This document shows positions 1 through 64,000 of a DNA stretch of 64,000 nt, in pieces; within the stretch, counting starts at the first letter, position 1; each line of letters starts with the position of its first letter. The stretch spans positions 192,001 to 256,000 of the forward strand of contig JANRKS010000005.1 in the NCBI GenBank assembly GCA_033763315.1, in the 5' to 3' direction. The notes beneath the pieces are model-generated. The model saw nothing but the letters and a program-made list of their open reading frames with translations. It was not told where the DNA came from and did not search any database. Source of the stretch: Deltaproteobacteria bacterium (lineage in GTDB: Bacteria > Myxococcota_A > Polyangia > Fen-1088). Made by a program: the position numbers and the translations under genes.

Positions 1-732
1 GGCCAACTCCTCGATGACCTGCGCCGCCCCGAGCGCGTAACCAAACCGCAGCCCTGCCAGGCTGTACGATTTGCTCAGCGTCCTCGATAGCACCACGTTC
101 GGGCAGTCTGCGAGCAAAGGCAGGCCGCTTTCCTCGGCGAACTCAACATACGCCTCATCGATCAACACCAAGCCCGCAAAACTGTGAGCGAACTGGCGCA
201 ACGTTTCCGTGGAAACCACTGTGCCGCTCGGCGCGTTGGGGTTCGTGATGAACACCACGCGTGCCCCGGTGGCCCGCAGCGCTTCGGCGGGCAACGTCCA
301 ACGATCGTTCCATGCCACCGGCGCCACGCGCGCCCCGTGGATCTCTGCCAGCACGGGATAAAGCGAATAGCTGGGGTCAGGGTAGGCCAGCACATCGCCT
401 GCGTTCAGATACGCGCGAATCACGATGTTCAGAATGTCGTCGCTGCCATTGCCCGCCAACACCTGCGCGGGGCTCACGCCATAAAGCTGGGCGGCGGCTT
501 CCCTGAAGGCATCGGCCATGGGCGACGGGTAACGTCGCAATCGATCCACGTCGAAGTTGTTGATCGCTTCTGCCACGAGTGGGCTTGGCGGATAAGGGTT
601 CTCGTTGGTGTTGAGTTTGATGATCTTCTCACCCGGCTTGGGTTGCTCGCCCGGCGTATAGCCAGCCGAGCGCGCCACAGATTCGCGGGGCGGTGGAAAC
701 GGAACGGGTGTTCGCATGGATCGTTTGCTCAT
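1..732 (-). CDS. hisC: Histidinol-phosphate aminotransferase (3' end runs off the window)
   Basis: Not in the ORF track (no stop in window). Hand translation from ATG 732/717: ...SAGYTPGEQPKPGEKIIKLNTNENPYPPSP...LRRYP...; IDEAY and RTLSKSYSLAGLRFGY (PLP lysine) near the window edge. Confidence 0.92.
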   Translation of the reverse strand, partial: MSKRSMRTPVPFPPPRESVARSAGYTPGEQPKPGEKIIKLNTNENPYPPSPLVAEAINNFDVDRLRRYPSPMADAFREAAAQLYGVSPAQVLAGNGSDDILNIVIRAYLNAGDVLAYPDPSYSLYPVLAEIHGARVAPVAWNDRWTLPAEALRATGARVVFITNPNAPSGTVVSTETLRQFAHSFAGLVLIDEAYVEFAEESGLPLLADCPNVVLSRTLSKSYSLAGLRFGYALGAAQVIEELA

Positions 733-766
733 GGGAGGGCAATTTCAAAGAAAAGGGACCGGCGTC

Positions 767-2029
767 TTACGCCAGATAGGGAATCGTCATCGGGCCCTCA
801 GGCAACACAGCGATGGGCGTGTCGAGGCCGCGCTTTTGCAGCTCCAGCGTGAGCCGGGCCGAGATGTCTTTGACGGGTTCGATGTGGGCTGCCTGCAAAT
901 CGACATCAGCCATTTCACTGTAAACGCCGACCTTCGCGCGGTTTGCGATCAGCGCAAACAACTGCGCTTGCCACTGATCGAATTTTGAGAAGCCCGGCGT
1001 GTTGATGGTGTCGAGGATGGCTTGCGGCGACGCGTGCTGCGTGAGGAATTCACGGAAATTGCCGTGCGCTGGGAAACCATCGTTGCAGCGGGCGGCCGCC
1101 AAGATCAAACCACCGTCGGCGACGATTTGCGCCGCCGCTGACATGCCTTTGACGGTTTGATACAGGTTTTGATCAAGCGGAAAGCCCGAGTTGCTTGTGA
1201 CGACAATCGGATAAGGATGCGGGCACGCCACCATCGCGGTGCTTTTGGCGAACGCACAACCAGCTTCGTGCGCCGTAAGGGGATCGCCACAGAAAAAACG
1301 CGTGATTTGGCGTTTGCGGTTGAGCGTAACGTTCAACAAGAAGTCGAGCGGCAACACTTGCCCGTAGGCGCGAACCTGATCTTGCGTGGGGTTGTCGTGC
1401 AGGCGCCCCCACGTGCTGCGCGGATCACCAATCACCTGGGCGCGGTGGTAGTGCATGATGGTGTTGATGTCGGCGATCGCTGGGAAGATGCCCTTGTAGC
1501 CGCCGGAGAACCCCGCCATGAAGTGGGGCTCTATGAAGCCGAGCGCGATGCGTTTGTCGGCCTCCACATACTCGCGGTTCATATACACTTTGCGGCCATC
1601 GGGGCCGGTGCCCGCAAGGGCCAAAGTGCTGGGATCGTGCGCGTCGTGGTTCACCACGCGGTAGCGCGAAAGCACGTCGGCGCCCACCATTTGCGCAAGC
1701 TCTGCTTGCGTATTGGCGCGGTGAGAGCCCGTGCCATTGATGATCACAATGTTGGCGTCGGGCACATGGGGCAGCGCCTTGAACAACCATGGCAGCAAAC
1801 GGTCTGAAGGCAGCGGCCGGGTGCCGTCAGGGATCACCACCGCCAAGCGCTCGTGGCTTTGCACGATCTCACGTAAGGGGCGACCGCCGAGCGGCGCCGC
1901 CGCCACCTGGGCGAAGGCCGCGGCTTCATCGGTCAGGCCCGGCACGAAAGTGGGTTCGATGATGCGGACGTTGTTTCCGGGCACATCAATGGGTAGGCCC
2001 GTGGTTCCGTATTGCAGGTTTATGTTCAT
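767..2029 (-). CDS. larA: Nickel-pincer-dependent lactate racemase family (LarA/DUF2088) protein
   Basis: 420 aa; motifs VIPDGTRP, GTGSHR, IEPHFMAGFSGGYK, PLDQNLYQTVKG typical of the LarA family. Confidence 0.85.
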   Translation of the reverse strand: MNINLQYGTTGLPIDVPGNNVRIIEPTFVPGLTDEAAAFAQVAAAPLGGRPLREIVQSHERLAVVIPDGTRPLPSDRLLPWLFKALPHVPDANIVIINGTGSHRANTQAELAQMVGADVLSRYRVVNHDAHDPSTLALAGTGPDGRKVYMNREYVEADKRIALGFIEPHFMAGFSGGYKGIFPAIADINTIMHYHRAQVIGDPRSTWGRLHDNPTQDQVRAYGQVLPLDFLLNVTLNRKRQITRFFCGDPLTAHEAGCAFAKSTAMVACPHPYPIVVTSNSGFPLDQNLYQTVKGMSAAAQIVADGGLILAAARCNDGFPAHGNFREFLTQHASPQAILDTINTPGFSKFDQWQAQLFALIANRAKVGVYSEMADVDLQAAHIEPVKDISARLTLELQKRGLDTPIAVLPEGPMTIPYLA

Positions 2030-2179
2030 GGGAAGCGAGCCTGTGAAGTTAACACGGAAAGCCCGTGGGCAATGGGGCGTCGTCGTGCGTCATGTGAGGT
2101 ACGTTCAGTGCCTGGGTGGGGCTCATCACCTGTGTCCGGGCCTCGCGCCTGCGACGCTTGCGGTATATATCCGCCCCTC

Positions 2180-2899
2180 ATGAAACTCCTCGCCCCCGAC
2201 GTTGCCACCGCCGCCGCTCGCCTTGAGGGCCAACCCGCCCAGGACGTGCTGGCGTGGGCCCTGCAGACCTTTGGCAACCGGCTCGCCATCGCTTCAAGCT
2301 TCTCAATCGAAGACTGCGTTGTCATCGACATCGCCGCGAAAATTGACCCTCAAGTGCGCGTGTTCGCGCTCGACACGGGCCGCTTGCCGGAAGAGACGTA
2401 TCAGACCGCCGATCGCGTGCGCGACAAGTATCGGCTGCAGATCGAGTGGTACTTTCCTGCCCGCGACGCTGTTGAAGTTATGGAACGCAACAAGGGCATG
2501 TTCAGTTTCATGGAATCGCTCGACAACCGCCACGAGTGCTGCGGCATCCGCAAGGTGGAGCCGTTGAACCGCGCGCTGGCCACGGTGGACGCGTGGGTTA
2601 CGGGCCTGCGCCGCGAACAAGCGGTGACCCGTTCGAATACGCCCGAAGTTGAATTTGACGAAGGCCACGGCGGCATCGCCAAGCTGAACCCGATCATTGG
2701 CTGGTCAGAAGAGCAAACGCGTGCGTACGCCAAAGCCAACCGCGTGCCCGTGCACCCGCTGCATGATCGGGGTTACCCGTCGATTGGCTGCGCGCCCTGC
2801 ACGCGTGCCGTGGCGCCGGGCGAGCACCCGCGCGCTGGTCGCTGGTGGTGGGAGAATCCTGAAAGCAAAGAATGCGGTTTGCATCCCGTAAGGGGATGA
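2180..2899 (+). CDS. cysH: APS/PAPS reductase (Fe-S-type, APS reductase-like)
   Basis: LDTGRLPEETY, ECCGIRKVEPL, TGLRREQ, GYPSIGCAPCT, C-terminal KECGLH; the CC...CxxC Fe-S ligands indicate APS type. Start re-called at ATG 2180. Confidence 0.93.
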   Translation: MKLLAPDVATAAARLEGQPAQDVLAWALQTFGNRLAIASSFSIEDCVVIDIAAKIDPQVRVFALDTGRLPEETYQTADRVRDKYRLQIEWYFPARDAVEVMERNKGMFSFMESLDNRHECCGIRKVEPLNRALATVDAWVTGLRREQAVTRSNTPEVEFDEGHGGIAKLNPIIGWSEEQTRAYAKANRVPVHPLHDRGYPSIGCAPCTRAVAPGEHPRAGRWWWENPESKECGLHPVRG

Positions 2900-2909
2900 G
2901 GTGCCTGCG

Positions 2910-3368
2910 CTAGGGCGCGAGGTTGACGTCCGTGGGATCCGGGCGGGTTTGCCATTGCGGCGGCTGGTCCGGATCCGCTTCCAGATCGCTCAACTGAATC
3001 TTCATGGCGCCTGACGAGAGCTGGATTTCGCGCACCGAGATCAGCAGCGAGGCCATCATCATCACGAGGCTGACGCCGAACACGGCCTTGGCCACTTGAG
3101 GCACCCCGGCGAACAGCAGGAACATCGCCACCACGCACAGAAACAACGCGATGACGCCTGTGCCTTGCATCTTCCGAATGAGTTCAAGACGTGTGCGCAG
3201 GTTTTGGATTTGCGCCACCAGCAGCTTGCTGCGGTTTTGCTGGTATTGGGCGTGCAGCCCGCGCACCACCGTGGACAGCGCCAAGAAGCGGTTCGTGTAG
3301 GCCAGCAACAGCAAGGAAATCGCAGGGAACAGCAGGGCGGGGGTGCCCAAGGTCATGTCGCTATTCAT
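2910..3368 (-). CDS. DUF2721 family membrane protein
   Basis: TPALLFPAISLLLLAYTNRFL N-terminus with 3 TM segments. Confidence 0.8.
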   Translation of the reverse strand: MNSDMTLGTPALLFPAISLLLLAYTNRFLALSTVVRGLHAQYQQNRSKLLVAQIQNLRTRLELIRKMQGTGVIALFLCVVAMFLLFAGVPQVAKAVFGVSLVMMMASLLISVREIQLSSGAMKIQLSDLEADPDQPPQWQTRPDPTDVNLAP

Positions 3369-3410
3369 GACCACGAAGCATGACAGATGCGGCGGGGTGT
3401 TTGTGGCGGC

Positions 3411-3830
3411 CTAAGCCATCGCCGTGAGCGTGCCACGGCGGGCGTCGTTCTCGTCGTCTTGGTCGTCGTCGAGAACGTCGTTGAGCTTCAGATGTTCTCG
3501 GAGCGCCAGGCGGTGCTTGCGGATGTGTTCCTGCAGCAAGCGTTTGGCCGTGCGGAAGGCGTCACGGGCGGCGACGTAGGGGTTTTCATGTGAGCCGTCA
3601 AAAGCATGGTCTTTGCCAACCACCAGATCGACGCCTAGCAAGTGCAGCTCAACGCGCACCTGGTAACTCACGCCCTTGGTCTGGTGGGTGTGTGGGCGCA
3701 AAATGGTGGTGCGGCACCAGGTGATACCTCGGTGCATGCGCAGGAGGCGATCGGCTTTGCGGCGGATGTTGGATTCCAACGTCGGCGAAGCGGGAACATC
3801 ACGGAAAACGATTTGAATGGCTTCAGTCAT
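3411..3830 (-). CDS. HPF/RaiA (sigma54 modulation) ribosome-associated protein
   Basis: IQIVFRDV..SPTLE...YQVRVELHL.G.DLVV...NPYVAARDAF fold pattern; GGAGG RBS before ATG 3830. Confidence 0.85.
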   Translation of the reverse strand: MTEAIQIVFRDVPASPTLESNIRRKADRLLRMHRGITWCRTTILRPHTHQTKGVSYQVRVELHLLGVDLVVGKDHAFDGSHENPYVAARDAFRTAKRLLQEHIRKHRLALREHLKLNDVLDDDQDDENDARRGTLTAMA

Positions 3831-3852
3831 TGGAACCTCCAACCGTTTGTGC

Positions 3853-3868
3853 TGCTACTTCTGTGCCA
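3853..3868 (-). promoter_or_regulatory. Putative sigma54 (-24/-12) promoter for HPF gene
   Basis: Minus strand TGGCACAGAAGTAGCA (GG-N10-GC) just upstream of the HPF RBS. Confidence 0.6.
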
Positions 3869-3982
3869 CGGCCTGGTGCGCACGACGCTGGGGCATCCGG
3901 GCCGCAAAGTGCAGGGAATGCCTGCGAGCCATGTGAATGTGCACGCCTTGCGCGAATGGCGGTGAAACGCTGCCACCACGCG

Positions 3983-3998
3983 TGGCACAGGACGTGCT
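3983..3998 (+). promoter_or_regulatory. Putative sigma54 promoter for USP/hybrid kinase genes
   Basis: TGGCACAGGACGTGCT (GG-N10-GC), 15 nt before ATG 4014; shares CGTGGCACAG with the divergent site. Confidence 0.6.
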
Positions 3999-4013
3999 GA
4001 GCCAACAGGTGCC

Positions 4014-5390
4014 ATGAACATACTTGTTGCAACGGATTTCACGAAGCCATCAGAGCACGCGGTTCAACTGGCGGCCGCTTTGGCGAAACGCTTGGGTGAT
4101 GGCTTGATCATCGCGTACGCGCACGAGCCGTCGACGGTTACATCGCCGGATTTCGCCGTTGACGTGGAAGCCTTAGAAGCGGCGGTGGTGCAAAAGGCCG
4201 AGGCAGGTCTCAAGCAGCTGGCGCGAGATTTGGTGGCCAACGGCGTGTCTGTGCAAACGCGTGTGGTGCGTGGGGCTGTGGTCGATAGCCTTGTGAAACT
4301 GGGTCACGACGAACAGGCTCGTTTCATTGTGGCTGGCACACACGCGCGTGGCACTGTGGGGCGGTTGTTGTTGGGCAGCGTCGCAGAGCGATTGGTGTTG
4401 CAGGCCGACCGACCCGTGTTGGTGGCGCGCGGCAGTGGCGACGAAGGGCTTCGCGCTTGGGCCGTGGGTGAGCGCCCCTTGCACGTGGCGGTGGCCGTGG
4501 ATCTCAGTGTGGCGTCCAAGGTGGGCGTGGAATGGATTCGGCAACTGCGGGCCGCGATGCCGTGTGATGTGACGTTCTTGCATTTTTATTGGCCGCCCGA
4601 GCAGTTTGCGCGGCTGGGCATCAGCACCGAAGCCGCTTTGGACGCCGCCGATCCTGTGACCGTGGCTGTGATTGAAAAGGAGCTGCGCGCGTTCGTGGGT
4701 GAATTGCCTGGGTCGGGGCGCGTGGCGTTTAAGATCGAGAGCAATTGGGGCGAGCTCGGCAGCCACTTGGCGTCAGCGGCCAGCGACGTCGATGCAGATT
4801 TGCTGGTGATGGGCGTGCACCAACGGCGCGGCGCCAAGCGTTTGTTTTTGGGCTCCACCGTTGCCCCCACCTTGCATGCCGCCATTGTGCCCGTGCTGGC
4901 TGTGTCGCGTGTTGATGAGGTGGCCGAGCGGACGCAGATCCCCACCATCTCGCAAGTGTTGGTGGCCACGGATCTGTCGAACTTAAGCGGCGGCGCTGTG
5001 CCCTATGCTTACAGCTTGGTTGAACGCGGCGGCGTGGTTCATTTGCTGCACGTGGCGGATCGCAACGACAAGCACAGTGTGTGGGATTTCTCGTTGAGCA
5101 AGGGCAAAGGCCTGCCGCTGCCCGTGGCTGCGGAGATCGAGGCAGCGCTGCGGGCGCTTGTGCCCGACGGTGCGGATCGACGTGACATTCGCACGCAGGT
5201 GCACGTTGTGGAAGGCGGCCGCGTGAGCACCCTCATCTTGCAGCATGCGGGCCGGTTAGGCGTGAACGCCATTTGCGTCGGCTCGCACGGTGCGGGTGGG
5301 TTGGGTAAAGTGTTGGTGGGTTCCGTCGCCCAGCAAGTGCTCGAGGGCGCCACGGTGCCTGTGTTTGTTGTGCGCGGCTTGCGCGCGTAG
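4014..5390 (+). CDS. Universal stress protein with three USP domains
   Basis: Three ILVATDF/VAVAVDL/VLVATDL starts and three G.H...LGS(V/T) motifs. Confidence 0.92.
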   Translation: MNILVATDFTKPSEHAVQLAAALAKRLGDGLIIAYAHEPSTVTSPDFAVDVEALEAAVVQKAEAGLKQLARDLVANGVSVQTRVVRGAVVDSLVKLGHDEQARFIVAGTHARGTVGRLLLGSVAERLVLQADRPVLVARGSGDEGLRAWAVGERPLHVAVAVDLSVASKVGVEWIRQLRAAMPCDVTFLHFYWPPEQFARLGISTEAALDAADPVTVAVIEKELRAFVGELPGSGRVAFKIESNWGELGSHLASAASDVDADLLVMGVHQRRGAKRLFLGSTVAPTLHAAIVPVLAVSRVDEVAERTQIPTISQVLVATDLSNLSGGAVPYAYSLVERGGVVHLLHVADRNDKHSVWDFSLSKGKGLPLPVAAEIEAALRALVPDGADRRDIRTQVHVVEGGRVSTLILQHAGRLGVNAICVGSHGAGGLGKVLVGSVAQQVLEGATVPVFVVRGLRA

Positions 5391-5435
5391 ACGCCTTCGC
5401 TTTACACCGCCAGCGTCGTCGCTCATTGTTGGGGC

Positions 5436-6857
5436 ATGACGCCGCTGGTTTTGATCGTCGATGATGATGAGGCACTGGCTGACAACCTCGCGGAGATAGT
5501 CGAGACGCTGCCGTGTGCGCCTCGCACGGTCTCGAACGGACATGAGGCTTTGGCCGTGGCTGCGGCGGGTGATGTGGCCGTGGCGTTGGTTGATGTGAGG
5601 TTGCCTGACGGCGGCGGCAGTGAGCTGGCGCGACGCTTGCGCCATGAGGTGCCGCTGGTGCAGGTCATCATGATCACGGGCGATGCGACGGTTGAAAGCG
5701 CCATTGCGGCCGTGGGTGATGGCGCGTTCGCGTTTGTGCTTAAGCCATTCGATGTGCCGCGCTTGCTCGACACCGTGAAACAGGCGTTGGCGCGGGCCAC
5801 TTTGTTGCGAGAGCGCGCGCGTTTGCAGCTTGAATTGGAGCGCAGCGAACGGCGGCACCGTGAGGTTGTGGAGGCGGTGCCTGCGTTTGTGCTGGGGTTG
5901 GACGCGCAGGGGCGGATCGTGCTGTGGAACCGGCGGCTTGAGGAGATCACCGGGTTTTCTCGCGACGTGATGTTGGGGCGCGACGGGCGGCAATTTGTGG
6001 GGGAGGGGCCCACGGCCATCCCCACGTCCGCAGGATCGGAAGTGCTGGTTCGCTGGGAGCGCGCGGCGGCAGAACACGATAACCCTGTGACCTACGCCGT
6101 GGGTATAGACGTAACCCGGGAACAAGAGATGGCGCGGCGAACGTTGCGGGCCGAGCGGCTTGCGGCCGTGGGCACTTTGGCCGCGGGATTGGCGCACGAG
6201 ATTCGCAATCCGTTGAACGCCGCGACCTTGCAGCTGCAGCTGTTGACGCGTCGGTTGGACCGGGGGGACAGCTCGGCCGAAACCGTGCGATCAATTACCC
6301 AGGTTGTTCAAAGTGAGATTGAGCGCCTGGAGCGGTTGGTCAATGACTTCTTGGCTTTTGCGCGGCCGCACCCGCTGCAGGTGGCGTCGATGGACCTTCG
6401 TGAAGTGGTGGGAGCCGTCCTATCGTTCTTAGAACCCGAGGCCGAGCTGCGACACGTAAAGGTGGTGTGCGACACGGGCGAGCTTGTGCCGCCCGTGGAA
6501 GGGGATCGCGAACGGCTGCGCCAGGTGCTGCTTAACCTGGCTCGCAATGCCATAGAGGCCATGCCCGACGGTGGCGTTCTGACGGTGCGTGTGCACGCTT
6601 CCCGGGATGGCGTATCGCTTGAGGTGGAAGACACCGGGGTTGGCATCGAGAACGACTCCGCCATCTTCGATGCGTTCTACACAACCAAGCCCCAAGGCAC
6701 CGGCCTGGGCCTGAGTCTCGTCCACCGCATCATCGGCGACCACGGCGGCACCATCGCCGTAAAATCGCAACCTGGGAGTACCCGCTTCACTATCTGGCTG
6801 CCCCTCGCCGTCGTCTCTCCCCCCTCTCCCCGGCCTCGCCAGCCCGTGCCGCTATGA
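5436..6857 (+). CDS. Hybrid receiver-PAS-histidine kinase
   Basis: N-terminal REC (IVDDD, DVRLPD, KP), PAS-like segment, HisKA AHEIRNPL, HATPase NLARNA/DTGVG/GTGLGL. Confidence 0.92.
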   Translation: MTPLVLIVDDDEALADNLAEIVETLPCAPRTVSNGHEALAVAAAGDVAVALVDVRLPDGGGSELARRLRHEVPLVQVIMITGDATVESAIAAVGDGAFAFVLKPFDVPRLLDTVKQALARATLLRERARLQLELERSERRHREVVEAVPAFVLGLDAQGRIVLWNRRLEEITGFSRDVMLGRDGRQFVGEGPTAIPTSAGSEVLVRWERAAAEHDNPVTYAVGIDVTREQEMARRTLRAERLAAVGTLAAGLAHEIRNPLNAATLQLQLLTRRLDRGDSSAETVRSITQVVQSEIERLERLVNDFLAFARPHPLQVASMDLREVVGAVLSFLEPEAELRHVKVVCDTGELVPPVEGDRERLRQVLLNLARNAIEAMPDGGVLTVRVHASRDGVSLEVEDTGVGIENDSAIFDAFYTTKPQGTGLGLSLVHRIIGDHGGTIAVKSQPGSTRFTIWLPLAVVSPPSPRPRQPVPL

Positions 6858-6899
6858 GGCGTCCCCGTGCCGCTGTGAGGCGTCCCAGGTTGCGTTTTT
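6761..6899. repeat. REPIN-like inverted doublet: 17-bp arms (1 mismatch) around a 105-bp spacer
   Basis: AAAATCGCAACCTGGGA (6761-6777) versus TCCCAGGTTGCGTTTTT (6883-6899), directly upstream of the HUH nuclease. Confidence 0.75.
6843..6884 (+). repeat. 21-bp tandem duplication
   Basis: CCCGTGCCGCTATGAGGCGTC / CCCGTGCCGCTGTGAGGCGTC (1 mismatch), running into CCCAGGTT at 6884. Confidence 0.9.
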
Positions 6900-6945
6900 T
6901 GCGCTTTGGTCGCAACAAATCTCTGCGGCTCGCGATAACGGGAAT

Positions 6946-7857
6946 ATGACAATGCCTCGTCGGATCGTTCGCGGTTTCACCTATCTCATCACGCGTCGAT
7001 GCACTCAAAGAGAGTTTCTGCTTCGGCCGGGAGAGGAGACGAACAACGCCTTCATCTATTGTCTCGCGCTCGCGGCACAGCTATGCGGTATAGACATTCA
7101 CGCTTTCGTTGCGAGCAGCAATCACTACCATTCCGTCATCACTGATCGCGAAGGTCGCTTGCCTGAATTTCTTGAATATTTCCACAAGCTCATGGCGAAA
7201 CACCAGAACGCCTTGCTCGATCGCTCTGAGAATATGTGGAGCTCCGAACGGACGTCCGTTGTGCGATTGGTATCAACGGAGGATGCCTTGGCAAAGCTCG
7301 TTTACACGCTGACCAACCCTGTGAAGGATCAGTTGGTCGAGAAGGCACACCACTGGCCCGGCGCAATCTCCTATCACGCGTGCTTGCATGGCAAAGTACT
7401 TCGCGCGACAAAACCCAAACGCTTTTTTCGCGCTGGCGGTCATCTGAAACAGGAAGTGCAGCTCGTGTGTGTGCCTTTGCCTGGCTACGAGGACGACGTC
7501 GAAGGGTACCGTCGCAAGCTGGCGCAGGAAATCGAGGCTGTGGAGCTGGCTGCTGCGCAACAACGCGCAAGGGATGGCAGCCGTGTGATAGGCCGCAGAA
7601 CGATCCTTACACAACGTCCCACGGATCGGCCTTCGTCGCGGCCGCTGAAGAAAGGCTTCAAGCCACAAATTGCAGCGCAGGACCCAACGCTAAGGGACCA
7701 GGCTCTTCATGAGCTGCGGCAGTTTCGCTGCACCTACGAAGTTGCTCGCCGGCAGTGGCTGGTAGATAAGGCTCATGCACTGCCATTGGGCACTTGGTGG
7801 TTGGCCCGCTTCGCTGGAGCGAAGACGGAACCGGGCCCGCTTGTCAGCGACGGATGA
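6946..7857 (+). CDS. REP-associated tyrosine transposase-like (RAYT/Y1 HUH) nuclease with long C-terminal extension
   Basis: N-terminal TYLITRRC, HUH motif SNHYH, W in ENMW, catalytic YTLTNPVK..LV....WP like the RAYT YxxxNPxK motif. At 303 aa it is about twice the size of IS200 TnpA; no tnpB nearby. Confidence 0.85.
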   Translation: MTMPRRIVRGFTYLITRRCTQREFLLRPGEETNNAFIYCLALAAQLCGIDIHAFVASSNHYHSVITDREGRLPEFLEYFHKLMAKHQNALLDRSENMWSSERTSVVRLVSTEDALAKLVYTLTNPVKDQLVEKAHHWPGAISYHACLHGKVLRATKPKRFFRAGGHLKQEVQLVCVPLPGYEDDVEGYRRKLAQEIEAVELAAAQQRARDGSRVIGRRTILTQRPTDRPSSRPLKKGFKPQIAAQDPTLRDQALHELRQFRCTYEVARRQWLVDKAHALPLGTWWLARFAGAKTEPGPLVSDG

Positions 7858-7869
7858 TCTGGTTGCGGC

Positions 7870-8625
7870 TCAGGCCAGTCCAGTAGGGGCTGAAGCCGCC
7901 GGGAACACACAGTTTCGACCGGCCTGTTTCGCGCCGTAAAGCGCCTTGTCTGCGGCGGCTATGAGCGTCTCCGGCGTTAATTGACCGTTTTGCCATTGTG
8001 CAACGCCGAACGAGGCTGTAACGGCCAACGGGCCCACATCCGAGGTTACTGCGAGTGACGCCATTGCTGCGCGCAGGCGTTCCGCCCAGCGTACGGCGTC
8101 CTCGGCACCCGTGTGCGGCAGCAAGACAAGAAACTCCTCTCCACCAAAGCGCGCCACGAAGTCGCCTTTGCGCTTGTGGCGCTCCAATGCTTGCGCCACA
8201 AATTTCAGGACTTGGTCGCCGACAGGGTGTCCGTGTTGGTCATTGATCGTCTTGAAATGATCGAGGTCAACCATCACAAGTGAAAGCGGCGTCTTGTAGC
8301 GTGCGCTGCGGGCGATCTCCTTACCCAACTCGGCGTCAAGTGCCCTTCGATTCGCAACCTGGGTCAGTGAATCCGTCAGCGTTTGAAGTTTTAGTTGTTC
8401 GGATAGGGTTCGCAGCTCGGCGTTGCGGTCGGCGAGCATGTCTTCTCGCCGTCCAATCATCCAGCCAGCGACGGCCAAGAACAACATTCCTCCCGATGCC
8501 ATCACTGCGAAAAGCAACCTGGGATCGGGTGGTCCCCCGCGGACGAGCGTGTAAGCAAACATGCCCGCAGGCGCTAGCAAACCAACCACGGCTCCGACGA
8601 GCGCGAACTCTTGTGCGTATGTCAA
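7870..8625 (-). CDS. Membrane-anchored diguanylate cyclase (GGDEF)
   Basis: 2 N-terminal TM helices, DLDHFKTINDQHGH, I-site RKGD, active site GGEEF. Confidence 0.93.
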   Translation of the reverse strand: MTYAQEFALVGAVVGLLAPAGMFAYTLVRGGPPDPRLLFAVMASGGMLFLAVAGWMIGRREDMLADRNAELRTLSEQLKLQTLTDSLTQVANRRALDAELGKEIARSARYKTPLSLVMVDLDHFKTINDQHGHPVGDQVLKFVAQALERHKRKGDFVARFGGEEFLVLLPHTGAEDAVRWAERLRAAMASLAVTSDVGPLAVTASFGVAQWQNGQLTPETLIAAADKALYGAKQAGRNCVFPAASAPTGLA

Positions 8626-8642
8626 TGCGGCCTATTTACGAT

Positions 8643-10040
8643 TCAATCCGGTTTGTTGGCAGACACTGCGGGCGCGCCACTTTTCGGCGCCTCTTGGTAC
8701 TCGTGAAGTTTGTATTGCACCTTGCGCACCGAAATGCCCAAGACGTCCGCCGCCTTGCTGGTGGATCCCCCGGTAAGTTCGAGGGTTTTGCGAATGGCGT
8801 AGTTTTCGATCTCCTCCAATGTGGAACCTGGGATTTGAATTCCCCGGCTCTCTTTGGGACGTAAGTGAGGAGGCAGCTCAGACACGCCGACCCGGCGCCC
8901 GTTGCACATGACGACCGCCCTTTCGATCGTATTTTCCAGTTCGCGCACGTTGCCGGGCCATTGGTAGTTGGCGAGAAACTCTAAGGCATCGTCCGTAAAG
9001 CCTTCGATTGTACGATCGCCTACGCGTTCGTTCTCGGCGGCGTATTTACGCAGAAAGTACGAAGCCAGAAGCGGTACGTCCGAAGGGCGAGACCGCAGCG
9101 GTGGCATTTCCATATTGATGACATTGAGGCGGTAATAAAGGTCTTCTCTGAAACGCCCGGCAGCGACCTCGGCTTTCAAGTCCCTGTTGGTCGCCGCAAT
9201 CACCCGAACATCCACCCGCACTGTTTCGTTGCCACCCACTCGCTCAAACTCGTGCTCCTGAAGAAAGCGCAGCAACTTAACCTGGGTTGCAGGCGAGATT
9301 TCCCCAATCTCGTCTAGGAACAAGGTGCCCTTGTGGGCTTGCATGAACCTTCCATCACGTCGGCCGGCGGCTCCGGTGAACGATCCTCGCTCATGTCCGA
9401 ACAGCTCGCTTTCCAAAATTGTCTCGGCCAAAGCCGCACAGTGCAGCTTAACGAACGGGCCCGTCGCCCGGGGGCTGCGCTGGTGGATCGCGGCCGCAAT
9501 CAATTCTTTCCCAGTCCCAGATTCGCCCGTGATCAGGACCGAAGCGCGGGAAGTCGCAACCTGCGAAATCACTTTGAAAATCTCCTGCATGACGGGCGCG
9601 CTGCCGATGATGTTCTCGAACTTATAGCGTTCGGCCAGGCGAGCCTTAAGTTGCCCAGACTCCTTACGCAGGCGTAGATGTTCAAGCTCTCGGTTTAGGA
9701 CCAGCAACAGCTCGTTCATGTTGATTGGTTTGGTGAGGTAGTCCGCGGCGCCATTACGCATAGCTGTCACCGCCGTCTCGACGGCGCCGAAGGCAGTCAT
9801 CACCACAACAACGGCGTCTTCATCAGATTCGCGAACCCGCCGCAGGAGCTCAAGACCGTCCATGCCGGGCATCTTCAAGTCGGTGAGGACGAGGTCCGGC
9901 GTGAAGTCGGACATTTTGCCTAAGGCTTTGAAGCCGTCTGCCGCGGTTTCAACGGCGTAACCCTCCTCCTTAAGGAGCTCGAACAGCGCATTTCGGGCGT
10001 TGGCTTCATCGTCGACAACAAGGATTCTGGCGCGTTGCAT
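8643..10040 (-). CDS. Sigma54-dependent response regulator (NtrC/AtoC family)
   Basis: REC + AAA (GESGTGKE, GSFTGA, FLDEIGE, RFREDLYYRL, WPGNVREL) + Fis HTH. Confidence 0.95.
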   Translation of the reverse strand: MQRARILVVDDEANARNALFELLKEEGYAVETAADGFKALGKMSDFTPDLVLTDLKMPGMDGLELLRRVRESDEDAVVVVMTAFGAVETAVTAMRNGAADYLTKPINMNELLLVLNRELEHLRLRKESGQLKARLAERYKFENIIGSAPVMQEIFKVISQVATSRASVLITGESGTGKELIAAAIHQRSPRATGPFVKLHCAALAETILESELFGHERGSFTGAAGRRDGRFMQAHKGTLFLDEIGEISPATQVKLLRFLQEHEFERVGGNETVRVDVRVIAATNRDLKAEVAAGRFREDLYYRLNVINMEMPPLRSRPSDVPLLASYFLRKYAAENERVGDRTIEGFTDDALEFLANYQWPGNVRELENTIERAVVMCNGRRVGVSELPPHLRPKESRGIQIPGSTLEEIENYAIRKTLELTGGSTSKAADVLGISVRKVQYKLHEYQEAPKSGAPAVSANKPD

Positions 10041-10154
10041 GGGGGCTCTCCGTTCTTCCGCCCGGCGTTCGGGCTCCGAAAATCAACCTGGGTCGTATTC
10101 GCCCAACCGCTCGGCGCACAAATGGCGCGAGCCAATACGTTGGGCGCAAAAAAT

Positions 10155-10823
10155 TCACGTTTTGGCAAACGGCTTTGCGGCCGAGAAGTGGTAGTTCATG
10201 CGGTGATCCAGCGCCGCCAGTATCTTCTCAAGCCGCTGCGTGGGCCTACGGGTCTCGAGCAGACTCTGTTGTTCACGGAGTGATAGCACCGCTGAACAAG
10301 CCATCAGACTGGCGACGCGGGTCTCTATTGAGTCGGCTTTTGCGAGCCCGCTCAGGGCGGTGGTCGCGATCTCACACCCTGGATGGCGCCGCTTCAGTTC
10401 AATCAGGCGAAGCTGCGCCTCTAGAACTAGATTTTCTAGGTCCTCTGGTCGGTCAAGATCATCGGATAGCCCCTCAACACGTGCCAATCGAAACGGATCC
10501 TCGCGCAGGAATTGCCCCACAGTTACGCGACCTTGGGTCCACAATTCGGTTAACCACAGCCCGGTGTTATGCGGTTGAAGATGCAACACTTCCGCGAGGA
10601 CTCCTGTCGAGAACAATGGGGCTGCGGAGGGCTTCCCAGGTTGCTCATCGGAGCAACATATGGCGAGCAAGGGCTTACCTGTTGAGCGCCGCGCCTCCCG
10701 AACGGCACCGAACGATTTGAGGTTCGCCAACAACAACGTGCAACGCATGCCTGGAAAAAGCACGGTGCGCGCCAGCCCAACCACCGGGAGGATCTCGTCA
10801 ATGTTTTGGGTTGAGCTTTGCAT
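10155..10823 (-). CDS. LON peptidase substrate-binding (LON-N) domain protein
   Basis: LPVVGL..TVLFPG...L...TGVLAEV...QQSLLE....QRLE; no ATPase or protease domain. Confidence 0.75.
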   Translation of the reverse strand: MQSSTQNIDEILPVVGLARTVLFPGMRCTLLLANLKSFGAVREARRSTGKPLLAICCSDEQPGKPSAAPLFSTGVLAEVLHLQPHNTGLWLTELWTQGRVTVGQFLREDPFRLARVEGLSDDLDRPEDLENLVLEAQLRLIELKRRHPGCEIATTALSGLAKADSIETRVASLMACSAVLSLREQQSLLETRRPTQRLEKILAALDHRMNYHFSAAKPFAKT

Positions 10824-10863
10824 GTTGATCCCTTAACCGTGGCGTTCCCACTTGCACCACCAA

Positions 10864-10879
10864 AGCAAAAGCCGTGCCC
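10864..10879 (-). promoter_or_regulatory. Putative sigma54 promoter for LON-N gene
   Basis: Minus strand GGGCACGGCTTTTGCT, near-perfect match to TGGCACG-N4-TTGCW, 40 nt upstream of ATG 10823. Confidence 0.7.
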
Positions 10880-12460
10880 CTAAACTCTGACCGCACTTCC
10901 TCCCGCGAGACGGGCGACCTTATCGAGCGCCTCCGAGCTGATCCACTCGTGTCCCAGGTTGCAGGATCTGCTCAACTCATCACCACTCACATGTCCTGGG
11001 TGCTGGTGGGACCGACCCGGGTTGTTAAGTTGAAGCGACCGGTGCGGTTTGAGTTCGCTGACTTTTCGAGCTTGGCGAAGCGGAAGGCGGCATGTGAGGA
11101 GGAGGTTCGGCTCAACAGGCGGTTGGCTCCCTCTGTATACGAAGGAGTGGTGAGCGTCGGCTTCGTGGACGGCCAGGTGGCGCTGGGACCGTCCAGTGAC
11201 GTGATTGATTATGCCGTCGTCATGCGACGACTAGATGAGTCCGATGAGGCGTCGTATCTGCTCCGAACGGGAGGTCTGCAGATTCTGCACCTAGCTGCCT
11301 TGGCCGATTGTCTAGCGCGTTTCTACCGAAGTGCGGAGCGATGCGACGAAAGCGGCAATCCCGAGGTCGTCGGGCGGCTCATCGAGCGCAATTTCGCCGA
11401 GATCGAGCACTTGAAACTCGAAGGGATAACATCCTCCCAGGTTGCAAATCTAAAGGCATTCGCACAGACCCTGGTCATCAGACTACGCGACCGCCTTGGC
11501 CGCCGGCAGGCGGTGGGGGCCATCCGGGACGGTCACGGCGACCTAAGGCTTGAGCATGTGTTCTTCCCAGGTTCGAATGCAGCCCCCCTAGTTATAGACA
11601 CAGTGGAATATGAGCCTGCGTTTCGCAGGGGCGACGTCGCGCTAGACGCCGCGTTTTTCGCCATGGAGCTCCGTTCTTCAGGACGGCGGGACCTGGAAGC
11701 GGCCTTCTGGTCCCATTTTGCCCGCTCGATGTCGGACTACACCTTCTTCCCCCTCATCGACCTTTACGTCCTGTATCGGGCGGCCGTTCGGGCAAAGGTC
11801 GCGGCGCTGATGGCCCAATCTCCTGACACCCCCGGGGACGTGGCTCGTGCCAAACAGGCGGAATGCGAATCCCTGTGGCGGCTGGCCGAGAGTGCGGTGG
11901 CCGCGGGCGAGGAGGGAGGCGCCGTCGTTTGTGTTGGCGGGTTGGTGGGCGCCGGCAAAAGCGTTGTTGCAGAAAAATTGGTTCCCAGGTTGCGCGGCCC
12001 GGTCATCTCGTCCGATTACATGCGCAAGGGCTTGGCGGGTTTAAGCCCCACAGACCGCGCTTGCGACGCGTACTACGACGAGGCATTCAACCGCCGAACT
12101 TTGACAGCGCTACTTGCGGCGAGCCGCGACGTGCTGACGAGCGGGCGGGTCGTGATTGTAGACGCGACTTTCCGCCGCTCGTCGTGGCGCCAGGCCTTTG
12201 TTGCGCTTGCCGACGAGCACAAAGTGCCATTTGTCTTTATTGAGGCACGATGCCGAGAGGAAGTTCTCCGGGAACGCCTTCGTGAACGGCAGCGGACTCT
12301 TTCGGTCTCGGACGCTCGCGAATCGACTCTGTCCCAGGTTGCTGCCGAGTTCGAGCCGCTCACAGATCTAGCGGGGCGGCAGCGTTTCGAGGTCGACACC
12401 GAGCAGCCCGTCGGGCCGGCGCTTGACCGCATCGCCGCGAAAATACACGTCCCAGGTTGA
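10874..12460 (+). CDS. Bifunctional aminoglycoside-phosphotransferase-like / AAA_33 kinase (Rv2004c-like)
   Basis: THMSWV...VKLKRPVRFEFADFS, EVRLNRRLAP, DGHGDLRLEH, P-loop GLVGAGKS, SDAR. Start uncertain. Confidence 0.88.
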   Translation: MPLNSDRTSSRETGDLIERLRADPLVSQVAGSAQLITTHMSWVLVGPTRVVKLKRPVRFEFADFSSLAKRKAACEEEVRLNRRLAPSVYEGVVSVGFVDGQVALGPSSDVIDYAVVMRRLDESDEASYLLRTGGLQILHLAALADCLARFYRSAERCDESGNPEVVGRLIERNFAEIEHLKLEGITSSQVANLKAFAQTLVIRLRDRLGRRQAVGAIRDGHGDLRLEHVFFPGSNAAPLVIDTVEYEPAFRRGDVALDAAFFAMELRSSGRRDLEAAFWSHFARSMSDYTFFPLIDLYVLYRAAVRAKVAALMAQSPDTPGDVARAKQAECESLWRLAESAVAAGEEGGAVVCVGGLVGAGKSVVAEKLVPRLRGPVISSDYMRKGLAGLSPTDRACDAYYDEAFNRRTLTALLAASRDVLTSGRVVIVDATFRRSSWRQAFVALADEHKVPFVFIEARCREEVLRERLRERQRTLSVSDARESTLSQVAAEFEPLTDLAGRQRFEVDTEQPVGPALDRIAAKIHVPG

Positions 12461-12553
12461 TGAAGTGGCCTACGCCACAGGCTTCTGCGCATGTCCCAGG
12501 TTGCGTGAACGAGCTCTTTCCAAACGGCCGCATCTGGCATTTACTCTGGCGCC

Positions 12554-15091
12554 ATGTTCAGGAAGCGCAGTTTTGTCACGTTGTCGGTGGTCATGGCTTT
12601 AGAGCTGGGGGCCCCAGGGGCGGGCGCCCAGGAAGCCGATCTGCGGGGCGCGGCCCCGCCTCCGTCCGGCATTTGGCTCGAGCAACTCGATCTTTCGGGG
12701 ATGACGGCGGGCTTCGGCGAGCCGGTCCCCCGTGCCGCCGTCTCGGGCAACCCCATCAGCATTGGCGGCGTCGCGTTCACCCATGGTGTGGGCACCCACG
12801 CCGACGGCGAGATCACGTTCGAGCTCGATGGAAAGGCGGAGCGCTTCATGGCCGAGGTGGGCGTGGATGACGATCTCAGCTGCCTAGACTCAATGGGCGC
12901 TCCAAAGCTCGCTGCTGTGAAATTCAAGGTCTACGTTGACGGCAAGTTGGCCGCTGACAGCGGCGTGATGAAGCACGGCCAGGCCCCGAAGCGCCTCTCC
13001 GTTGACCTCAAGGGCAGAAAGAAACTGCGCCTCGAGCTCAAAAAAGAACCCGGAGCTCGCTTCAATCACGCAACCTGGGGCGGTGCCGCCATCACCTTGG
13101 GCGAAGGCGCGGCGACCCCTCGAGCCGTGGGCTCGAAAGCCACAGCCACAGCCCGCGCCTCTCTCTCGAGGGACGAAGCGGCGCTTCTTCGCAGCAAGAC
13201 CCCGACCAAGAACGTGTTCTTCTTGCAGTCACTTGACCTCACCAAGGCGCGCTTTGCCTCGCCCAAGAGCATCGCCGGGGGCAAAACGCCGGGGGGAACA
13301 CCTCTGCTGCTTGACGGTGAAACCTACCCGGCCGGCTTCTCGGTCGATGGTGACAGCGAAATTGTTCTCGATCTCGCCGGCGGTGCGAAACGTTTCGTGG
13401 CCCGGGTTGGCATCGACGGCGCCCGATCGTGCGAAAAAGTCATGAACGGGGGTGCCTCGCGTGCTGAGGTTTGGGCCGACGCGAAGAAGATCTTCGATTC
13501 GGGCACGATCCATGGCTACAACAAACCGATCGACATTTCCTTGGATGTCACGGGCGTAAAGACACTGCTCGTGGCCTCTCGCCTCGTCGAAGGCGCGTCC
13601 GTACCAACAACCTGGGCAGGTGCCGCGCTCATCCTCGACCCCGCAAAGAAGGCAACGCCCAAGCTTGTGCAGCTGCCTGAGCCGCCGCGTCCCGCCGTCG
13701 CGCGCTCGCGGCCCAACGAACTTGGGATTCACGGCCCCGGCATCACAGGTGGATCACCCGGCAAGCCGTTTTTGTTCCGCATCCCTGCCACGGGCAAAAA
13801 GCCGCTCAGCTACGCGGCCGCGGGGTTGCCGGCGGGCCTTGAACTCAACACGTCCACAGGCGTGATCGCCGGCAAGCCTGCGAAAGCCGGCTCCCACTTG
13901 GTCACGCTGACCGTTAAAGACTCGTTGGGCGCCGAAACCACCCGACCGTTTAAGATCGAAATCGGCAGCAACAAACTGGCCCTGACTCCACCCATGGGTT
14001 GGAACTCCTGGAACGTGTGGGGCTTGGACGTCAGCGACCAAAACATTCGCCGCGCCGCTGATTCGTTGATCACATCAGGCCTGGCCGATCACGGTTTCGC
14101 CTTCATCAACATCGACGACGCGTGGGAAGGCAAACGCAACGCAAAAGGCGAAATCGAGCCCAACGAAAAGTTTCCGAACATGGTGGCGCTCTCAGAATAC
14201 GTGCATGGCAAAGGCTTGAAGATGGGCATCTATTCATCACCCGGCCCCAAGACGTGCGGCATGTACGAAGGCAGTTATCGACACGAAAAGCAAGACGCGC
14301 AGACCTACGCAAAGTGGGGTGTCGATCTGTTGAAATACGATTGGTGCTCATACGGCGGCGTCGCGAAGGGCAGCAGCCGCGAAGAGCTGATGAAGCCTTA
14401 CATTCTCATGGGCAAAGCCCTGCGCAGCACCTCGCGCGATGTGGTTTACAGCCTGTGCCAGTACGGTATGGGCAACGTTTGGGAGTGGGGCCGCAAAGTG
14501 GGCGGCCACTACTGGCGCACCACGGGCGACATTGTGGACACGTGGAGCAGCGTCGATTCAATCGGCTTTGGGCAAGCGGGCAAAGACAGCTTCGCCGGCC
14601 CCGGCGGCTGGAACGATCCCGATATGTTGGTGCTGGGCAAAGTTGGCTGGAGCAAGAAGCTGCGCGACACGCGCTTAACGCCCGCAGAACAAGTGACGCA
14701 CATGACGTTGTGGAGTTTGCTCGCGTCGCCGCTTCTCATCGGCGCCGATCTCGATCAACTAGACCCATGGACGTTGGATCTGCTGACCAACGATGAAGTG
14801 ATCGCCGTCAATCAAGACGAATTGGGTCGCGCTGCCGCGCGTGTTGTGGATGACGCGGGCTCCGAGGTTTGGACACGCCCGTTGGCCGATGGAAGCTTGG
14901 CTGTGGGTGTTTTCAACCGCGGCCCCGTGGGCACGAACGTGAAAGTGGATCTGGGCAAGCTGGGGCGCGCCGGTAAACAGAACGTGCGTGATCTGTGGCA
15001 GCGCCAAGATCTGGGCGCGCGCGAAGGTGCTTTTGATGTTGACGTGATCTCTCACGGCGCCGTTTTATTCAAAGTTGCGGCTGCAAAATAA
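12554..15091 (+). CDS. Secreted GH27 alpha-galactosidase with two NPCBM domains and a He_PIG Ig domain
   Basis: Signal peptide; NPCBM (GVGTHA..VGVDD) x2; GLPAGL..GVIAG; TPPMGWNSWN, NIDDAW, LKYDWC, WRTTGD, WNDPDML. Confidence 0.92.
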   Translation: MFRKRSFVTLSVVMALELGAPGAGAQEADLRGAAPPPSGIWLEQLDLSGMTAGFGEPVPRAAVSGNPISIGGVAFTHGVGTHADGEITFELDGKAERFMAEVGVDDDLSCLDSMGAPKLAAVKFKVYVDGKLAADSGVMKHGQAPKRLSVDLKGRKKLRLELKKEPGARFNHATWGGAAITLGEGAATPRAVGSKATATARASLSRDEAALLRSKTPTKNVFFLQSLDLTKARFASPKSIAGGKTPGGTPLLLDGETYPAGFSVDGDSEIVLDLAGGAKRFVARVGIDGARSCEKVMNGGASRAEVWADAKKIFDSGTIHGYNKPIDISLDVTGVKTLLVASRLVEGASVPTTWAGAALILDPAKKATPKLVQLPEPPRPAVARSRPNELGIHGPGITGGSPGKPFLFRIPATGKKPLSYAAAGLPAGLELNTSTGVIAGKPAKAGSHLVTLTVKDSLGAETTRPFKIEIGSNKLALTPPMGWNSWNVWGLDVSDQNIRRAADSLITSGLADHGFAFINIDDAWEGKRNAKGEIEPNEKFPNMVALSEYVHGKGLKMGIYSSPGPKTCGMYEGSYRHEKQDAQTYAKWGVDLLKYDWCSYGGVAKGSSREELMKPYILMGKALRSTSRDVVYSLCQYGMGNVWEWGRKVGGHYWRTTGDIVDTWSSVDSIGFGQAGKDSFAGPGGWNDPDMLVLGKVGWSKKLRDTRLTPAEQVTHMTLWSLLASPLLIGADLDQLDPWTLDLLTNDEVIAVNQDELGRAAARVVDDAGSEVWTRPLADGSLAVGVFNRGPVGTNVKVDLGKLGRAGKQNVRDLWQRQDLGAREGAFDVDVISHGAVLFKVAAAK

Positions 15092-15877
15092 ATGTCTTAT
15101 CTGCCGTTTGATTGGTACGAAACGCCGCTTTACTACGACATTGTCTTCGATGAAGACACGCGTAAAGAAGTGGCGTTTCTTGAGGCTTTGCACAAACGCC
15201 ACGTGCGCAAACCCACGCACCGGCTGCTTGAGCCTGCGTGTGGCTCGGGGCGCTTGATGGCCACCTTGGCCAAGCGTGGCTTCACGGTCTATGGCTTTGA
15301 CGCCAGCGCCGGCATGTTGGCCTTTGCGCGCAAGCGCACGCAACGCCTTGGCAAGCGCGTGCACTTGTCACAGCAGAGCATGCAAAGCTTTGCTTACAAA
15401 CACAGCTTCGACATGGCGTTTTGCCTGGTCAGCACGTTTAAGTACCTGCTGACCGAGGCAGACGCTGTAAACCACTTGCGTCGCGTGGCCGAGGTATTGC
15501 GGCCCGGTGGCATCTACGCGCTGGGCTTTCATCTTACGCACTACAACCGCACCAGCGCCGAGCGCGAACGTTGGGTGCAAAGCCGAGGCAAGCTCACCGT
15601 CACGTGCAACATCCAGATCTGGCCGCCCGATCGCCGCACGCGCCTTGAACGCGCGCGCTCGCGTTTGTTGGTCTCCGGCTTAGCGGAGGGTGATCGCAAA
15701 TACGAAACAAACTGGCACTTTCGCACGTACAGCAAGGCGCAGTTCTTCGATTTGCTGGCCAAGGTGCCTGAGCTCGAACACATCGACACGCACGACTTTT
15801 TGTACGATCCCGATTACCACCCGGTGTTTGGGGAAGAGCGCGCGGATGTGATTGCGGTGCTGCGCAAACGCGGCTAG
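15092..15877 (+). CDS. Class I SAM-dependent methyltransferase
   Basis: LLEPACGSGR motif I, GFDAS, LRPGG. Confidence 0.9.
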   Translation: MSYLPFDWYETPLYYDIVFDEDTRKEVAFLEALHKRHVRKPTHRLLEPACGSGRLMATLAKRGFTVYGFDASAGMLAFARKRTQRLGKRVHLSQQSMQSFAYKHSFDMAFCLVSTFKYLLTEADAVNHLRRVAEVLRPGGIYALGFHLTHYNRTSAERERWVQSRGKLTVTCNIQIWPPDRRTRLERARSRLLVSGLAEGDRKYETNWHFRTYSKAQFFDLLAKVPELEHIDTHDFLYDPDYHPVFGEERADVIAVLRKRG

Positions 15878-15994
15878 CGCACGAAGCCACGCGCTGCAGA
15901 ACCGCCCCTGGCCGTTCGCGCAAGCCTTTCATCGCCTCAACACCCGAGCGCAGATGGTGCGGTGAAATCAACCTGGGACAAGCGCTGGTACCCT

Positions 15995-16010
15995 GGGAAC
16001 AGACATTGCA
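15995..16010 (+). promoter_or_regulatory. Putative sigma54 promoter for second USP
   Basis: GGGAACAGACATTGCA (GG-N10-GC, TTGC) 37 nt before ATG 16048. Confidence 0.5.
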
Positions 16011-16047
16011 AATAGCTTCGCACCAGAGCTCAGGTGGGCTCGCCGCC

Positions 16048-16482
16048 ATGGAAAAACACAAGCGCAAGCCGATCATAGCGGCGGTCGACGGGTCGCCGCA
16101 TTCGCACAAGGTTGCCGACTTTGCCAGCCGCCTGGCGCATGCCTTCGAAACGCGGTTGGCCCTCTTGCATGTCGTCGAGCCGCTGCCTCACCACATGGTT
16201 TCGTCGTTTGGAATGGCAGCCAACCAGTGGCTGCAGACGCAACTGCGAGAGGGGCAAGCCGTGTTAGACGAGCTGTGCCAAGAGTTGCAGCTTGCAGACG
16301 TGGACAAGATCTTGTCGTCGGGCCCTGTGCCAGAAACGATTTGTGGGGAAGCCGAAGAAGCCAACGCGGAGATGATTGTGCTCGGCGCCCACGGCCATGG
16401 GCCTGTGCCGCGTATCATGCTTGGTTCTGTGGGCGATCGGGTGGCGTCGCTTGCCAGCCGCACAGTGACGATCGTGCGGTGA
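16048..16482 (+). CDS. Universal stress protein (single domain)
   Basis: IIAAVDGS...LLHV...IVLGAHG...LGSV; start re-called at ATG 16048. Confidence 0.92.
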   Translation: MEKHKRKPIIAAVDGSPHSHKVADFASRLAHAFETRLALLHVVEPLPHHMVSSFGMAANQWLQTQLREGQAVLDELCQELQLADVDKILSSGPVPETICGEAEEANAEMIVLGAHGHGPVPRIMLGSVGDRVASLASRTVTIVR

Positions 16483-16484
16483 CT

Positions 16485-16904
16485 TCAGCTATGCGCGGGC
16501 CGCTGCTTTATCAACGCTGCATCGGCCCCAGTCTCCAGCACCTGCTGCAAGGCCGCGAGCAGCGCCTTGATGTCCACGGGCTTGGGCAGGACGGCGTTGG
16601 CCCCCGCTTCGTGGGCCTGCGCGATCGTCTGCGGATCGGTAAACGCGCTCACAACCAACGATGGAAAGCCATAGCCGAGCTGGTGCAACGCCGTGATGAG
16701 CTCGGGGCCACTTTTTCCCGGCAACCGGAAATCTGTGATCAGCGCGTGAAATTCATCAACAGGCACCCGGGCCAAGGCGGCTTCGGCCGATTCGGCCACG
16801 GCGGCCAGATAGCCTTCGCCGTCTAGAATTTCAGCCAAATTTTCCGCCAGTTCGGTGTGGTCGTCGACGACCAAGATGCGCCGGTGGCTGTTATTCGGGA
16901 CCAT
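16485..16904 (-). CDS. Single-domain response regulator
   Basis: ILVVDD, TDFRLPG, SAF, PKP. Confidence 0.9.
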   Translation of the reverse strand: MVPNNSHRRILVVDDHTELAENLAEILDGEGYLAAVAESAEAALARVPVDEFHALITDFRLPGKSGPELITALHQLGYGFPSLVVSAFTDPQTIAQAHEAGANAVLPKPVDIKALLAALQQVLETGADAALIKQRPAHS

Positions 16905-16914
16905 GAGAAGGCGC

Positions 16915-18090
16915 CTATACTAGCACGACAAACGTGGCCCCCGACGTCTCGTGCGACGTTCGCGGCGCCAGGCCAATCGTGCCTTCGTGAGCCTCAAGGA
17001 TGCGGCGGCACAATGACAGCCCAATGCCTGTGCCCTTGGCTTTGGTGGTGAAAAGCGGCTCGAAGATCCGATGAGCGACGTCCAAGGCCACCCCGGGCCC
17101 CTCATCGTGGACGCGGAACTCCGTCTTGTTGCCCACCGCCTTGGCGCTGACAGTGATGGTGCCCTGGCCACCCATGGCTTGCGAGGCGTTGATGAAAAGA
17201 TTGGAGAACACCTGCGCCATCTGGCCTGCATCGACGCTCACGTGCAGTCCAGGGTCAATGTCTTGCGCGACTTTGATGGTCTCCGGCAGGTTGGCCGCGC
17301 TCACGCCCAGTTCAACCACAGTTGTGGCGAGGGTGCTTTGCCGCGAGGGCGGCCGGTTGCGCGCCAGCTCGAGCAAGTCAGTGATCGTTTTGTTCGCACG
17401 CCGCACCTCACTGGCGATGCGGTCGATGTGTTTAACAACTTTCGGATCGCCCGCTCCGTCCTGCAATCCCAAGCGTTGGCGCAGCAAAAACACGGAGCTT
17501 TCAACCACCCCTAGGGGGTTACGAAGTTCATGCCCGATGCCGGTGGCGAACTGCCCAATCGTTGCCAATCGTTCGGCAGCGCGGTTCGCCGACAGCAACG
17601 ATTCGCGATACGTCTCAAGCATGATCGCCAGCTCCAAATCCAATATCTTTTCAAGCGCGGTCGCGGTTCTGTGGCTGCGCGGTGGGTCGCCGATCAGGTT
17701 TTCATAGACCAAGCTCAACAAGCGCACGCGGATGCGGTTGATCGCCGTGAACATGTACTCTTGTGGCAGCGCGATACGCACATGCATGCGGCCGATGCGG
17801 GCGCGCTTGTCAAAGTAGCTTTCGTCGTGAGGCCCTTTCATGAGCTCACGCAACCAATCCTTGAGCGTGTTCTTGAGCCGGTTGACCTGGTCCGCGCCGC
17901 CGGTGATGGCTTTGCGCGCGTCTTCGTGGGTCAAAATGGCTTCATAAAAGTCATCAACGATCGGGGTCACGTGGGGTTCAACCACGGGGAAAAAATCCAA
18001 CAACAACGCGCTGTCGTTGTCGTTAAAGCGAACGTAGTCCTTCAAACGTTCAAAGAAGCTAAGCTGTGGGGGGACCTGGGCTTCGTCCAT
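16915..18090 (-). CDS. Globin-coupled histidine kinase (AfGcHK-like O2 sensor)
   Basis: Protoglobin domain (FYEAIL distal Tyr; IGRMHVRIALPQ proximal His) fused directly to HisKA GHELRNPL and HATPase; resembles, from recall, Anaeromyxobacter AfGcHK. Confidence 0.92.
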   Translation of the reverse strand: MDEAQVPPQLSFFERLKDYVRFNDNDSALLLDFFPVVEPHVTPIVDDFYEAILTHEDARKAITGGADQVNRLKNTLKDWLRELMKGPHDESYFDKRARIGRMHVRIALPQEYMFTAINRIRVRLLSLVYENLIGDPPRSHRTATALEKILDLELAIMLETYRESLLSANRAAERLATIGQFATGIGHELRNPLGVVESSVFLLRQRLGLQDGAGDPKVVKHIDRIASEVRRANKTITDLLELARNRPPSRQSTLATTVVELGVSAANLPETIKVAQDIDPGLHVSVDAGQMAQVFSNLFINASQAMGGQGTITVSAKAVGNKTEFRVHDEGPGVALDVAHRIFEPLFTTKAKGTGIGLSLCRRILEAHEGTIGLAPRTSHETSGATFVVLV

Positions 18091-18108
18091 GGTGGCTTTT
18101 TAACAACT

Positions 18109-18124
18109 AGGCGTACATCTTGCA
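18109..18124 (+). promoter_or_regulatory. Putative sigma54 promoter for lipoprotein-cytochrome c pair
   Basis: AGGCGTACATCTTGCA (GG-N10-GC, TTGC) 36 nt before ATG 18161. Confidence 0.5.
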
Positions 18125-18160
18125 GTTGGATGGCTTCACAATGCAACAGGTGGTGAATCG

Positions 18161-18457
18161 ATGAATTTCATGCATCCAGCTCTGCCTCGCGCCGTGCTTG
18201 GCGTGTTGCTTACTCTTGCCGGCGCCTGCGGTACAGGGCGTGTGGCCGAATCGGCCTCGCCCAGGCCCGCGTCGCAAAGTCGTTCCAAAGACACGGTGCC
18301 CGAGCGCCTATCGGCGTTACCTGGGGCGGACAAAGAATCGGATCCTGAAAACCAGGAGCGGCGTTTTGGCCTGGGCGCTGCGAAGGCCAAGCGGGAGGAA
18401 GAGGCAGAGCGCAAAGCCGCGCAAGCCAAACGAGCCAATCTGGTGGGCAAGCCATGA
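18161..18457 (+). CDS. Small hypothetical lipoprotein
   Basis: Lipobox-like LAGAC; ATGA overlap with the next gene. Confidence 0.6.
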   Translation: MNFMHPALPRAVLGVLLTLAGACGTGRVAESASPRPASQSRSKDTVPERLSALPGADKESDPENQERRFGLGAAKAKREEEAERKAAQAKRANLVGKP

Positions 18458-19332
18458 CAGCCATAACGGCCATGACAGCAATGACAGGCTTCATTTTGTC
18501 TTTGTGTTTATCGGCAGGGCCGCAGCCAGCGCCGACGCCTCTACCCGCGCCGTCGCCAACACCCCCCACAAAAGCACCCATCGATCTGGTGTGGATGGTG
18601 GCACCGCCATCGGCCGAAGACGCCGCGCCGCCGCCGCCGAATACAGCGGCGTTGCGATCCAAAGGGGTGGCCTTGTTCACCCAGCATTGTGCTTCTTGTC
18701 ATGGCAAGCGCGGCGACGGCCGTGGGCAGGCCGCGGCTTCGTTGAGCGTTAAGCCGACCGACTTCACCAAGGCGATCTTCAAGGTGCGCTCCACACAGAG
18801 CGGCACTTTGCCTAAGGATGTGGATCTGTACGTCACCTTGTCGCGTGGCATGCATGGCACTGAAATGTTCCCGTGGGCCAAGCTTTCTTCAACCGACCGG
18901 TGGGCGCTGGTGCAAAGGATCAAAGCCTTCTCGCCGCGATGGAAGCAAGAGCAGCCGGGCAGGGCGTTCACCTTTGCCACGCCCGCGCCGAACGAGACGG
19001 ATGCCTTGCGTGCCAAAGGCAAATCGCTGTACGCGCAGCTTCGCTGTGGTGCGTGCCATGGCGTGGAGGGGGCGGCCAATGGTCCAGCTGCCGCACTCTA
19101 TAAAGACCCCAGCGGCCAGCGTCCGGTTTACATCCGCGATTTCCGCAAGGGCCAATTCCTGCGCGGATCGCAGATGCAAGACATCGTGATGACGTTACGA
19201 ACGGGCTTAGATGGCACGCCGATGGGCCCTTACGACGCATTGGCCGAGCCAGATCTGTGGGCTCTGGCAAGCTACGTGCGCGGCTTGGTGTCTCAGCGCC
19301 CTGTGCCTGAACCAACACCTGCGGTGCCATAA
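18454..19332 (+). CDS. Dihaem c-type cytochrome
   Basis: Two CxxCH motifs (CASCH, CGACH), each followed by a G..GT.M axial Met segment; signal peptide. Confidence 0.9.
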   Translation: MTAITAMTAMTGFILSLCLSAGPQPAPTPLPAPSPTPPTKAPIDLVWMVAPPSAEDAAPPPPNTAALRSKGVALFTQHCASCHGKRGDGRGQAAASLSVKPTDFTKAIFKVRSTQSGTLPKDVDLYVTLSRGMHGTEMFPWAKLSSTDRWALVQRIKAFSPRWKQEQPGRAFTFATPAPNETDALRAKGKSLYAQLRCGACHGVEGAANGPAAALYKDPSGQRPVYIRDFRKGQFLRGSQMQDIVMTLRTGLDGTPMGPYDALAEPDLWALASYVRGLVSQRPVPEPTPAVP

Positions 19333-19391
19333 TCGCGCGCACGCGATAGCGTGTTACGATCCCGCGTTCGGTTTGAACGCGGTGTTCGCCT

Positions 19392-21707
19392 TTGAGATCA
19401 CTTCCGGTTTTCCTTTGCCTGTGTGTTGCGGCGGCCTTTGGCCTGGGCCGCCACGCGCGTGCTGAATCCGCGTTCGCGGGGCCTTCCCTGCCTGCGTTGG
19501 TAAGCAAGACGTTCCACCCCGCAAGCTATGTGCGTTCGTTGGCGCAAACAACCGACGGCTATGTGTGGATGGGAACGCAACGCGGGCTCTTTCGTTTCGA
19601 CGGGATGCGCTTTGTTTTGTTCGCGAGCGATCAAACGCCCGGCATGCCCACGGGAGAGGTCACGGCCCTGTGGGCCACCCGCACCCGCAGCTTGTGGGTG
19701 GGCACCGAACACGGCCTGGCTCTGTTCGAAAATGGCCGCTTCACAAAGCCTGCAGGTATACCAACGCACATCGAAGCTGTGCGGCGTTTCACCATGGACG
19801 CCAACGGCTGGTTGTGGATGGCCACAAGTTCAGGTCTGCTGCAAACGCGCGGCGATGTTTGGGTACACCACGGTGTGGCCGAAGGTTTGCCCACCACCGA
19901 CGTGACCGACGTGGTGATCGATCCAGAAGGTGGTTTGTGGGTGCAAACGAGCCAGGGTCGAGCCAAACGGCAAGGCGATCGCTTTGTGTCTGTGTCGCCC
20001 TCTTTGCAGGTGGGCGCCACGGCGTTGCCACTGCCGCTTTTTGTTTCACGCGCCGTGCGCGACAACATAGCCGCGTGGCAAAGCTTCGCGGGCACCAACG
20101 TCGCAGCGGCACTCGTGGATTCACAAGACGCCCTATGGATTGCGCGGCCCTTTGCGGGTGGCCTGCTGCGCTGGATGGCGGGCCAACGCCAGGTGTTCAC
20201 GATGCGCGACGGTCTTGCCGCAAACGTGCTCACAAGCTTGCTGGAAGACGCGAACGGTGGTGTGTGGGCTGGCACCGCGGGCGGCGGGGCATCGCTCGTG
20301 CAGGCCGCGCGCTGGCGTGAAATCAACCGCAGCGATGGTTTGCCTGGCGACGCCGTGTTCGCCTTGGCCCCGGCAAAACAGGGGGGGGTGTGGGCGGCGT
20401 TGTCGGGCGGCGTGGCACGTGTGGCGCAAAAGCGCGTGCAGGTGTGGCCGGTGGGCAAAGGCTTGCCGCAGTCGTCACCGCGCTGGGTGGCTGAAGATAA
20501 GACCGGAGCGGTCTATAGCGTAGACGTTGAAGGCCACGTGGCCGTTATGTCTGACCCTGCCGCGGAACGAGCGGCTTTTGCAGCTTTGCCCAATGTGCAT
20601 TTGTCTGCGGCGACTTCGGCTTTGTTCGCGGATGAAAGCGGACGCGTGTGGCTCGCTCTTCTTGATGGCCGCGTGGATGAACTAAACAGCGAGGGCGCGA
20701 TCACTGTGCGGCCGTCCGACGTCGCTTGCGCGGGCGCCATCCCTTTGTGTCCATCGGCCGTGCGCAGCTTCGCTCAACGTAGCGCGGGGGGCCTGTGGCT
20801 TGGCACGTTCGCTCAAGGTGTTTGGCGAATGAACGCGCAAGGGCAGCTACAACAGGAGATCTCTTCGGAGCAAATCACCGATGAACCTGTGTTGTCGTTG
20901 ATTGAAGACGATGCGGGCGTGTTGTGGATCGGCAATGCGCGGGGCCTCGTTCGTTTCGATGGCAAACGCGCGCGGCGGTTCACAGCGGCTGATGGTTTGG
21001 CTGCGAGCGCTGTGACAGCGTTGGTGCAAGATGGCGCGGGGCGTGTGTGGGGTGCGGGGCCCGGCGGCTTCTTCTGCGTTCATGAGGCTGGCGCGCCTGC
21101 GGCGGGTTCCACCACGTTCGTTAACTTTGGTGTGGAAGATGGGCTCGCCAATGAAACGTTCGCGGCGTTTGGCATGGGCGCCACGCGCAGCCGTGACGGC
21201 CGCTTGTGGTTCGCAAGCCAAGCGGGCTTGGTTGCCGTGGAAGCGCCTGAAGATGTCTCGCCACCGCGCATACCACCAGTTCTCATCGAATCGGTGCAAG
21301 GCGAGGGCATCGAAGCACGCGTGGTGCTTGCGGAGGACGAACGCATTGAGGTGCCACGCAACGACGTGCGCATCCTTTTCACCGCGCCTGCGTTCAACGA
21401 GGCCCAACGTGTGCGCTTGCGCTATCGTGTGGGCCGTAACCCGCAAGGGTGGGTAGACGTGGGGCCTCACCGTTTTGCGCATCTCGTCGCTTTGCCGCCA
21501 GGCAACATCCTTTTCGAGGTCCAAGCCTCGCGGATCGATCGGCCGGGCGAGGTGCAAAGTGCACGCATTCGGCTAATCGTGTCGCGTCGCTACTACGAAA
21601 GGCCTATATTTGTTGTCGTTATCTTGCTGATCCTAGGCGCTTTTGCATTGGCTTTACGTGCAAAGGTCAAACGGCGCGCTCAACTGAGCGCTAAGGATCT
21701 GCGCTAA
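19392..21707 (+). CDS. Two-component regulator beta-propeller + Y_Y_Y sensor protein lacking a kinase domain
   Basis: Repeated DGxxWxGT/GL propeller blades, Y_Y_Y-like domain (RYRV...W...LPPG..FEVQA), one C-terminal TM, then only about 17 aa. Confidence 0.8.
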   Translation: MRSLPVFLCLCVAAAFGLGRHARAESAFAGPSLPALVSKTFHPASYVRSLAQTTDGYVWMGTQRGLFRFDGMRFVLFASDQTPGMPTGEVTALWATRTRSLWVGTEHGLALFENGRFTKPAGIPTHIEAVRRFTMDANGWLWMATSSGLLQTRGDVWVHHGVAEGLPTTDVTDVVIDPEGGLWVQTSQGRAKRQGDRFVSVSPSLQVGATALPLPLFVSRAVRDNIAAWQSFAGTNVAAALVDSQDALWIARPFAGGLLRWMAGQRQVFTMRDGLAANVLTSLLEDANGGVWAGTAGGGASLVQAARWREINRSDGLPGDAVFALAPAKQGGVWAALSGGVARVAQKRVQVWPVGKGLPQSSPRWVAEDKTGAVYSVDVEGHVAVMSDPAAERAAFAALPNVHLSAATSALFADESGRVWLALLDGRVDELNSEGAITVRPSDVACAGAIPLCPSAVRSFAQRSAGGLWLGTFAQGVWRMNAQGQLQQEISSEQITDEPVLSLIEDDAGVLWIGNARGLVRFDGKRARRFTAADGLAASAVTALVQDGAGRVWGAGPGGFFCVHEAGAPAAGSTTFVNFGVEDGLANETFAAFGMGATRSRDGRLWFASQAGLVAVEAPEDVSPPRIPPVLIESVQGEGIEARVVLAEDERIEVPRNDVRILFTAPAFNEAQRVRLRYRVGRNPQGWVDVGPHRFAHLVALPPGNILFEVQASRIDRPGEVQSARIRLIVSRRYYERPIFVVVILLILGAFALALRAKVKRRAQLSAKDLR

Positions 21708-21751
21708 CGAGGCGGCTTCGGGTGCAACTGCCCTCTTGAAAAGGTGAAACG

Positions 21752-22381
21752 ATGAACGAGACGAGCATCAAGATTTTAACCGTCGAAGATCACTTCCTGG
21801 CACGCTTGGCGTTGTCCACGCTCATTGAGGATCAAGTCGATATGAAGGTGTTGGGAACCGCCGAAAGCGGTCGTGAGGCGGTGGAAATCTACAGCAAACT
21901 GAATCCCGATCTGGTCTTGATGGATCTACGGTTGCCCGAGATGGATGGCGTCGAGGCTTCGCGCCAGATCTGCGAAAAAGATCCGAAGGCGCGCATCCTG
22001 GTTGTTAGCAACTATGAAAGCGAAGAAGACGTCAGCCGCGCCGTGGAAGCGGGCGCTCTTGGCTATCTTAAGAAAGACGCATCCGGCGATGTGTTGCTGC
22101 AAGCCATCCGCCGTGTGGCCAAAGGCGAACGATACTTTCCGCAAGAGATGCCAGAGAAAAACAATGATCGCTCTGGGCGCTCCACGTTGACGCCGCGTGA
22201 AATCGAAGTGTTGGATCTGATCTTCAAAGGCCGAAGCAACCGCGAAATCGCAGATCTTTTAACGATCGGCGAGGGTACGGTTCGCATTCATGTGAGCAAC
22301 GTGTTGTTGAAGCTGGGCGTCAAGCGGCGCACAGAAGCCGTGGCCGTGGGTCTCAAGCGCGGTTTGCTGCGGCATGAATAA
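21752..22381 (+). CDS. NarL/LuxR family response regulator
   Basis: REC (VEDH, MDLRLP) + LTPREIEVL..GRSNREIA..TVRIHVSN. Confidence 0.95.
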   Translation: MNETSIKILTVEDHFLARLALSTLIEDQVDMKVLGTAESGREAVEIYSKLNPDLVLMDLRLPEMDGVEASRQICEKDPKARILVVSNYESEEDVSRAVEAGALGYLKKDASGDVLLQAIRRVAKGERYFPQEMPEKNNDRSGRSTLTPREIEVLDLIFKGRSNREIADLLTIGEGTVRIHVSNVLLKLGVKRRTEAVAVGLKRGLLRHE

Positions 22382-22386
22382 GGCGC

Positions 22387-22415
22387 TTGACGGTTGTAAG
22401 CACTTGCCTCATCAT
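22387..22415 (+). promoter_or_regulatory. Putative sigma70 promoter
   Basis: TTGACG-N17-CATCAT upstream of the MFS leader region. Confidence 0.45.
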
Positions 22416-22589
22416 CGTGCCTCCATGTTGATTTCCGGTTCACTTGCCAAAACCCGCGCCCACGCGCTGCTGTCCGTTTCTACGGCGGTGGCCTGTGTAT
22501 GGCTGCGCGTAAGCAAGCGTCGGGCAAGCGTTGCTCATGGGAGGAGCATGGAAAGCCAAAGCTGAACATTGAAGTTCCGCTTGATTCCG

Positions 22590-22621
22590 AAACCCTCCCG
22601 CCAACCGCCGGAGGGTTTTTT
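22590..22621 (+). terminator. Intrinsic terminator / attenuator hairpin upstream of MFS gene
   Basis: AAACCCTCC..GGAGGGTTT stem followed by a T-run. Confidence 0.75.
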
Positions 22622-22679
22622 CGTTACGACCTCTGGTGAATCGGCGGTGGGGTTTGGGTTAGCTCTTGGAAGTGTCGTG

Positions 22680-23849
22680 ATGAACCCAGCCTCGAAAACC
22701 GCACCCGCCTTATTGCTCAATCCTGCACCAGCCGCGTCCTTGCTGCAGCCGGCCTTCGTGCGCCTGATGGCCATGCAAGTGGCGTTCGGCTTGTCGTTCT
22801 CGATCTTCTTGATCTTGCCGAAGCACTTGGCGGTCACGTTGCACGCGGGGCCAGCCGCCATCGGCTGGATCATGTCCATGTACGGTGTGGCGAACATCTT
22901 GTTCGCGCGGCCCATTGCTGCGTTCGTGCAACGGGTGGGCCGCAAGCGCGCGTTGCAAGCGGGCGCCTTGTGCGCCACTTTGGGTTCATCGTTGTTTGTG
23001 TTCGCTGACACAGCGGGTGTGCTCGCGGCCTCAGGTCGCTTGTTGCAAGGTGTGGCGTGGGCGCTTGTGTTCACGGCAGGAACGGCGATGGCTGCGGAGT
23101 TGGCGCCGGTGGGGCGCATGGCACACGCGATGGGTGTTTTTGCCAGTGCCGTGTTGGCGATGAACGCGATTGGACCGCCCTTGGCTGAACCTATGTTGAC
23201 GGCCTGGGGCCATCGGCCCGTGTTCGCGTTGGCGTCGATGGCGTCTTTTGTCGCCTTCTTTTTGGCTCGCCGCTTGCCCGCCCAGACAGCAGCCGCTTCC
23301 GACACACCTGCCATGCGAACCCGCTCGCCGTTGCCTCGCGCCTATTTGGCGCTGTGGGTTGTGTTGGGCGTGGCCTGTGGAACGATGTTCACGTTTTATC
23401 AGGCACTCGCGATCGATGCGCACGTGCCGCGTGTGAGCGATTTTCTGCTTGGTTACACCGCAGCGGCGTTGCTGGTGCGTGTGTTTGGTGGGCGCTTTGT
23501 GGATCGCATTGGTTACCGCACAACGTGTCTGTGGACCTTCGTGCTCTATGGATTCGTTGTGTTCGCCATGCGCTGGATGGGACCGCACACGATCGTGATC
23601 TTGGGCGCATGTTTCGGCGTGGCGCACGGCACGTTCTATCCGGCTATGATGGCTTTGAGCGTGGTCACCGTGCCGCCCCAGGCGCGCAGCGCGCTTATGT
23701 CAACGATCAACGTGGCCTACCACAGCGGTGCTATGGCGGTGGTGGCGTTGGGCTATGCCGCCACATACATCGGATTTGAAGCCATATTCGCGTTGGCGGC
23801 CATGGTTACATTGTTGTCACTGGGCTGGCTTCGTCCACGCCCCTCTTGA
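22680..23849 (+). CDS. MFS transporter
   Basis: About 12 TM; RVGRKR and GRFVDRIGYR motif A variants. Start re-called at ATG 22680, downstream of the hairpin. Confidence 0.9.
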   Translation: MNPASKTAPALLLNPAPAASLLQPAFVRLMAMQVAFGLSFSIFLILPKHLAVTLHAGPAAIGWIMSMYGVANILFARPIAAFVQRVGRKRALQAGALCATLGSSLFVFADTAGVLAASGRLLQGVAWALVFTAGTAMAAELAPVGRMAHAMGVFASAVLAMNAIGPPLAEPMLTAWGHRPVFALASMASFVAFFLARRLPAQTAAASDTPAMRTRSPLPRAYLALWVVLGVACGTMFTFYQALAIDAHVPRVSDFLLGYTAAALLVRVFGGRFVDRIGYRTTCLWTFVLYGFVVFAMRWMGPHTIVILGACFGVAHGTFYPAMMALSVVTVPPQARSALMSTINVAYHSGAMAVVALGYAATYIGFEAIFALAAMVTLLSLGWLRPRPS

Positions 23850-23881
23850 TCGAAAGCACAGGTGAGGGCAATGTGTGCGCC

Positions 23882-24403
23882 ATGATGAAGAAACAACTTG
23901 TTCTCGTAGCAATGATTCTTGGCACATCGGCCGCCCCCGCCTTGGCTCAAGATGTGTCGCCTGGGGCAACAACGTCCACGTCGTCGGGCGGCACCATCGG
24001 TCTGGGCGCGGAAGCCGGTTTGTTGGGTGGTCCCGCCGGAGCCGCGATGGTTTACGACATGGGACACTTGCGCGTCGATGGCATCTTGGGATTTGCGTCC
24101 GCAAGCGGTACAACCATCGGTTTGGGTGGTCGCGTGCTGTGGGTGTTGCATCAGAGCTCCAACGCCGACTTCGCGTTAGGTGGTGGCTTGGGCCTCATCA
24201 ACCGCAATCCAGATGGCCCCGCTGATAGCACCACAGACTTTCACGTTGAAGGTTTGGCTCAGATCCGTGTGTTCCTTTCGCAAAACGTGGCCTTGAGCAC
24301 AACGTTCGGCTTCGGAATCGATCTCAATGACGGTCGGGACGATGCCTTTGCGTTTGGTGGGCAGTTCCTGTCCAACGCCGGCCTCGTCTACTACTTCCGC
24401 TAG
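23882..24403 (+). CDS. Small outer-membrane beta-barrel protein
   Basis: Signal peptide (ALA-Q), alternating amphipathic strands, C-terminal GLVYYFR. Confidence 0.75.
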   Translation: MMKKQLVLVAMILGTSAAPALAQDVSPGATTSTSSGGTIGLGAEAGLLGGPAGAAMVYDMGHLRVDGILGFASASGTTIGLGGRVLWVLHQSSNADFALGGGLGLINRNPDGPADSTTDFHVEGLAQIRVFLSQNVALSTTFGFGIDLNDGRDDAFAFGGQFLSNAGLVYYFR

Positions 24404-24421
24404 ACACGCGCAGCATCGTTT

Positions 24422-25909
24422 ATGATGCGGGCCGTGCCACGAACAACCTCCGCATCGCTTCGCACGTTGTGGATCGTGCCATTGCTGTTGGGGCTCGCCG
24501 TGGGCTGTCACTGGTTCCGGCGGGCCACCATCCGCAGTTTTTTCAAAGATGGTGTCCCGGGCCCCGGGCCTGCGCTGCACCAGCCTCCTGCCGGAGAGCC
24601 CGGCCTTGCCCCCGTACGGCGTGTGCGCGTGGTGCTCATTGATGGCTTAGGCTTAGCGTTTGCCCCACCAACGTTGCAGCACGTGTGCGCGCAAGGCCTC
24701 GACTTGGTGGTTGACAGTGGCTTTCCCACGGTGTCGTTGCCCGTGCAGCACGTGTTGTGGACGGGTCGCACGCAAGGGCAATCTGGCGTGCTCTACCGGA
24801 TCGCCGCGTTGCCCAGTCCACCGGTCGATGCGTTGCCGTTGGCGGTGCCAGACGCGGTGGCGGTGGCAGAGTCACACAACGAGATCGTTCGCTCGTTTGG
24901 CTTTGCAAAGGTGCAGGCCCCTGTGGGCATCAAAGCCGTTTCTGAGGCGGACGAACGCTGGCGCAACGTGGGCTTCGCTGCCGCCGCACGGACGGCCATC
25001 CAAAGCGAAGCGCGTTTGGCTTTCGTTCACGTCTTGCGTGTAGACGAAGCGGGGCATGCCGAGGGCCCCGCCTCGGATCGATACGCCATGGCCGTTCGAT
25101 CAGCCGACGAGCTGTTGCACGAGCTTGTCAGCGCGGATCCTGAGCGTGAGACAACGCGCTGGTTGATCCTCTCGGATCACGGGCATCGGCGGGACGGCGG
25201 CCATGCCGACGCAGAAGGATCGATTCGGTTGGTGCGTGCGTGTCTATTCGGCGCTGGCCTCACACACTCACGGGCCGCTCGGCCTATCCACCTTGTGGAT
25301 GTGCACCGCGCGCTGGCGGATTCGTTGGGCGTCGCAACCACCTCAATGGGGCGCCCGCTGCCATTTGCGCTTACGCAACCGGATCGCAACGCCACACTTC
25401 CGTCGCCACGTTGGCCCGCGTGGGTTTGGGCTTTGGCAATGTTGGCTGGGGCGGCGTGGGCCACGTGGCGTTGCGCGCGGGATGTTCTGTTCGCCTATCC
25501 GTTTTGGTTCCCGGTTGCGTATGCGGTCGTGTGGCTCTCAAGAGGTGCAATCACCTTATCGAATCCCATCGTTTATCCACCGTTGGGTCTCACGGGGCTC
25601 ACCGCGTTTTGGCCCGCGTTGGTTCTGTTGTGTGTGCAGGCGTGGTTCGCCTTGTCACGCCTGCCGGTGGTGCGTGTGGCATTTGCATTGTTGTCGCTGC
25701 CTGCGGCCGCTTTGGCCGCGGTGGCTGTGCTGTGCAATGCCTTGCCCGTGTGGCTTGGCGTGGCCGATCCACCGCCGCTTGTGCCATGGTGGTCTGCACA
25801 CACAGCGGTGTTTGCCAGCGTGACGAGTGCAGCGTGCGTCGCCTTATCGGTGGGCGTGATTGCGCACGCCGTGTGGCCCACGCTAAGGCGCCGGCTGGGC
25901 GCCCGATAG
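24422..25909 (+). CDS. Alkaline-phosphatase-superfamily membrane enzyme (phosphodiesterase/EtN-P transferase-like)
   Basis: VLIDGLG, PTVSLP, VDEAGH, LSDHGH metal motifs plus a C-terminal multi-TM region. Confidence 0.75.
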   Translation: MMRAVPRTTSASLRTLWIVPLLLGLAVGCHWFRRATIRSFFKDGVPGPGPALHQPPAGEPGLAPVRRVRVVLIDGLGLAFAPPTLQHVCAQGLDLVVDSGFPTVSLPVQHVLWTGRTQGQSGVLYRIAALPSPPVDALPLAVPDAVAVAESHNEIVRSFGFAKVQAPVGIKAVSEADERWRNVGFAAAARTAIQSEARLAFVHVLRVDEAGHAEGPASDRYAMAVRSADELLHELVSADPERETTRWLILSDHGHRRDGGHADAEGSIRLVRACLFGAGLTHSRAARPIHLVDVHRALADSLGVATTSMGRPLPFALTQPDRNATLPSPRWPAWVWALAMLAGAAWATWRCARDVLFAYPFWFPVAYAVVWLSRGAITLSNPIVYPPLGLTGLTAFWPALVLLCVQAWFALSRLPVVRVAFALLSLPAAALAAVAVLCNALPVWLGVADPPPLVPWWSAHTAVFASVTSAACVALSVGVIAHAVWPTLRRRLGAR

Positions 25910-28069
25910 CGCGGCACGATCGCGCTTCTGGCGCCCGCGCGTGGTGCGATCCACATCCACCTGTGACAACGCCGCATACGTGGCCATCAGCGTCGCCACC
26001 CGCTCGGGCTGTTGCGCTGAAAGATCGTGTCGTTCGGCAAAGTCATGTTGCAGATCGTAAAGCTCGGCCAAGTTCTCCTTGCGCCGCACAAGAAGCTTAT
26101 GCGGCCACACAACCACGCCGAATTGATCCGATTCGTTCATCGGCAGGGGGCGCACACGGTTGGTCAACGCTTCGGGCGCGCCCGCGAGCAAAAGCGGCAA
26201 AACGCTGCGGCCATCCACCTGTTCTGCGCCATCCAAAGCTGAAAACAACTCCAGCAAGGTGGGATGCACGTCCAGCAGGGACACAGGCTGCGAGAGCTTG
26301 CGGCCCACATGCCCCGGCAAGCGCACGGCCAGCGGCACGTGGGTCAAGGCGTTGTAAAGGTATTTACCGTGGTTTTCCGGTAAACGTTTGTCTTCGCCCA
26401 GCCCTTCGCCGTGATCGCTTAACAACACCACCACTGTGTTGCTGGCCAGCGAACGTCGGGCGAGCTCCTGCAACACACGCCCCACTTCTTCATCCACAAG
26501 TTTCACCAGCCGGCGGTACTTTTCCGCGCGCCCCAAGGCCACGCTACCGCTAAGCGCCGCGCGCACACGTTTGTCTGTGGCTTGCAGCTCGTCGTGTTCG
26601 TGCACGTCGAAATAGTGCAGCCACAAGAAAAATGGCTGCGCGTTGTATCGGTTTGCATGGTGATCGAGCAGCGTCATTCCCTGGTCCGTGGTGCGCGCCG
26701 AGGTCGAATGGCTGGCCACGTCTCGCGTATACAGATCATTGACCAGCTCTTTGTATTCATCCACACCGCGGGTCAAAATCGGTTTGCCCACGTAACGCAC
26801 GACTTCGCTGGGAATCACGGCGTAGCAGCGGCGGCCTGTGCGTTTGAGCGCTTCGGCCAGCGTGGGAGCGGTGGTGGCAAAGGGATCCACCTGGCCCGTA
26901 AGAACGCCCGACATGGACAGATCCGTGCCCGCCGATGGGGCGAAGGCGCGCGTGAAGTGCTGCGATTCGTTCAGCAGACGGCACAGATTCGGATAGGCAG
27001 CGCACGTGGTGGGTGAGCCATCAACAACGTCGGCGCGCAGGGCATCAATCGATAGCAGCAGCAAGTTCATCTGCGCCGATGCCGCCAACGCTTGCTTCAC
27101 GGTTTGTGAATCGCGCCAACGTTGCGCTTCGTTGCGCTGCTGCGCGCGTTCGTTCGCCAACCGCTTGGCGGCCACGTTGTCGTCTAAGCCATCGCAGTTC
27201 TCGTCAACGCCGTTGCCGGGGATCTCCCGCGCGCCAGGGTTAATGCGCGCGTTGGCGTTGTTGCAGTCGCCGCCACCCAAAATGTTGGCATAGCCGTCGC
27301 CGTCAAAGTCGAACAAGCCTTGCGTGGCGCGCACGAGCAAACGCGTGTGTAGGCCACGCGTGGCCACGTGCCATCGTGATTGCGTTGTCTGCAAACCCGT
27401 GACAACGGCGATGATGAATGCACCCGCCACGGCCAAACTCACCACACGCGTGCGCCACAGTGAAGGCGCGGTCGCCGCTGGCCACGGGTTATGCAGCGTC
27501 TCTTCCACAAGCCGCGCGCCGAGCCCCGCGCAGACGGTGGCGACCACCAGAAGCAACGTGTGGACGTCAGGATAGCCACTGCGTTGAACTGTGCGGTTTA
27601 CAGCTTCGCAAAATATCGTTCCAACGATCAAACTCACGCCCAACGTCAGGCGTCGCGCCGGTGTGCTTGCCCATGGCCCCAAAATCCACGCCACGGACGC
27701 CAACGCCATCCACGCGAGCCCCGGAAACCATAAGGGCGCCCACGCAGCACCAGGCAACGTGCTGGCTTTTGCGCCCTCAAATAAGTGCAATCCCACGGGG
27801 ACCAAAGCGAACAAGCTGGGTGACGTGGCGAGCGTTGCACGTAACCACGGCTGCCTCGCCTTGGCCGCCATCGCCTGACCCACGGCAACGCCCACCCCCA
27901 CCAGCCATCCCAGCGCCGCGAACAGACTCAGCGTTGTGCCAATTAACGACAAGCTTGACGTCTGCAGCGTCACCAGTTCAAGGGGCAGCAAGAGGCCGGC
28001 GCCCACCCAACCGGTGGCCACATCGGCTGGGTTAAGCCAAGCTCGCCTCAACGAAGACAGCCGTACCAC
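25883..28069 (-). CDS. Multi-TM sulfatase-like hydrolase/transferase with MopE-like metal-binding repeat
   Basis: N-terminal TMs; DGDGY..DCNN..INPGAREIPGNGVDENCDG; SIDALRAD, HYFDVH, SDHGE, HG..LY...THVPL. Confidence 0.8.
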   Translation of the reverse strand: MVRLSSLRRAWLNPADVATGWVGAGLLLPLELVTLQTSSLSLIGTTLSLFAALGWLVGVGVAVGQAMAAKARQPWLRATLATSPSLFALVPVGLHLFEGAKASTLPGAAWAPLWFPGLAWMALASVAWILGPWASTPARRLTLGVSLIVGTIFCEAVNRTVQRSGYPDVHTLLLVVATVCAGLGARLVEETLHNPWPAATAPSLWRTRVVSLAVAGAFIIAVVTGLQTTQSRWHVATRGLHTRLLVRATQGLFDFDGDGYANILGGGDCNNANARINPGAREIPGNGVDENCDGLDDNVAAKRLANERAQQRNEAQRWRDSQTVKQALAASAQMNLLLLSIDALRADVVDGSPTTCAAYPNLCRLLNESQHFTRAFAPSAGTDLSMSGVLTGQVDPFATTAPTLAEALKRTGRRCYAVIPSEVVRYVGKPILTRGVDEYKELVNDLYTRDVASHSTSARTTDQGMTLLDHHANRYNAQPFFLWLHYFDVHEHDELQATDKRVRAALSGSVALGRAEKYRRLVKLVDEEVGRVLQELARRSLASNTVVVLLSDHGEGLGEDKRLPENHGKYLYNALTHVPLAVRLPGHVGRKLSQPVSLLDVHPTLLELFSALDGAEQVDGRSVLPLLLAGAPEALTNRVRPLPMNESDQFGVVVWPHKLLVRRKENLAELYDLQHDFAERHDLSAQQPERVATLMATYAALSQVDVDRTTRGRQKRDRAALSGAQPAP

Positions 28070-28289
28070 GGGGTGTTTATAGCGGGACCGCGGCGGGTTT
28101 GCCCGTCAGCGCTAACGAATGCGCAAAACACGCCGCGCGCCTGATTTGGGAAACCCGTGCGTGCGAAAAGAACACAATCGGACGAAAGCGAAAAGGCGCG
28201 CATTTCTACGGTGTTTTGCGCGAATTTTTGCCTAACATTGCGATCATTCCCTCTAGGGCTGGCTTCGCTTCGCTGCAAAGGACCGTACG

Positions 28290-29141
28290 ATGTCGACCTC
28301 ACGAACGCATCTCAAAACTATCCTGGCCGCTGCCTGTTTTGTTGGTTTCATTTCAGGGTGTGGCGCCGCCACCGGCGAGGTGGATACGGGGCAAAGCAAA
28401 GGTGGCAACGGAAGTGCCAGCGGAGGCAGTGGCGGTTTCAACGTTGATTTCGGCAACAACAACCAAGGTGGCGGCAACGTGGTGGGTGGCAACGGCTCGT
28501 CACTTGACAGCGGCGCTTGCGGGCAGATCGTCGCGACCATCCGCGACTTTGGGGACAAACACCCCGACTTCGAGAATCCCATGCTGATTCACTCCCAAGT
28601 CATCAAGGGCATGGTGAAGGCAACGTTGGACAACGACGGCAAGCCGCAATACGTGGCAACGAACCCGATCTCGGCCACGAGCGCTCAAACTTTCTCCCAG
28701 TGGTACCGCGATGTGGGCGGTGCGAACGAAAAATTCTCGGTGGTGCTGCCTCTGCAAGAGACCACACCGGGGGTGTTCGTCTACGAGAACAACCTGTTCT
28801 TTCCGATCGATGGCAAAGGGTTCGGCAACCAAGGCCGGGATCACAATTTCCACTTCACAACCGAAATCCGTGGCGGCTTTAAGTACCGTGGCGGCGAAAA
28901 GTTCACCTTCAAGGGCGATGACGACGTGTGGGTGTTCGTCAACGGCAAGCTCGCGCTTGATCTCGGCGGCATCCATGGTGCCGAGACCGCGGTGATCGAT
29001 TTTGATGCACGCGCTGGCGAGCTGGGCCTCACGGTGGGCAAGGTTTATCCGTTGGTGGTGTTCCACGCCGAGCGCCACGTCACGCAATCGAATTTCCGCA
29101 TGGAAACATCGATCGAGTGTCTGTCTGTGCCGGTGCTTTAG
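28290..29141 (+). CDS. Fibro-slime (PA14) domain lipoprotein
   Basis: Lipobox ISGC, Gly-rich linker, IRDF..HPDFE, FFPID, HNFHFTTE, GDDDVWVFVNGKLALDLGGIH, FHAER. Confidence 0.92.
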   Translation: MSTSRTHLKTILAAACFVGFISGCGAATGEVDTGQSKGGNGSASGGSGGFNVDFGNNNQGGGNVVGGNGSSLDSGACGQIVATIRDFGDKHPDFENPMLIHSQVIKGMVKATLDNDGKPQYVATNPISATSAQTFSQWYRDVGGANEKFSVVLPLQETTPGVFVYENNLFFPIDGKGFGNQGRDHNFHFTTEIRGGFKYRGGEKFTFKGDDDVWVFVNGKLALDLGGIHGAETAVIDFDARAGELGLTVGKVYPLVVFHAERHVTQSNFRMETSIECLSVPVL

Positions 29142-29147
29142 TGCAGC

Positions 29148-29627
29148 CTAAAGCCGATCCAGCACTTCAAGGCCGGCTTGCGAAACCTTCACGTCATCTT
29201 CCGATGGTCCGCCGCTAAACGCTGCGAATACGAAACCGCGTTTGACCTTCTTGGTGACGCCGCCCTTCCAACCCGTCTCACCCACGTAAACAGGGCGGCC
29301 GGCGTGCCCGCTGTCTTTGCCGGTGTGGGCCATTTCGCTGGCCTTTGTGTACGCGATGGCAAGGAGGTTTGCGGGAGGCTCGGGTGCCTTGCCTTCTTTT
29401 GTGAACGAGCCAACCACGCGCATTTTGGAGCTCCACCCGGTGACGCTGGCCCCTTCGGCGAACGCCACAACCGCTGCGCCCTGAATGTGTAGTTCAGTGG
29501 CCCGCTTCTCCATGGCGAGCAACGCCCGAGTTGCCACGTCATCGAAGCTGGCAGGCTTGGCTGCATAAGCCGAGAAGCACGCCAGGGCTACGCCGCACAC
29601 CGCAAGGGTCAACAAAAGGCGTTTCAT
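29148..29627 (-). CDS. Secreted GlcG/HbpS-like (putative haem-binding) protein
   Basis: Signal peptide; IAYTKA..A, GG, AAFSGG.SEDD..VS.AG pattern. Start re-called at ATG 29627. Confidence 0.65.
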   Translation of the reverse strand: MKRLLLTLAVCGVALACFSAYAAKPASFDDVATRALLAMEKRATELHIQGAAVVAFAEGASVTGWSSKMRVVGSFTKEGKAPEPPANLLAIAYTKASEMAHTGKDSGHAGRPVYVGETGWKGGVTKKVKRGFVFAAFSGGPSEDDVKVSQAGLEVLDRL

Positions 29628-29705
29628 GGTCACACTTTGGCCAAAAACGGCTCGCTCAGCAAGCCCGGGGATCGTCCGTAATGGTGGCACCTGCTCCTGC
29701 CTGCC

Positions 29706-32192
29706 ATGCTAGCGGCGACTATGCCCTTGCGTCCCGAAATTCTAGCCCCCGCTGGCGACCGCGCGTCTTTGGAAGCTGCTGTGCGCGCGGGCGCCGATGC
29801 GGTTTATTTTGGGCTTCAATCTTTCAACGCGCGGGCCCGCGCCGAAAATTTCACCGAGCAAGATCTGCCCGAACTGATGCGCTTTCTGCACACCAATGGC
29901 ACCAAAGGCTACGTTGCGCTGAACACGTTGGCGTTCGACGCCGAACTGCCGGCCGTTGAGCAAGCCATTCGCGCGTGCGCGGCCGCGGGCGTGGACGCGG
30001 TGATTGTGCAAGATCTCGGTGTGGCGCGCCTCTGCCAGGCGGTCGCGCCGGCATTGCCTCTGCACGCCTCCACACAGATGACCTGCACAGATGCGGGCGC
30101 TGTCAATTACGCCAAGGCACTAGGTGCCAAGCGCGTTGTGTTGGCGCGCGAACTTTCCCTTGATGACATTGATGCCATCGGCAAAGCCACCGACGTGGAG
30201 CTTGAGGTGTTTGTGCACGGGGCCTTGTGTATTTCATACTCCGGGCAGTGCTTAACAAGTGAAGCCTTAGGTGGACGCAGCGCCAACCGAGGGGCGTGCG
30301 CTCAGGCGTGCCGGTTGCCTTATGAGCTTGTGGTGGATGGGCAGCTGCGGCCCTTGGCTGATGTGGCGTATCTCTTATCGCCGCAAGATCTCGAAGCCAG
30401 CGCTGTGGTACCCAAGCTTGTGGAAATGGGCGTGAGGTCCTTCAAAATTGAGGGGCGCTTAAAAGGCCCACACTATGTGGCCGCCACCACGCGGCTTTAC
30501 CGTGAGGCGATCGACGCCAGCGTTGGCCAAGGTGAAAAGCCCGCGGAGCGAACGCGGCAAGTGGCGTTGCAAACCTATACGCGTGGCTCTGATGTGGGGT
30601 TCTTCGAGGGGGTCAATCACCAACGTTTGGTGGAAGGCAAACTGTGCGAGCACCGCGGGTTGCAAGTGGGGCACGTGTTGGGTACGCAAAAACGTCGCCA
30701 GCATACGTATGTGCACACGCATGTGACGGCCGAGCTTCGGCGAGGCGATGGCCTGTTGATTGAAGGCGGCCGCGTGGGTGCTGGTGAAGTGGGCGGGCGC
30801 GTGTGGGGACTTGTTCGCAAGCACAAAGATGTGGAAGCGGCCGCGGCGGGAGAGGATGTGTTGGTGTGGTTGGGGCCTGACGTTGATGCCGCGTCGGTGC
30901 GCGCCGGCCGACGTGTGTTTCGCACGGATGATCCAGGCGCGAAGAAGGCCATTGAAGCGCAGCTTGCCCATGCACACACGCGCGCCATCGACATCGACGT
31001 GGTGGGCGAGCTTGGGCAGGCCTTCGTGTTTACCGCCACGAACAGCAAAGGCGTGCGCGTGGTGGTCAACGGCGACACCCCCTTGCAAGTGGCCAAGCAG
31101 CGTCCATTGACGGTGGCGGCGCTGCGCGATCAGTTGGGGCGTTTGGGCGGCACGCCTTACCACCTCGGTGAACTGCGGGTGCAGATGCCCACAGACGCGC
31201 TGGTGCCCATCTCGTCGCTTAACCGCGCGCGGCGCGCGTTGGTGGAGGCGTTGACTGTCGCCTCGGAGCAAGCCTGGCCCACAACTTCCGTCACGTGCCG
31301 CTCGCTGCTGGAGCAGATGCCGCTGGCTGTGACTCGCACGGCACCCGCAGGGATCTATTTTCTGTGCCGCTCACTCGCCCAAGCGCGTGCCGCTTTGGCT
31401 GCCGGCGCCGATGGCGTGTATCTCGATTTTCTTGAATTGACGGGCACCGGCGAAGCGTTGCGTGCACTCAAGGGTGAAGGTGCGGCCTTTGTGGGCGTGG
31501 CACCGCCGCGCATTCGCAAACCTGGCGAAGACAAGATCGATCGATTCTTGTTGGGCCTCGCACCCGACGCTGTGTTGGTGCGTGGCTTGGGCGCGCTTGC
31601 AGAATTGCGGCCGCAAAGCACGGGCCCGCTGTTCATCGGTGACTTCTCGTTGAACGTGGCCAACCACATGAGTGCAAAGACGGTGCTGTCAGCCGGGCTC
31701 TCTGCGTTCACGCCGTCATTCGATCTCGATGCAAAGCAGTTGCAGGCGTTGCTGGATCCCAGCCTAGCGGCGCACGCGGAGGTGGTGATCCACAACCCCA
31801 TGCCGCTGTTCCACATGGAGCATTGTGTGATCGCCGCTTTGCTGTCGAAAGGCCGCGACCACCGCACGTGTGGCCGCCCATGCGAAACGCACAAAGTGTC
31901 GCTGCGTGACCGAGCGGGCATGGAACACCCGGTGGAGGCCGACGTGGGTTGTCGCAACACGGTTTTTCATGCTGCGGCTCAGAGCGCAGCGGCGTGGGCC
32001 GGGGCCTTGAAGAAAGCGGGGGTCGGACGGTTTCGGGTTGAACTTGTGCGCGAACCCCCCGCGGAAGTCGCCTCGTTGGTGCAGATTTATCGCGATTTGC
32101 TCGAAGGCAGGATGGACGCCACGGCTGCCCGCCACGTGCTGAAAACGGCTTCAGGCTATGGCGTTGTGAGTGGATCGTTGCGTGTGGTGTGA
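29706..32192 (+). CDS. U32 family protein with DUF3656 (RlhA-like rRNA hydroxylase)
   Basis: EILAPAG, GADAVYFG, HASTQM, EVFVHGALCISYSGQC, NRGACAQACR, KIEGR; central QLGRLGGTPY DUF3656. Confidence 0.85.
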   Translation: MLAATMPLRPEILAPAGDRASLEAAVRAGADAVYFGLQSFNARARAENFTEQDLPELMRFLHTNGTKGYVALNTLAFDAELPAVEQAIRACAAAGVDAVIVQDLGVARLCQAVAPALPLHASTQMTCTDAGAVNYAKALGAKRVVLARELSLDDIDAIGKATDVELEVFVHGALCISYSGQCLTSEALGGRSANRGACAQACRLPYELVVDGQLRPLADVAYLLSPQDLEASAVVPKLVEMGVRSFKIEGRLKGPHYVAATTRLYREAIDASVGQGEKPAERTRQVALQTYTRGSDVGFFEGVNHQRLVEGKLCEHRGLQVGHVLGTQKRRQHTYVHTHVTAELRRGDGLLIEGGRVGAGEVGGRVWGLVRKHKDVEAAAAGEDVLVWLGPDVDAASVRAGRRVFRTDDPGAKKAIEAQLAHAHTRAIDIDVVGELGQAFVFTATNSKGVRVVVNGDTPLQVAKQRPLTVAALRDQLGRLGGTPYHLGELRVQMPTDALVPISSLNRARRALVEALTVASEQAWPTTSVTCRSLLEQMPLAVTRTAPAGIYFLCRSLAQARAALAAGADGVYLDFLELTGTGEALRALKGEGAAFVGVAPPRIRKPGEDKIDRFLLGLAPDAVLVRGLGALAELRPQSTGPLFIGDFSLNVANHMSAKTVLSAGLSAFTPSFDLDAKQLQALLDPSLAAHAEVVIHNPMPLFHMEHCVIAALLSKGRDHRTCGRPCETHKVSLRDRAGMEHPVEADVGCRNTVFHAAAQSAAAWAGALKKAGVGRFRVELVREPPAEVASLVQIYRDLLEGRMDATAARHVLKTASGYGVVSGSLRVV

Positions 32193-32233
32193 ATGCGGCG
32201 CACGCCTTGCAATGCCTGCGCGAGGAGGCTCTC

Positions 32234-32896
32234 ATGACAAGAACGTCGTTTGCTTACGTGTGCTTCGCGTGCATATCTTGGGGCTGTGCGGCGGATCCGG
32301 CGCGCCGGGTTGATCCAGATGAACGCAGCGCCCTAGCCCACCGACAAGAGGCGGCGCATGAAGCCCAAGCGGCGCATCACCATGAATCGCAGTATTCACC
32401 GAACGCGACGGAAGTGAGCCCATTTCGTGCGCGGTCGGGTGATGGTGATCTGACAGAAGCGACGGCGGTGGTGAACCCCACAGAAATCCATCTCACCCAG
32501 GCCCAGTGGCACAAAGCCCACGCTGAGGCGCACTTGAAGGCCGCGCAACAGCTTGAGCGTTTTGAAGACGAGGCTTGCAAGGGCACGCCTGTCAAAGAGC
32601 GCGCCGCTTGCCCGTTGCTGGGCCCCGTGACCCACATCCGCGATGTGGAGGGCGGTGTGGCCATCGACTTATCGCCGAAGGTCGACGCCGCGCAAGCCAC
32701 GGCGGTCATGCGTTGCCATTACGCTTTTGCCCGCACGCGTGGGTTTGCTCCTGAAGCGGCCGCCTGCCCGCTTTACGTGCGAGGCCTAAACATTGAACAG
32801 GCCGGTGCCCACACGGTTGAGATCACCGCAAAAGATGCGGCAACGGTCAAACATGTGCGAGATTCTGCGCGCGCGGAAAGTGTTGCAGCTCCTTAG
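32234..32896 (+). CDS. His/Cys-rich hypothetical lipoprotein
   Basis: GAGGAGG RBS, ISWGC lipobox-like; ACPL motif twice. Confidence 0.7.
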   Translation: MTRTSFAYVCFACISWGCAADPARRVDPDERSALAHRQEAAHEAQAAHHHESQYSPNATEVSPFRARSGDGDLTEATAVVNPTEIHLTQAQWHKAHAEAHLKAAQQLERFEDEACKGTPVKERAACPLLGPVTHIRDVEGGVAIDLSPKVDAAQATAVMRCHYAFARTRGFAPEAAACPLYVRGLNIEQAGAHTVEITAKDAATVKHVRDSARAESVAAP

Positions 32897-33159
32897 TGGC
32901 GCTGTGTGCGTGCGGATCGAGCGACACAGCAACATCCAACGCCGCACTCGATGAGTAGGATTCGTTACTGAATTGCTCAAGGCTTTCTGTCGTCCCGTCG
33001 ATCTTCAAAGGTCGCGGACGGGTGAAGGTCAAGCAACGCAAACGCGCGACGATGGCGTCAGGAAAGCGACGCCAAATTGTCGTGTGATTCTGCGAACCAG
33101 GAACTTCACCACGGACCGCGTGTCAACGAATTGGCTCGCAACGGGGTGGAATCAGCGAA

Positions 33160-36100
33160 ATGCGCAACGGTCTTCAGCGACGTTCTGGGGTATGCGGACA
33201 AACAAAATGGCTGGCGTTGTTGCCATGCGCGGCGGTGCTTGCCGCCTGTGGAGGTGGCGGCGGTACGGTCAGCGTTGACGGTGGCGGCACTGTCTTGCCA
33301 CCGGGGGTGGATGCCAACGAGATGGCTCCCTCGCCAGACGAAGATGCGAATACCGTGTCGGGGATGGACGCCGACGACCGGGAATCAGGTGGCGTGGTTT
33401 CAGCACAGCGCCGCCCTCAGATGCTATCGGTTCCGCCGTCATTTGTGTTGACCACCGAAGAGTATTCGTACACCCCGAAGCATTCGTATGTGGGTGACAC
33501 ACAATGGAATGTTGTGTCTGCACCGCAGGGCGTAGCGGTGCGTGAACGCCGAGTGGTGGCGGATCCGGGCACGTTGCCGGCAGGCGATCACATGATCGTG
33601 ATCGAAGCCAACGTGAACGACACAGTCGTGCGCCAGAGTTTCCCGTTGACCGTGGCGGAACCCGTGCAGCGCGCGGCTCGCCTCGTGACCTCCGATGAGC
33701 CCGCGCAGGTTTCCGTGCAATCGGAAGTGAGCCGCGTGCGGCGCTCGGCCGTGTCCGTGCCCGCCGGGGCCGTGGAGAACGACACAATCGTTTCCATCAA
33801 CGAAGTGAGCCGCGTGCCCGCGCGTGCTGCGTTTAGCGCAGGCGGCCCCGTGGTTGACTTCGGCCCTTCAGGCACTGTTTTCCGCAAGCGCGCGACGGTC
33901 ACGTTGCCACTTGATTCCACGACGATGGACCCAAACAAAGTCGGCGCTTTCACCTACAACACCAAAGCCGGTCGATGGGAGCCGGTCGAAGTTTTGGCCA
34001 TAGACAAGCCCAACAAGCTTGTGATCGCGAAGGCGTCGCACTTCTCGATGTACATGGCCGCGGAATCTGCCTTCGCCTTGGAAAGTTCCCTTGGGCTCAT
34101 GCCGAACCCGCCGCGCTGTGAAGGCAATGTGTCCGCACAAAGCGTGCTTAAGGCGACAGACTCAGATGTTCCCGCCGCCTCTGTGAACAATCTTTCCGAC
34201 GAGATGAAGGCGCTTCTGCCCGCTTCGGTTGACGCCGATATGGATGGCGTTCCTGAGAAGCAGGCCTCCGTTCGTGATCTGCTGTTATCAGGAAAGTTCC
34301 GCGGCACCTTGCGCTTTGTTTATGTGACGTCGTTGTTTGAAGGGGAGGAAGCGCAACGCGTGGAAGTGGGCCAACAGGCTTTGGCCGCCTCGCTGTTCGT
34401 CGGCGACGATGGCAAAGCATTGGTGACGCTGACCGACGCCGTTGGCAACGTGCTTGAATCCAAGACCTTCGCCGATGTGGCGAACAACTTGGCTGCCATG
34501 TGGCCGCGCCTCACGGGCGCTTCGTTGCACGCGATCTTTGCAGATGCACCCAAGACGGGCCTCAGCCTCGGCGCGCGCGTGCACATGATCTATTACCCCG
34601 ACAACCGCACCTCCGAAGCGTTCGGCGTGGCGGATCTGGGGCAATCGCTGGTTGAAACGTCGCCAGGCGTCAGTGTTGATCCCATGGCGCGTGCCAACGA
34701 TTACGACATCGACTGTGACCACTTGGTCGGCCAGTTCGATGGCGATGACAGCCGGTTCAGCCCCGTTGTGAGCGCGACGCCTGAGGACGTCACGTCGATG
34801 TTCGTTGGCGAAACAGTACGCCTTTCGGCCACTGTGTTGAACGTGAGCTCGACCCCCGAAGCACAGTGGGACGCCGGTGGTGGCACGCTGACGCCAGCCG
34901 CGGATGACCCGGACGCCCGCCAATTCACGGCCTCGCAGCCGGGGCGATACTCGATCGTGTTCAAGGCAAAGTCTGGTACAACCGCCTTGTCGCACACGTT
35001 CGTGGTGGACGTGTCTGCGTTGCCGATCACCAACACGCCGCCGCAATGTTCCCCGCTTGCCAGCGCTGACACGGGCGTGGTGGGTGAGGTGGTTGCACTC
35101 AAGGCCTTGGTGCAAGACAAAGAATCACCAGCGGATGCCCTGACCGTGGAATGGGGGCTTTTGGATCCAGGCGCCGATCCCTTATCAACAGTCGATGATA
35201 AGTTGGTTGCTACAGGTCTTGTTGAAGGCGAGGGCATTGTTGGTACTTTGTCGCTAAAGAACGAGGGCACCTTCACAGTGGCCTGCCGTGCGTTCGATGG
35301 CAAAGTTTGGGGGGCGCCAGGCACCACGCGGGTGGCAGCGGTGGCCAAGGGCGTGAACCAAGCACCTACCGATGTGTTTCTGTCGCCTTCCGTGGCTGAC
35401 TTGCTCGTGGGGCAAACGGTTCAACTTGCCTTGCGGGCCAGCGATCCTGAAGGCAAGCCGTTGACGTTCGTTTGGAAAGCAACGCTTGGAACAACCGGCG
35501 AGGACGTGCCGCTGTTGGGCGAGCCGTTTGCCATCGTGGGTGGCAGTGCAGTGGTGTTCACTGGTTCGCAGGCTGGCGTGTTTGAGGTCCGCGCCGATGT
35601 GTCCGATGGCGAATTCAAGGGCGAAACCCAGGTGGCGAAGATCCTGGTCCGGGAGAAGGCGCCCTCCAAGGTCGATATGGACCAAGACGGATTCTCGGCG
35701 GGCACAGGACCGGGCGAAGACTGCAACGACGCCGACGCCAAGATCAACCCCGGCGCCTTCGATATCTGTGGCAACGACGTGGATGAAAACTGCGACGGCG
35801 TGGTGTCAAAGGATGATTGCGACCGAGATGGTTGGAAGGTTTGTGCGGCGGGCGCTTCCGAGGGATGCGACTGCAACGACGGCAACGCGCAGGTGAGTCC
35901 CGCGGCGCGTGAGTTGTGTGACGGCAAAGACAACAACTGTGACGGCAAGGTGGACGAGAACTTTGGCGTGGGCCTCGCCTGTACCGTGGGCCTGGGTGCG
36001 TGCCAGAACTCGGGCAAAATGCAGTGTGCGCCAGATGGCCAACGGGCTTTGTGCGCTGGTGCGCCATTGGCGGCCAAGCCAGAGATTTGTGACGACGTTG

Positions 36101-38787
36101 ACAACGACTGCGACCTGCTCGTTGACGAGGACAATATCTGCATCAAAGAGACCGCAGGTGTGTTCTTCAAGTGCGCTGTGCCTACGGCCACAGACGATCC
36201 CACGAAGTTCGCCAACTGTGGCGTGCTGGCCAATGAAGGCTTTCAGTTGCGCGACGACGGCGCGATCGTTTTGCTTTCCGCGCCCAAGGGTGCGATGTAC
36301 TTCGATCCAAAGGCGGCCGCTTACTGCTGGTACAACCAAGGCACGTGGCGGCTGCGCGACTCTAAGTCGATGCTCGTGAATTTGCCCGATAGCCAAGGGC
36401 AAACGTCGAACGATGTCGTGGACATCCTGTCGCGCAGCGTTGACCGAATGACGATCGGCTTTGCGAATCCAGGGCCGAATATGGCCAAGATCCAGGACAA
36501 CCGCCGCATCGCCGAAAAGACCACAGGCAAGTGCGATTTTGATCCGCGTTGCTCTTCACGGCCAGAGGTGTGTAACGGCGTTGACGACGATTGCGATGGC
36601 AAGGTCGATGAGGATCTTTCATGCCCCGCTACGTGTGACAAAGATGGCAGAGACAACAACAACAACGGCAAGGTTGACGAGCCAGGCGAGCCTTGTGCAC
36701 CCGCTTGCGACATGGACAAGGTTGACAACAACGGCAACGGGGTTGTCGATGAGGCGGGTGAGCAGTGCTCTGCCCCACCTGTGGCGTGTGACAAAGATGG
36801 CAAGGACAACAATCTGGACGGCAAGGTCGACGAGGCCGGTGAGCCGTGTTCCCCGCCATGCGACAAGGATCGCATCGACAACAACGGCAATGGCGTGGTG
36901 GATGAGTCTGGTGAGGTGTGTGGCCCTGCCGCGGCTTGTGACAAAGATGGCAGGGACAACAACAACAACGGCAAGGTTGATGAACCAGGTGAGCCTTGTG
37001 CACCGGCTTGCGACATGGACAAGGTTGACAACAATGGCAACGGCGTTGTGGACGAAACGGGCGAGGCCTGTGGCCCAGCGGTGGGTTGTGACAAGGACGG
37101 CCGCGACAACAATGGCGACGGCAAGATCGATGAGCCCGGCGAGCTATGCGGCGGAACGTCTGTGGAGTGCGACCGAGACGGGCGTGACAACAACAATGAC
37201 GGCCGCATTGATGAACTGGGCGAGCCCTGCGCGCCGCCGTGCGACGCTGACAAAATCGACAACAACGGCAACGGCATGGTGGATGAGGCGGGCGAAATGT
37301 GCGGCCCCGTTACAGCCTGCGACAAAGACGGACGCGACAACAACAACAACGGCAAGGTTGACGAGCCAGGCGAGCCTTGCGCACCCGCATGCGACATGGA
37401 TCGCATAGACAACAATGGCAACGGCACTGTGGACGAAGCGGCCGAGCCATGTGGTCCCGCGGTTTCGTGTGACAAGGACGGCAAAGACAACAACGGCAAC
37501 GGCATGGTGGATGAAGCTGGCGAAGCTTGTGGTCCCGCTGTCGCGTGCGAAAAGGACGGCCGCGATAACAACAACGACGGACGAGTTGATGAAGCCGGTG
37601 AGCCGTGTGCACCACCATGCGACGCTGACAAGATCGACAACAACGGCAACGGCATGGTCGATGAAGCCGGCGAGGCTTGTGGCCCACCTGTTTCGTGTGA
37701 CAAGGACGGCAAAGACAACAACGGCAACGGCATGGTGGATGAAGCCGGCGAAGCTTGTGGTCCCGCTGTCTCATGCGAAAAGGACGGCCGCGATAACAAC
37801 AACGACGGTCGAGTTGATGAAGCCGGTGAGCCGTGTGCACCACCATGCGATGCTGACAAGATCGACAACAACAGCGACGGTCGAGTTGATGAAGCCGGCG
37901 AGGCTTGTGGCCCGGCCGTGTCGTGCGACAAGGACGGCCGCGACAACAACGGCAACGGGATGGTGGATGAAGCCGGCGAAGCTTGTGGCCCACCTGTGTC
38001 GTGCGACAAAGATGGTAAAGACAACAACGGCAACGGCATGGTCGATGAAGCTGGCGAGCCGTGTTCTGGCCCTGTGAGCTGCGACGCTGACAAGATCGAC
38101 AACAACGGCAACGGCATGGTCGATGAAATCGGCGAGGCCTGTGGTCCGGCCGTGTCGTGTGACAAGGACGGCAAAGACAACAACGGCAACGGCATGGTTG
38201 ATGAGCCAGGCGAGCCGTGTGTTGGCCCACCTGTGTCGTGTGACAAGGACGGCAAAGACAACAACGGCAACGGCATGGTGGATGAAGCCGGCGAGCCCTG
38301 TTCTGGCCCTGTCACGTGCGAGGCGGATCGCATCGACAACAACGGCAACGGGATGGTGGACGAACCGGGTGAGCCATGCAATGCGCCCCAATACTGTGAC
38401 AAAGATGGCAAGGACAACAACGGCAACGGCATGGTCGATGAAGCCGGTGAAGCTTGTGGTCCGGCCGTATCGTGCGACAAGGACGACAAAGACAACAACG
38501 GCAACGGCATGGTGGATGAGCCAGGCGAGCCGTGTGTTGGTCCACCCGTGTCGTGCGACAAAGATGGTAAAGACAACAACAACAACGGCATGGTCGATGA
38601 AGCCGGCGAGCCATGCAATGCGCCCCAATACTGCGACAAGGACGGCATCGACAACAACGGCAACGGGATGGTGGACGAACCTGGCGAGCCATGCAATTCG
38701 CCTCAATACTGCGACAAGGACGGCAAAGACAACAACGGCAACGGCACGGTCGATGAAGCCGGAGAGCTTTGCGGTCCCATCAGCTAA
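33160..38787 (+). CDS. Giant surface lipoprotein: ZU5-like, Ig/PKD-like, MopE-like and 28 Cys/Asp-Asn repeats
   Basis: LAAC lipobox; VPAGA..FGPSG..HFS ZU5-like; DPEG..LTF.W Ig-like; EICDxxDNDCD repeats; C-terminal tandem array. Confidence 0.85.
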   Translation: MRNGLQRRSGVCGQTKWLALLPCAAVLAACGGGGGTVSVDGGGTVLPPGVDANEMAPSPDEDANTVSGMDADDRESGGVVSAQRRPQMLSVPPSFVLTTEEYSYTPKHSYVGDTQWNVVSAPQGVAVRERRVVADPGTLPAGDHMIVIEANVNDTVVRQSFPLTVAEPVQRAARLVTSDEPAQVSVQSEVSRVRRSAVSVPAGAVENDTIVSINEVSRVPARAAFSAGGPVVDFGPSGTVFRKRATVTLPLDSTTMDPNKVGAFTYNTKAGRWEPVEVLAIDKPNKLVIAKASHFSMYMAAESAFALESSLGLMPNPPRCEGNVSAQSVLKATDSDVPAASVNNLSDEMKALLPASVDADMDGVPEKQASVRDLLLSGKFRGTLRFVYVTSLFEGEEAQRVEVGQQALAASLFVGDDGKALVTLTDAVGNVLESKTFADVANNLAAMWPRLTGASLHAIFADAPKTGLSLGARVHMIYYPDNRTSEAFGVADLGQSLVETSPGVSVDPMARANDYDIDCDHLVGQFDGDDSRFSPVVSATPEDVTSMFVGETVRLSATVLNVSSTPEAQWDAGGGTLTPAADDPDARQFTASQPGRYSIVFKAKSGTTALSHTFVVDVSALPITNTPPQCSPLASADTGVVGEVVALKALVQDKESPADALTVEWGLLDPGADPLSTVDDKLVATGLVEGEGIVGTLSLKNEGTFTVACRAFDGKVWGAPGTTRVAAVAKGVNQAPTDVFLSPSVADLLVGQTVQLALRASDPEGKPLTFVWKATLGTTGEDVPLLGEPFAIVGGSAVVFTGSQAGVFEVRADVSDGEFKGETQVAKILVREKAPSKVDMDQDGFSAGTGPGEDCNDADAKINPGAFDICGNDVDENCDGVVSKDDCDRDGWKVCAAGASEGCDCNDGNAQVSPAARELCDGKDNNCDGKVDENFGVGLACTVGLGACQNSGKMQCAPDGQRALCAGAPLAAKPEICDDVDNDCDLLVDEDNICIKETAGVFFKCAVPTATDDPTKFANCGVLANEGFQLRDDGAIVLLSAPKGAMYFDPKAAAYCWYNQGTWRLRDSKSMLVNLPDSQGQTSNDVVDILSRSVDRMTIGFANPGPNMAKIQDNRRIAEKTTGKCDFDPRCSSRPEVCNGVDDDCDGKVDEDLSCPATCDKDGRDNNNNGKVDEPGEPCAPACDMDKVDNNGNGVVDEAGEQCSAPPVACDKDGKDNNLDGKVDEAGEPCSPPCDKDRIDNNGNGVVDESGEVCGPAAACDKDGRDNNNNGKVDEPGEPCAPACDMDKVDNNGNGVVDETGEACGPAVGCDKDGRDNNGDGKIDEPGELCGGTSVECDRDGRDNNNDGRIDELGEPCAPPCDADKIDNNGNGMVDEAGEMCGPVTACDKDGRDNNNNGKVDEPGEPCAPACDMDRIDNNGNGTVDEAAEPCGPAVSCDKDGKDNNGNGMVDEAGEACGPAVACEKDGRDNNNDGRVDEAGEPCAPPCDADKIDNNGNGMVDEAGEACGPPVSCDKDGKDNNGNGMVDEAGEACGPAVSCEKDGRDNNNDGRVDEAGEPCAPPCDADKIDNNSDGRVDEAGEACGPAVSCDKDGRDNNGNGMVDEAGEACGPPVSCDKDGKDNNGNGMVDEAGEPCSGPVSCDADKIDNNGNGMVDEIGEACGPAVSCDKDGKDNNGNGMVDEPGEPCVGPPVSCDKDGKDNNGNGMVDEAGEPCSGPVTCEADRIDNNGNGMVDEPGEPCNAPQYCDKDGKDNNGNGMVDEAGEACGPAVSCDKDDKDNNGNGMVDEPGEPCVGPPVSCDKDGKDNNNNGMVDEAGEPCNAPQYCDKDGIDNNGNGMVDEPGEPCNSPQYCDKDGKDNNGNGTVDEAGELCGPIS
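36634..38775 (+). repeat. Intragenic tandem array of 28 units of about 72-81 bp (CDKDGKDNNGNGMVDEAGEPC)
   Basis: Counted in the translation; visible at DNA level (gacaacaacggcaacggcatggt.gatga). Confidence 0.95.
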
Positions 38788-38879
38788 GATGATGTGAAAC
38801 AGGCAGCGACCACGCACGGCCCGTGCGTTTTAGATCGGCCGTTTACCAACCGGGCGACGCGCGATAAGGTGCGGCAGCG

Positions 38880-39452
38880 ATGCGGCACCTTCGTGCGTGT
38901 TTTGGATTGCGTCATCTGCGCGTTTTGGCGTTCGGGTGTCTCGTGCGTTCATTGGCCTCACCAGCACACGCGGCTGACGCCCCTCCTGCTGCCGCGGGTT
39001 CCGAAGCGCTTGGCGGATCGGAAGCCGCGCGTGAGCTGTGGGCGGCGCAGACCGAGTTCGAGCGCCAACGGAAGAGCCCCGCGCTTGGGTTTGCGCTTGA
39101 GCTTGCGTTGCCGTCGCTGGGCAACTTCTACGCGCGTGAACCGGAAGAAGGCACGTTGACGTTGACGGGCCTATTGATTGGCGGCTTCTTCTTGGCTGAT
39201 GGTTACGGCTTGGTGTGCGAAACGTTTAAGCACGACGACTCTGGCTGCAAACGCAAAACGTTCAGTCTGGTGCAAGGCTGGATCTTCGTGGTGGGCAGCC
39301 GTCTGTATGGCCTGACCAGCGCGCCCATGAATGTTGCGCGCTTCAATCGCGCTTTGCGTGCGCGCCTGGGCGTCGATGCCGCCTGGTCAATGAATGTGGT
39401 GCCATGGTTGGGCCCGCGGAACGCGGGCCTCGCGTTGGCGCTACGGTTCTGA
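38880..39452 (+). CDS. Hypothetical exported membrane protein
   Basis: Signal peptide (AHA-A), RKSP.LGF.L..LP.LG.FY motif, hydrophobic segments, terminal LRF. Confidence 0.65.
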   Translation: MRHLRACFGLRHLRVLAFGCLVRSLASPAHAADAPPAAAGSEALGGSEAARELWAAQTEFERQRKSPALGFALELALPSLGNFYAREPEEGTLTLTGLLIGGFFLADGYGLVCETFKHDDSGCKRKTFSLVQGWIFVVGSRLYGLTSAPMNVARFNRALRARLGVDAAWSMNVVPWLGPRNAGLALALRF

Positions 39453-39485
39453 GCTGGAGCTGGGGGGCCCTAACGGGCTGAGTGG

Positions 39486-42400
39486 CTACCGCACGTCGTC
39501 TGGCTGGCGTAACGCAGCGAGCAGCTGCTCGATCTTCTGCTCCAACGCACGACGATCTTCTAGGCTGCGAGCCGCCGCGCGCACAAGCGGGATCAGCGTG
39601 CGTTCAACGATCGCCACTTGCTGCCCCAACGCTTCTTCAACGCCGCGAGGCGCCTCGGTTTGCACGGTGAGATTCACGGGGCGCTTCTCCATCGCATGCA
39701 AGATGGCGTCGAGGCGGCCCAGGTGATCGGCCAGCCAATGCGGCAACCCATCGCCATCTTTCTTTTCCGTGGCGGTGGTTGTGGCACGCGGCTTTTCAAG
39801 CGCGCTGCGAATGCCTTGCAGTTGGCCGCCCAGATCTGAAAGTTGCCCCGTGACCCGGGTGACGGGATCGTCTTCGGCTCCACCCAGTTTTTTCACGCGA
39901 ACAAATTCGTGCTTGATGTCGTTCCACCGCTTGGCTTGCGTGGGCGATAGGGTGCCGCGCAACTCCGCCAGCTTTAGCAAATTGGTTTCCGCGCCCGTGG
40001 TCAACGTTTGTGCCTCACCCACGTAGTGATCCTCAATCAGCCGATCCAGCTCCTCGGGCGTCATCGCGCCCACAACCTTCTCGGCAAGCTTGCTCATGTT
40101 GCGGTAACTGCCTTGCAGCTTGAACGGAGGCTCCGTGCGGAACTTATCGTCGGTGGAAGCAGACGCGATGTATTGCTGGTTCACCCGCAGCAGGGTTTTC
40201 TGCACCACCATCAGGCGCTCAAGCACGGCCTTGATGTCCGCAAGTTCCACCGCCGCATAACCGTGGCTTAGATCCGTGGTGGCGAGCACCTCGCCTTGCG
40301 CCATGCGGATCAATTTATAAATGTCGGCTTGGTCGCGCGTGGCAAGCGGCGCCAAAACGGGGTTTGATGTGATTGCGTTTTCAATGTAGCTCAGTGCAAA
40401 AACATCGTCTTTGCCCGAGAGAATGTCACCCAGATTGTAGGTGTCGGCACGGTTCGCGAGCATGTCGGGAATTTGGAAGCGATCTCCCGATTCGGTGTAG
40501 GGGTTGCCCGCCATCACCACGCAAAAACGTTTGCCGCGCATATCATACGTGCGCGTGCGGCCCTTCCACACGCCTTCGATGCGGCGTTGAGCGTCGCACA
40601 GCGAAATGAACTTTTGCAGTAGCTCCGGGTGCGTGTGCTGGATGTCGTCGAGATAAAGCATCACGTTGTTGCCCATCTCCAACGCCAAGTTGATCTTCTC
40701 CACCTCTTGGCGCGCGGTGGCGTTCGGCGCTTCTTCGGGATCGAGCGATCGCACCTCGTGCCCAAGCGAAGGGCCATTGACCTTCATGAACACCAGACCC
40801 AGGCGGCTGGCCACATACTCCATCAACGTGGTTTTGCCGTATCCCGGTGGGGAGATCACCAGCAGCAAACCCATCAGATCGGTGCGCTTCTTTTCGCCGG
40901 CGGCACCCATCTGTTTGGCGAGGTTGTCGCCCACGAGCGGCAAATAGACTTCGTTGACCAAGCGGTTGCGCACGAAAGACGTCAACACGCGCGGTTTGAA
41001 CTCGTCTAGCCGCAACCGCGTACGCTCGCGTGCAAGCAAGGCCTGCCTTTGTTGCTTGTAATCGGCAAAGCCCGGCACGCGCTCGCTCACAAACCGTTGC
41101 AGCCGTGGCAAGAATTCATCAAGGCGCAGGCGTAAGGTGCCGTTCTCGATGCGCGGGTGGTTGCCCAACAAACCCGTGACTTCCGTCATCGTCCGCGCTG
41201 TCGAGGTGCCGCGGTCGAGCGTGCGTTCGGTGAGCAAGAGCGCCGCGACCTCTGGTGCAAAATGGGTTGCGTGGGCGTCTTGGTCGCCGGGGTTGGGGCG
41301 CGCCACGAACGCATCGATCCACGCGCGTGCCACGGCCAAGCGCGCCGCCAAATCGTCTTGCAGTGAGCGAAGGTCTTCTTCGAAGGCCAAACGTTGACCG
41401 CTGCGATCCAAATGCGCGGCGAAAGCCTCGCGAATGCTAAACGCCTCATGACTGCACACGAACCGAGGTTGCGTGGCCGCCAACTCTTCGATGAGGTACC
41501 TCGCTGCTGCAGGTGCCACGTCGGTCGCGCCGCGATCAGGCAGTTTCGCGGCGAAGGTGGCCACGGCGGTTTGCAGCTCTTGCGCCAGCTCCTCGTGCGC
41601 GCGCGTGGGACCCAACAGCGCGCGCAACCGTGCCAGGCTTCCGGCCTGCCGGTGCCACTTGTCGAGCGCCGAGGCTTCCACGCCTTCGGCCCAAAACAAC
41701 GTGGCCAACGCCCGCGCCTGCGGCGAAAACCGCAGCAACCCGGCCGCTTGTCGCAGATCCAGCAGCTTTTCGAGAATCGCCGTGGCATCCGCATCGTGCA
41801 CGCCGCGTTCGTAGCCCTCGTCGTAACGTGAGGCCGCCGCTTTGCGCACGTGCTCTTGCAGCCCGCCTGGCGACAACCGCGCCTCTTGCAGCGCTGCAAC
41901 AGACAGATTGCCTTGCCCCGCTTCCGCCGCAAACAGCATACTCGCCGCCAGGTATTCGCCGCGGTAGACATCGCTGGTCTCCGAAGCCAACGTTTGGCTC
42001 CAGTAGGGGCGCGTGGCGGCGAACGCCGTGTCCGTCACCGCTTCACGATAGTCAGTCCCGGTGACGGCAAGGGCCATCGCTTCACCTTCAGCCTGCGGCA
42101 CCAGCGTCAGGTCCAGCGGCTGCGTGTTGACCGTGAACTTGTGTTTGCCTAGACGAATGACATTGTCGCCGTCTTCGTAAAGATCCAGCTTGTCCTTCAG
42201 GCCACGCAGCGCTTCTTGTTGGGCGCTTTTGACCTTCGAGCCGAGTTCGTCGGCGCGCGTGCCTTCGCCCAGCTCAACCAGGCGCACAGCGAGCTCGCGC
42301 ACCTTCAAGATCATCGGGTCCGCGGCGAAGTAACCGTTCAATTCGTCCACGCTCTTGAGCGTTTGTGCGCGCCGACCCACGCCCTGCAAGATGCGTTCGG

Positions 42401-44744
42401 CGGCGGACATCAAATTCGCCGCGCGCCGTTGCCGCTCGTCGAGGAGACGCTGCTTTTTTTGGTTTAGCGCTTCGTAAACCTCTTCGCGCTTTCCCGCGAG
42501 CACCGTCAGGTATTCGTCGAATTCAGAGAAGCGCGACTCCAGCTCCTCCATCTGCACCATCAAACGCGAAAGCTGCTCGTCACACGCTTGCGGTGTTTCG
42601 GCCATGCCCACCGCGCTGCTCACGCTCTGTCCGAACAGTTTGAATTGCGCCGCGAACTCAGCCTCGCCTTCGCCTTTGAGCAAGGTTTTGCGACGCGCTT
42701 CCACCGTGGCGCGCAGACGCCCCCACTGCCCAAAGGCTTCCGAGATGCGCTCTAAAATATTGGTGCGCACGGTGGGATCCTCCACCTTCAACCCACCCAC
42801 CACTTCTGAAAGCACGTTGAGGCCGGCGTTGAGGGCCTCCGCTTTTTCGGCCAGTGGCGCCAACGCGCGCGTCTTTTCGACGCTGGCCACCTGATCCACA
42901 AGCTGATTGATCTCCGCCAACACAGGCGTGAACGCATCGTCTTTCAGCAGGAATCCAACGGCGGCGCCGCTGACACGTTCGAACGCTTGCACGCTGGCGG
43001 CTTCAAGCGCTTCCACCCCCTGCACCTGTATATACCGCACCTCTTTGAGGCCGATCAGGTGACCACGTTGGGCGCGTAACTTTCCAAGCGCCTCCATAAA
43101 CGGGGCCACGGTGGTCCAGGTATCGGGCCGCAACGTTTTGAACAGCGCTTCTTGTTGCTCCTGCGCTTCGCTGAATTGTTTCTGCGCCTGCGCCTGCAGC
43201 GCCTGCACCTTCTCGAATTCATCCACCACCAGCTCGGCGGTGTGGCGAATGGCCTGCAGCGGCGCCAGCAAGTGGCTGCCATCGCTGAGCAGCTGGGCGT
43301 CGCCCAACCAGTGGTGCAGATCCATCGTTCGCCCCACGTGCGCGATGAGATCTTCATAGATGCGGCGGGTGGGCTGCGTGTCCTGCACCAAGCGGCGCAC
43401 CGTCAAGGCATCGGAAATGCCGCGCACCAAAGCGGCGTTGCCGATCTTGCCCAACGGCCCCGTGACTTTCGGGGCGCGCGCTGCGGCTTCATCGGAAAGA
43501 AACGGCGTGGTCCACACTTGCATCGGATGCACGCGCGTGGGCTCTTGCGATTCCGCGCGGAACACCATCATGCGGCCGTCTTCGAACAAGCTGTAACCGT
43601 GGCACCGAATGGGCGTCGATACGCGTTTTTCGATCAGGTTGTAGACCAGCAGGATGTAAAGCCCATCGTGCCGCCGGTGAAACACATAAAGCACGTCTTC
43701 GCCATTCGGCGCGCGCACGCTGCGCTCGAACTCAAGATCGGAAAAATCGCCCTCAAAGACCTTGTGTTGGCCGTCTTGCAGGTAATAGCCGCCCGGAAAG
43801 ATCACGCCGTGATCTTCAGGCAGTTCGACGCACGAATGCCCGATGGCGTCGATGCGCACCACTTTTTGCGATCGCGTGGCAAACACCAAATAGCGAAACG
43901 CCTTTTCATTAAACGGCAGGACCTTCAGCAGCACCAACGTGCCGACTTTTGCGTAGAAGATGTCGGCGTCGTCCAACGCTTGGCGTGGATCGTCCACCGG
44001 CTCGCTGTAAATGCCTTCGCCGTCTTCGGTGTTGTTTTCCACCTTCACGGTTAACGTGCCGCTCACGGTCTCCACGAACAGCGTGTTCAGAATGTTCGCG
44101 TGCGGGTGCGTGCCACTGACGTGTTGATCGCGCGTCACCTCCACCCATTCGAAGGTGTGTTGGGGCGGAAAAACAAAATCACGCTCACCCCGGTTGTCGA
44201 TGTAGGAAGGCACGCCATCACGGCCCACGCCCCAGCGAAACACGCGCAGATCCGTGGCGTTGGGCCCCATGCGGAACACGGCCAAGAGCTTGGTGTCGGT
44301 GCGCGATAACTTCGTGAGCCGCGCGTGCTTGTAATACTTATAAAGTTCGGCAAAGTCGCTTGCGAACCGCGGCTCGCGAATCAGCGCGGCGCTGGCGTCG
44401 TTGCTGGCCACAGGCACCAGATCCAGCTCGCCTTCCACGGGCTCGAAGCGATGCACGCTGAACACGTCGGCCACGGTGGTTTCGGTCTTGAGGCCCAAAA
44501 ACACGTTGTAGCCAAACAGCAAATCGTTGCCCACCGTTACGATGTCGGCGGGCACACAGTTGTTTTCGGTGCGCGCGCGGTGGGTGGAAGCCAGCACCAA
44601 TTCAGTGCTGCCAAAAGCCTGCTTACGCGCTTGATTCAACGCCTCGGCGATGCGGCCAAGCGTGCCCGCCTGTTCCACCAAGCGGGCGCGGATCACCTCA
44701 TAGCCATCGCCGATGGCGGCGGGCGGTTGTTCTGATGCGGCCAT
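39486..44744 (-). CDS. Large AAA+ 'DNA repair ATPase' (DUF3686-type), flotillin-associated
   Basis: 1752 aa; N-terminal YEVIRARL...RTENNC; coiled coils; Walker A SPPGYGKT, Walker B LYLDD, MAGNPY, LANRAD. Confidence 0.85.
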   Translation of the reverse strand: MAASEQPPAAIGDGYEVIRARLVEQAGTLGRIAEALNQARKQAFGSTELVLASTHRARTENNCVPADIVTVGNDLLFGYNVFLGLKTETTVADVFSVHRFEPVEGELDLVPVASNDASAALIREPRFASDFAELYKYYKHARLTKLSRTDTKLLAVFRMGPNATDLRVFRWGVGRDGVPSYIDNRGERDFVFPPQHTFEWVEVTRDQHVSGTHPHANILNTLFVETVSGTLTVKVENNTEDGEGIYSEPVDDPRQALDDADIFYAKVGTLVLLKVLPFNEKAFRYLVFATRSQKVVRIDAIGHSCVELPEDHGVIFPGGYYLQDGQHKVFEGDFSDLEFERSVRAPNGEDVLYVFHRRHDGLYILLVYNLIEKRVSTPIRCHGYSLFEDGRMMVFRAESQEPTRVHPMQVWTTPFLSDEAAARAPKVTGPLGKIGNAALVRGISDALTVRRLVQDTQPTRRIYEDLIAHVGRTMDLHHWLGDAQLLSDGSHLLAPLQAIRHTAELVVDEFEKVQALQAQAQKQFSEAQEQQEALFKTLRPDTWTTVAPFMEALGKLRAQRGHLIGLKEVRYIQVQGVEALEAASVQAFERVSGAAVGFLLKDDAFTPVLAEINQLVDQVASVEKTRALAPLAEKAEALNAGLNVLSEVVGGLKVEDPTVRTNILERISEAFGQWGRLRATVEARRKTLLKGEGEAEFAAQFKLFGQSVSSAVGMAETPQACDEQLSRLMVQMEELESRFSEFDEYLTVLAGKREEVYEALNQKKQRLLDERQRRAANLMSAAERILQGVGRRAQTLKSVDELNGYFAADPMILKVRELAVRLVELGEGTRADELGSKVKSAQQEALRGLKDKLDLYEDGDNVIRLGKHKFTVNTQPLDLTLVPQAEGEAMALAVTGTDYREAVTDTAFAATRPYWSQTLASETSDVYRGEYLAASMLFAAEAGQGNLSVAALQEARLSPGGLQEHVRKAAASRYDEGYERGVHDADATAILEKLLDLRQAAGLLRFSPQARALATLFWAEGVEASALDKWHRQAGSLARLRALLGPTRAHEELAQELQTAVATFAAKLPDRGATDVAPAAARYLIEELAATQPRFVCSHEAFSIREAFAAHLDRSGQRLAFEEDLRSLQDDLAARLAVARAWIDAFVARPNPGDQDAHATHFAPEVAALLLTERTLDRGTSTARTMTEVTGLLGNHPRIENGTLRLRLDEFLPRLQRFVSERVPGFADYKQQRQALLARERTRLRLDEFKPRVLTSFVRNRLVNEVYLPLVGDNLAKQMGAAGEKKRTDLMGLLLVISPPGYGKTTLMEYVASRLGLVFMKVNGPSLGHEVRSLDPEEAPNATARQEVEKINLALEMGNNVMLYLDDIQHTHPELLQKFISLCDAQRRIEGVWKGRTRTYDMRGKRFCVVMAGNPYTESGDRFQIPDMLANRADTYNLGDILSGKDDVFALSYIENAITSNPVLAPLATRDQADIYKLIRMAQGEVLATTDLSHGYAAVELADIKAVLERLMVVQKTLLRVNQQYIASASTDDKFRTEPPFKLQGSYRNMSKLAEKVVGAMTPEELDRLIEDHYVGEAQTLTTGAETNLLKLAELRGTLSPTQAKRWNDIKHEFVRVKKLGGAEDDPVTRVTGQLSDLGGQLQGIRSALEKPRATTTATEKKDGDGLPHWLADHLGRLDAILHAMEKRPVNLTVQTEAPRGVEEALGQQVAIVERTLIPLVRAAARSLEDRRALEQKIEQLLAALRQPDDVR

Positions 44745-44756
44745 GGGCAGCCGGCC

Positions 44757-46922
44757 TTACTCGAGCCCCAGATCCTGCGCTTGCTTGACCAAACGCTCAA
44801 GCGCCGTGCGTTTGCTGCCATCAGAGGCCGAGATGACGTGGTTTAGCGCGGCCACAATGCTGAGGTTCTTGATGGCATCGGTGCCCACAGCGGGGCGGGT
44901 GAGCACGTCTTTGATGTCGGCGCGCAAGCTGCTTTGCCCCGAAGTGTATTCGCCCGCCAAGTGCGCCAAAGTTTCGCTGTTGGCCAGGGCGCCATCCACC
45001 GCGTGCCCCAAAGACACGGCCTTGAAGAATTTATCGAGGAACTGGCCATCACCACCCACGATGTTGATCTTGGCTTCGGCCAGGGCCTTGCCCATGACTT
45101 CGGCCTGTTGTTCGGACATCGACACGCGGGTTTTGAGTGTTTGCAGCGCCACTTCGGTTTGTTTTTCAAGCCGCAGCCGAAACTCTTCGTGTTCACGAGC
45201 GTCGCCTTTGAGCAGCTGCATGGCTTCGGTCTTTTGCGCCAAACCATGTGCTTCGGCTTCCATCCGCGCTCGAATCGCCGTGGCGTCAGCTGCGCCTGTG
45301 CGTTCGGTGGCCGCGGCGTTGGCTTCTTTGACCCGCACCGTGGCCAGACCCTGGGCTTCCACGCCCGCGGCCTCGGCCGACAACATCAATCGCTTGGCGT
45401 CCGCCTCGGCTTGGCCCAGCTTCGCCACCGCGCCCGCTTCGGCCTCGCGGCCTTTCGCTTGCGCCTGCATTTGCTCCATCGTCACGCGCGCCTGTGCCAT
45501 GCCCACCTTTTCGGTGGCCACCGCGTCGGCTTCCTTCACGCGCACCTGCGCCAAGCCTTCGGCCGCGGCCTCGGCCTGCACACCTTCGGCGATGCGCAGC
45601 TTCGCGCGTGCCGTGCGATCCGCGGCTTCGAGATCGGCATCCGCCTTGGTGATCGCCTGTTTGGCTTCGTATTTGGCCACCTCGGTCTGCGCCTCAGCCT
45701 GCTTGAGCTTAAGCACCACTTGCTCCTGCGCTTTGCCCTCGGCGGTAATCACATGCGCGTCCTTCTGGCGTTTGGCTTCAGCCAGCAGGCGAATGTCTTT
45801 GATGCGCTCTTCTTCTTCCGCCACCTGCTTTTCAACGGCGATGCGCCCCGACACCACATCGGCGATCACTTTGCGTTCCACTTCCAGCGCTTTTTCCTTC
45901 TCGATGCGCTGCAGTTCCACTTGACGCTCGCGCGAGATGGCTTCAAGGTCGCGATCCTTGGTGACGCGTTCGTTTTCCACGGCCACCACGCGCTCGCGGT
46001 TCTTCGCGGCCACTTCCACCTGCCGTTTGCGGTTTTCATCCGCGATCGCAACTTCTTCTTCCTGGCGAATGCGAGCCACCTCGGCCTTTTGCTTTTCTTC
46101 GGCCTGTACGCGCATGGTTTCAGCTTGCTCACGCGCTTGAATGCTCAAAATCTCACGCTGCTGGCGCGCCTGCGCGTCGGCGCGTTGCCGCTCCAGCTCA
46201 AAGATGGCCTCAGCCGATTCCACGTTCTTTTTCGTGATGGCCTTGAGCTCCTCTTGCTTTAGATCGTTCGTGCTCACCTTCTGGGCGGCGGTGATTTCCG
46301 TGATCTTGCGGATGCCTTGCGCGTCCAAGATGTTGCTGGGATCCAGCACTTCCAGCGGCGTTTGCTCGAGGAAATCGATGGCGGCGTCGTCAAGCACATA
46401 ACCATTGAGATCTCGGCCAATGACGTCGATGATCTGGTCGCGGAACTCATCGCGCTTTGTGTAAAGCTCTTCAAACTCCAAGCGCTTGCCCACAGTCTTG
46501 AGCGCTTCGGAAAACTTCGCCACGAACAGCTGTTCAAGCGTGTCGGCGTCGGAGGCGCGCACGCACCCGATCGACTGCGCGACCTTCAGGACGTCTTCGG
46601 CCGTTTTGTTAACACGCACGAAAAATGTGACACGAATGTCGGCGCGGATGTTGTCTTTGCAGATCAACCCTTCTTTGCCCTTGCGGTCGATTTCGATGGT
46701 GCGCACCGAGATGTCCATGACCTCAGCCCGGTGCAAAACGGGAATCACCACCGCGCCCGTGAAGGTGACCGTGGGCTCACTTTTGAGCGTGTTGACGATA
46801 AGCGCCCGGCCTTGATCCACCTTGCGGTAGAACCGCGTGACGAATAAACCCACGGCGAAGAGCAGCACAAAAGCGCCCCCGCCGATCAACAACGCCGCTT
46901 GCAAAGTTCCGTTCAGTTCCAT
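44757..46922 (-). CDS. Flotillin-like SPFH protein (YqiK family)
   Basis: N-terminal TM, FYRKV.QG.ALI, GLICKDNIRADI SPFH domain, long AEA/EAE-rich coiled coil. Confidence 0.9.
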   Translation of the reverse strand: MELNGTLQAALLIGGGAFVLLFAVGLFVTRFYRKVDQGRALIVNTLKSEPTVTFTGAVVIPVLHRAEVMDISVRTIEIDRKGKEGLICKDNIRADIRVTFFVRVNKTAEDVLKVAQSIGCVRASDADTLEQLFVAKFSEALKTVGKRLEFEELYTKRDEFRDQIIDVIGRDLNGYVLDDAAIDFLEQTPLEVLDPSNILDAQGIRKITEITAAQKVSTNDLKQEELKAITKKNVESAEAIFELERQRADAQARQQREILSIQAREQAETMRVQAEEKQKAEVARIRQEEEVAIADENRKRQVEVAAKNRERVVAVENERVTKDRDLEAISRERQVELQRIEKEKALEVERKVIADVVSGRIAVEKQVAEEEERIKDIRLLAEAKRQKDAHVITAEGKAQEQVVLKLKQAEAQTEVAKYEAKQAITKADADLEAADRTARAKLRIAEGVQAEAAAEGLAQVRVKEADAVATEKVGMAQARVTMEQMQAQAKGREAEAGAVAKLGQAEADAKRLMLSAEAAGVEAQGLATVRVKEANAAATERTGAADATAIRARMEAEAHGLAQKTEAMQLLKGDAREHEEFRLRLEKQTEVALQTLKTRVSMSEQQAEVMGKALAEAKINIVGGDGQFLDKFFKAVSLGHAVDGALANSETLAHLAGEYTSGQSSLRADIKDVLTRPAVGTDAIKNLSIVAALNHVISASDGSKRTALERLVKQAQDLGLE

Positions 46923-47186
46923 CGTTAATCCCGTCCGTGTTTCGTGCCGGTGCTACGCCCGTCCATTTATCGGCGTTCTTGGCGCCAAGTTGTGGGAAAA
47001 AATCATTCCTGCGGAGCGAATTTGAACTTGGAGGCGGGGCTCCGAAGCCCCCGACACCGAGTCGGCCGCCAGACAGGGCGAAGGCTGATATCGAAGGACG
47101 GGTGGCGGCTGCGGTTGGGACGTGGTCCCGGCGCATGTTGTCAGATTGTGACGTGCGGCCCCAGCGCGGTTTGCTTCACTTGACCG

Positions 47187-47534
47187 ATGACGGCGCAAAG
47201 GTGTTTGTTGTTGGTCCTTATGTCGGCTTGTGGCGATGCCGCCGGTGTCGCAGTGACGTCGCCATCCACGGACGCGCAGAGACGGGGGGGCCTCGCGCTG
47301 ATCTACCGAGCGCCCACCGCGCCCACCGCACGAAGGGCGCCAGCCAGTTTGGAACGCGCCGAACAACACGCCGAAAACTTCTCTAACGAAGGCTTTGTTG
47401 AGGTTCCGCAACAAACCGGCGGAGCGATCCTAGATTTGTCGGGCCGGTTCAGACACCAATCTAGGTTGCAAATCACGCCAAGCGGGTCGACTGCAATCGG
47501 GTGCGAACGCGAAAGTCATCTACATGCGAAGTGA
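47187..47534 (+). CDS. Small lipoprotein-like partner of the downstream metalloprotease
   Basis: MSAC lipobox-like; S.EG.VEV...GG..LDL.GRF...P.G....C resembles post-PEP-CTERM-1-type domains; overlaps the next gene. Confidence 0.55.
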   Translation: MTAQRCLLLVLMSACGDAAGVAVTSPSTDAQRRGGLALIYRAPTAPTARRAPASLERAEQHAENFSNEGFVEVPQQTGGAILDLSGRFRHQSRLQITPSGSTAIGCERESHLHAK

Positions 47535-48762
47535 AGGCGCGAGGTTGGCGATCCTGGCTGTGCTCACGCCGCTCTTGCAATCCCCATTTGCTGACGCATA
47601 CGCCGCGACAATCACCATCGTGAACCGCGATGGGCCCGGCGAAGGCTTTAACGATCCGTCCCCGTTTACGGCGGCGGGCGACAACGTGGCTGCGACGTTG
47701 GGGCAGGCGCGGCTCAATGCCTTTTCTTACGCGGCGAAGCTTTGGGGCGCCCGGTTGGTGAGCAAGGTGGAGATCAAAGTGGACGCCCAGATGAACCCGC
47801 TTGACTGTGGATTAACCTATGCGGTGATCGGCAACGCGGGCCCCAACACCGTCGATCGCGATTTTCCCCGCAACGACCCTGCTTATGCACCACCGCGTCC
47901 CAACACTTGGTACGCGCAGGCCGTGGCGAACGCCATTGCCGGCTTCGATCGAACAGCAACCCTTGCGGAGATCTCAGCTGAATTTAACAGCTCGTTGGGC
48001 GCCGGAACCTGCGCCCCCACAACAAGCTGGTACTTGGGCCTTGATGGGCGCGGCGCTTCCAACCAATTGGATCTTGTATCGGTGGTGTTCCACGAATTGG
48101 GTCATGGCCTTGGCTTTTCATCCTTCCTTGACCAATCTAGCGGGGCGAAACTCTCCGGTCGTGACGACGCCTTTACCAATGGCCTCATGTTGGAGGGAGC
48201 CGTGCCGGCCGCATTGTCAGCGATGACCGACGCACAACGACTGTCTGCCATGACAGGCGATCCGAATCTGACTTGGTCCGGCAACGCGACGGCCGTCTAC
48301 CTGCCTCGCCCTACGGCCGGACAAACGAATGGACGCGTCCGATTGCATGCCCCGAACCCGGTCGAGTTCGGATCTTCTGTGGGGCACTTCAGCGCCGCGC
48401 TTGCGCCGAACGAACTCATGGAGCCCTATTACAACGGTGCCAACCACAAGATGGGGTTGGCTTTGCCCGTTTTGAACGACGTCGGTTGGTTGGTGATTCC
48501 CGCCACCGTGCCTGACCACTGTCTAAGCGCGCTCACCGCCAGCAGCGATCTCGACAACGACGGCGTGGTGGACGTCTGCGACAATTGCCCCCAGGTGAGC
48601 AATCCGTCGCAAAGCGATGCGGACGCCAATGGCCAAGGCGACGCGTGCCCTTCCTCGAACGTGAAAAGCGTCCCCGCCACCGATCCTTGGCATCTGGGTC
48701 TGCTCGGCTTCGGGTTGCTGTGGCTCGGTATGGTTTCTCGTGGCCGTCGGTTCAGCGCCTGA
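47524..48762 (+). CDS. Secreted zinc metalloprotease with TSP3 repeats and IPTL-CTERM-like sorting tail
   Basis: HELGHGLGF, LMEP Met-turn-like, DLDNDGV.D.CDNCP..SNP.QSDAD.NG.GDAC, C-terminal VPA..PW + TM + RGRR. Confidence 0.8.
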   Translation: MRSEGARLAILAVLTPLLQSPFADAYAATITIVNRDGPGEGFNDPSPFTAAGDNVAATLGQARLNAFSYAAKLWGARLVSKVEIKVDAQMNPLDCGLTYAVIGNAGPNTVDRDFPRNDPAYAPPRPNTWYAQAVANAIAGFDRTATLAEISAEFNSSLGAGTCAPTTSWYLGLDGRGASNQLDLVSVVFHELGHGLGFSSFLDQSSGAKLSGRDDAFTNGLMLEGAVPAALSAMTDAQRLSAMTGDPNLTWSGNATAVYLPRPTAGQTNGRVRLHAPNPVEFGSSVGHFSAALAPNELMEPYYNGANHKMGLALPVLNDVGWLVIPATVPDHCLSALTASSDLDNDGVVDVCDNCPQVSNPSQSDADANGQGDACPSSNVKSVPATDPWHLGLLGFGLLWLGMVSRGRRFSA

Positions 48763-48793
48763 GACCAGTTCAGGCGTCGCGCCAAAGCCAGGT

Positions 48794-49513
48794 TCACGCC
48801 GGGTTGTTCGTCGCCAGCCCCGCGTCCAAGCGCTCCACCTCGTAGGCGTGCAGCTCAGCATTCCATGACACCAGCACCACCCGGTCGCCGCGCGCCAGGC
48901 CGTTGCCGGTTGCCGCACGCACCTCCACGATGAGCCCAGCGCCGCCGTCGTCGACCTTGGCTTGCCCAAAGCGCGCGTCCACCTTTCCGGTGGAGATGAC
49001 ACCCATCTTGCCGATCACCTGCGCCCGCGTGGGTGCCTCATGCACCTTGAACAGCGGCCGCAGGGGGCGGCAAAGAAGTCCCGCGATGGGTAACGACAGC
49101 ACAAAAACCACAACCATCAACAGGCTGCCGCGCAGAAGTGGCAACGCACCGGTCACCTTGATTGCGAAGTAACAGCCCCAAAAATTCAGCAGCACCAATG
49201 CGGTGCCGAGCACCGTGAGGGGCACCTGCCGCAAACCCAGTTTCCCCAGCAAGCCCGCGGCATCGCTGATGTGCACGTGATGGGTGTCCCCCCCGACGGC
49301 CGTGGCGGCCGCATGTGCACCGTCAGCCGCGGCGTGTGCCGCATGAAATACAGCATCAGCGGCGTGTGCCGAGGCATCTGTCGCACCATGCATCCCATCC
49401 ACATCCAGGGCGCCGCCGGCCACCAGCAACCAGTAGAGGATTACAAAGCCCAGAGCCACCGTCCACAACACGGTTGGATACACGAGCGACGCCGCGAACA
49501 AGGTCATCAACAT
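48794..49513 (-). CDS. YqiJ-like (DUF1449) membrane protein with NfeD-like OB fold
   Basis: PTVLWT..L....LYWL..G.LD, His-rich loop, LGL.QVPL, FGQA...DGGAGL.VEVR. Confidence 0.8.
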   Translation of the reverse strand: MLMTLFAASLVYPTVLWTVALGFVILYWLLVAGGALDVDGMHGATDASAHAADAVFHAAHAAADGAHAAATAVGGDTHHVHISDAAGLLGKLGLRQVPLTVLGTALVLLNFWGCYFAIKVTGALPLLRGSLLMVVVFVLSLPIAGLLCRPLRPLFKVHEAPTRAQVIGKMGVISTGKVDARFGQAKVDDGGAGLIVEVRAATGNGLARGDRVVLVSWNAELHAYEVERLDAGLATNNPA

Positions 49514-49617
49514 GTCGTCGACGAATATATCGCACGAGTGTGCAAGCGCGATCGATCATCGCTCTTCACGAAAGCCACTGTTCTTTTTGCACAATTGTTC
49601 TGATAACATCGTGTTCC

Positions 49618-50040
49618 ATGGCGACGAAGCGGAAGTCAGGTGGGGCATCGAAGAGCCCAAAGAAGTCTTCGAAATCGGCTAAAGCGGCGAAAGCCCCTAA
49701 GGCAAAAAAGGCTAAAAAAGCCGGGAAAAAGGCCGCAAAAGGCGCAGCCAAGAAGGGCAAGAAAGCCAAGAAGGTTGCAAAGCGCGGCGCGGGCAAGGCA
49801 GCCAAAAAGGGCGCCAAGAAAGCGGGCAAGAAAGTAGCCAAGAAGGCCAGCAAAAAAGTAGCGAAGGCTCCTAAGGCGAAAAAGGCAGCGAAAGCTGCAC
49901 CGCCAGCAGCCGAAGCTCCAGCGAAGAAGAAGGGCCGTGGCGCGAAGGTAGCTCCCGCTCCGGCACCCGCTTCTGAATCTATGCCTCCTGACCTTTCAGG
50001 CGAAGGTGGCGGCGGTTCAGACGGATCGCAAAGCGAGTAG
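49618..50040 (+). CDS. Histone H1-like Lys/Ala-rich protein
   Basis: 140 aa from ATG 49618, KKA/KKG repeats and an acidic Ser/Gly tail. Confidence 0.75.
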   Translation: MATKRKSGGASKSPKKSSKSAKAAKAPKAKKAKKAGKKAAKGAAKKGKKAKKVAKRGAGKAAKKGAKKAGKKVAKKASKKVAKAPKAKKAAKAAPPAAEAPAKKKGRGAKVAPAPAPASESMPPDLSGEGGGGSDGSQSE

Positions 50041-50053
50041 GCGCCCAAACATC

Positions 50054-50087
50054 AGCGAGTGACGTCGGGTCCGCTCGACGTCTCGCT
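50054..50087. terminator. Hairpin between convergent genes
   Basis: AGCGA(GT)GACGTCG..CGACGTCTCGCT stem; no clear T-run. Confidence 0.4.
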
Positions 50088-51438
50088 ATGATTTGGTTGT
50101 GGGTGGCAATGAAGGGCTCATCAGGTCAGGGGTTAACCCCACGCCCAGCTCTTCCTCTGTGGCAGACACCCGCAAGCCAACCGTGCGTTTGAGCAAGTAG
50201 TAAATCACGGTGGCGTTGGCGGCAGCCCAGGCGAAGCACGCCAAGGCGCCCAGCGCCTGAACGCCCAGCTGTTGCCATCGCGGCAACGGCAAAAGCTCTG
50301 CGCGCCCAAACAGCGCCACGGCCAAAGTGCCCCACACGCCGCACACGCCATGGACGGGTATCGCACCCACGGGGTCGTCGATCTTGAGCCTGTGTAACAG
50401 CAAGTCGAATCCGATGTTGTGCAGCACCCCCGCCACGGCGCCGATGGCCAGCGCCGCCATCGGCGAAACCAAGTGGCAATTGGCCGTGATGGCCACAAGG
50501 CCGCCCAAGGCGCCGCCCAGAAACTTTTCGCCCACGTCACGGCGCCCGGGCACCGCTTGCGCGTGCGCGAAGGCAACCAAGCCTCCCATGGCCCCTGCAA
50601 GGTTGGTGTTGAGGATGATGCCCGCGACCGCGGCGTTGAGGTGCAGCGTGCTGCCGCCGTTGAATCCCCACCATCCGAACCACAAGATAAACACACCCAA
50701 AGTGGCGTAGGCCATGCTGTTGGGGCGCAGGCTGCACGCGTTGCCATGGGCGTCGAAGCGACCACGGCGTGGCCCCACCATCCATGCGCCCACGAGCGCA
50801 TACCACGCCCCGTTGCTGTGAACGGCGCTTGAGCCCGCAAAGTCGATGAAGCCGAGCTTTTGCAACCAACCCGGGTTGGTGCTGTCGAAGGCGCCGCTCC
50901 AAACCCAGTGGCCGAACACCGGATAGACCACGGCCGCTTGCCACACGCAGCCGATAAGAAAGGCCGCAAAACTTGTGCGTTCCGCGAGCGCGCCCGAAAC
51001 GATGGTGGTGGATGTGCTCGCAAACGCCGCTTGGAACAAGAAGAACACCAACCCCAACGCTTGCGGTGTGGCGGCATCCTTGAGCGCAAACAAGCTTGTT
51101 CCCACCAGCCCGTGCCAAGAGTGGCCGAACAGCAGAGCAAAACCGAACAGGAAGAAAAACAAACTGGTCAGAACCCAGTTAACGAGGTTCTTCATGGCGA
51201 CGGACGTGCTGCTTTTCCGCTGTGCCATCCCCACTTCCACGCACTTGAAGCCGGCTTGCATGAAGAACACCAAGGCGGCGGCCACCAGCACCCACAGCTG
51301 GTCTAATAAGGGCGCTATGGCGGCCGGGAGTGGAAGGGGCGGCACAGTCGCGGCGCTTGCCGGGGCTGTCATGGTGGAAGCCAGCAAAACGCCTGCAGCG
51401 ATGGCCTGCGTCCCTCTGCGCCTTGTGTGGGAAAACAT
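50086..51438 (-). CDS. amt: Ammonium transporter (Amt family)
   Basis: FMQAGF..VE.G, TIVSGALAER, DFAGSSAVH, GWWGFNGGS, IDDPVGAIPVH (both pore His present). Confidence 0.95.
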   Translation of the reverse strand: MFSHTRRRGTQAIAAGVLLASTMTAPASAATVPPLPLPAAIAPLLDQLWVLVAAALVFFMQAGFKCVEVGMAQRKSSTSVAMKNLVNWVLTSLFFFLFGFALLFGHSWHGLVGTSLFALKDAATPQALGLVFFLFQAAFASTSTTIVSGALAERTSFAAFLIGCVWQAAVVYPVFGHWVWSGAFDSTNPGWLQKLGFIDFAGSSAVHSNGAWYALVGAWMVGPRRGRFDAHGNACSLRPNSMAYATLGVFILWFGWWGFNGGSTLHLNAAVAGIILNTNLAGAMGGLVAFAHAQAVPGRRDVGEKFLGGALGGLVAITANCHLVSPMAALAIGAVAGVLHNIGFDLLLHRLKIDDPVGAIPVHGVCGVWGTLAVALFGRAELLPLPRWQQLGVQALGALACFAWAAANATVIYYLLKRTVGLRVSATEEELGVGLTPDLMSPSLPPTTKS

Positions 51439-51581
51439 GCGTCGGTGGCTTGAACTTCGGACGCCGTCGCGGCCGCCTTAAGCGCGATCGCAACAAGTTT
51501 CACAATGGAAACAAATCCTGGCCTTAAGAGCGGCGCCGCAGACCCGATGTCTCAAGGGTCAAGCTGCGTGAAGTTGGGGCC

Positions 51582-52658
51582 ATGCCGAGCAAAGGGTTTT
51601 CACCGGGCGATGTTCTGGGCGGTAAATACCGCCTGACGGAACTCGTGGGCGAGGGCGGCATGGGCAGCGTCTGGTCCGCGCGCCATCTGTTGCTCGACAG
51701 AGACTGTGCCGTGAAACTTTTGTCCCGCAATGGCGGCAGCCGCCAAAGCCAAGCTGAACGTTTCACACGCGAAGCCAAGATCGCCGCTTCGCTGCGGCAC
51801 AAAAACGTCGTGGATCTCTTCGATTTCGGCGAAGCCGAGTCGGGGGACTTCTTCATGGTGATGGAGTGGCTCGAAGGGGAGTCGCTGTCAACGCGCCTGG
51901 GTCGCGCGCCCACCTTGCCCTTACGCGAGCTGATTGGGATCTTGTCTGAAGCGCTGGCGGGGCTAGCCGCCGTGCACGAGCGCGGCATCGTTCATCGTGA
52001 TTTGAAACCCGAGAACATCTTCTTGGCCAAGGAAGATGGCGAGGTGATACCGAAGCTGCTCGACTTCGGCGTGTCACGCTTGCGGCGCGGCCTCGAAGGC
52101 CCATCGTTGACGGGCACGGGCAGCACGGTGGGCACGCCCCATTACATGTCTTCGGAGCAGGTGCGCGGCGCTCGCGATCTGGATGGTCGTGCGGATCTTT
52201 ACAGCATCGGCGTGATCCTGTTTCGCAGCGTGATGGCGCGGTTTCCGTTTGAGGCCGAAGAGTTGACCGACCTGCTTTTGCAATTGGCCAATCAACCCGC
52301 GCCACGTTTGGTGCCCTTGCGGCTTGAAACGGGTGAAGGCTTATCCGCCGTAATCGATCGCGCGCTTTCGCGCGACCGCAATGACCGTTTTAGCAACGCT
52401 TACGAAATGAGGCGCGCGCTGTTGGCCACCTTGGATGCCGTGTCCCCCACAGTGCCGTGCCAATGGCGCCGCAGCGAAAGCGAATTGCCCTTTGATTCGC
52501 CCACGCAAAATTCGCCTTATCCTTGGCGCCACACACCCGGCGCTGATGCGGCCGGCCTCACCGCACGCCCTTTGTGGCTCAACCAGTGGCGCCGCTTGAT
52601 ACCGTTGGGTTTGGCGGCCTTGGTGGTGGGCGCCGCGTGGTTGCTCACGTCCCGGTAA
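51582..52658 (+). CDS. Hanks-type Ser/Thr protein kinase with C-terminal TM
   Basis: GEGGMGSV, AVKLL, HRDLKPEN, DFG, GTPHYM, DLYSIG. Confidence 0.95.
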   Translation: MPSKGFSPGDVLGGKYRLTELVGEGGMGSVWSARHLLLDRDCAVKLLSRNGGSRQSQAERFTREAKIAASLRHKNVVDLFDFGEAESGDFFMVMEWLEGESLSTRLGRAPTLPLRELIGILSEALAGLAAVHERGIVHRDLKPENIFLAKEDGEVIPKLLDFGVSRLRRGLEGPSLTGTGSTVGTPHYMSSEQVRGARDLDGRADLYSIGVILFRSVMARFPFEAEELTDLLLQLANQPAPRLVPLRLETGEGLSAVIDRALSRDRNDRFSNAYEMRRALLATLDAVSPTVPCQWRRSESELPFDSPTQNSPYPWRHTPGADAAGLTARPLWLNQWRRLIPLGLAALVVGAAWLLTSR

Positions 52659-52823
52659 CCTCGTGGCGTGGCGACCCAACCGTTTGTCGCACTCTCGGAT
52701 TCATCAGTTACACTGCGGGCGGTGCCAGTTCCTGTGTTCGACGATATGGCCTTGGCGCGTGGGTACACCAACGTAGCCGCGGTGCCGCTTCAGACCGCGA
52801 TGTGGGCCTGCCAAAGGGCTCGT

Positions 52824-54320
52824 ATGATTGGCGCTTGGCGTGCGGCGTTCGTTGTGCTGTGGCTTTTTGCGGCCGCACCTGTCGCCGTGGCGCAATCGCT
52901 TGATCGTGATCAGGGCCCCTCCGTTGTCACGCCCGATGCGGGGGACGACGCTGGCCGGGTTGTCCCCACCTTAGCGCCACCACAAACACGCAGCGAGGCG
53001 GCTGTTTCGAGCACCACGCAGCAAACCCCCGCGCCGCCCCCCTCTGTGCCACCCACGCAACGTGGTGGCGTGATTCGCACCATTTTGGGGATCTTGGCTT
53101 TGTTGGCGTTGGCCTACCTCGGTGGCCATCCCAAGGTCCGCGCGTGGGAAGAGAAATTGGGCATCTCACAGATGATCGCTGCGGGCTTTCCCTTCGTTGT
53201 GTTGGGGATGATCGCGCACCTGCCGTCCGTGGGCGTGTTGACCGACGACGTCTTGGTGGAACTTGATCCACTTTTGCACGTGGGCCTCGGCTGCATCGGT
53301 TTCGTGTTCGGGTTTCGCTTCGACTTGCGCACGTTGCGCCTGTTTCCGCAGGGCTCCGAGCGCTTGGTGTTTTTCTCGATCCTGTTTCCGTTCACGCTGG
53401 TGTGGGCGCTCTCCGCGGTTGTGTTGGCGCTGGTCTCCCCGCCGCAGGACGCATCGATCTTCTCGGGCCCCCTGTTCGTGCGCGACGCTGTGATCTTGGG
53501 CACCGCCGCGGCGATGTCGGCCAGCACGGCAAAGCGCTGGTACAAACTTGGCAAAGCCAGCCGCCTGAGTGTGCTTGTGGTGCGCGTGGAGGAGTTCGTT
53601 GGTGTGGTGGGCTTGGCGTTGGTGGCTGCGTATTTTCGGCCGCAAAACGCGCTTTCGTCGTGGCAGCTGCCCGGCACCGCGTGGTTGTTGTTGTCGGTGG
53701 GCCTGGGCGCCACCTTGGCGCTGCTGACGTTCGCGATCTTGCAAACCGCTTCGCGCGGGCCCGAATTCCTCGTGCTTTCGTTGGGTGTGATCGCGTTTGC
53801 CGCGGGTGCTTCGGGCTACCTGCACTTGTCGTCGGTGGTGGTTACGTTTATCGCTGGGGCGCTTTTGAATGCGTTCCCGGGCGAATACCACACGCGCTTG
53901 CGCGACACGCTTCGGCGCCTTGAGCACCCCATTTTGCTGCTGTCGTTGGTGATCATTGGTGCCTTGTGGCAGCTGTCTGATTGGCGTGGCTGGCTGCTGA
54001 TGCCCGTGTTCGGGTGCGCGCGGTTGGCAGGCAAGTGGTGGGCCACCAATCCCTTAATGTTGTCGCAAGAGCACATGGCGCTTAGCAACGATGAACGATA
54101 CGCGCTTGGCCTTTCACCGATGGGCACCTTGGCGATCGCCATCGTGATCAACGCCAAGGTGCTTTATCCCGGTGATTCGATCTCGCTGATCGTTTCGGCT
54201 GTGTTAGGAGGCGGGGTGCTTACGGAGATCTTCGTGCAGCGTGTGCACCGCAGACACAGCGCGCGCCTGCGCAACGAACGCCCATCGCCGCCACCTGTGA
54301 CCCTGGGAGGTGTGCCATGA
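52824..54320 (+). CDS. Divergent cation:proton antiporter-like membrane protein
   Basis: Signal-like N-terminus, Pro-rich linker, about 13 TM; ATGA overlap with the next antiporter. Start uncertain (52668-52824). Confidence 0.65.
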   Translation: MIGAWRAAFVVLWLFAAAPVAVAQSLDRDQGPSVVTPDAGDDAGRVVPTLAPPQTRSEAAVSSTTQQTPAPPPSVPPTQRGGVIRTILGILALLALAYLGGHPKVRAWEEKLGISQMIAAGFPFVVLGMIAHLPSVGVLTDDVLVELDPLLHVGLGCIGFVFGFRFDLRTLRLFPQGSERLVFFSILFPFTLVWALSAVVLALVSPPQDASIFSGPLFVRDAVILGTAAAMSASTAKRWYKLGKASRLSVLVVRVEEFVGVVGLALVAAYFRPQNALSSWQLPGTAWLLLSVGLGATLALLTFAILQTASRGPEFLVLSLGVIAFAAGASGYLHLSSVVVTFIAGALLNAFPGEYHTRLRDTLRRLEHPILLLSLVIIGALWQLSDWRGWLLMPVFGCARLAGKWWATNPLMLSQEHMALSNDERYALGLSPMGTLAIAIVINAKVLYPGDSISLIVSAVLGGGVLTEIFVQRVHRRHSARLRNERPSPPPVTLGGVP

Positions 54321-55663
54321 ACCTGGTCCTGGTGTTCGCGCTGGCGGGCCTCATGCAGGCCATCCGATCGTTTCAAGCGCCCCACCTGGGCGAGGGCTTC
54401 GGCACCACGCTGGCTTTCGGTTATTTGCTGCTCACCGCGTACTTTGCAGGCACGCTGTTCAAGGCGGCGCGTTTGCCAAAGCTTACGGGCTACATCGCGG
54501 CAGGCATTGTGGCGGGCCCGGCGGTCTTGGGCTTTTTGACCGAGTCGATGGTGCAAAGCTTGAAGATCGTCAACGGTGTGGCCATCGCGCTCATAGCGAT
54601 GACGGCTGGCCTCGAACTTGAATTTCGCGAGATGCGGCCCTTTATGCGGACCATCCTATGGATCACGGGCGTGGCCGTCACAGGCACCACGCTTTTGCTT
54701 GCCACAGCGGTGTTCTTCGCGCGGCCCTTGCTGCCGTTCATGGCCGGCCTCGGCAGCCTTGAAGCGATGATGATTGCGTTGGTGCTGGGCGTGGTGATGG
54801 TGGCGCAGTCGCCTGCGGTGGTTATAGCGTTGCGCGATGAAACACAGGCCGAAGGCCCTGTGTCGCGCACGGTGCTGGGGGTGGTGGTGATCGCTGACCT
54901 GGCTGTGATCTTGTTGTTCGCGATCACCTCATCGGTCGCCAAGGCGTTCTTGGGCCAAGGCGCCAATGTGGGGGCCACGGTACGTTCGGTCGCTTGGGAG
55001 TTGTTTGGCTCCATGGGCGTTGGTGTGTTGATCGGCCTGCTGTTGGCCGTCTACACGCGCAAGGTGAAAGGGGGGGCGGGGCTGTTTTTACTGGCGGTGT
55101 CTTTCATTGTGGCGGAGGTGGGCCAGCGCCTGCATTTGGATCCATTGCTGGTGGCGCTGGCGGCCGGCATTTTGATTCGCAACGCCACCCAGGCGGCGCC
55201 CGAGATTCACCACCAAATCGAAGCGTTCAGCCTGCCAATCTATGTGTTGTTCTTCGCGGTGGCAGGCGCGAATCTGCATTTGAGCGTCTTGGCCACTGTG
55301 GGCATTCCCGCCGTCTTGTTTGTGGTGGTTCGCGGCATAGGCCTTTACTACGGCACGCGCGTGGCCACCGCATTGGCCCGTGCACCACGGGACGTTCAGC
55401 GGTTTGCCGGCTTCGGCTTGTTGCCACAAGCGGGGCTCGCCCTGGCGCTGTCGATGTTGTTCGCGAAAACTTTTCCGGAATTTGGCGACGCGGGTGCCCT
55501 GACCTTGGGTGTTGTGGCGTTAAACGAATTGATTGCGCCCGTTATCTTCCGTGCCGCGCTCGTTCGCAGCGGCGAAGCTGGAAAATTGGCGCCATCGTCC
55601 CAGCCTGAGCTGGTGGGGGGCGATGAATCGGGCCTTGTGGATCTGGGGCCTGAAAAAGCCTAG
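54317..55663 (+). CDS. Cation:proton antiporter (CPA family)
   Basis: LPKLTGYI.AGI..GP, AGLEL, SPAVV, FFAVAGA.L, PQAGLALAL. Confidence 0.88.
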   Translation: MNLVLVFALAGLMQAIRSFQAPHLGEGFGTTLAFGYLLLTAYFAGTLFKAARLPKLTGYIAAGIVAGPAVLGFLTESMVQSLKIVNGVAIALIAMTAGLELEFREMRPFMRTILWITGVAVTGTTLLLATAVFFARPLLPFMAGLGSLEAMMIALVLGVVMVAQSPAVVIALRDETQAEGPVSRTVLGVVVIADLAVILLFAITSSVAKAFLGQGANVGATVRSVAWELFGSMGVGVLIGLLLAVYTRKVKGGAGLFLLAVSFIVAEVGQRLHLDPLLVALAAGILIRNATQAAPEIHHQIEAFSLPIYVLFFAVAGANLHLSVLATVGIPAVLFVVVRGIGLYYGTRVATALARAPRDVQRFAGFGLLPQAGLALALSMLFAKTFPEFGDAGALTLGVVALNELIAPVIFRAALVRSGEAGKLAPSSQPELVGGDESGLVDLGPEKA

Positions 55664-55723
55664 CGGTGCCTGGCGCGGGGGAGTCCTGTGGCGCTGGCGC
55701 TGCGTCAGCCCTATAATGCGTTC

Positions 55724-56134
55724 ATGATCAACCAACGCAAACTGCTCTTCGCCGTGATGGCGTGGGTGTTGCCGTTGGTGATGTTGGCGTCGTGGTCGGC
55801 GCAAGCCGCGGGCATGTTCTGCCGCGCGGAGGGGGCTGTGGTTCGCAGCGGTTGCTGTTGTGGCGCTGATACAAACATTAAGCCCATCATGCCCTTGCCG
55901 GACGCAGAGCTCAGCGACGCCGGCTGCTGTGAAGTCACAGCGTCGCAGGCCCCCGTGGCTGTGCCCATGGCGCCGCCTGTGCTGAAGAGCGTTCCGCCTG
56001 TGTTGGCGGTTTTGTGTGCGCGGTTGCTCGTGCCCGAGCCGGCTGTGGTGCCGCCCGGTGGCTGGTCCCGCGCCGAAGCGCCGCGTGCACAGGGGCAGCC
56101 GCTGACGCTGTTAAAGCACGCCTTCTTGATCTGA
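55724..56134 (+). CDS. Small Cys-rich exported protein upstream of cus operon
   Basis: Signal peptide, C..GCCC..GCC, terminal PRA....L.L...FLI; TATAAT 6 nt before the ATG. Confidence 0.65.
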   Translation: MINQRKLLFAVMAWVLPLVMLASWSAQAAGMFCRAEGAVVRSGCCCGADTNIKPIMPLPDAELSDAGCCEVTASQAPVAVPMAPPVLKSVPPVLAVLCARLLVPEPAVVPPGGWSRAEAPRAQGQPLTLLKHAFLI

Positions 56135-56243
56135 TACGCCGCCCGAGGTGGGGTGCGTGCGTGTGCCTTGGCCGCGCCGCGCTCTAGGTGATTGTTGCTT
56201 GATTGGCGCGCGAGCCGTGCGCCTTGTGAACCTTGGGTGCTGC

Positions 56244-57545
56244 ATGTGTCGTTGTTCTTTCCGTTGTTCTTGCTGGGTTGCGCTTGCGTGTGCGTTGATC
56301 GTGTCTTCTGCTCGTGCCGAACCGGCTGACGAGGCGCTGGCGGCGCAAGTGCGGTTGGCGGATGTGGTGGCTTTGGCGGTGGCGCGCAGCCCCTCGCTTT
56401 CGGAGCTCCGGCAGAAGCAGGCGGCCAGCTTGGCTGATAGCCGCGCGGCCACGCATATGCCCGAGCCCCAGTTCAAATACGAGCAGTGGTCGGTGCCGCT
56501 GCGCAAACCGTGGGCTTTGAACCAGGCGGGCGCGTTGATGGTGGGTCTGCAGCAGGTGATTCCGCCGGCGGGCACATTGAGCGCGCGCGCCGATGCACAG
56601 ACCGCGCAGGTGGAAGTGTTGCGCCACAACGAAAGCATGAAGCGCTTGGAGGTGGCCGCACAAGCCGAGAGGGCCTTTGCCGCCTATTACCAAGGCTTTC
56701 ATCAGCTGGCGTTGCACAACGAACACTCAGAACTAGTGGCCAAGCTGCTTGAACTAGCGCGCGTGGCTTATCAGTCAGGCGTGCGGTCGCAACAAGATGT
56801 GGTGCGGCTTGGCCTCGAAATCTCGCGCGTTCATGAAACGTTGGTGCATATGAATCCGGAACTCGAATCCTCACGCGCTCTGTTGAACACATTGATGGCC
56901 AGGCCCGTGGACGCACCGCTGGGGCCGCCCGCAGAAATCGATGTGCAGGCGTTGCGAAAGGATGTGGTGATCGGCGCAGATCCCGCGCTGGGGCGGCCCG
57001 ATGTGCGCATGGCCGAAGCGCAGGTGAAAGGCAGCCAAGCGATGGTGGCGGAGGCCCACCACAACGCAAACCGGCCCATGGTGATGGTGGGGCTCGATTA
57101 CATGTACATGCCGCAAGACATGTATCAACACACGTATGGCGGCATGGTGGCCTTTGGATTGCCCTGGCTGAACCCGGGCCGCAAAGAAGAAGCTAAGGCC
57201 GCGCAACACCGCTTGAACGCCGACAAAGACGCGCTTCGGGCCGCGGCACTGGCGGCGCGTTTCGAGGTGCGCGACGCCCAGCTCCGGCTGCAATCCGCAC
57301 GTGCTTCTTATGATGTTCTAAACAACGACGTTGTGCTGCAGGCGCAGCGCAATTTGGACACCGCGCGATCCATGTATGCCGCCGGCCAATCAGACGCCTC
57401 GGCGTTGCTCGATGCTGCCCGCCTTTATCTCGAAGTGCGCATCGACCGCGTTCGATCGTTGGCGCATCTGCAAGAGGCGATGGCTGATTTGAACCGCGCC
57501 TTGGCCTCAACAACGCAAGCCCACGCTGGGGAGACACACCGATGA
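56244..57545 (+). CDS. TolC-family outer-membrane factor (CusC-like)
   Basis: OEP helical pattern (A...SP.L, Y..G...QQDV, RPDV, Y.AG); ATGA overlap with cusB. Start uncertain. Confidence 0.85.
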   Translation: MCRCSFRCSCWVALACALIVSSARAEPADEALAAQVRLADVVALAVARSPSLSELRQKQAASLADSRAATHMPEPQFKYEQWSVPLRKPWALNQAGALMVGLQQVIPPAGTLSARADAQTAQVEVLRHNESMKRLEVAAQAERAFAAYYQGFHQLALHNEHSELVAKLLELARVAYQSGVRSQQDVVRLGLEISRVHETLVHMNPELESSRALLNTLMARPVDAPLGPPAEIDVQALRKDVVIGADPALGRPDVRMAEAQVKGSQAMVAEAHHNANRPMVMVGLDYMYMPQDMYQHTYGGMVAFGLPWLNPGRKEEAKAAQHRLNADKDALRAAALAARFEVRDAQLRLQSARASYDVLNNDVVLQAQRNLDTARSMYAAGQSDASALLDAARLYLEVRIDRVRSLAHLQEAMADLNRALASTTQAHAGETHR

Positions 57546-58885
57546 ACGCGACGAACGAATTTCAGCAAGGCCATGAAGCGCCTCCCCCGGGGGTGCGGTT
57601 CATGGCGGTGTTTCGCTGGCTGCTGGTGTTGGCCATGGCGGGCGTGGCCGTGTTCGCGGTGGCCCGCTATGTGAGGTCAGGTGACGGTGAGACGGAAGCG
57701 GGGGCCACCAAACGGCTTTACCAGTGCCCCATGCACCCGCAGATCATTTCGCCGCAGCCGGGGGAATGTCCGATCTGCGGCATGACGCTGGTTCTGGTCA
57801 AAGAAGACGATCACAAACACGACACGAATCCATCCGCCGTAAAGGGCTTGGTGCCAATTCAGCTCACGGCGGAACGCATTCAGACGATCGGCGTGAAAAC
57901 GGCCAAGGCTTCACTTCGCGACGTGCCCAACCAATTGCGCACCGTGGGGCTGCTGGAGGCGAATGAACGAGGGCGTGTGGCCGTCGTGGCGCGCTTCTCG
58001 GGTTTCGTTGAAGCGCTCTACGTGAATGAAACGGGGCAGGCCGTGGTCAAGGGGCAACCGATTGCCAAGATCTACAGCCCCGAGGTCTTGCAAGCTCAAG
58101 AAGAGTTTTTAAACGCACAGCAGTGGAACACTCCCGGTGCCGCTGGGACAACCGGCGGGGGCGGGCCCACGCATCCAGGCCACGTGCAAATGTCATCGGA
58201 TTTGCTGCACGACGCCCGTCGCCGGCTTGAGCTTTTGGGGTTGGCTCCGCAAGACATCGACGACATCGCCGCGCGCAAACAGACGCAAGCCACAGTGCTA
58301 TTGCGTGCGCCTTCTTCGGGTTCAGTGATCTCAAAAAATATTCTTTCAGGTGCCGCGATCGAACGTGGCGCGCAGCTGCTGGAGATCGCTGATCTGTCGG
58401 TATTGTGGCTCATCGCGGACGTGTACGAAGGCGATCTGGCTCGCGTGAAGCTGGGCAACCCAGCCACGTTCAACACGGCTGCATTTGCAGGCGAGTCATT
58501 CCTGGCCAAGGTGCAGTTTGTATATCCCACTGTTGATGCGGCCGCGCGCACCTTGCGGGTGCGTTTGGAGCTGCGCAATCCCAAAAGCGCCAACGGTGTG
58601 AAGTTGCGCCCAGGGATGTACGGTGACGTTGTCATCGAAACAGCATCCGCCCAAGCGTTGATGGTGCCCGCAGAAGCGGCGGTTGATACGGGTAACGCGC
58701 AATACGTGTTCATCGCTGAGAGCGACGGCCGTTTCACCCCACAACCCGTGAAACTTGGCGCGCGTCGGGGCGATTTTGTTGAAGTCATCGAAGGCTTAAA
58801 ACCCGACCAGGAGGTGGTGACCACGGCCAACTTCCTGTTGGATTCGGAAAGCCGCCTGCAAGCGGCGGTGCGAGGCCAAAAATGA
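57542..58885 (+). CDS. cusB: RND periplasmic adaptor with heavy-metal-binding domain
   Basis: YQCPMHPQI...PGECPICGM, IYSPE, IADLS.LW, LRPGMY, FLLDSES. Confidence 0.88.
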   Translation: MNATNEFQQGHEAPPPGVRFMAVFRWLLVLAMAGVAVFAVARYVRSGDGETEAGATKRLYQCPMHPQIISPQPGECPICGMTLVLVKEDDHKHDTNPSAVKGLVPIQLTAERIQTIGVKTAKASLRDVPNQLRTVGLLEANERGRVAVVARFSGFVEALYVNETGQAVVKGQPIAKIYSPEVLQAQEEFLNAQQWNTPGAAGTTGGGGPTHPGHVQMSSDLLHDARRRLELLGLAPQDIDDIAARKQTQATVLLRAPSSGSVISKNILSGAAIERGAQLLEIADLSVLWLIADVYEGDLARVKLGNPATFNTAAFAGESFLAKVQFVYPTVDAAARTLRVRLELRNPKSANGVKLRPGMYGDVVIETASAQALMVPAEAAVDTGNAQYVFIAESDGRFTPQPVKLGARRGDFVEVIEGLKPDQEVVTTANFLLDSESRLQAAVRGQK

Positions 58886-61800
58886 AGGCCGCGCTGATAC
58901 ATGTCATTGAGGCGTGCGCACGCAACCGCGTGGTGGTTTTGGTGGGCGTGGCAATGGCGTTGGTGGGCGCGGGCATGGCGATCAAGCGTATCAAATTGGA
59001 TGCGATTCCGGATCTATCCGAGCCGCAGGTGATCGTGTTCACCGAATGGATGGGGCGCAGCCCCACGTTGATCGAAGATCAGGTGACGTATCCCATCGCC
59101 TCAAAGCTCATCGGCACGCCCAAGGTCAAAGACGTGCGTGGGTATTCGATGTTCGGCATGTCGTTCATCTACGTGGTTTTTCACGAAGGCACCGATATCT
59201 ACTGGGCACGCAGCCGCGTGCTTGAATACCTCAGTGGTCTCAAAGCGCAGCTGCCACAGGGTGTGGCGCCCACGCTTGGGCCCGATGCCACGGGGGTGGG
59301 GTGGGTGTTTCAATACGCGCTTGTGGATCGTTCTGGAAAGCACAGCTTGGACGAATTGCGCACGCTGCAGGATTTCAATCTGCGTTACGCCTTGGGCAGC
59401 GTGCCCGGCGTCGCCGAAGTGGCAAGCGTGGGCGGCTTTGCCAAACAATACCAAGTGACGGTGGATCCCAACCGCCTGCGTGGCTTCGGCGTGTCTGTGG
59501 AAGAAGTGATCGCTGCCATTCGCGACTCGAACAACGACGTGGGCGGCCGGGTGATCGAAATGTCGGGCCGTGAATACTACGTGCGAGGCCGCGGCTACAT
59601 CCAAGATCTGGGCGCGATCGAACGCATCCCGCTGCGCGTGAGTGGCCCGGGTGGAACACCGCTTTTGATCAAAGACGTGGCCCAAGTGCGTTTCGGTCCT
59701 GACATTCGCCGCGGTTTAATGGAATGGAACGGCGAGGGTGAGGCCGTGGGTGGCATCGTGGTGATGCGGTTTGGTGAAAACGCGCTGCAAGTGATTGAAC
59801 GCGTGAAGAGCAAGCTTGATGAACTGCGCCCAAGCTTGCCCGAAGGTGTGCAAGTCGAGGTGGCGTACGACCGCAGCGGGCTCATTGAACGCTCTATCAC
59901 AACGCTAAAACATGCGCTGGTGGAAGAAGCGCTGGTGGTGAGCCTGGTGATCTTGATGTTCTTGCTGCACGTGCGCAGCTCGCTGCTGCCGATCCTGTCG
60001 ATACCCATCAGCGTCGCTCTTTCGTTCATCCCGATGTACTTCCTGGACATCCCATCAACGATCATGAGCTTGGGCGGCATTGCCATTGCAATCGGCGCCA
60101 CCGTGGACGCTGAGATCGTGATGATCGAGGCGGCGCACAAAAAGCTCGAGCACGCGCCCGTGGGGGCGGAGCGGCAGAAGTTGCTCGCAGAGGCGGCCAG
60201 TGAAGTGACGCCTGCCATCTTCTTTTCGCTGCTCATCATCGCGGTGGCGTTCTTGCCTGTGTTTACGTTGACGGGCCAAGCCGGGCAGCTGTTTCGCCCG
60301 CTGGCCTATACGAAGACGTTCGTTATGTTGATCTCGGCGGTGCTTTCCATCACGTTTGCGCCCGCTCTGCGCGATTTGCTCATCCGCGGCAAGATTTACT
60401 CGGAAAAGAATCACCCCATATCGAAGGCGATCATCCGCGTCTACGAGCCGTTCGTTTATGTAGCGTTGCGGCGCCCGAAATCGACCGTGGCTTTGGGCCT
60501 CTTGGCCGTTCTTTCGGCCATCCCTGTGGCTGCGCACCTCGGGCACGAGTTTATGCCGCCGCTTAACGAAGGCGATCTGCTTTACATGCCGATCACGTTG
60601 CCCAACATTTCGATCGAAGAAGCGAAGAACCAGCTGCAGCTGCAAGATCGCTTGCTGCACAGCTTCCCTGAAGTGGATTCGGTGTTCGGCAAAATTGGCC
60701 GGGCGGAGACCGCCACGGATCCGGCGCCCCTGACGATGGTGGAGACTACGGTGCGGCTCAAGCCGCAGCACACGTGGCGCAAGGTGGCGCATCAGCGCTG
60801 GTATTCTTCATGGGCGCCCCAGTGGCTGGCCGCGGTGTTGCTCCCGTTGTGGCCCGATCAGAAGACCATGACGTGGGAAGAGTTGACGCAAGAGATGAAT
60901 GCGAAAATGCAGCTGCCAGGATGGACCAATGCCTGGACGATGCCGATCAAAACCCGGATCGACATGTTGAGCACCGGCGTGCGCACACCCGTGGGCATTA
61001 AGGTGTATGGCACGGATCTAAAGGAGATTGAAGCCGTCGGCACGCAACTTGAGTTCTTGATCGCGAAGATCCCCGGCACCCGCAGCGTGCTTTATGAACG
61101 CAACTTGGGCGGGCTTTACATCGACATCGTTCCGCGCAGTGACGCCTTGGCGCGCTTCGGCTTACGCGTGGGCGATCTGCAGCGTGTGATTGAGTCGGCC
61201 ATCGGAGGCACCCCGATTGACATGACAGTGGAAGGGCGAAACCGTTTCAGCATCAACGTTCGTTACCCCCAAGATATGCGCAACGATTTGCAGCGGATGC
61301 GCGAGGTGCTGGTGCCTTTGCCGCGCACAGAAGCGAATCCGATGACCGGTGCACAAAACCCTGCAGGCATGGCGTTTATCCCGCTGGGGCAAGTGGCAGA
61401 CATCAAGGTGGTGGGCGGCCCACCTATGGTGCGTGAGGAAGCGGGCATGTTGGCGGGCTACGTTTACGTGGACATCGATCAAGCCAAACGCGACATTGGT
61501 GGCTATGTGAACGAAGCCAAGCAGTTCGTGGCCACGGCCTTGGCCGATGGATCGCTGAAGCTGCCGTCGGGATACCACCTTAAGTGGACGGGGCAGTATG
61601 AGCAGCTGCAAGAGATGGCCGAACGCATGAAGGTGGTGGTGCCGCTGACCTTCTTCATCATCGTGCTGCTGCTGTATTTTCAGTTTCGCAACTTCACCGA
61701 AGTTTTGATCGTGTTGCTATCGATCCCATTTGCGTTGGTGGGCAGCGTGTGGCTCATGCACTTGCTTGATTATCGGGTATCCACGGCGGTGTGGGTGGGC

Positions 61801-62388
61801 GTGATCGCGCTTGTGGGCTTGGCGGCGCAAACTGGCATCGTGATGATCGTGTACATCGACCAAGCCTATGAAAAGCGCAAAGCCGCGGGTTTGGTGCGCG
61901 ATCTGAACGACATCATTTGGGCGCATATGGAGGGCACGGTCAAACGCGTGCGTCCCAAACTCATGACCGTCTCGACGATGTTGGTGGGTTTGGTTCCGCT
62001 TTTGTGGGCCACGTCGTCAGGGGCGGATGTGATGAAACGCATTGCCGCGCCCATGGTCGGCGGCTTGCTGACCTCGGCGTTCTTGACCTTGGAGATCATT
62101 CCGGTGATCTACACCTACTGGCGGCAAGAGCAGTTGCTTTGGGAAGGCCTGGTGGCGCGCGATCCACGGCGGTTGGCTGCGCTGCAAGCCTGGCGGTGGG
62201 TGCTGTCCGCTGGGGCTGCCGCCATCGCCGTTGTTGTGGTCTCGCCGGTGTATTTGCCGCTTGGCCCTACGGCGTTTCGGACGGCGCTGGCGCTGGCCGT
62301 GGTGGTGTTCTTCGTGGGGACCGTGGTGTATTTCGCCTTGCGCCCCGCCGCGCATCGTTTGGTGTGGCCGGAGGCAACCGTGGCGTAG
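58882..62388 (+). CDS. cusA: Cu/Ag RND efflux permease
   Basis: DAIPDLS.PQVI, EDQVTYP, GPDATGVGW, LLYMP, PLTMVET, RIDMLSTG (Met triad), RVRPKLMT, RIAAPMVGG. Confidence 0.93.
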   Translation: MKAALIHVIEACARNRVVVLVGVAMALVGAGMAIKRIKLDAIPDLSEPQVIVFTEWMGRSPTLIEDQVTYPIASKLIGTPKVKDVRGYSMFGMSFIYVVFHEGTDIYWARSRVLEYLSGLKAQLPQGVAPTLGPDATGVGWVFQYALVDRSGKHSLDELRTLQDFNLRYALGSVPGVAEVASVGGFAKQYQVTVDPNRLRGFGVSVEEVIAAIRDSNNDVGGRVIEMSGREYYVRGRGYIQDLGAIERIPLRVSGPGGTPLLIKDVAQVRFGPDIRRGLMEWNGEGEAVGGIVVMRFGENALQVIERVKSKLDELRPSLPEGVQVEVAYDRSGLIERSITTLKHALVEEALVVSLVILMFLLHVRSSLLPILSIPISVALSFIPMYFLDIPSTIMSLGGIAIAIGATVDAEIVMIEAAHKKLEHAPVGAERQKLLAEAASEVTPAIFFSLLIIAVAFLPVFTLTGQAGQLFRPLAYTKTFVMLISAVLSITFAPALRDLLIRGKIYSEKNHPISKAIIRVYEPFVYVALRRPKSTVALGLLAVLSAIPVAAHLGHEFMPPLNEGDLLYMPITLPNISIEEAKNQLQLQDRLLHSFPEVDSVFGKIGRAETATDPAPLTMVETTVRLKPQHTWRKVAHQRWYSSWAPQWLAAVLLPLWPDQKTMTWEELTQEMNAKMQLPGWTNAWTMPIKTRIDMLSTGVRTPVGIKVYGTDLKEIEAVGTQLEFLIAKIPGTRSVLYERNLGGLYIDIVPRSDALARFGLRVGDLQRVIESAIGGTPIDMTVEGRNRFSINVRYPQDMRNDLQRMREVLVPLPRTEANPMTGAQNPAGMAFIPLGQVADIKVVGGPPMVREEAGMLAGYVYVDIDQAKRDIGGYVNEAKQFVATALADGSLKLPSGYHLKWTGQYEQLQEMAERMKVVVPLTFFIIVLLLYFQFRNFTEVLIVLLSIPFALVGSVWLMHLLDYRVSTAVWVGVIALVGLAAQTGIVMIVYIDQAYEKRKAAGLVRDLNDIIWAHMEGTVKRVRPKLMTVSTMLVGLVPLLWATSSGADVMKRIAAPMVGGLLTSAFLTLEIIPVIYTYWRQEQLLWEGLVARDPRRLAALQAWRWVLSAGAAAIAVVVVSPVYLPLGPTAFRTALALAVVVFFVGTVVYFALRPAAHRLVWPEATVA

Positions 62389-62502
62389 CTTTGGGGGAAG
62401 GTCGCCTTACGCGAAGGTGAGATCTAGATTGAACATCAATGCAAGACATGCCGTGGTGTTGGCGGCCAATGACAGGGGCGCACGGCGGTGCAAACTCGTG
62501 TG

Positions 62503-63279
62503 ATGTCTCAACGCCGCATCGCTTGTTCGACCTTGCCGTGGACCGATCAACCTTTGGCTTCTGTGTTGGGCACCATTGACTCCGCGGGCTTTGAGTACTG
62601 GGAGTTGCCGATCCGCGGCGACAACGTGCATCTGGGCCACTTGGATCCCGCGGATCTCCTTGCTGATGCAGGCGCCGCGCAGTCGCTTGTCATCGCTGCA
62701 CGCTCCCACCCCCGGCTGAAGTTGTTGTCGGCCGGCTTCGAGATCCACCGTGGCTCGCCCCTTGAGCGGGAATTGACGTTGTTCAACGCGTGCCTGTCGG
62801 TGTTGCAGGATCTAGGCGCTGCTTTCGTCACAATCTTTGCCTTCGATGACGGAGCGGCGCCTCGCATGCAACGGCTTGAGGCGATGGCTGAGGCTGCAAG
62901 CCGCGCAGGCCTACGCCTTCTTGTGGAGACGCACCGGCGGACGGCAACCGAGGTGCCCGAGATCGCCGCCGAGCTGGCTTCGTGCGGGTATGCGCTTACG
63001 CTCGACCATTCTCATTACGTCAGCAAGGATGTGCCCAGGCAACGCATGGCACCGCTGCGATCGCACGCTCATTTGCTGCAAGTGCGGGGCTGTGCCAGTG
63101 GCCAAGTGGAGTGCCCCGTACAAACTCACGATGAGGCGCAAGCCGCCAAAGACTGGCTGCAGTGGTTGACCTCGATGGCGCCTTCCGACGCACCGTTGGT
63201 GATAGAGCACATCGACAGGAACCGCGACTGGTGGCCGTCGATCAAGCGTTGGCAGCAATTGGCACGCGAGCTTGCTTGA
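62503..63279 (+). CDS. Sugar phosphate isomerase/epimerase (xylose isomerase-like TIM barrel)
   Basis: VETH, LDHSH, VIEH metal-ligand pattern of the AP_endonuc_2 family. Confidence 0.75.
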   Translation: MSQRRIACSTLPWTDQPLASVLGTIDSAGFEYWELPIRGDNVHLGHLDPADLLADAGAAQSLVIAARSHPRLKLLSAGFEIHRGSPLERELTLFNACLSVLQDLGAAFVTIFAFDDGAAPRMQRLEAMAEAASRAGLRLLVETHRRTATEVPEIAAELASCGYALTLDHSHYVSKDVPRQRMAPLRSHAHLLQVRGCASGQVECPVQTHDEAQAAKDWLQWLTSMAPSDAPLVIEHIDRNRDWWPSIKRWQQLARELA

Positions 63280-63303
63280 TGCAGGCAAGCGGGCACGAAA
63301 GTA

Positions 63304-64000
63304 TCACGCTTCGTCTTGCAAGCCTGCAAACATCGTCACGTTGGTCGTCACTGTGGCACCTGGTTCAAGAATTAGGCAGTGCCCGGTGCGTGCCGCTTCG
63401 ACAACCGACATCGGCATCGTGGTGCACGGTTCAAGGATCGCTGTGTAGTGATTGTCGAAGCCTCCATAAGAGGCAAACAACCACGCACACGGGAACACCG
63501 CTGGATCGAAGCGATAGCGAAACAAATGCCCCGTGGCAGGACGGCGCCAAGCGATCTCACCGCGCTCGAGTTCGTAAAGATGGAGAAAGTCAGTGCTTCC
63601 GTCGCGCGCCGGAACAACGTCAGCGCGCGCGCCGGGCCGTGGGCTGGGCCAAGCAAACGCGGGCGAATCACCCCAGCGCGACCATGCAGGATCAGCCACG
63701 CGTGCACGGCGGGCCGGGCACACGATCTCATCGCCAGGCGCGATCGCGATGGCCGCATGCAGCTTGAACATGACCGGCTGCCGCCGCGTCGTCGTGTTGG
63801 TGAGTGTGTAGCGCAGGCGCACTTCAGGCGCGTCGTCCGCCAGCACCATGTCGCGCTCGTAATGTAGACCGCTGACCGGCAGACCCCCGCGCAACCGAAG
63901 TGTGTCGCCGACCACCTGCGCGGTGAGCTGGCTCGTCCACAGCTCGCCGTGATCAGGCAGCGCCACGCCTTGCACAATCTCGGGAATGTCGTTCGGCAAC
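63304..64000 (-). CDS. Galactose-mutarotase-like (DUF5107-type) protein, 5' end outside window
   Basis: LPDHGELW, Y.LTN, H, W..YGG, LEPCT. Confidence 0.7.
   Translation of the reverse strand, partial: LPNDIPEIVQGVALPDHGELWTSQLTAQVVGDTLRLRGGLPVSGLHYERDMVLADDAPEVRLRYTLTNTTTRRQPVMFKLHAAIAIAPGDEIVCPARRARVADPAWSRWGDSPAFAWPSPRPGARADVVPARDGSTDFLHLYELERGEIAWRRPATGHLFRYRFDPAVFPCAWLFASYGGFDNHYTAILEPCTTMPMSVVEAARTGHCLILEPGATVTTNVTMFAGLQDEA

Follow-up and report, generated by a model that had tools for sequence, protein, structure and literature searches.

A short asymmetric motif concentrated around a RAYT-like Y1 HUH gene and within neighbouring host genes of a deltaproteobacterium

The RAYT protein TnpA_REP of E. 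coli is a Y1 HUH enzyme whose gene is flanked by its own inverted repeats (a REPtron), and each RAYT paralogue has its own repeat type. These repeats, the REPs, are palindromic hairpins of 20-40 nt with a GTAG or similar tag and occur in high copy. The IS200/IS605 transposases (IS608, ISDra2) have the catalytic fold in common with RAYTs. Short words also accumulate in other ways: DUS/USS and Chi are over-represented genome-wide and are tied to uptake or RecBCD, and the ends of Mu, Tn7 and En/Spm carry multiple subterminal binding sites for DDE transposases, which act on double-stranded DNA. In the classification by Quentin et al. (2018, PMC6006769), an HUH motif together with Y..NP is the signature of class 2. 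RAYT-like genes flanked by inverted repeats other than REPs were described as TIRYTs, forming TIRtrons, by Di Nocera et al. (2013, PMC3733652), and some of the TIRs are moderately abundant families that occur as dimers or clusters. Most TIRYTs are placed in subclass 2.1, characterised by NH[YF]H, Y..NP, a C-terminal extension and 'no REP' (PMC6006769).

We analysed a 64-kb stretch of contig C5 of the source genome, G000 (the window), which contains a RAYT-like Y1 HUH gene (Table 1). Its product has the HUH motif SNHYH at residues 58-62 and the tyrosine motif YTLTNP at residues 120-125, so that the HUH and Y..NP motifs of RAYTs are present here too; N59, H60, H62, Y120, N124 and P125 were invariant in 12 of 12 aligned homologues (alignment A1). 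The NCBIfam profile REP_Tyr_transpos (NF047646) aligned with residues 7-138 over positions 6-144 of 146 (E 9.5e-12), with 45 bits against a curated cut-off of 80, and the protein is twice as long as a RAYT. A Pfam search of the protein returned no family even at E <= 10, Y1_Tnp included. The best match in a PDB sequence search (E 0.24) was attributed to chance. An AF2 model (pLDDT 83.3, pTM 0.84) matched the RAYT structure 4er8 in VIA with a Z score of 14.3 (rmsd 2.8 A over 155 of 165 residues; Z 7.3 for the runner-up), and Foldseek likewise returned 4er8_A (E 1.7e-5), followed by the IS608 and ISDra2 TnpA proteins. The C-terminal extension of ~70-165 aa belongs to no known family, and its last ~70 residues had no solved-fold match in searches with the whole model, in which they were folded together with the rest. 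From the catalytic motifs and this model we predict that the protein is a Y1 HUH single-strand DNA nuclease/transposase with the fold of the E. coli RAYT. It belongs to a large RAYT-related clade of at least 996 proteins, which so far carry automatic names only and whose members related to it are labelled Myxococcota. The published description of subclass 2.1 is the nearest account of it; since the C-terminal part has no Pfam match, this part is not one of the DnaA_C/HTH families reported for the subclass.

The first-pass annotation of the window had noted 19 copies of an 8-mer in 9.7 kb around this gene, with none elsewhere in the window or inside the gene and about 0.4 expected. Our exact-match count of CCCAGGTT/AACCTGGG over the 64 kb gave the same numbers: all 19 copies fell within 6298-15977, and zero were found in the other ~54 kb or within the Y1 gene. 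None of 100 dinucleotide-preserving shuffles of the window reached 19 (mean 1.77, maximum 7). Across G000 the 8-mer occurs 283 times in 7,633,441 bases (0.037 per kb), a rate that gives ~0.36 copies per 9.7 kb and a Poisson tail of ~2e-26 for 19. The word is far from equally frequent along the genome. Only two places contain 10-kb windows with at least 14 copies, namely this locus and C38:20300-28171 (14 copies), and each of them surrounds one of the Y1 paralogues of G000. Outside them the 8-mer is close to shuffle level (245 observed, ~210 expected when 1.77 per 64 kb is scaled), and of the 142 copies of the 9-mer in these 7.6 Mb, 34 are at the two loci and the remaining 108 are at background level. 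Five further copies lie directly upstream of the window, at C5:182019-189557, where the genome-wide rate predicts ~0.6; no decayed Y1 copy was found beneath this group in C5:176-198 kb (best E 1.7).

The motif extends beyond 8 nt: 65% of the sites have T at -1, compared with 16% in the background, and 87% have G at +1, compared with 44%. The fuller form is T-CCCAGGTT-G-C followed by a T-rich tail, and that of the C38 locus is ACCCAGGTTGATTTTC. It is asymmetric, and its sole self-complementary part, ACC-NN-GGT, is too short for the motif to form a hairpin; no consistent hairpin was seen in the site logos. The repeat therefore differs from REPs in being an 11-16-nt asymmetric word that has neither hairpin nor GTAG tag and that is not spread through G000. 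The longest form, TCCCAGGTTGCGTTTTTTGCGCTTTGGT, is the site proximal to the start codon. This site is an inverted repeat with 6750-6777 (28 nt, 79%), its segment 6883-6897 with 8510-8524 (15 nt, 93%) and its segment 6884-6894 with 8353-8363 (11/11). Both downstream partners are inside the GGDEF gene, and the copy at 8356, the first downstream of the Y1 gene, points towards it. Farther out, the orientation is no longer canonical and the sites of the window occur in same-orientation blocks (runs test, p = 0.03); the same test was not significant at the C38 locus, where most upstream sites face away from the gene.

Table 1. Coordinates in the window of the Y1 HUH gene and of the copies of the motif
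Feature	Coordinates	Strand	Context
Y1 HUH (RAYT-like) gene	6946..7857	+	303 aa
Motif copy	6298..6305	+	Hybrid histidine kinase gene, TQV frame
Motif copy	6769..6776	-	Hybrid histidine kinase gene, QPG; 22/28 extended match to proximal site
Proximal upstream site	6883..6910 (core 6884)	+	62 nt before start codon; points at gene
Motif copy	8356..8363	-	GGDEF gene; LTQV, LTGV in G002 orthologue
Motif copy	8516..8523	-	GGDEF gene, PRL with AGG
Motif copy	8825..8832	-	Sigma-54 response regulator gene; synonymous GGG/GGC -> GGT
Motif copy	9279..9286	-	Sigma-54 response regulator gene; ACC CAG GTT, ACA CAG GTC in G001 (both TQV)
Motif copy	10085..10092	-	Intergenic; CCCAGGTTGATTTTCGG form
Motif copy	10635..10642	+	Lon-N domain gene, QPG, template strand
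Motif copy	10953..10960	+	AAA_33 kinase-like gene, SQV; indel-rich stretch
Motif copy	11436..11443	+	AAA_33 gene, SQV
Motif copy	11566..11573	+	AAA_33 gene, FPG; orthologues FEG or FPG; no indel
Motif copy	11984..11991	+	AAA_33 gene, PRL with AGG; no indel
Motif copy	12333..12340	+	AAA_33 gene, SQV; no indel
Motif copy	12451..12458	+	Overlaps AAA_33 stop codon (GTC CCA GGT TGA)
Motif copy	12495..12502	+	Intergenic
Motif copy	13072..13079	-	Alpha-galactosidase gene
Motif copy	13609..13616	-	Alpha-galactosidase gene
Motif copy	15970..15977	-	3' of methyltransferase gene

Fifteen of the 19 copies are inside ORFs with Pfam domain hits, which by their coordinates belong to six unrelated host genes, as had been reported; the other four (6884, 10085, 12495 and 15970) are intergenic or without a gene. 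The in-gene copies use all three frames and both orientations (TQV, SQV, IPG, FPG, VPG, PRL and QPG). Preference for the coding strand was not significant, either for the window (11 of 15 in-gene sites, p = 0.12) or with the C38 sites included (16 of 26, p = 0.33). From the frames it had been argued that the DNA, and not the protein, is under constraint, and our codon alignments agree. At 8 of 11 window-locus sites there was no indel. For the two sites of the sigma-54 regulator gene, all differences from G001 and G002 are at synonymous third positions, and the extended match at 6769 was produced mainly by third-position changes relative to G001. The second locus is also of the substitution type, as in a change of the Arg codon CGC to AGG. 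To judge from these alignments, the sites in conserved genes arose by synonymous substitution, with no indels, and most copies in host genes by silent or tolerated base changes. The description of the sites as short, non-palindromic, mostly intragenic and confined to the neighbourhood of the gene also holds in G000.

A comparison with a genome that lacks the nuclease had been proposed, and G001 (96% complete) has no Y1 homologue at E <= 0.001. It has kept the gene order Usp, HK, sigma-54 RR, LonN, AAA_33, MTase and globin-HK, and in the 40 kb examined no syntenic gene contained the motif; three copies were present elsewhere. The alpha-galactosidase gene is missing from both G001 and G002. Base composition is flat across the region. 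This marks the halo region as host DNA and no island.

G000 encodes three Y1 paralogues that are 38-59% identical, and the C38 cluster surrounds the one that is 59% identical to the window protein. The two halo loci have no neighbouring genes in common. The third paralogue has a motif of its own, CACCGGGGTTG, with 10 copies at C8:187648-189015, so that, as in REPtrons, each paralogue has its own repeat type.

Homologues were present in 22 of 41 related genomes, some of them multicopy or fragmented (36, 21 and 7 matches). Motif discovery around these homologues, restricted to loci of at least 8 kb, revealed an enriched 10-mer (score >20) at 30 of 69 related loci, compared with 1 of 150 random 20-kb windows of G000. 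No strongly enriched 10-mer was found at the other 39 of the 69, and the halo is therefore common but not universal. About 20 of the 30 top words were of the GGTTG type, and the family core is approximately [T/A]CC-NN-GGTTGAT. The top word of locus L030 was an ordinary 9-bp tandem repeat and was rejected as a halo. On a quick protein tree, the types of central dinucleotide (CA, GA and GG) clustered. Orientation was counted at 20 loci chosen for at least six family-type words, with orientation ignored in the choice (261 sites). The 500 bp upstream of the gene contained 63 '+' and 5 '-' sites and the 500 bp downstream 1 '+' and 41 '-' sites, and 0 of the 261 sites were inside the gene (~14 expected). 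A '+' site was found at about -50 to -61. The arrays consist of locus-specific repeat units around a common core. In GC-rich relatives the sites were mostly outside long coding ORFs, a rough sign, as the GC3-based coding mask is crude and its coding fractions for G000, 0.31 and 0.05, are implausible. Family members are thus normally surrounded by intergenic inverted arrays aimed at the gene from both sides. Together with the second cluster of G000, these oriented arrays bear out the proposed tie between motif and Y1 HUH gene, and the evidence for this association is strong.

The same survey does not support the suggestion that the nuclease is domesticated. In addition to the multicopy occurrence, which also sets the clade apart from RAYTs, homologue copies in G027 and in G024 were 88-96% identical over ~1.2 kb, an identity not approached by the three paralogues of G000. 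In G027 the recent copies have in common a block from ~110 bp upstream to ~100 bp downstream of the gene, with the arrays outside the block. In G024 the word TCCCAGGTTGA has 66 copies (0 for the reversed control), a moderate dispersal compared with REPs, and its dispersed inverted pairs, which are MITE-like derivatives of ~200 bp bounded by family sites, have interiors that are 73-82% alike. Near-identical copies and short gene-less derivatives with the same ends recall IS200/IS605 elements and REPINs/MITEs. The IS200/IS605 transposases nevertheless differ in matching Pfam Y1_Tnp, in having Y..Q where Y..NP is found here, and in their ends, which are direct and have subterminal hairpins; the ends here are inverted, and no such hairpins were seen.

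Inverted repeats that are not REPs flank the gene family-wide and at the window copy, as in TIRtrons. The published TIR consensus GGGGWSAS, which covers part of the set, is unlike the motif described here; in place of a single long TIR, each end carries many short sites in an array, and copies made by substitution within host genes are absent from the part of PMC3733652 consulted. The first-pass annotation had proposed a different arrangement. This stands for the intragenic halo, which is special to G000, but not for a different kind of system, since the family has arrays like those of REPtrons and TIRtrons. Several short oriented sites per end, inverted between the ends, are also found in Mu, Tn7 and En/Spm, although the enzyme here is a Y1 HUH and not a DDE transposase. 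The halo in coding sequence resembles DUS/USS and Chi, in which a DNA-level bias also places a short asymmetric word, in either orientation, where the codon change is synonymous or tolerated; in contrast to these, enrichment here is limited to ~10-25 kb around one gene.

On balance we think it probable that a Y1 element of the REPtron/TIRtron type has these sites as its cognate ends or binding sites, and that they have accumulated locally through weak, cis-limited selection or conversion bias. The motif would serve the protein as REPs serve RAYTs and TIRs serve TIRYTs, and family sites bound the MITE-like derivatives as well as flank the gene. The window copy, which is single and placed in conserved host synteny, would be old; it has kept one canonical upstream site and has no space for a downstream array. 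Halo sites are scattered singly over ~10-25 kb of neighbouring DNA, host genes included; the point substitutions that made them there would have been favoured by a weak advantage or conversion bias, one that rises with the match to the motif. The bias would be confined to the neighbourhood because the protein, by analogy with other transposases, would act mainly in cis. The association of gene and motif, the architecture of the family and the substitutional origin of the sites are results of the analysis; we infer the binding or cutting of the sites by the protein, its action in cis and the nature of the bias. Should the Y1 gene have been inserted only after the split from G001 and G002, a weak bias may have been too slow for 19 sites. 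The 39 related loci with no strongly enriched word and the orientation of the outer sites at both G000 loci count against this explanation. So does a Y1 homologue beside the orthologous TPR gene of G002, as parts of contig C171 contained no family-type halo there (the orientation of one stitched piece being unchecked).

The mismatch spectrum bears both on weak bias and on a rival reading, active writing. Perfect 9-mers numbered 16 at the window locus (0.14 expected), one-mismatch words 7 (3.0 expected) and two-mismatch words 37 (35.8 expected), with similar figures at C38. Taken as an equilibrium, this would require a scaled advantage of only S ~3.5-3.9 at the last step and ~0.8-1.0 at the preceding one. 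The spectrum is also nearly all-or-nothing, with an enrichment of >100-fold for perfect words, of 2-3-fold for one-mismatch words and none for two-mismatch words, as expected if the enzyme, or nick-triggered repair or template switching, converts near-cognate words in cis into the perfect motif. This would be a cis-acting molecular drive with no selection, reaching ~10 kb around the gene and giving each paralogue private in-gene sites. At several sites many adjacent bases are different in the orthologues with the length unchanged, which would suit patch-wise conversion better; the orthologues of divergent genes are only 41-64% identical, so that such differences may be ordinary divergence. In-gene sites match the proximal site over 22/28 nt and 14/15 nt. 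The site at 8825 is perfect in G000 and has GGG, the outgroup state, in a ~95%-identical strain of public run X2, but this strain, in which the differences are those among the 40 of 614 listed and only the two sigma-54 regulator sites are readable, polarises only 2 of the 19 sites. We know of no HUH chemistry that replaces bases without moving DNA, and a weak-selection equilibrium also fits the spectrum. We regard such writing as unlikely.

Alternatively, as the first-pass annotation had suggested, the sites could be working alternative ends at which the enzyme cuts, so that segments including the flanking signalling genes are mobilised, deleted, duplicated or exchanged. Same-orientation blocks, in the window and at related loci, are in line with this, and the locus-specific repeat units around the common core would suit enzyme-mediated duplication between sites. 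The gene itself avoids the motif. Two segments also vary between close genomes: the alpha-galactosidase gene and the GGDEF gene, which 51 nt replace in the X2 strain. The deletion joint (7863/8570) is, however, 47 nt from the nearest site, and no copy is present at 15091. Apart from these segments host synteny is conserved, the two G000 loci have no neighbouring genes in common, and cuts within intact, conserved host genes should be harmful. No joints at motif sites were found in contigs of four public runs, which cannot reveal rare events. We consider mobilisation of this kind rather improbable. The preferred reading, local accumulation under weak bias, also has to be set against footprints that the element, or MITE-like derivatives such as those of G024, would have left in genes on inserting locally and being excised again and again. 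Some copies occur where indels are frequent and specify the same pentapeptide, TQVDF, in two proteins that are unrelated, and the copy at 10953 is in a 4-5-codon insertion relative to G002. Excision of the IS200/IS605 type is precise, though, most alignable sites show no change in length and both sigma-54 regulator sites are purely synonymous, which makes footprints a very doubtful source of the halo. Finally, a motif unrelated to the Y1 gene (a regulon site, to which the sigma-54 enhancer-binding protein with an HTH_8 domain encoded within the halo might point, a remnant of a motif-rich donor or an assembly artefact) is largely refuted and hardly credible, since no gene but the Y1 gene is found at both halos (C5 and C38) and at the 20 related loci, sites are symmetric in orientation around it at the related loci, G001 synteny and flat base composition oppose an island, and contigs from public runs of three studies reproduce parts of the region (in X1, which may be the source sample, 13 of 27 contigs were >=99% alike).

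Our literature search, which for the two classification papers covered parts of the main text, found neither this motif nor any local halo inside genes next to a Y1 gene; clade members may be listed in the supplements of those papers. Transposase sites that build up in conserved host genes by synonymous change, and solely in the vicinity of the gene for the transposase, have no counterpart in the parts of the REPtron and TIRtron literature found. RAYT-like subclasses 'without REPs' have no known DNA partner in the accessible part of Quentin et al. (2018, PMC6006769). For the clade studied here, which numbers at least 996 proteins, the present results suggest a candidate partner: a short asymmetric word that occurs in inverted arrays and is private to each paralogue. 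This word gives biochemistry a direct candidate substrate, for example in DNA carrying TCCCAGGTTGC or gTCCCAGGTTGCGTTTT. The halo also provides a natural case for gauging the weakest selection or conversion bias, limited to cis, that can leave its mark on coding sequence, and with this system one could ask whether HUH enzymes can alter the sequence in their own surroundings. If active writing were true, it would be a local, sequence-writing molecular drive, with a private set of sites in host genes for each paralogue.

The motif (CCCAGGTT/AACCTGGG) was found 19 times in the window, 10 times on the plus strand and 9 times on the minus strand, over a span of 6298-15977. No exact copy was found in the other ~54 kb of the window or in the ORF of the Y1 HUH nuclease gene (6946-7857). 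Dinucleotide-preserving shuffles of the window yielded a mean of 1.77 and a maximum of 7 copies, and across the source assembly (G000; 7.63 Mb, 40 contigs), in which the window is C5:192001-256000, the motif occurred 283 times (0.037 per kb). This corresponds to ~0.36 expected copies in 9.7 kb, and the Poisson tail for 19 is ~2e-26. These figures bear out the 19-copy cluster reported around the HUH gene by the first-pass annotation; the cluster is real and highly non-random. Only two places in G000 held at least 14 copies per 10-kb window, this halo on contig C5 and a second on contig C38 (20300-28171; 14 copies). Each has a Y1 gene, and the proposed confinement to the nuclease's own neighbourhood thus held genome-wide in G000. 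Another five copies were found immediately to the left of the window (C5:182019-189557).

Six ORFs with clear Pfam domains (hybrid histidine kinase, GGDEF protein, sigma-54 response regulator, Lon-N domain protein, AAA_33 protein, and alpha-galactosidase) contain 15 of the 19 copies. The real motif extends beyond 8 nt: 65% of copies have a T directly before them (background, 16%) and 87% have a G directly after (background, 44%), then come a weak C and a T-rich tail. The flanks of CCCAGGTT differ by halo, being T-...-GC on C5 and A-...-GATTT on C38. The AAA_33 stop codon falls within a motif copy (window 12451-12460; GTC CCA GGT TGA), and AAA_33 orthologues, which use different codons there, stop at nearly the same position (to within about one codon).

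The region was compared with that of G001, a 96% complete genome of the same genus in which no Y1 homologue was found at E <= 0.001. The order Usp, kinase, sigma-54 regulator, Lon-N, AAA_33, methyltransferase, globin kinase is kept there without the Y1, GGDEF, and alpha-galactosidase genes, and a further relative, G002, was concordant for most genes. The motif is absent from the syntenic genes of both genomes. In the sigma-54 regulator (protein 89% identical), codon alignment revealed that both sites differ from the orthologues at synonymous third positions only (ACC CAG GTT versus ACA CAG GTC, and CCA GGT TCC versus CCA GGG TCG). At the kinase, GGDEF, and AAA_33 sites, one to three residues are replaced, with length unchanged in most cases; a copy in the GGDEF signature region changes LTGV to LTQV, and Arg at a copy in this set uses the rare codon AGG. 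Three sites are in stretches rich in indels or where an alignment ends. The C38 locus follows the same pattern (CCG CGC TTG to CCC AGG TTG; AAC CGG CTC GGC to AAC AAC CTG GGT), although some copies there are in unalignable linkers, in which the 15-nt form reads as TQVDF in two unrelated proteins (see the table). The shared gene order and the codon alignments show that the halo sits in host DNA and that its sites arose by substitution. Two in-gene copies resemble the proximal site upstream of the Y1 gene (6884, plus strand), that at 6769 in 22 of 28 nt and that at 8516 in 14 of 15 nt.

A related strain represented in a public sequencing run (X2) has a Y1 gene ~97% identical to that of G000 in the same place. 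Both sigma-54 regulator sites, the two readable there, are one mismatch off the motif. The outgroup state, GGG, is seen in the strain at 8826, and completion of this site thus probably took place in the G000 lineage; the strain's CAA at 9282, against CAG in both outgroups, probably reflects its loss of a match. The Y1 segment (6807-7863) was the least diverged in this single contig comparison (30 differences in 1036 nt, ~2.9%); elsewhere in 8660-12769, divergence was 5.3% in the conserved sigma-54 regulator and 8-10.6% over 9598-12769. Strong constraint or recent exchange of the segment could account for this. The alpha-galactosidase gene (NPCBM + Melibiase_2; 12554-15091) separates the AAA_33 and methyltransferase genes, which are adjacent in G001 and G002, and it is therefore an insertion in the G000 lineage; the X2 strain also has this gene, at least from 12833 on. 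Directly after the Y1 stop codon, 51 other letters replace most of the GGDEF gene in that strain (7864-8569). Neither of these variable segments of the region ends at a motif copy, which counts against a role of the sites as alternative ends used to mobilise pieces of host DNA.

In order to gauge the bias behind an origin by substitution, the mismatch spectrum was counted for the 9-mer CCCAGGTTG. The C5 halo contained 16 perfect (0.14 expected), 7 one-mismatch (3.0), and 37 two-mismatch (35.8) sites, and the C38 halo contained 13 (0.12), 8 (2.5), and 34 (29.9), respectively. Treated as a mutation-selection equilibrium, this suggests a scaled advantage of ~3.5-3.9 for the final step and 0.8-1.0 for the preceding one. 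Over a long time, a very small per-site benefit or conversion bias would suffice; a young insertion would require a stronger bias or one that acts patch-wise.

By tblastn, G000 has three Y1 copies, the window copy included, and all are old and divergent. The third is ~1 kb away from where contig C8 ends in CATGCCCCAACCCC-type repeats and long runs of C (C8:187648-191077), and the very end of contig C30 (28212-28312) carries six copies of its word ACCGGGGTTG; these arrays probably break the assembly at the C8 and C30 ends. Y1 homologues were present in 22 of 41 related genomes (G000 counted), and a scan with one genome per species gave 317 relatives, of which 79 loci, from records labelled Myxococcota, Polyangia, Kofleriaceae, and the like, were fetched. 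A 10-mer with an enrichment score of >20 was found in 30 of the 69 loci of at least 8 kb, compared with 1 of 150 random 20-kb windows, all from the single genome G000; the other 39 loci had no strongly enriched word. About 20 of the 30 top words share the core CC-NN-GGTTG(AT).

Orientation was scored in 20 loci (261 sites) that had been selected, blind to orientation, for having at least six copies of a family-type word. Within 500 bp upstream of the Y1 gene, 63 sites were in the gene's orientation and 5 were opposite; within 500 bp downstream, the ratio was 1 to 41. The gene itself avoids the motif, with no sites where ~14 were expected. A site recurs ~50-60 nt before the start codon, and the window copy is at -62. 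The type of central dinucleotide (CA, GA, or GG) clusters on a quick protein tree, specificity thus tracking phylogeny. The suggested link between motif and nuclease is well supported by this enrichment and orientation, and it extends to a large family. The palindrome CGCGATCGCG, which resembles HIP1-type palindromes and has no connection with the Y1 halo, is the commonest 9- or 10-mer in the Kofleriaceae-labelled loci L088, L094, L077, and L083 (20-27 copies in 20 kb of L088; ~7.6 expected under a 4th-order model). Locus L030 (G027 C2) has ~24 units of a 9-bp tandem repeat, GCGATGAAC, at 12996-13210, 2.5 kb downstream of a Y1 copy.

Locations of Y1 paralogues, of the TQVDF-encoding motif form, and of elements bounded by inverted CTCCCAGGTTGATTTTC sites
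Feature	Location	Remarks
Y1 paralogue 2	G000 C38:23455-24348	59% identical; inside the only other CCCAGGTT cluster
Y1 paralogue 3	G000 C8:189088-189990	38% identical; follows 10 copies of another word, CACCGGGGTTG
TQVDF-encoding 15-nt form	L123 (G000 C38) 6354-6410	CDP-alcohol phosphatidyltransferase-like ORF
TQVDF-encoding 15-nt form	L123 (G000 C38) 11375-11395	TPR protein, N-terminal part
~200-bp element	G024 C3:58009-58222	locus among L134-L139
~200-bp element	G024 C3:579244-579469	locus among L134-L139
~200-bp element	G024 C6:919421-919597	locus among L134-L139
~200-bp element	G024 C6:956470-956647	locus among L134-L139
~200-bp element	G024 C1:1813748-1814015	locus among L134-L139

Some relatives contain many copies and fragments of Y1 (36, 21, and 7 matches). 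Copies in genomes G027 and G024 are 88-96% identical over ~1.2 kb; the arrays of these copies are not part of the shared block and consist of locus-specific units with a common core. In G024, the 11-mer TCCCAGGTTGA occurs 66 times, compared with 0 for a reversed control. Part of these copies cluster beside Y1 genes, and others form dispersed inverted pairs ~170-200 bp apart with interiors 73-82% alike, which look like gene-less MITE- or REPIN-like derivatives of the family. With its multicopy relatives, near-identical copies, and these derivatives, the family thus behaves as a mobile REPtron/TIRtron-like system, and the description of the nuclease as domesticated was not borne out.

The 303-aa Y1 product contains SNHYH and YTLTNP motifs. 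Its match to NCBIfam REP_Tyr_transpos spans nearly the whole profile at 45 bits, under the cut-off of 80, and no Pfam match was obtained even at E <= 10. An AlphaFold model built with 12 homologues (pLDDT 83, pTM 0.84) aligned with E. coli RAYT (4er8) over 155 of 165 residues (Z 14.3, rmsd 2.8 A); IS608-type transposases were next best (Z ~7), and the last ~70 residues had no match in whole-model structure searches. Quentin et al. (2018; PMC6006769) define class 2 by NHYH plus Y..NP, give "no REP" found for subclasses 2.1 and 2.3, and place most TIRYTs, the TIRtron transposases (Di Nocera et al. 2013; PMC3733652), in subclass 2.1. By these motifs, the Y1 protein is assigned to class 2 as outlined there, and subclasses 2.1 and 2.3 are the closest to it. 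Database proteins that matched it at E <= 1e-5 number at least 996; all lack a Pfam domain and go under the names "putative transposase," "RayT," or "hypothetical."

We propose that the Y1 enzyme binds or cleaves at the motif, as RAYT does at REPs. Transposases tend to act in cis, and the Y1 enzyme may act mainly near its own gene, so that nearby sites would be favoured by weak selection, e.g., by holding the enzyme locally, or else by a repair or conversion bias. Less likely rivals to this reading are active writing of motif copies, use of the sites as ends for mobilising host DNA, and footprints of excision. The system is of the same kind as REPtrons (RAYT-like genes with their own REPs) and TIRtrons (with their own inverted repeats) but has features of its own, a short asymmetric word in arrays and MITE-like derivatives. 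What is unusual is its state in the window, where single sites are written into conserved host genes.

Follow-up and report, generated by a model that had tools for sequence, protein, structure and literature searches.

The DNA analysed (the window) is a 64-kb stretch, JANRKS010000005.1 positions 192,001-256,000, of the 7.63-Mb genome of a myxobacterial Deltaproteobacteria bacterium (Fen-1088; GCA_033763315.1, here G000). The locus under study contains genes for a hybrid histidine kinase (REC-PAS-HisKA-HATPase; 5436..6857, plus strand), a RAYT/TIRYT-like HUH tyrosine (Y1) nuclease of 303 aa (6946..7857, plus), a GGDEF diguanylate cyclase (7870..8625, minus), a sigma-54-dependent response regulator (sigma-54 activator; 8643..10040, minus), a LON substrate-binding-domain (LON_N) protein (10155..10823, minus), an AAA_33 kinase-like protein of 528 aa (AAA33; 10874..12460, plus), and a GH27 alpha-galactosidase with NPCBM domains (12554..15091, plus). 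The nuclease was assigned by NCBIfam (REP_Tyr_transpos) and fold, and the kinase, GGDEF, sigma-54 activator, LON_N and AAA33 genes by Pfam. Synteny and orthologs were taken from two sister genomes (18 kb of syntenic DNA of G001 and 13.6 kb of G002), with G005 as a third ortholog source for the sigma-54 activator, and nucleotide comparisons from the X2 strain, a relative about 6% diverged from G000.

Five adjacent genes (6946-12460) formed a dip in codon use, with Codon Adaptation Index (CAI) values at the 2nd-12th percentile of 2966 long ORFs of G000, i.e. 0.619 for the nuclease (6th), 0.617 for GGDEF (5th), 0.648 for the sigma-54 activator (12th), 0.599 for LON_N (3rd) and 0.589 for AAA33 (2nd), the most atypical of them. 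Their rare-codon content was at the 88th-99th percentile (96th in the sigma-54 activator, 99th in AAA33), and the GC3 of the nuclease gene was 0.622, itself atypical. The preferred codons GGC, CGC, GTG, ATC and ACG were reduced in share, and the rare codons CTA, ATA, AGG, ACT and GGA increased. A preliminary description, made by eye, had reported flatter use of CTA, ATA, AGG and TCT, and all four were enriched over the genome in relative synonymous frequency (0.117 vs 0.033, 0.153 vs 0.050, 0.073 vs 0.041, and 0.121 vs 0.082, respectively). The local compositional shift that it proposed was clear in CAI and rare codons; bulk GC of 7001-12000 (0.587, 12th percentile) was only mildly low, and the tetranucleotide distance was at the 93rd-95th percentile. 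Strand asymmetry pointing to a specific lesion was not found at 4-fold sites.

The edges of the dip, ca. 6759-6945 on the left and 12461-12553 on the right, coincided with gene ends, and not with positions inside the kinase and GH27 genes as was first thought. GC3 dropped in the gap that separates the kinase stop (6857) from the nuclease gene, and rose back at the AAA33/GH27 spacer. By likelihood change-point, atypical usage entered the kinase by 33 codons only (about 6759, P=0.02) and did not measurably enter GH27 (22 codons, P=0.37); the composition of both flanking genes was typical, save perhaps for those final 33 codons of the kinase. Both edges are insertion junctions as well: the nuclease gene, between kinase and GGDEF, and GH27, which separates AAA33 from a methyltransferase, are lineage-specific insertions, absent at these positions in G001 and G002 and present in the X2 strain.

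Within the dip and slightly beyond it lay a cluster of 12 CTAG sites (8574..12887), six of them in AAA33, one in GGDEF, three close together in LON_N (10421, 10427 and 10436), and the last (12884) beyond the dip, inside GH27. The dozen sites noted by eye between 8.5 and 12.9 kb, including the three at 10421-10439, were thus recovered by counting, and so was the background of about one per 2 kb: of the 41 CTAG in the window, 12 within 8574-12884 amounted to 2.8/kb, against 29 in ca. 59.7 kb elsewhere (0.49/kb) and 3934 genome-wide (0.515/kb). At least 12 CTAG occurred in 16 of 7461 overlapping 5-kb genome windows, one of them 8001-13000. The genome's other CTAG-rich windows were mostly low-GC stretches. 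Since every one of the 12 sites is an in-frame CTA-Leu codon followed by a G-initial codon, the cluster is a readout of flattened codon use. The observed count was 11 against 8.6 expected from local CTA, TAG and TA counts, and 8 of the 11 sites with orthologs read other Leu codons (CTG, TTG, CTC or CTT) in both or all sister genomes. The cluster is a by-product of codon flattening with no separate motif.

A nicking enzyme had been suspected at the locus, and its presence is plausible from sequence and modelled fold. The nuclease matched REP_Tyr_transpos at an E-value of 9.5e-12 and 45 bits, under the 80-bit cut-off, and no Pfam match was found even at E≤10. N59-H60-x-H62 and Y120-x3-N124-P125 were invariant across 21 homologs, and the best PDB fold for the AF2 model (pLDDT 89.2) was 4er8_A (E-value 2e-6), the E. 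coli REP-associated tyrosine transposase. The gene is multi-copy, with three copies in G000 and as many as 25 matches in a single relative, and the nearest homolog outside G000 was 52% identical. In this genus the nuclease genes have GC3 of 0.55-0.62 vs ca. 0.70 for the host; in other genera (23 loci) they follow host GC3 (mean -0.037).

Around the nuclease gene, the 9-mer count revealed a halo of 16 exact copies of CCCAGGTTG on both strands (6298..15977), at 6298, 6884, 10635, 10953, 11436, 11984, 12333, 12451 and 12495 on the plus strand, and at 6768, 8355, 8515, 10084, 13071, 13608 and 15969 on the minus strand. Only 0.63 copies were expected, and none of 100 shuffles reached 16. Eleven copies lengthen to the 10-mer CCCAGGTTGC, which occurs 46 times in the genome; of the 142 genomic 9-mer copies, 29 lie in two stretches of together about 16 kb. 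Two copies each were located in the kinase, GGDEF and GH27 genes and six in AAA33, where three are read in frame as Ser-Gln-Val-Ala and one provides the stop codon. Halo and shift, which had been described as coinciding, overlap at the dip; the halo alone (with CTAG 12884) runs into both flanking genes, its copies outside the dip reaching 6298 on the left and 13071-15977 on the right, and five further 9-mer copies lie 9-17 kb upstream on the contig. The motif was not found in the syntenic DNA of G001 or G002, and at all 14 intragenic sites, partial ones included, the orthologous codons of G001, G002 or G005 differed. The copies originated in situ, through substitutions at orthologous codons that are synonymous where the protein is conserved, as for two 8-nt partial copies in the sigma-54 activator, and amino-acid-changing elsewhere. 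Relatives of the nuclease gene have tandem motif arrays of 10-26 copies, oppositely oriented on the two sides.

The affected genes were confirmed to belong with the surrounding USP/kinase cluster. The order HK-sigma54act-LON_N-AAA33-MTase-USP-globinHK was preserved in G001 and GGDEF-sigma54act-LON_N-AAA33-MTase in G002, where the GGDEF ortholog (64% identical) adjoins the sigma-54 activator. The latter shared 89%, 87% and 75% amino-acid identity with its orthologs at the same position in G001, G002 and G005. LON_N and AAA33 are fast-evolving, with 46-48% and 52%/47% identity to orthologs that are themselves only 50% and 54% identical to each other. For AAA33, LON_N and sigma-54 activator in this order, the G002 orthologs had CAI of 0.713, 0.665 and 0.745 on the G000 scale (percentiles 62, 22 and 89 on G002's own scale of 241 ORFs from 400 kb) with 0, 0 and 1 CTAG, and the G001 orthologs had GC3 of 0.82-0.86 with no CTAG. 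G000 grouped with G001 and G002 in the tree of the atypical sigma-54 activator as it did in that of the typical kinase. The GGDEF, sigma-54 activator, LON_N and AAA33 genes are vertically inherited, and the expectation of an in-place change, with no discrete acquired island, was borne out for four of the five genes, which are syntenic orthologs of genus-typical identity. Synonymous sites are saturated among G000, G001 and G002, where codon identity at conserved residues departs from chance by only -0.05 to 0.12, so that neither the date nor the direction of the codon change is readable.

Against the X2 strain, the nuclease gene differed by 2.8% (30 in 1057 nt), the sigma-54 activator by 5.3% (47 in 883), LON_N/AAA33 by 8-10.6% (74 in 930, 8.0%; 168 in 1591, 10.6%), and the flanks by 4.5-6.8% (the latter 309 in 4520). 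GGDEF is mostly deleted in this strain (joint 7863->8570 plus 51 other letters). The G000 protein branch of the sigma-54 activator was 0.071, vs congeners' root-to-tip lengths of 0.072 and 0.12, and that of the kinase, outside the dip, 0.21 vs 0.16 and 0.25.

A replicate was found on contig C38 of G000, where a nuclease paralog (59% identical) is surrounded by 13 CCCAGGTTG copies. The DUF6691, CDP-OH transferase, unknown ORF, paralog and TPR genes there were at CAI percentiles 0-12, and the biotin-synthase-like gene alongside was back at the 93rd; the order TPR-BioB-PlsY-CA is ancestral. The TPR gene has six copies of the G000 motif, and its G002 ortholog three of a different 10-mer, TACCCTTGGT, 5 of whose 11 copies in G002 lie within 5.2 kb of that genome's own RAYT-like gene. 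A few of the copies at C38 correspond in the alignment to small in-frame insertions. Between the two G000 loci, codon deviations correlated at r=0.68, only marginally above generic atypical genes (mean 0.49 in a low-CAI ORF triple null, 3.5-7% of draws reaching 0.68). The association of halo and shift is not general, two further halos having little shift: at the third G000 paralog (C8) two upstream ORFs with two motif copies each were near typical (CAI percentiles 24-34), and in the G002 halo CA, PlsY, BioB and TPR were at percentiles 22-69. At 23 loci in other genomes, neighbours within 1.5 kb averaged a GC3 deviation of -0.028 (59 ORFs, 66% negative).

Among known systems, the REPtron, a RAYT/TnpA-REP gene with REP/BIME sequences, as in E. 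coli TnpA-REP (Bertels & Rainey 2011, PMC3116915; Ton-Hoang 2012, PMC3333891; Messing 2012, PMC3479197), resembles the locus in its Y-x3-NP HUH/Y1 nuclease gene lying amid presumed cognate short DNA in both orientations, with 4er8 as best fold. Unlike REPs, the G000 motif is 10-11 nt long without a hairpin, is concentrated rather than genome-spread, and lies within neighbours' coding sequence by substitution rather than insertion; the nuclease gene is also multi-copy and below the NCBIfam cut-off. Also similar are the TIRtron/TIRYT elements (Di Nocera 2013, PMC3733652), equal to TnpA-Y1 subclass 2.1 (Quentin 2018, PMC6006769) and prevalent in delta-proteobacteria (PMC6006769). Their RAYT-like proteins lack REP hairpins, exceed the core in length and carry an NH[YF]H motif, and their genes have inverted-repeat flanks (PMC3733652, PMC6006769). 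Protein length, NH[YF]H and the opposed arrays of relatives agree with these, and NHYH, a length of ca. 325 aa and the presence of multiple copies in a genome agree with subclass 2.3 (PMC6006769). In contrast, an HTH or other Pfam domain was not found in the C-terminal half of the G000 nuclease, the motif does not match the published GGGGWSAS consensus, and relatives have the tandem arrays instead of single TIRs. The portions of PMC3733652 and PMC6006769 consulted describe neither substitution-made motif copies in neighbours nor a shift in codon use. REPs lying inside genes (Di Nocera 2013, PMC3733652), likewise cognate repeats of tyrosine-transposase systems within ordinary translated genes, are whole palindromic units inserted genome-wide that add 20-30 residues, whereas most G000 copies leave length unchanged and are confined near the nuclease gene, the few C38 insertions aside. 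The notion of a TnpA-REP-type enzyme altering the evolution of adjacent genes has a precedent in the TnpA-REP-linked diversification of prochlorosin genes proposed by Laurenceau et al. (bioRxiv 10.1101/2020.03.09.984088), for which a later note by the authors found causation neither strongly supported nor strongly contradicted; there a gene family expanded, while in G000 single-copy housekeeping-type neighbours changed at the nucleotide level.

Our leading, still tentative explanation is that the dip reflects a lineage-specific in-situ, locus-bound change of substitution regime at synonymous sites, tied to the HUH element. The main rival, which we consider unlikely, is introgression: the nuclease gene would have spread among related lineages by homologous recombination together with flanking alleles of an unsampled congener of flatter codon use and without CTA/CTAG avoidance, the dip being donor composition not yet ameliorated. 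The genus-typical protein distances are as a congeneric donor predicts, GC3 ranges widely in the genus (ca. 0.82 in G001, ca. 0.70 in G000 and G002), the edges are sharp, the two shifted G000 loci have one motif type in common, and recent exchange of the nuclease segment alone would yield its low divergence from X2 relative to the 6.8% flank. The position of the edges, at gene ends and insertion junctions, agrees no worse with replacement of a block, or with a property of transcription units, than with a process that depends on distance. However, random crossovers would seldom coincide with gene ends at each of the three edges judged by eye or test, and no donor was found, with AAA33 retrieving relatives only 29-41% identical at 37 metagenome loci and the nearest non-G000 nuclease as distant as given above. 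Two separate imports (C5, C38) from low-GC3 congeners would be required, and the halo, which extends past the atypical block, would still need an in-place origin in the donor.

The preliminary description had favoured elevated mutation or repair synthesis, i.e. nicking by the HUH enzyme persistently raising the local mutation rate through error-prone repair and eroding codon bias. The apparently intact catalytic residues, the numerous motif-making substitutions and the LON_N/AAA33 excess over the flanks are in line with this. That excess, however, is what weak constraint predicts, the two genes being only 50-54% identical even between G001 and G002; the mid-dip sigma-54 activator and the nuclease gene show none, and by population-genetic theory a rate increase alone would be expected to leave equilibrium codon usage unmoved. 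Since G000 protein branches are no longer inside the dip than outside, and X2 divergence shows no uniform rise, the data lend no support to ongoing hypermutation, and we regard a raised rate as improbable. Decidedly improbable, too, is relaxed selection unrelated to the nuclease, by which five genes that became weakly expressed or dispensable in this lineage would have lost their bias with the halo co-located incidentally: the shift respects gene and transcription-unit borders, the deviation is a generic flattening and the X2 deletion marks at least one dip gene as dispensable, yet the sigma-54 activator's conservation and ordinary branch indicate normal purifying selection, the values fall under those of ordinary weakly biased genes, and the pattern recurs at C38. 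Acquired islands and their amelioration, reportedly treated by Lawrence and Ochman in 1997, share with the locus a sharp-edged block of atypical codon use beside a transposase-like gene, and the CTAG-rich stretch would also suit an island; but the sister genomes show synteny, normal codon use, near-zero CTAG and no motif, and the dip is therefore not a foreign island, a reading that is barely credible also from the lack of tRNA genes in 1-22000 and from plasmid and phage records in which nothing was similar but the AAA+ core that sigma-54 activators have in common, with at best 11% of 5601 nt covered. It was rejected for four genes and stays true for the nuclease gene alone.

Flattening in the nuclease gene and its four neighbours also produced the CTAG cluster, and the dip coincides with a second, directional in-place change that wrote copies of the nuclease's presumed cognate 10-11-nt motif, TCCCAGGTTGC, into the coding sequence of the neighbours. 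Candidate causes of the regime change that we favour are repeated local sweeps or drive favouring new motif copies, suppressed recombination with heteroduplex repair at a structurally polymorphic locus, and nick repair of a different spectrum at near-normal rate, the form in which repair synthesis may still contribute. From the association of dip and nuclease we infer a causal link, by which the HUH element would place its surroundings under a local regime of evolution, where the weak genome-wide synonymous forces (codon preference, GC3, and CTA/CTAG avoidance) may be less effective or overridden.

The region around the dip in codon adaptation comprises genes for a triple USP (4014–5390, + strand), a hybrid histidine kinase (5436–6857, +), a 303-aa ORF with no Pfam match, which is the nuclease gene (6946–7857, +), GGDEF (7870–8625, −), a sigma-54 activator (8643–10040, −), a LON substrate-binding-domain protein (LON_N; 10155–10823, −), an AAA_33 kinase-like protein (AAA33; 10874–12460, +), a GH27/NPCBM alpha-galactosidase (12554–15091, +), a methyltransferase (15092–15877, +), a second USP (16006–16482, +), and a globin-coupled kinase (16915–18090, −). 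The position of GH27/NPCBM, with AAA33 on one side and the methyltransferase on the other, results from a lineage-specific insertion, yet the gene is typical in composition; it has partial paralogs on contigs C32 and C19.

The five genes within 6946–12460 ranked at the 2nd–12th percentile of the genome-referenced codon adaptation index (CAI) and at the 88th–99th percentile for six rare codons among the 2966 long ORFs of the genome (G000), with ordinary flanks (hybrid kinase 30th and GH27 65th percentile of CAI). Bulk GC (12th percentile) and tetranucleotide distance (93rd–95th) of the dip were moderately unusual only. The flatter codon usage noticed by eye in the preliminary description was thus present in sliding windows and CAI, and to a moderate degree in tetranucleotides. 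At four-fold degenerate sites, the frequencies of both A and T were raised (0.158 and 0.186 versus 0.107 and 0.156). No consistent strand asymmetry was found at these sites between + and − strand genes or between this locus and a second one, and strand-specific damage was accordingly rejected.

CTAG occurred 41 times in the window, 12 of these within 8574–12884 (including positions 10421, 10427 and 10436), i.e. 2.8 per kb, compared with 0.49 for the remainder of the window and 0.515 for the whole genome (7.63 Mb in 40 contigs), and the dozen sites counted by eye in 8.5–12.9 kb were thereby confirmed. At least 12 CTAG were found in just 16 of 7461 overlapping 5-kb genome windows. All 12 sites consisted of an in-frame CTA-Leu codon followed by a G-initial codon, and at eight of the 11 sites having orthologs, another Leu codon was used in both (all) sister genomes. 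Local CTA, TAG and TA counts predict 8.6 sites within 6946–12460, where 11 were observed. The cluster thus reflects the flattening of codon usage, and the idea that CTAG itself serves as a functional motif or is nicked was rejected on the same uniform context and the fit to local trinucleotide frequencies. Other 5-kb windows of the genome with 10–13 CTAG were located on contigs C4, C6, C12, C16, C20, C31, C35 and C40; these were mostly low in GC (0.55–0.58) with high tetranucleotide distance, and look like ordinary acquired islands.

The nuclease carries the HUH motif N59-H60-Y-H62 (NHYH) and the catalytic-tyrosine motif Y120-T-L-T-N124-P125, in which N59, H60, H62, Y120, N124 and P125 were invariant in 21 aligned homologs. 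The pattern Y-x3-N-P is given as the signature of TnpA-Y1 class 2 in section 15 of Quentin 2018 (PMC6006769). In the AF2 model (pLDDT 89.2), the N-terminal ~150 residues alone matched E. coli TnpA-REP as the top Foldseek hit (4er8_A, E 2.1e-6, TM (target) 0.65), followed by the TnpA proteins of ISDra2 and IS608, and residues 140–303 form long helices. The NCBIfam model NF047646 ‘REP-associated tyrosine transposase’ was hit with an E-value of 9.5e-12 at 45 bits, under its 80-bit cut-off. Three of four family members were unmatched by Pfam Y1_Tnp at E≤10, and the fourth reached 16.7 bits against a cut-off of 23. Under the published schemes, the nuclease belongs to TnpA-Y1 class 2, where it comes closest to subclass 2.1 (TIRYT) or 2.3, which are long and lack REPs (PMC6006769, section 15 and Table 1; PMC3733652). 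TIRYTs possess a C-terminal HTH-like domain, whereas no Pfam domain (Bac_DnaA_C, HTH_23 and HTH_28 included) was identified in residues 140–303 of the nuclease. Members of the nuclease family were detected in 48 out of 89 genomes from the bacterial family, many of which have several, with three matches in G000, none and two in the sister genomes G001 and G002, respectively, and up to 25 in genome G019. Scanning genome contigs with the nuclease gave 13 loci, whose best aligned segments were 39–66% identical. Depressed GC3 is common to the nuclease genes of this genus, whereas in other genera their GC3 tracks the host.

Copies of the presumed cognate motif of the nuclease (form TCCCAGGTTGC) cluster around its gene. 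The 9-mer CCCAGGTTG was found in 16 copies within 6298–15977 versus 0.63 expected. The 10-mer CCCAGGTTGC has 46 copies in the genome, 11 of them in this halo and the others scattered singly. One copy (6884) lies immediately upstream of the nuclease gene, and the remaining copies in the window are dispersed, mostly in coding sequence. The kinase stop codon (6855–6857) is spanned by a 21-nt tandem duplication (6843–6884, 20 of 21 identical), which stops exactly at the start of copy 6884 and may be the scar of an insertion event. Five further copies of CCCAGGTTG were observed at 182018–189556 of contig C5, where composition is typical, 2.4–10 kb before the window start and 9–17 kb upstream of the nuclease gene; that stretch revealed no additional nuclease homolog. 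Inside genes, the orthologous codons differed at all 14 motif or partial-motif sites. In the conserved sigma-54 activator the changes were synonymous (e.g. ACA CAG GTC to ACC CAG GTT), and amino acids were changed from Ala-Glu-Val to Thr-Gln-Val in the kinase and from Thr-Gly-Val-Ala to Thr-Gln-Val-Ala in GGDEF. The AAA33 protein was altered as well, by three in-frame copies read as Ser-Gln-Val-Ala and one providing the stop codon.

Contig C38 carries a paralog of 59% identity with a second cluster of 13 motif copies around it (7139–13171 of locus L014, C38:15000–34999). The five genes around this paralog were at CAI percentiles 0–12 with 10 CTAG in 6.6 kb, the adjacent biotin-synthase-like gene was at percentile 93, and the flanking order TPR-BioB-PlsY-CA is ancestral. 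Three copies in the C38 halo were alike in 14 of 15 nt, ACCCAGGTTGATTTY, translated as Thr-Gln-Val-Asp-Phe. Two of these align as small in-frame insertions in comparison to G001 and G002, so some copies may come by insertion, not substitution. The motif follows the nuclease paralog to this second halo, which is without a sigma-54 regulator, ruling out a sigma-54 promoter or enhancer site. The TPR gene of G000 contains six copies of the G000 motif, and its ortholog in G002 contains a different 10-mer, TACCCTTGGT, in three copies. Of the 11 copies of TACCCTTGGT in that genome, five are no more than 5.2 kb away from the RAYT-like gene of G002 (292–1260 of locus L078 on G002 contig C171, GC3 0.554), the halo covering the CA and TPR genes (L078, 1592–6770), and the G000 and G002 motif sets are each absent from the other genomes. 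No other evidence speaks as strongly as this reciprocal pattern for motif copies being written in place and following the neighbouring nuclease gene.

The third paralog, 40% identical, is on contig C8 (18089–19060 of locus L062, C8:171000–190999) and has its own motif CAACCCCGGTG, with copies at 16649–18015, of which six are in the upstream spacer of 350 nt and another four within two upstream ORFs. These ORFs were near typical in codon usage (CAI percentiles 24–34), and the dip was absent in the G002 halo genes (22–69). Of the four halos, the largest two (16 and 13 copies) show the dip and the small two do not. At 23 loci of other genomes, neighbouring genes were just 0.028 lower in GC3 on crude ORF calls, a weak and heterogeneous difference by which a general dip around the homologs was rejected. 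In other genera, the nuclease homolog has on either side a dense, non-coding array of 9–12-mers that are specific to the clade (loci L053, L054, L058, L060 and L064; 11–26 copies at 15–60 nt spacing), direct repeats within one side and of opposite orientation on the two sides. These resemble iteron arrays, not REP hairpins.

The halo also differs from the REPtron, i.e. a RAYT gene with its REPs or REPINs. In a REPtron, palindromic REP hairpins flank the gene, the cognate repeat is genome-wide and intergenic, and typically one vertically inherited copy is present per genome, whereas here the repeated unit is a non-palindromic 10–11-mer, its copies are clustered and mostly coding, and genomes hold 0–25 matches. 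The sole hairpin-like arrangement in the window is an inverted pair (6750–6777 and 6883–6910, 79% complementary, 105 nt apart) which involves motif copies 6768 and 6884. Genes of TIRYTs (subclass 2.1) are flanked by inverted repeats instead of REPs, and opposed arrays are found at the relatives L054, L058 and L064; in the window there is the single copy 6884 beside the gene, with the others dispersed. Neither substitution-made local coding halos nor a codon dip around such genes was described in the literature covered by a non-exhaustive search.

Our tentative reading of the dip is that the substitution regime changed locally and in place, in connection with the HUH element; we give this slightly less than an even chance. 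It is favoured because the halo had to arise in place anyway, because the dip recurs at the paralogous C38 locus, and because nuclease genes share low GC3 in this genus only. As the main rival, alleles carrying the nuclease gene would have introgressed from a congener of low GC3 that is as yet unsampled; we consider this rather improbable, and it draws on the sharp edges of the dip. GC3 falls after the kinase stop, before the following gene begins, and rises again at the AAA33/GH27 spacer, and in a likelihood change-point analysis the atypical usage entered the kinase by 33 codons only (P=0.02), with none measurable inside GH27 (P=0.37). The within-gene edges proposed in the preliminary description were therefore not upheld. 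Both edges coincide with junctions of the lineage-specific insertions (nuclease gene and GH27).

Introgression also gains from a comparison with the ~6%-diverged strain of sequencing run X2, which covers 2196–20000 in seven long pieces; these are contigs rather than reads and may mix strains, and 40 of 1275 differences, all within 8751–16413, were available position by position. Runs X1, X3 and X4 gave short contig pieces, partly identical to the window in X1 (which may be the source sample) and X3, and were left out, as were uncovered stretches. The nuclease segment (6807–7863) differed at 30 of 1057 positions (2.8%), under half of the flank values (left 309 in 4520, 6.8%; right 160 in 3565, 4.5%, and 233 in 3458, 6.7%), which suggests that this segment was exchanged recently or that its synonymous sites are constrained. 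In the X2 strain, both the nuclease gene and GH27 are in place, and GGDEF is mostly gone (7863 joined to 8570, 706 nt replaced by 51 others), so the nuclease/GGDEF locus is structurally polymorphic. From the piece-by-piece comparison it follows that the dip is older than the split of G000 and X2.

Persistent hypermutation would raise divergence throughout the dip, and is unsupported. The sigma-54 activator differed from X2 at 47 of 883 positions (5.3%), and the two high values (168 in 1591, 10.6%, and 74 in 930, 8.0%) were in LON_N/AAA33, genes weakly constrained in all three species (protein identities G000-G001, G000-G002 and G001-G002 of 46, 48 and 50% for LON_N and 52, 47 and 54% for AAA33, versus 89, 87 and 89% for the sigma-54 activator, 75, 78 and 75% for the methyltransferase, and 73, 72 and 77% for the globin kinase). 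Divergence was thus not uniformly raised in the dip or, at comparable constraint, in excess of the flanks. Protein branches showed no excess length either, the G000 tip being 0.071 in the tree of the atypical sigma-54 activator (root-to-tip 0.072 and 0.12) and 0.21 in that of the typical kinase (0.16 and 0.25). In both trees G000 groups with G001 and G002.

The gene order is DUF2721, HPF, USP, kinase, sigma-54 activator, LON_N, AAA33, methyltransferase, USP and globin kinase in G001, and GGDEF, sigma-54 activator, LON_N, AAA33, methyltransferase and globin kinase in G002. No nuclease gene, GH27 or motif copies were found at this locus in G001 (18 kb, 4 CTAG) or G002 (13.6 kb, 6 CTAG). The orthologs are compositionally normal on the scale of G000, and those of G002 were at CAI percentiles 62, 22, 89 and 37 on its own scale (from 400 kb). 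Normal orthologs and concordant trees therefore make the dip specific to the G000 lineage, in vertically inherited genes. An island of foreign genes, which the atypical composition would fit, is accordingly excluded for four of the five genes, these having syntenic orthologs and only the nuclease gene (and GH27 of typical composition) being lineage-specific; no tRNA gene was found in 1–22000, and plasmid and phage collections gave the conserved AAA+ core alone, with no meaningful match. Of the preliminary proposal, the in-situ change as opposed to an acquired island stood, but elevated mutation did not. Searches of metagenome contigs with AAA33 gave 37 loci, all 29–41% identical. Synonymous sites are saturated between species, which made the synonymous comparison of the species uninformative on the earlier history, timing and polarity of the dip.

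For the in-place change of substitution regime, a mechanism coupling motif seeding to codon relaxation can only be inferred. In one form, which we hold to be distinctly unlikely, the HUH nuclease would act as a self-seeding drive, editing vertically inherited host genes in place around its own gene. Near-cognate sites within a few kilobases would be converted to the exact motif via short templated patches after nicking, repair synthesis without the usual biases of the genome would flatten codon usage, and halo size and dip would both increase the longer the element had resided there.

Atypical codon usage beside a transposase-like gene is routinely taken as horizontal transfer. The atypical genes here are demonstrably vertical, so that island callers working on composition would classify them wrongly. 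As this case shows, ordinary neighbouring genes can bear the imprint of a RAYT/TIRYT-type element at the nucleotide level, as copies of its own motif, including amino-acid changes, and with loss of codon bias at two of the four halos studied. Should the link prove causal, it would be a rare case in which a bacterial enzyme shapes how the sequence of a defined chromosomal neighbourhood evolves, and would provide a testable activity for the function-less ‘domesticated’ Y1 transposases.
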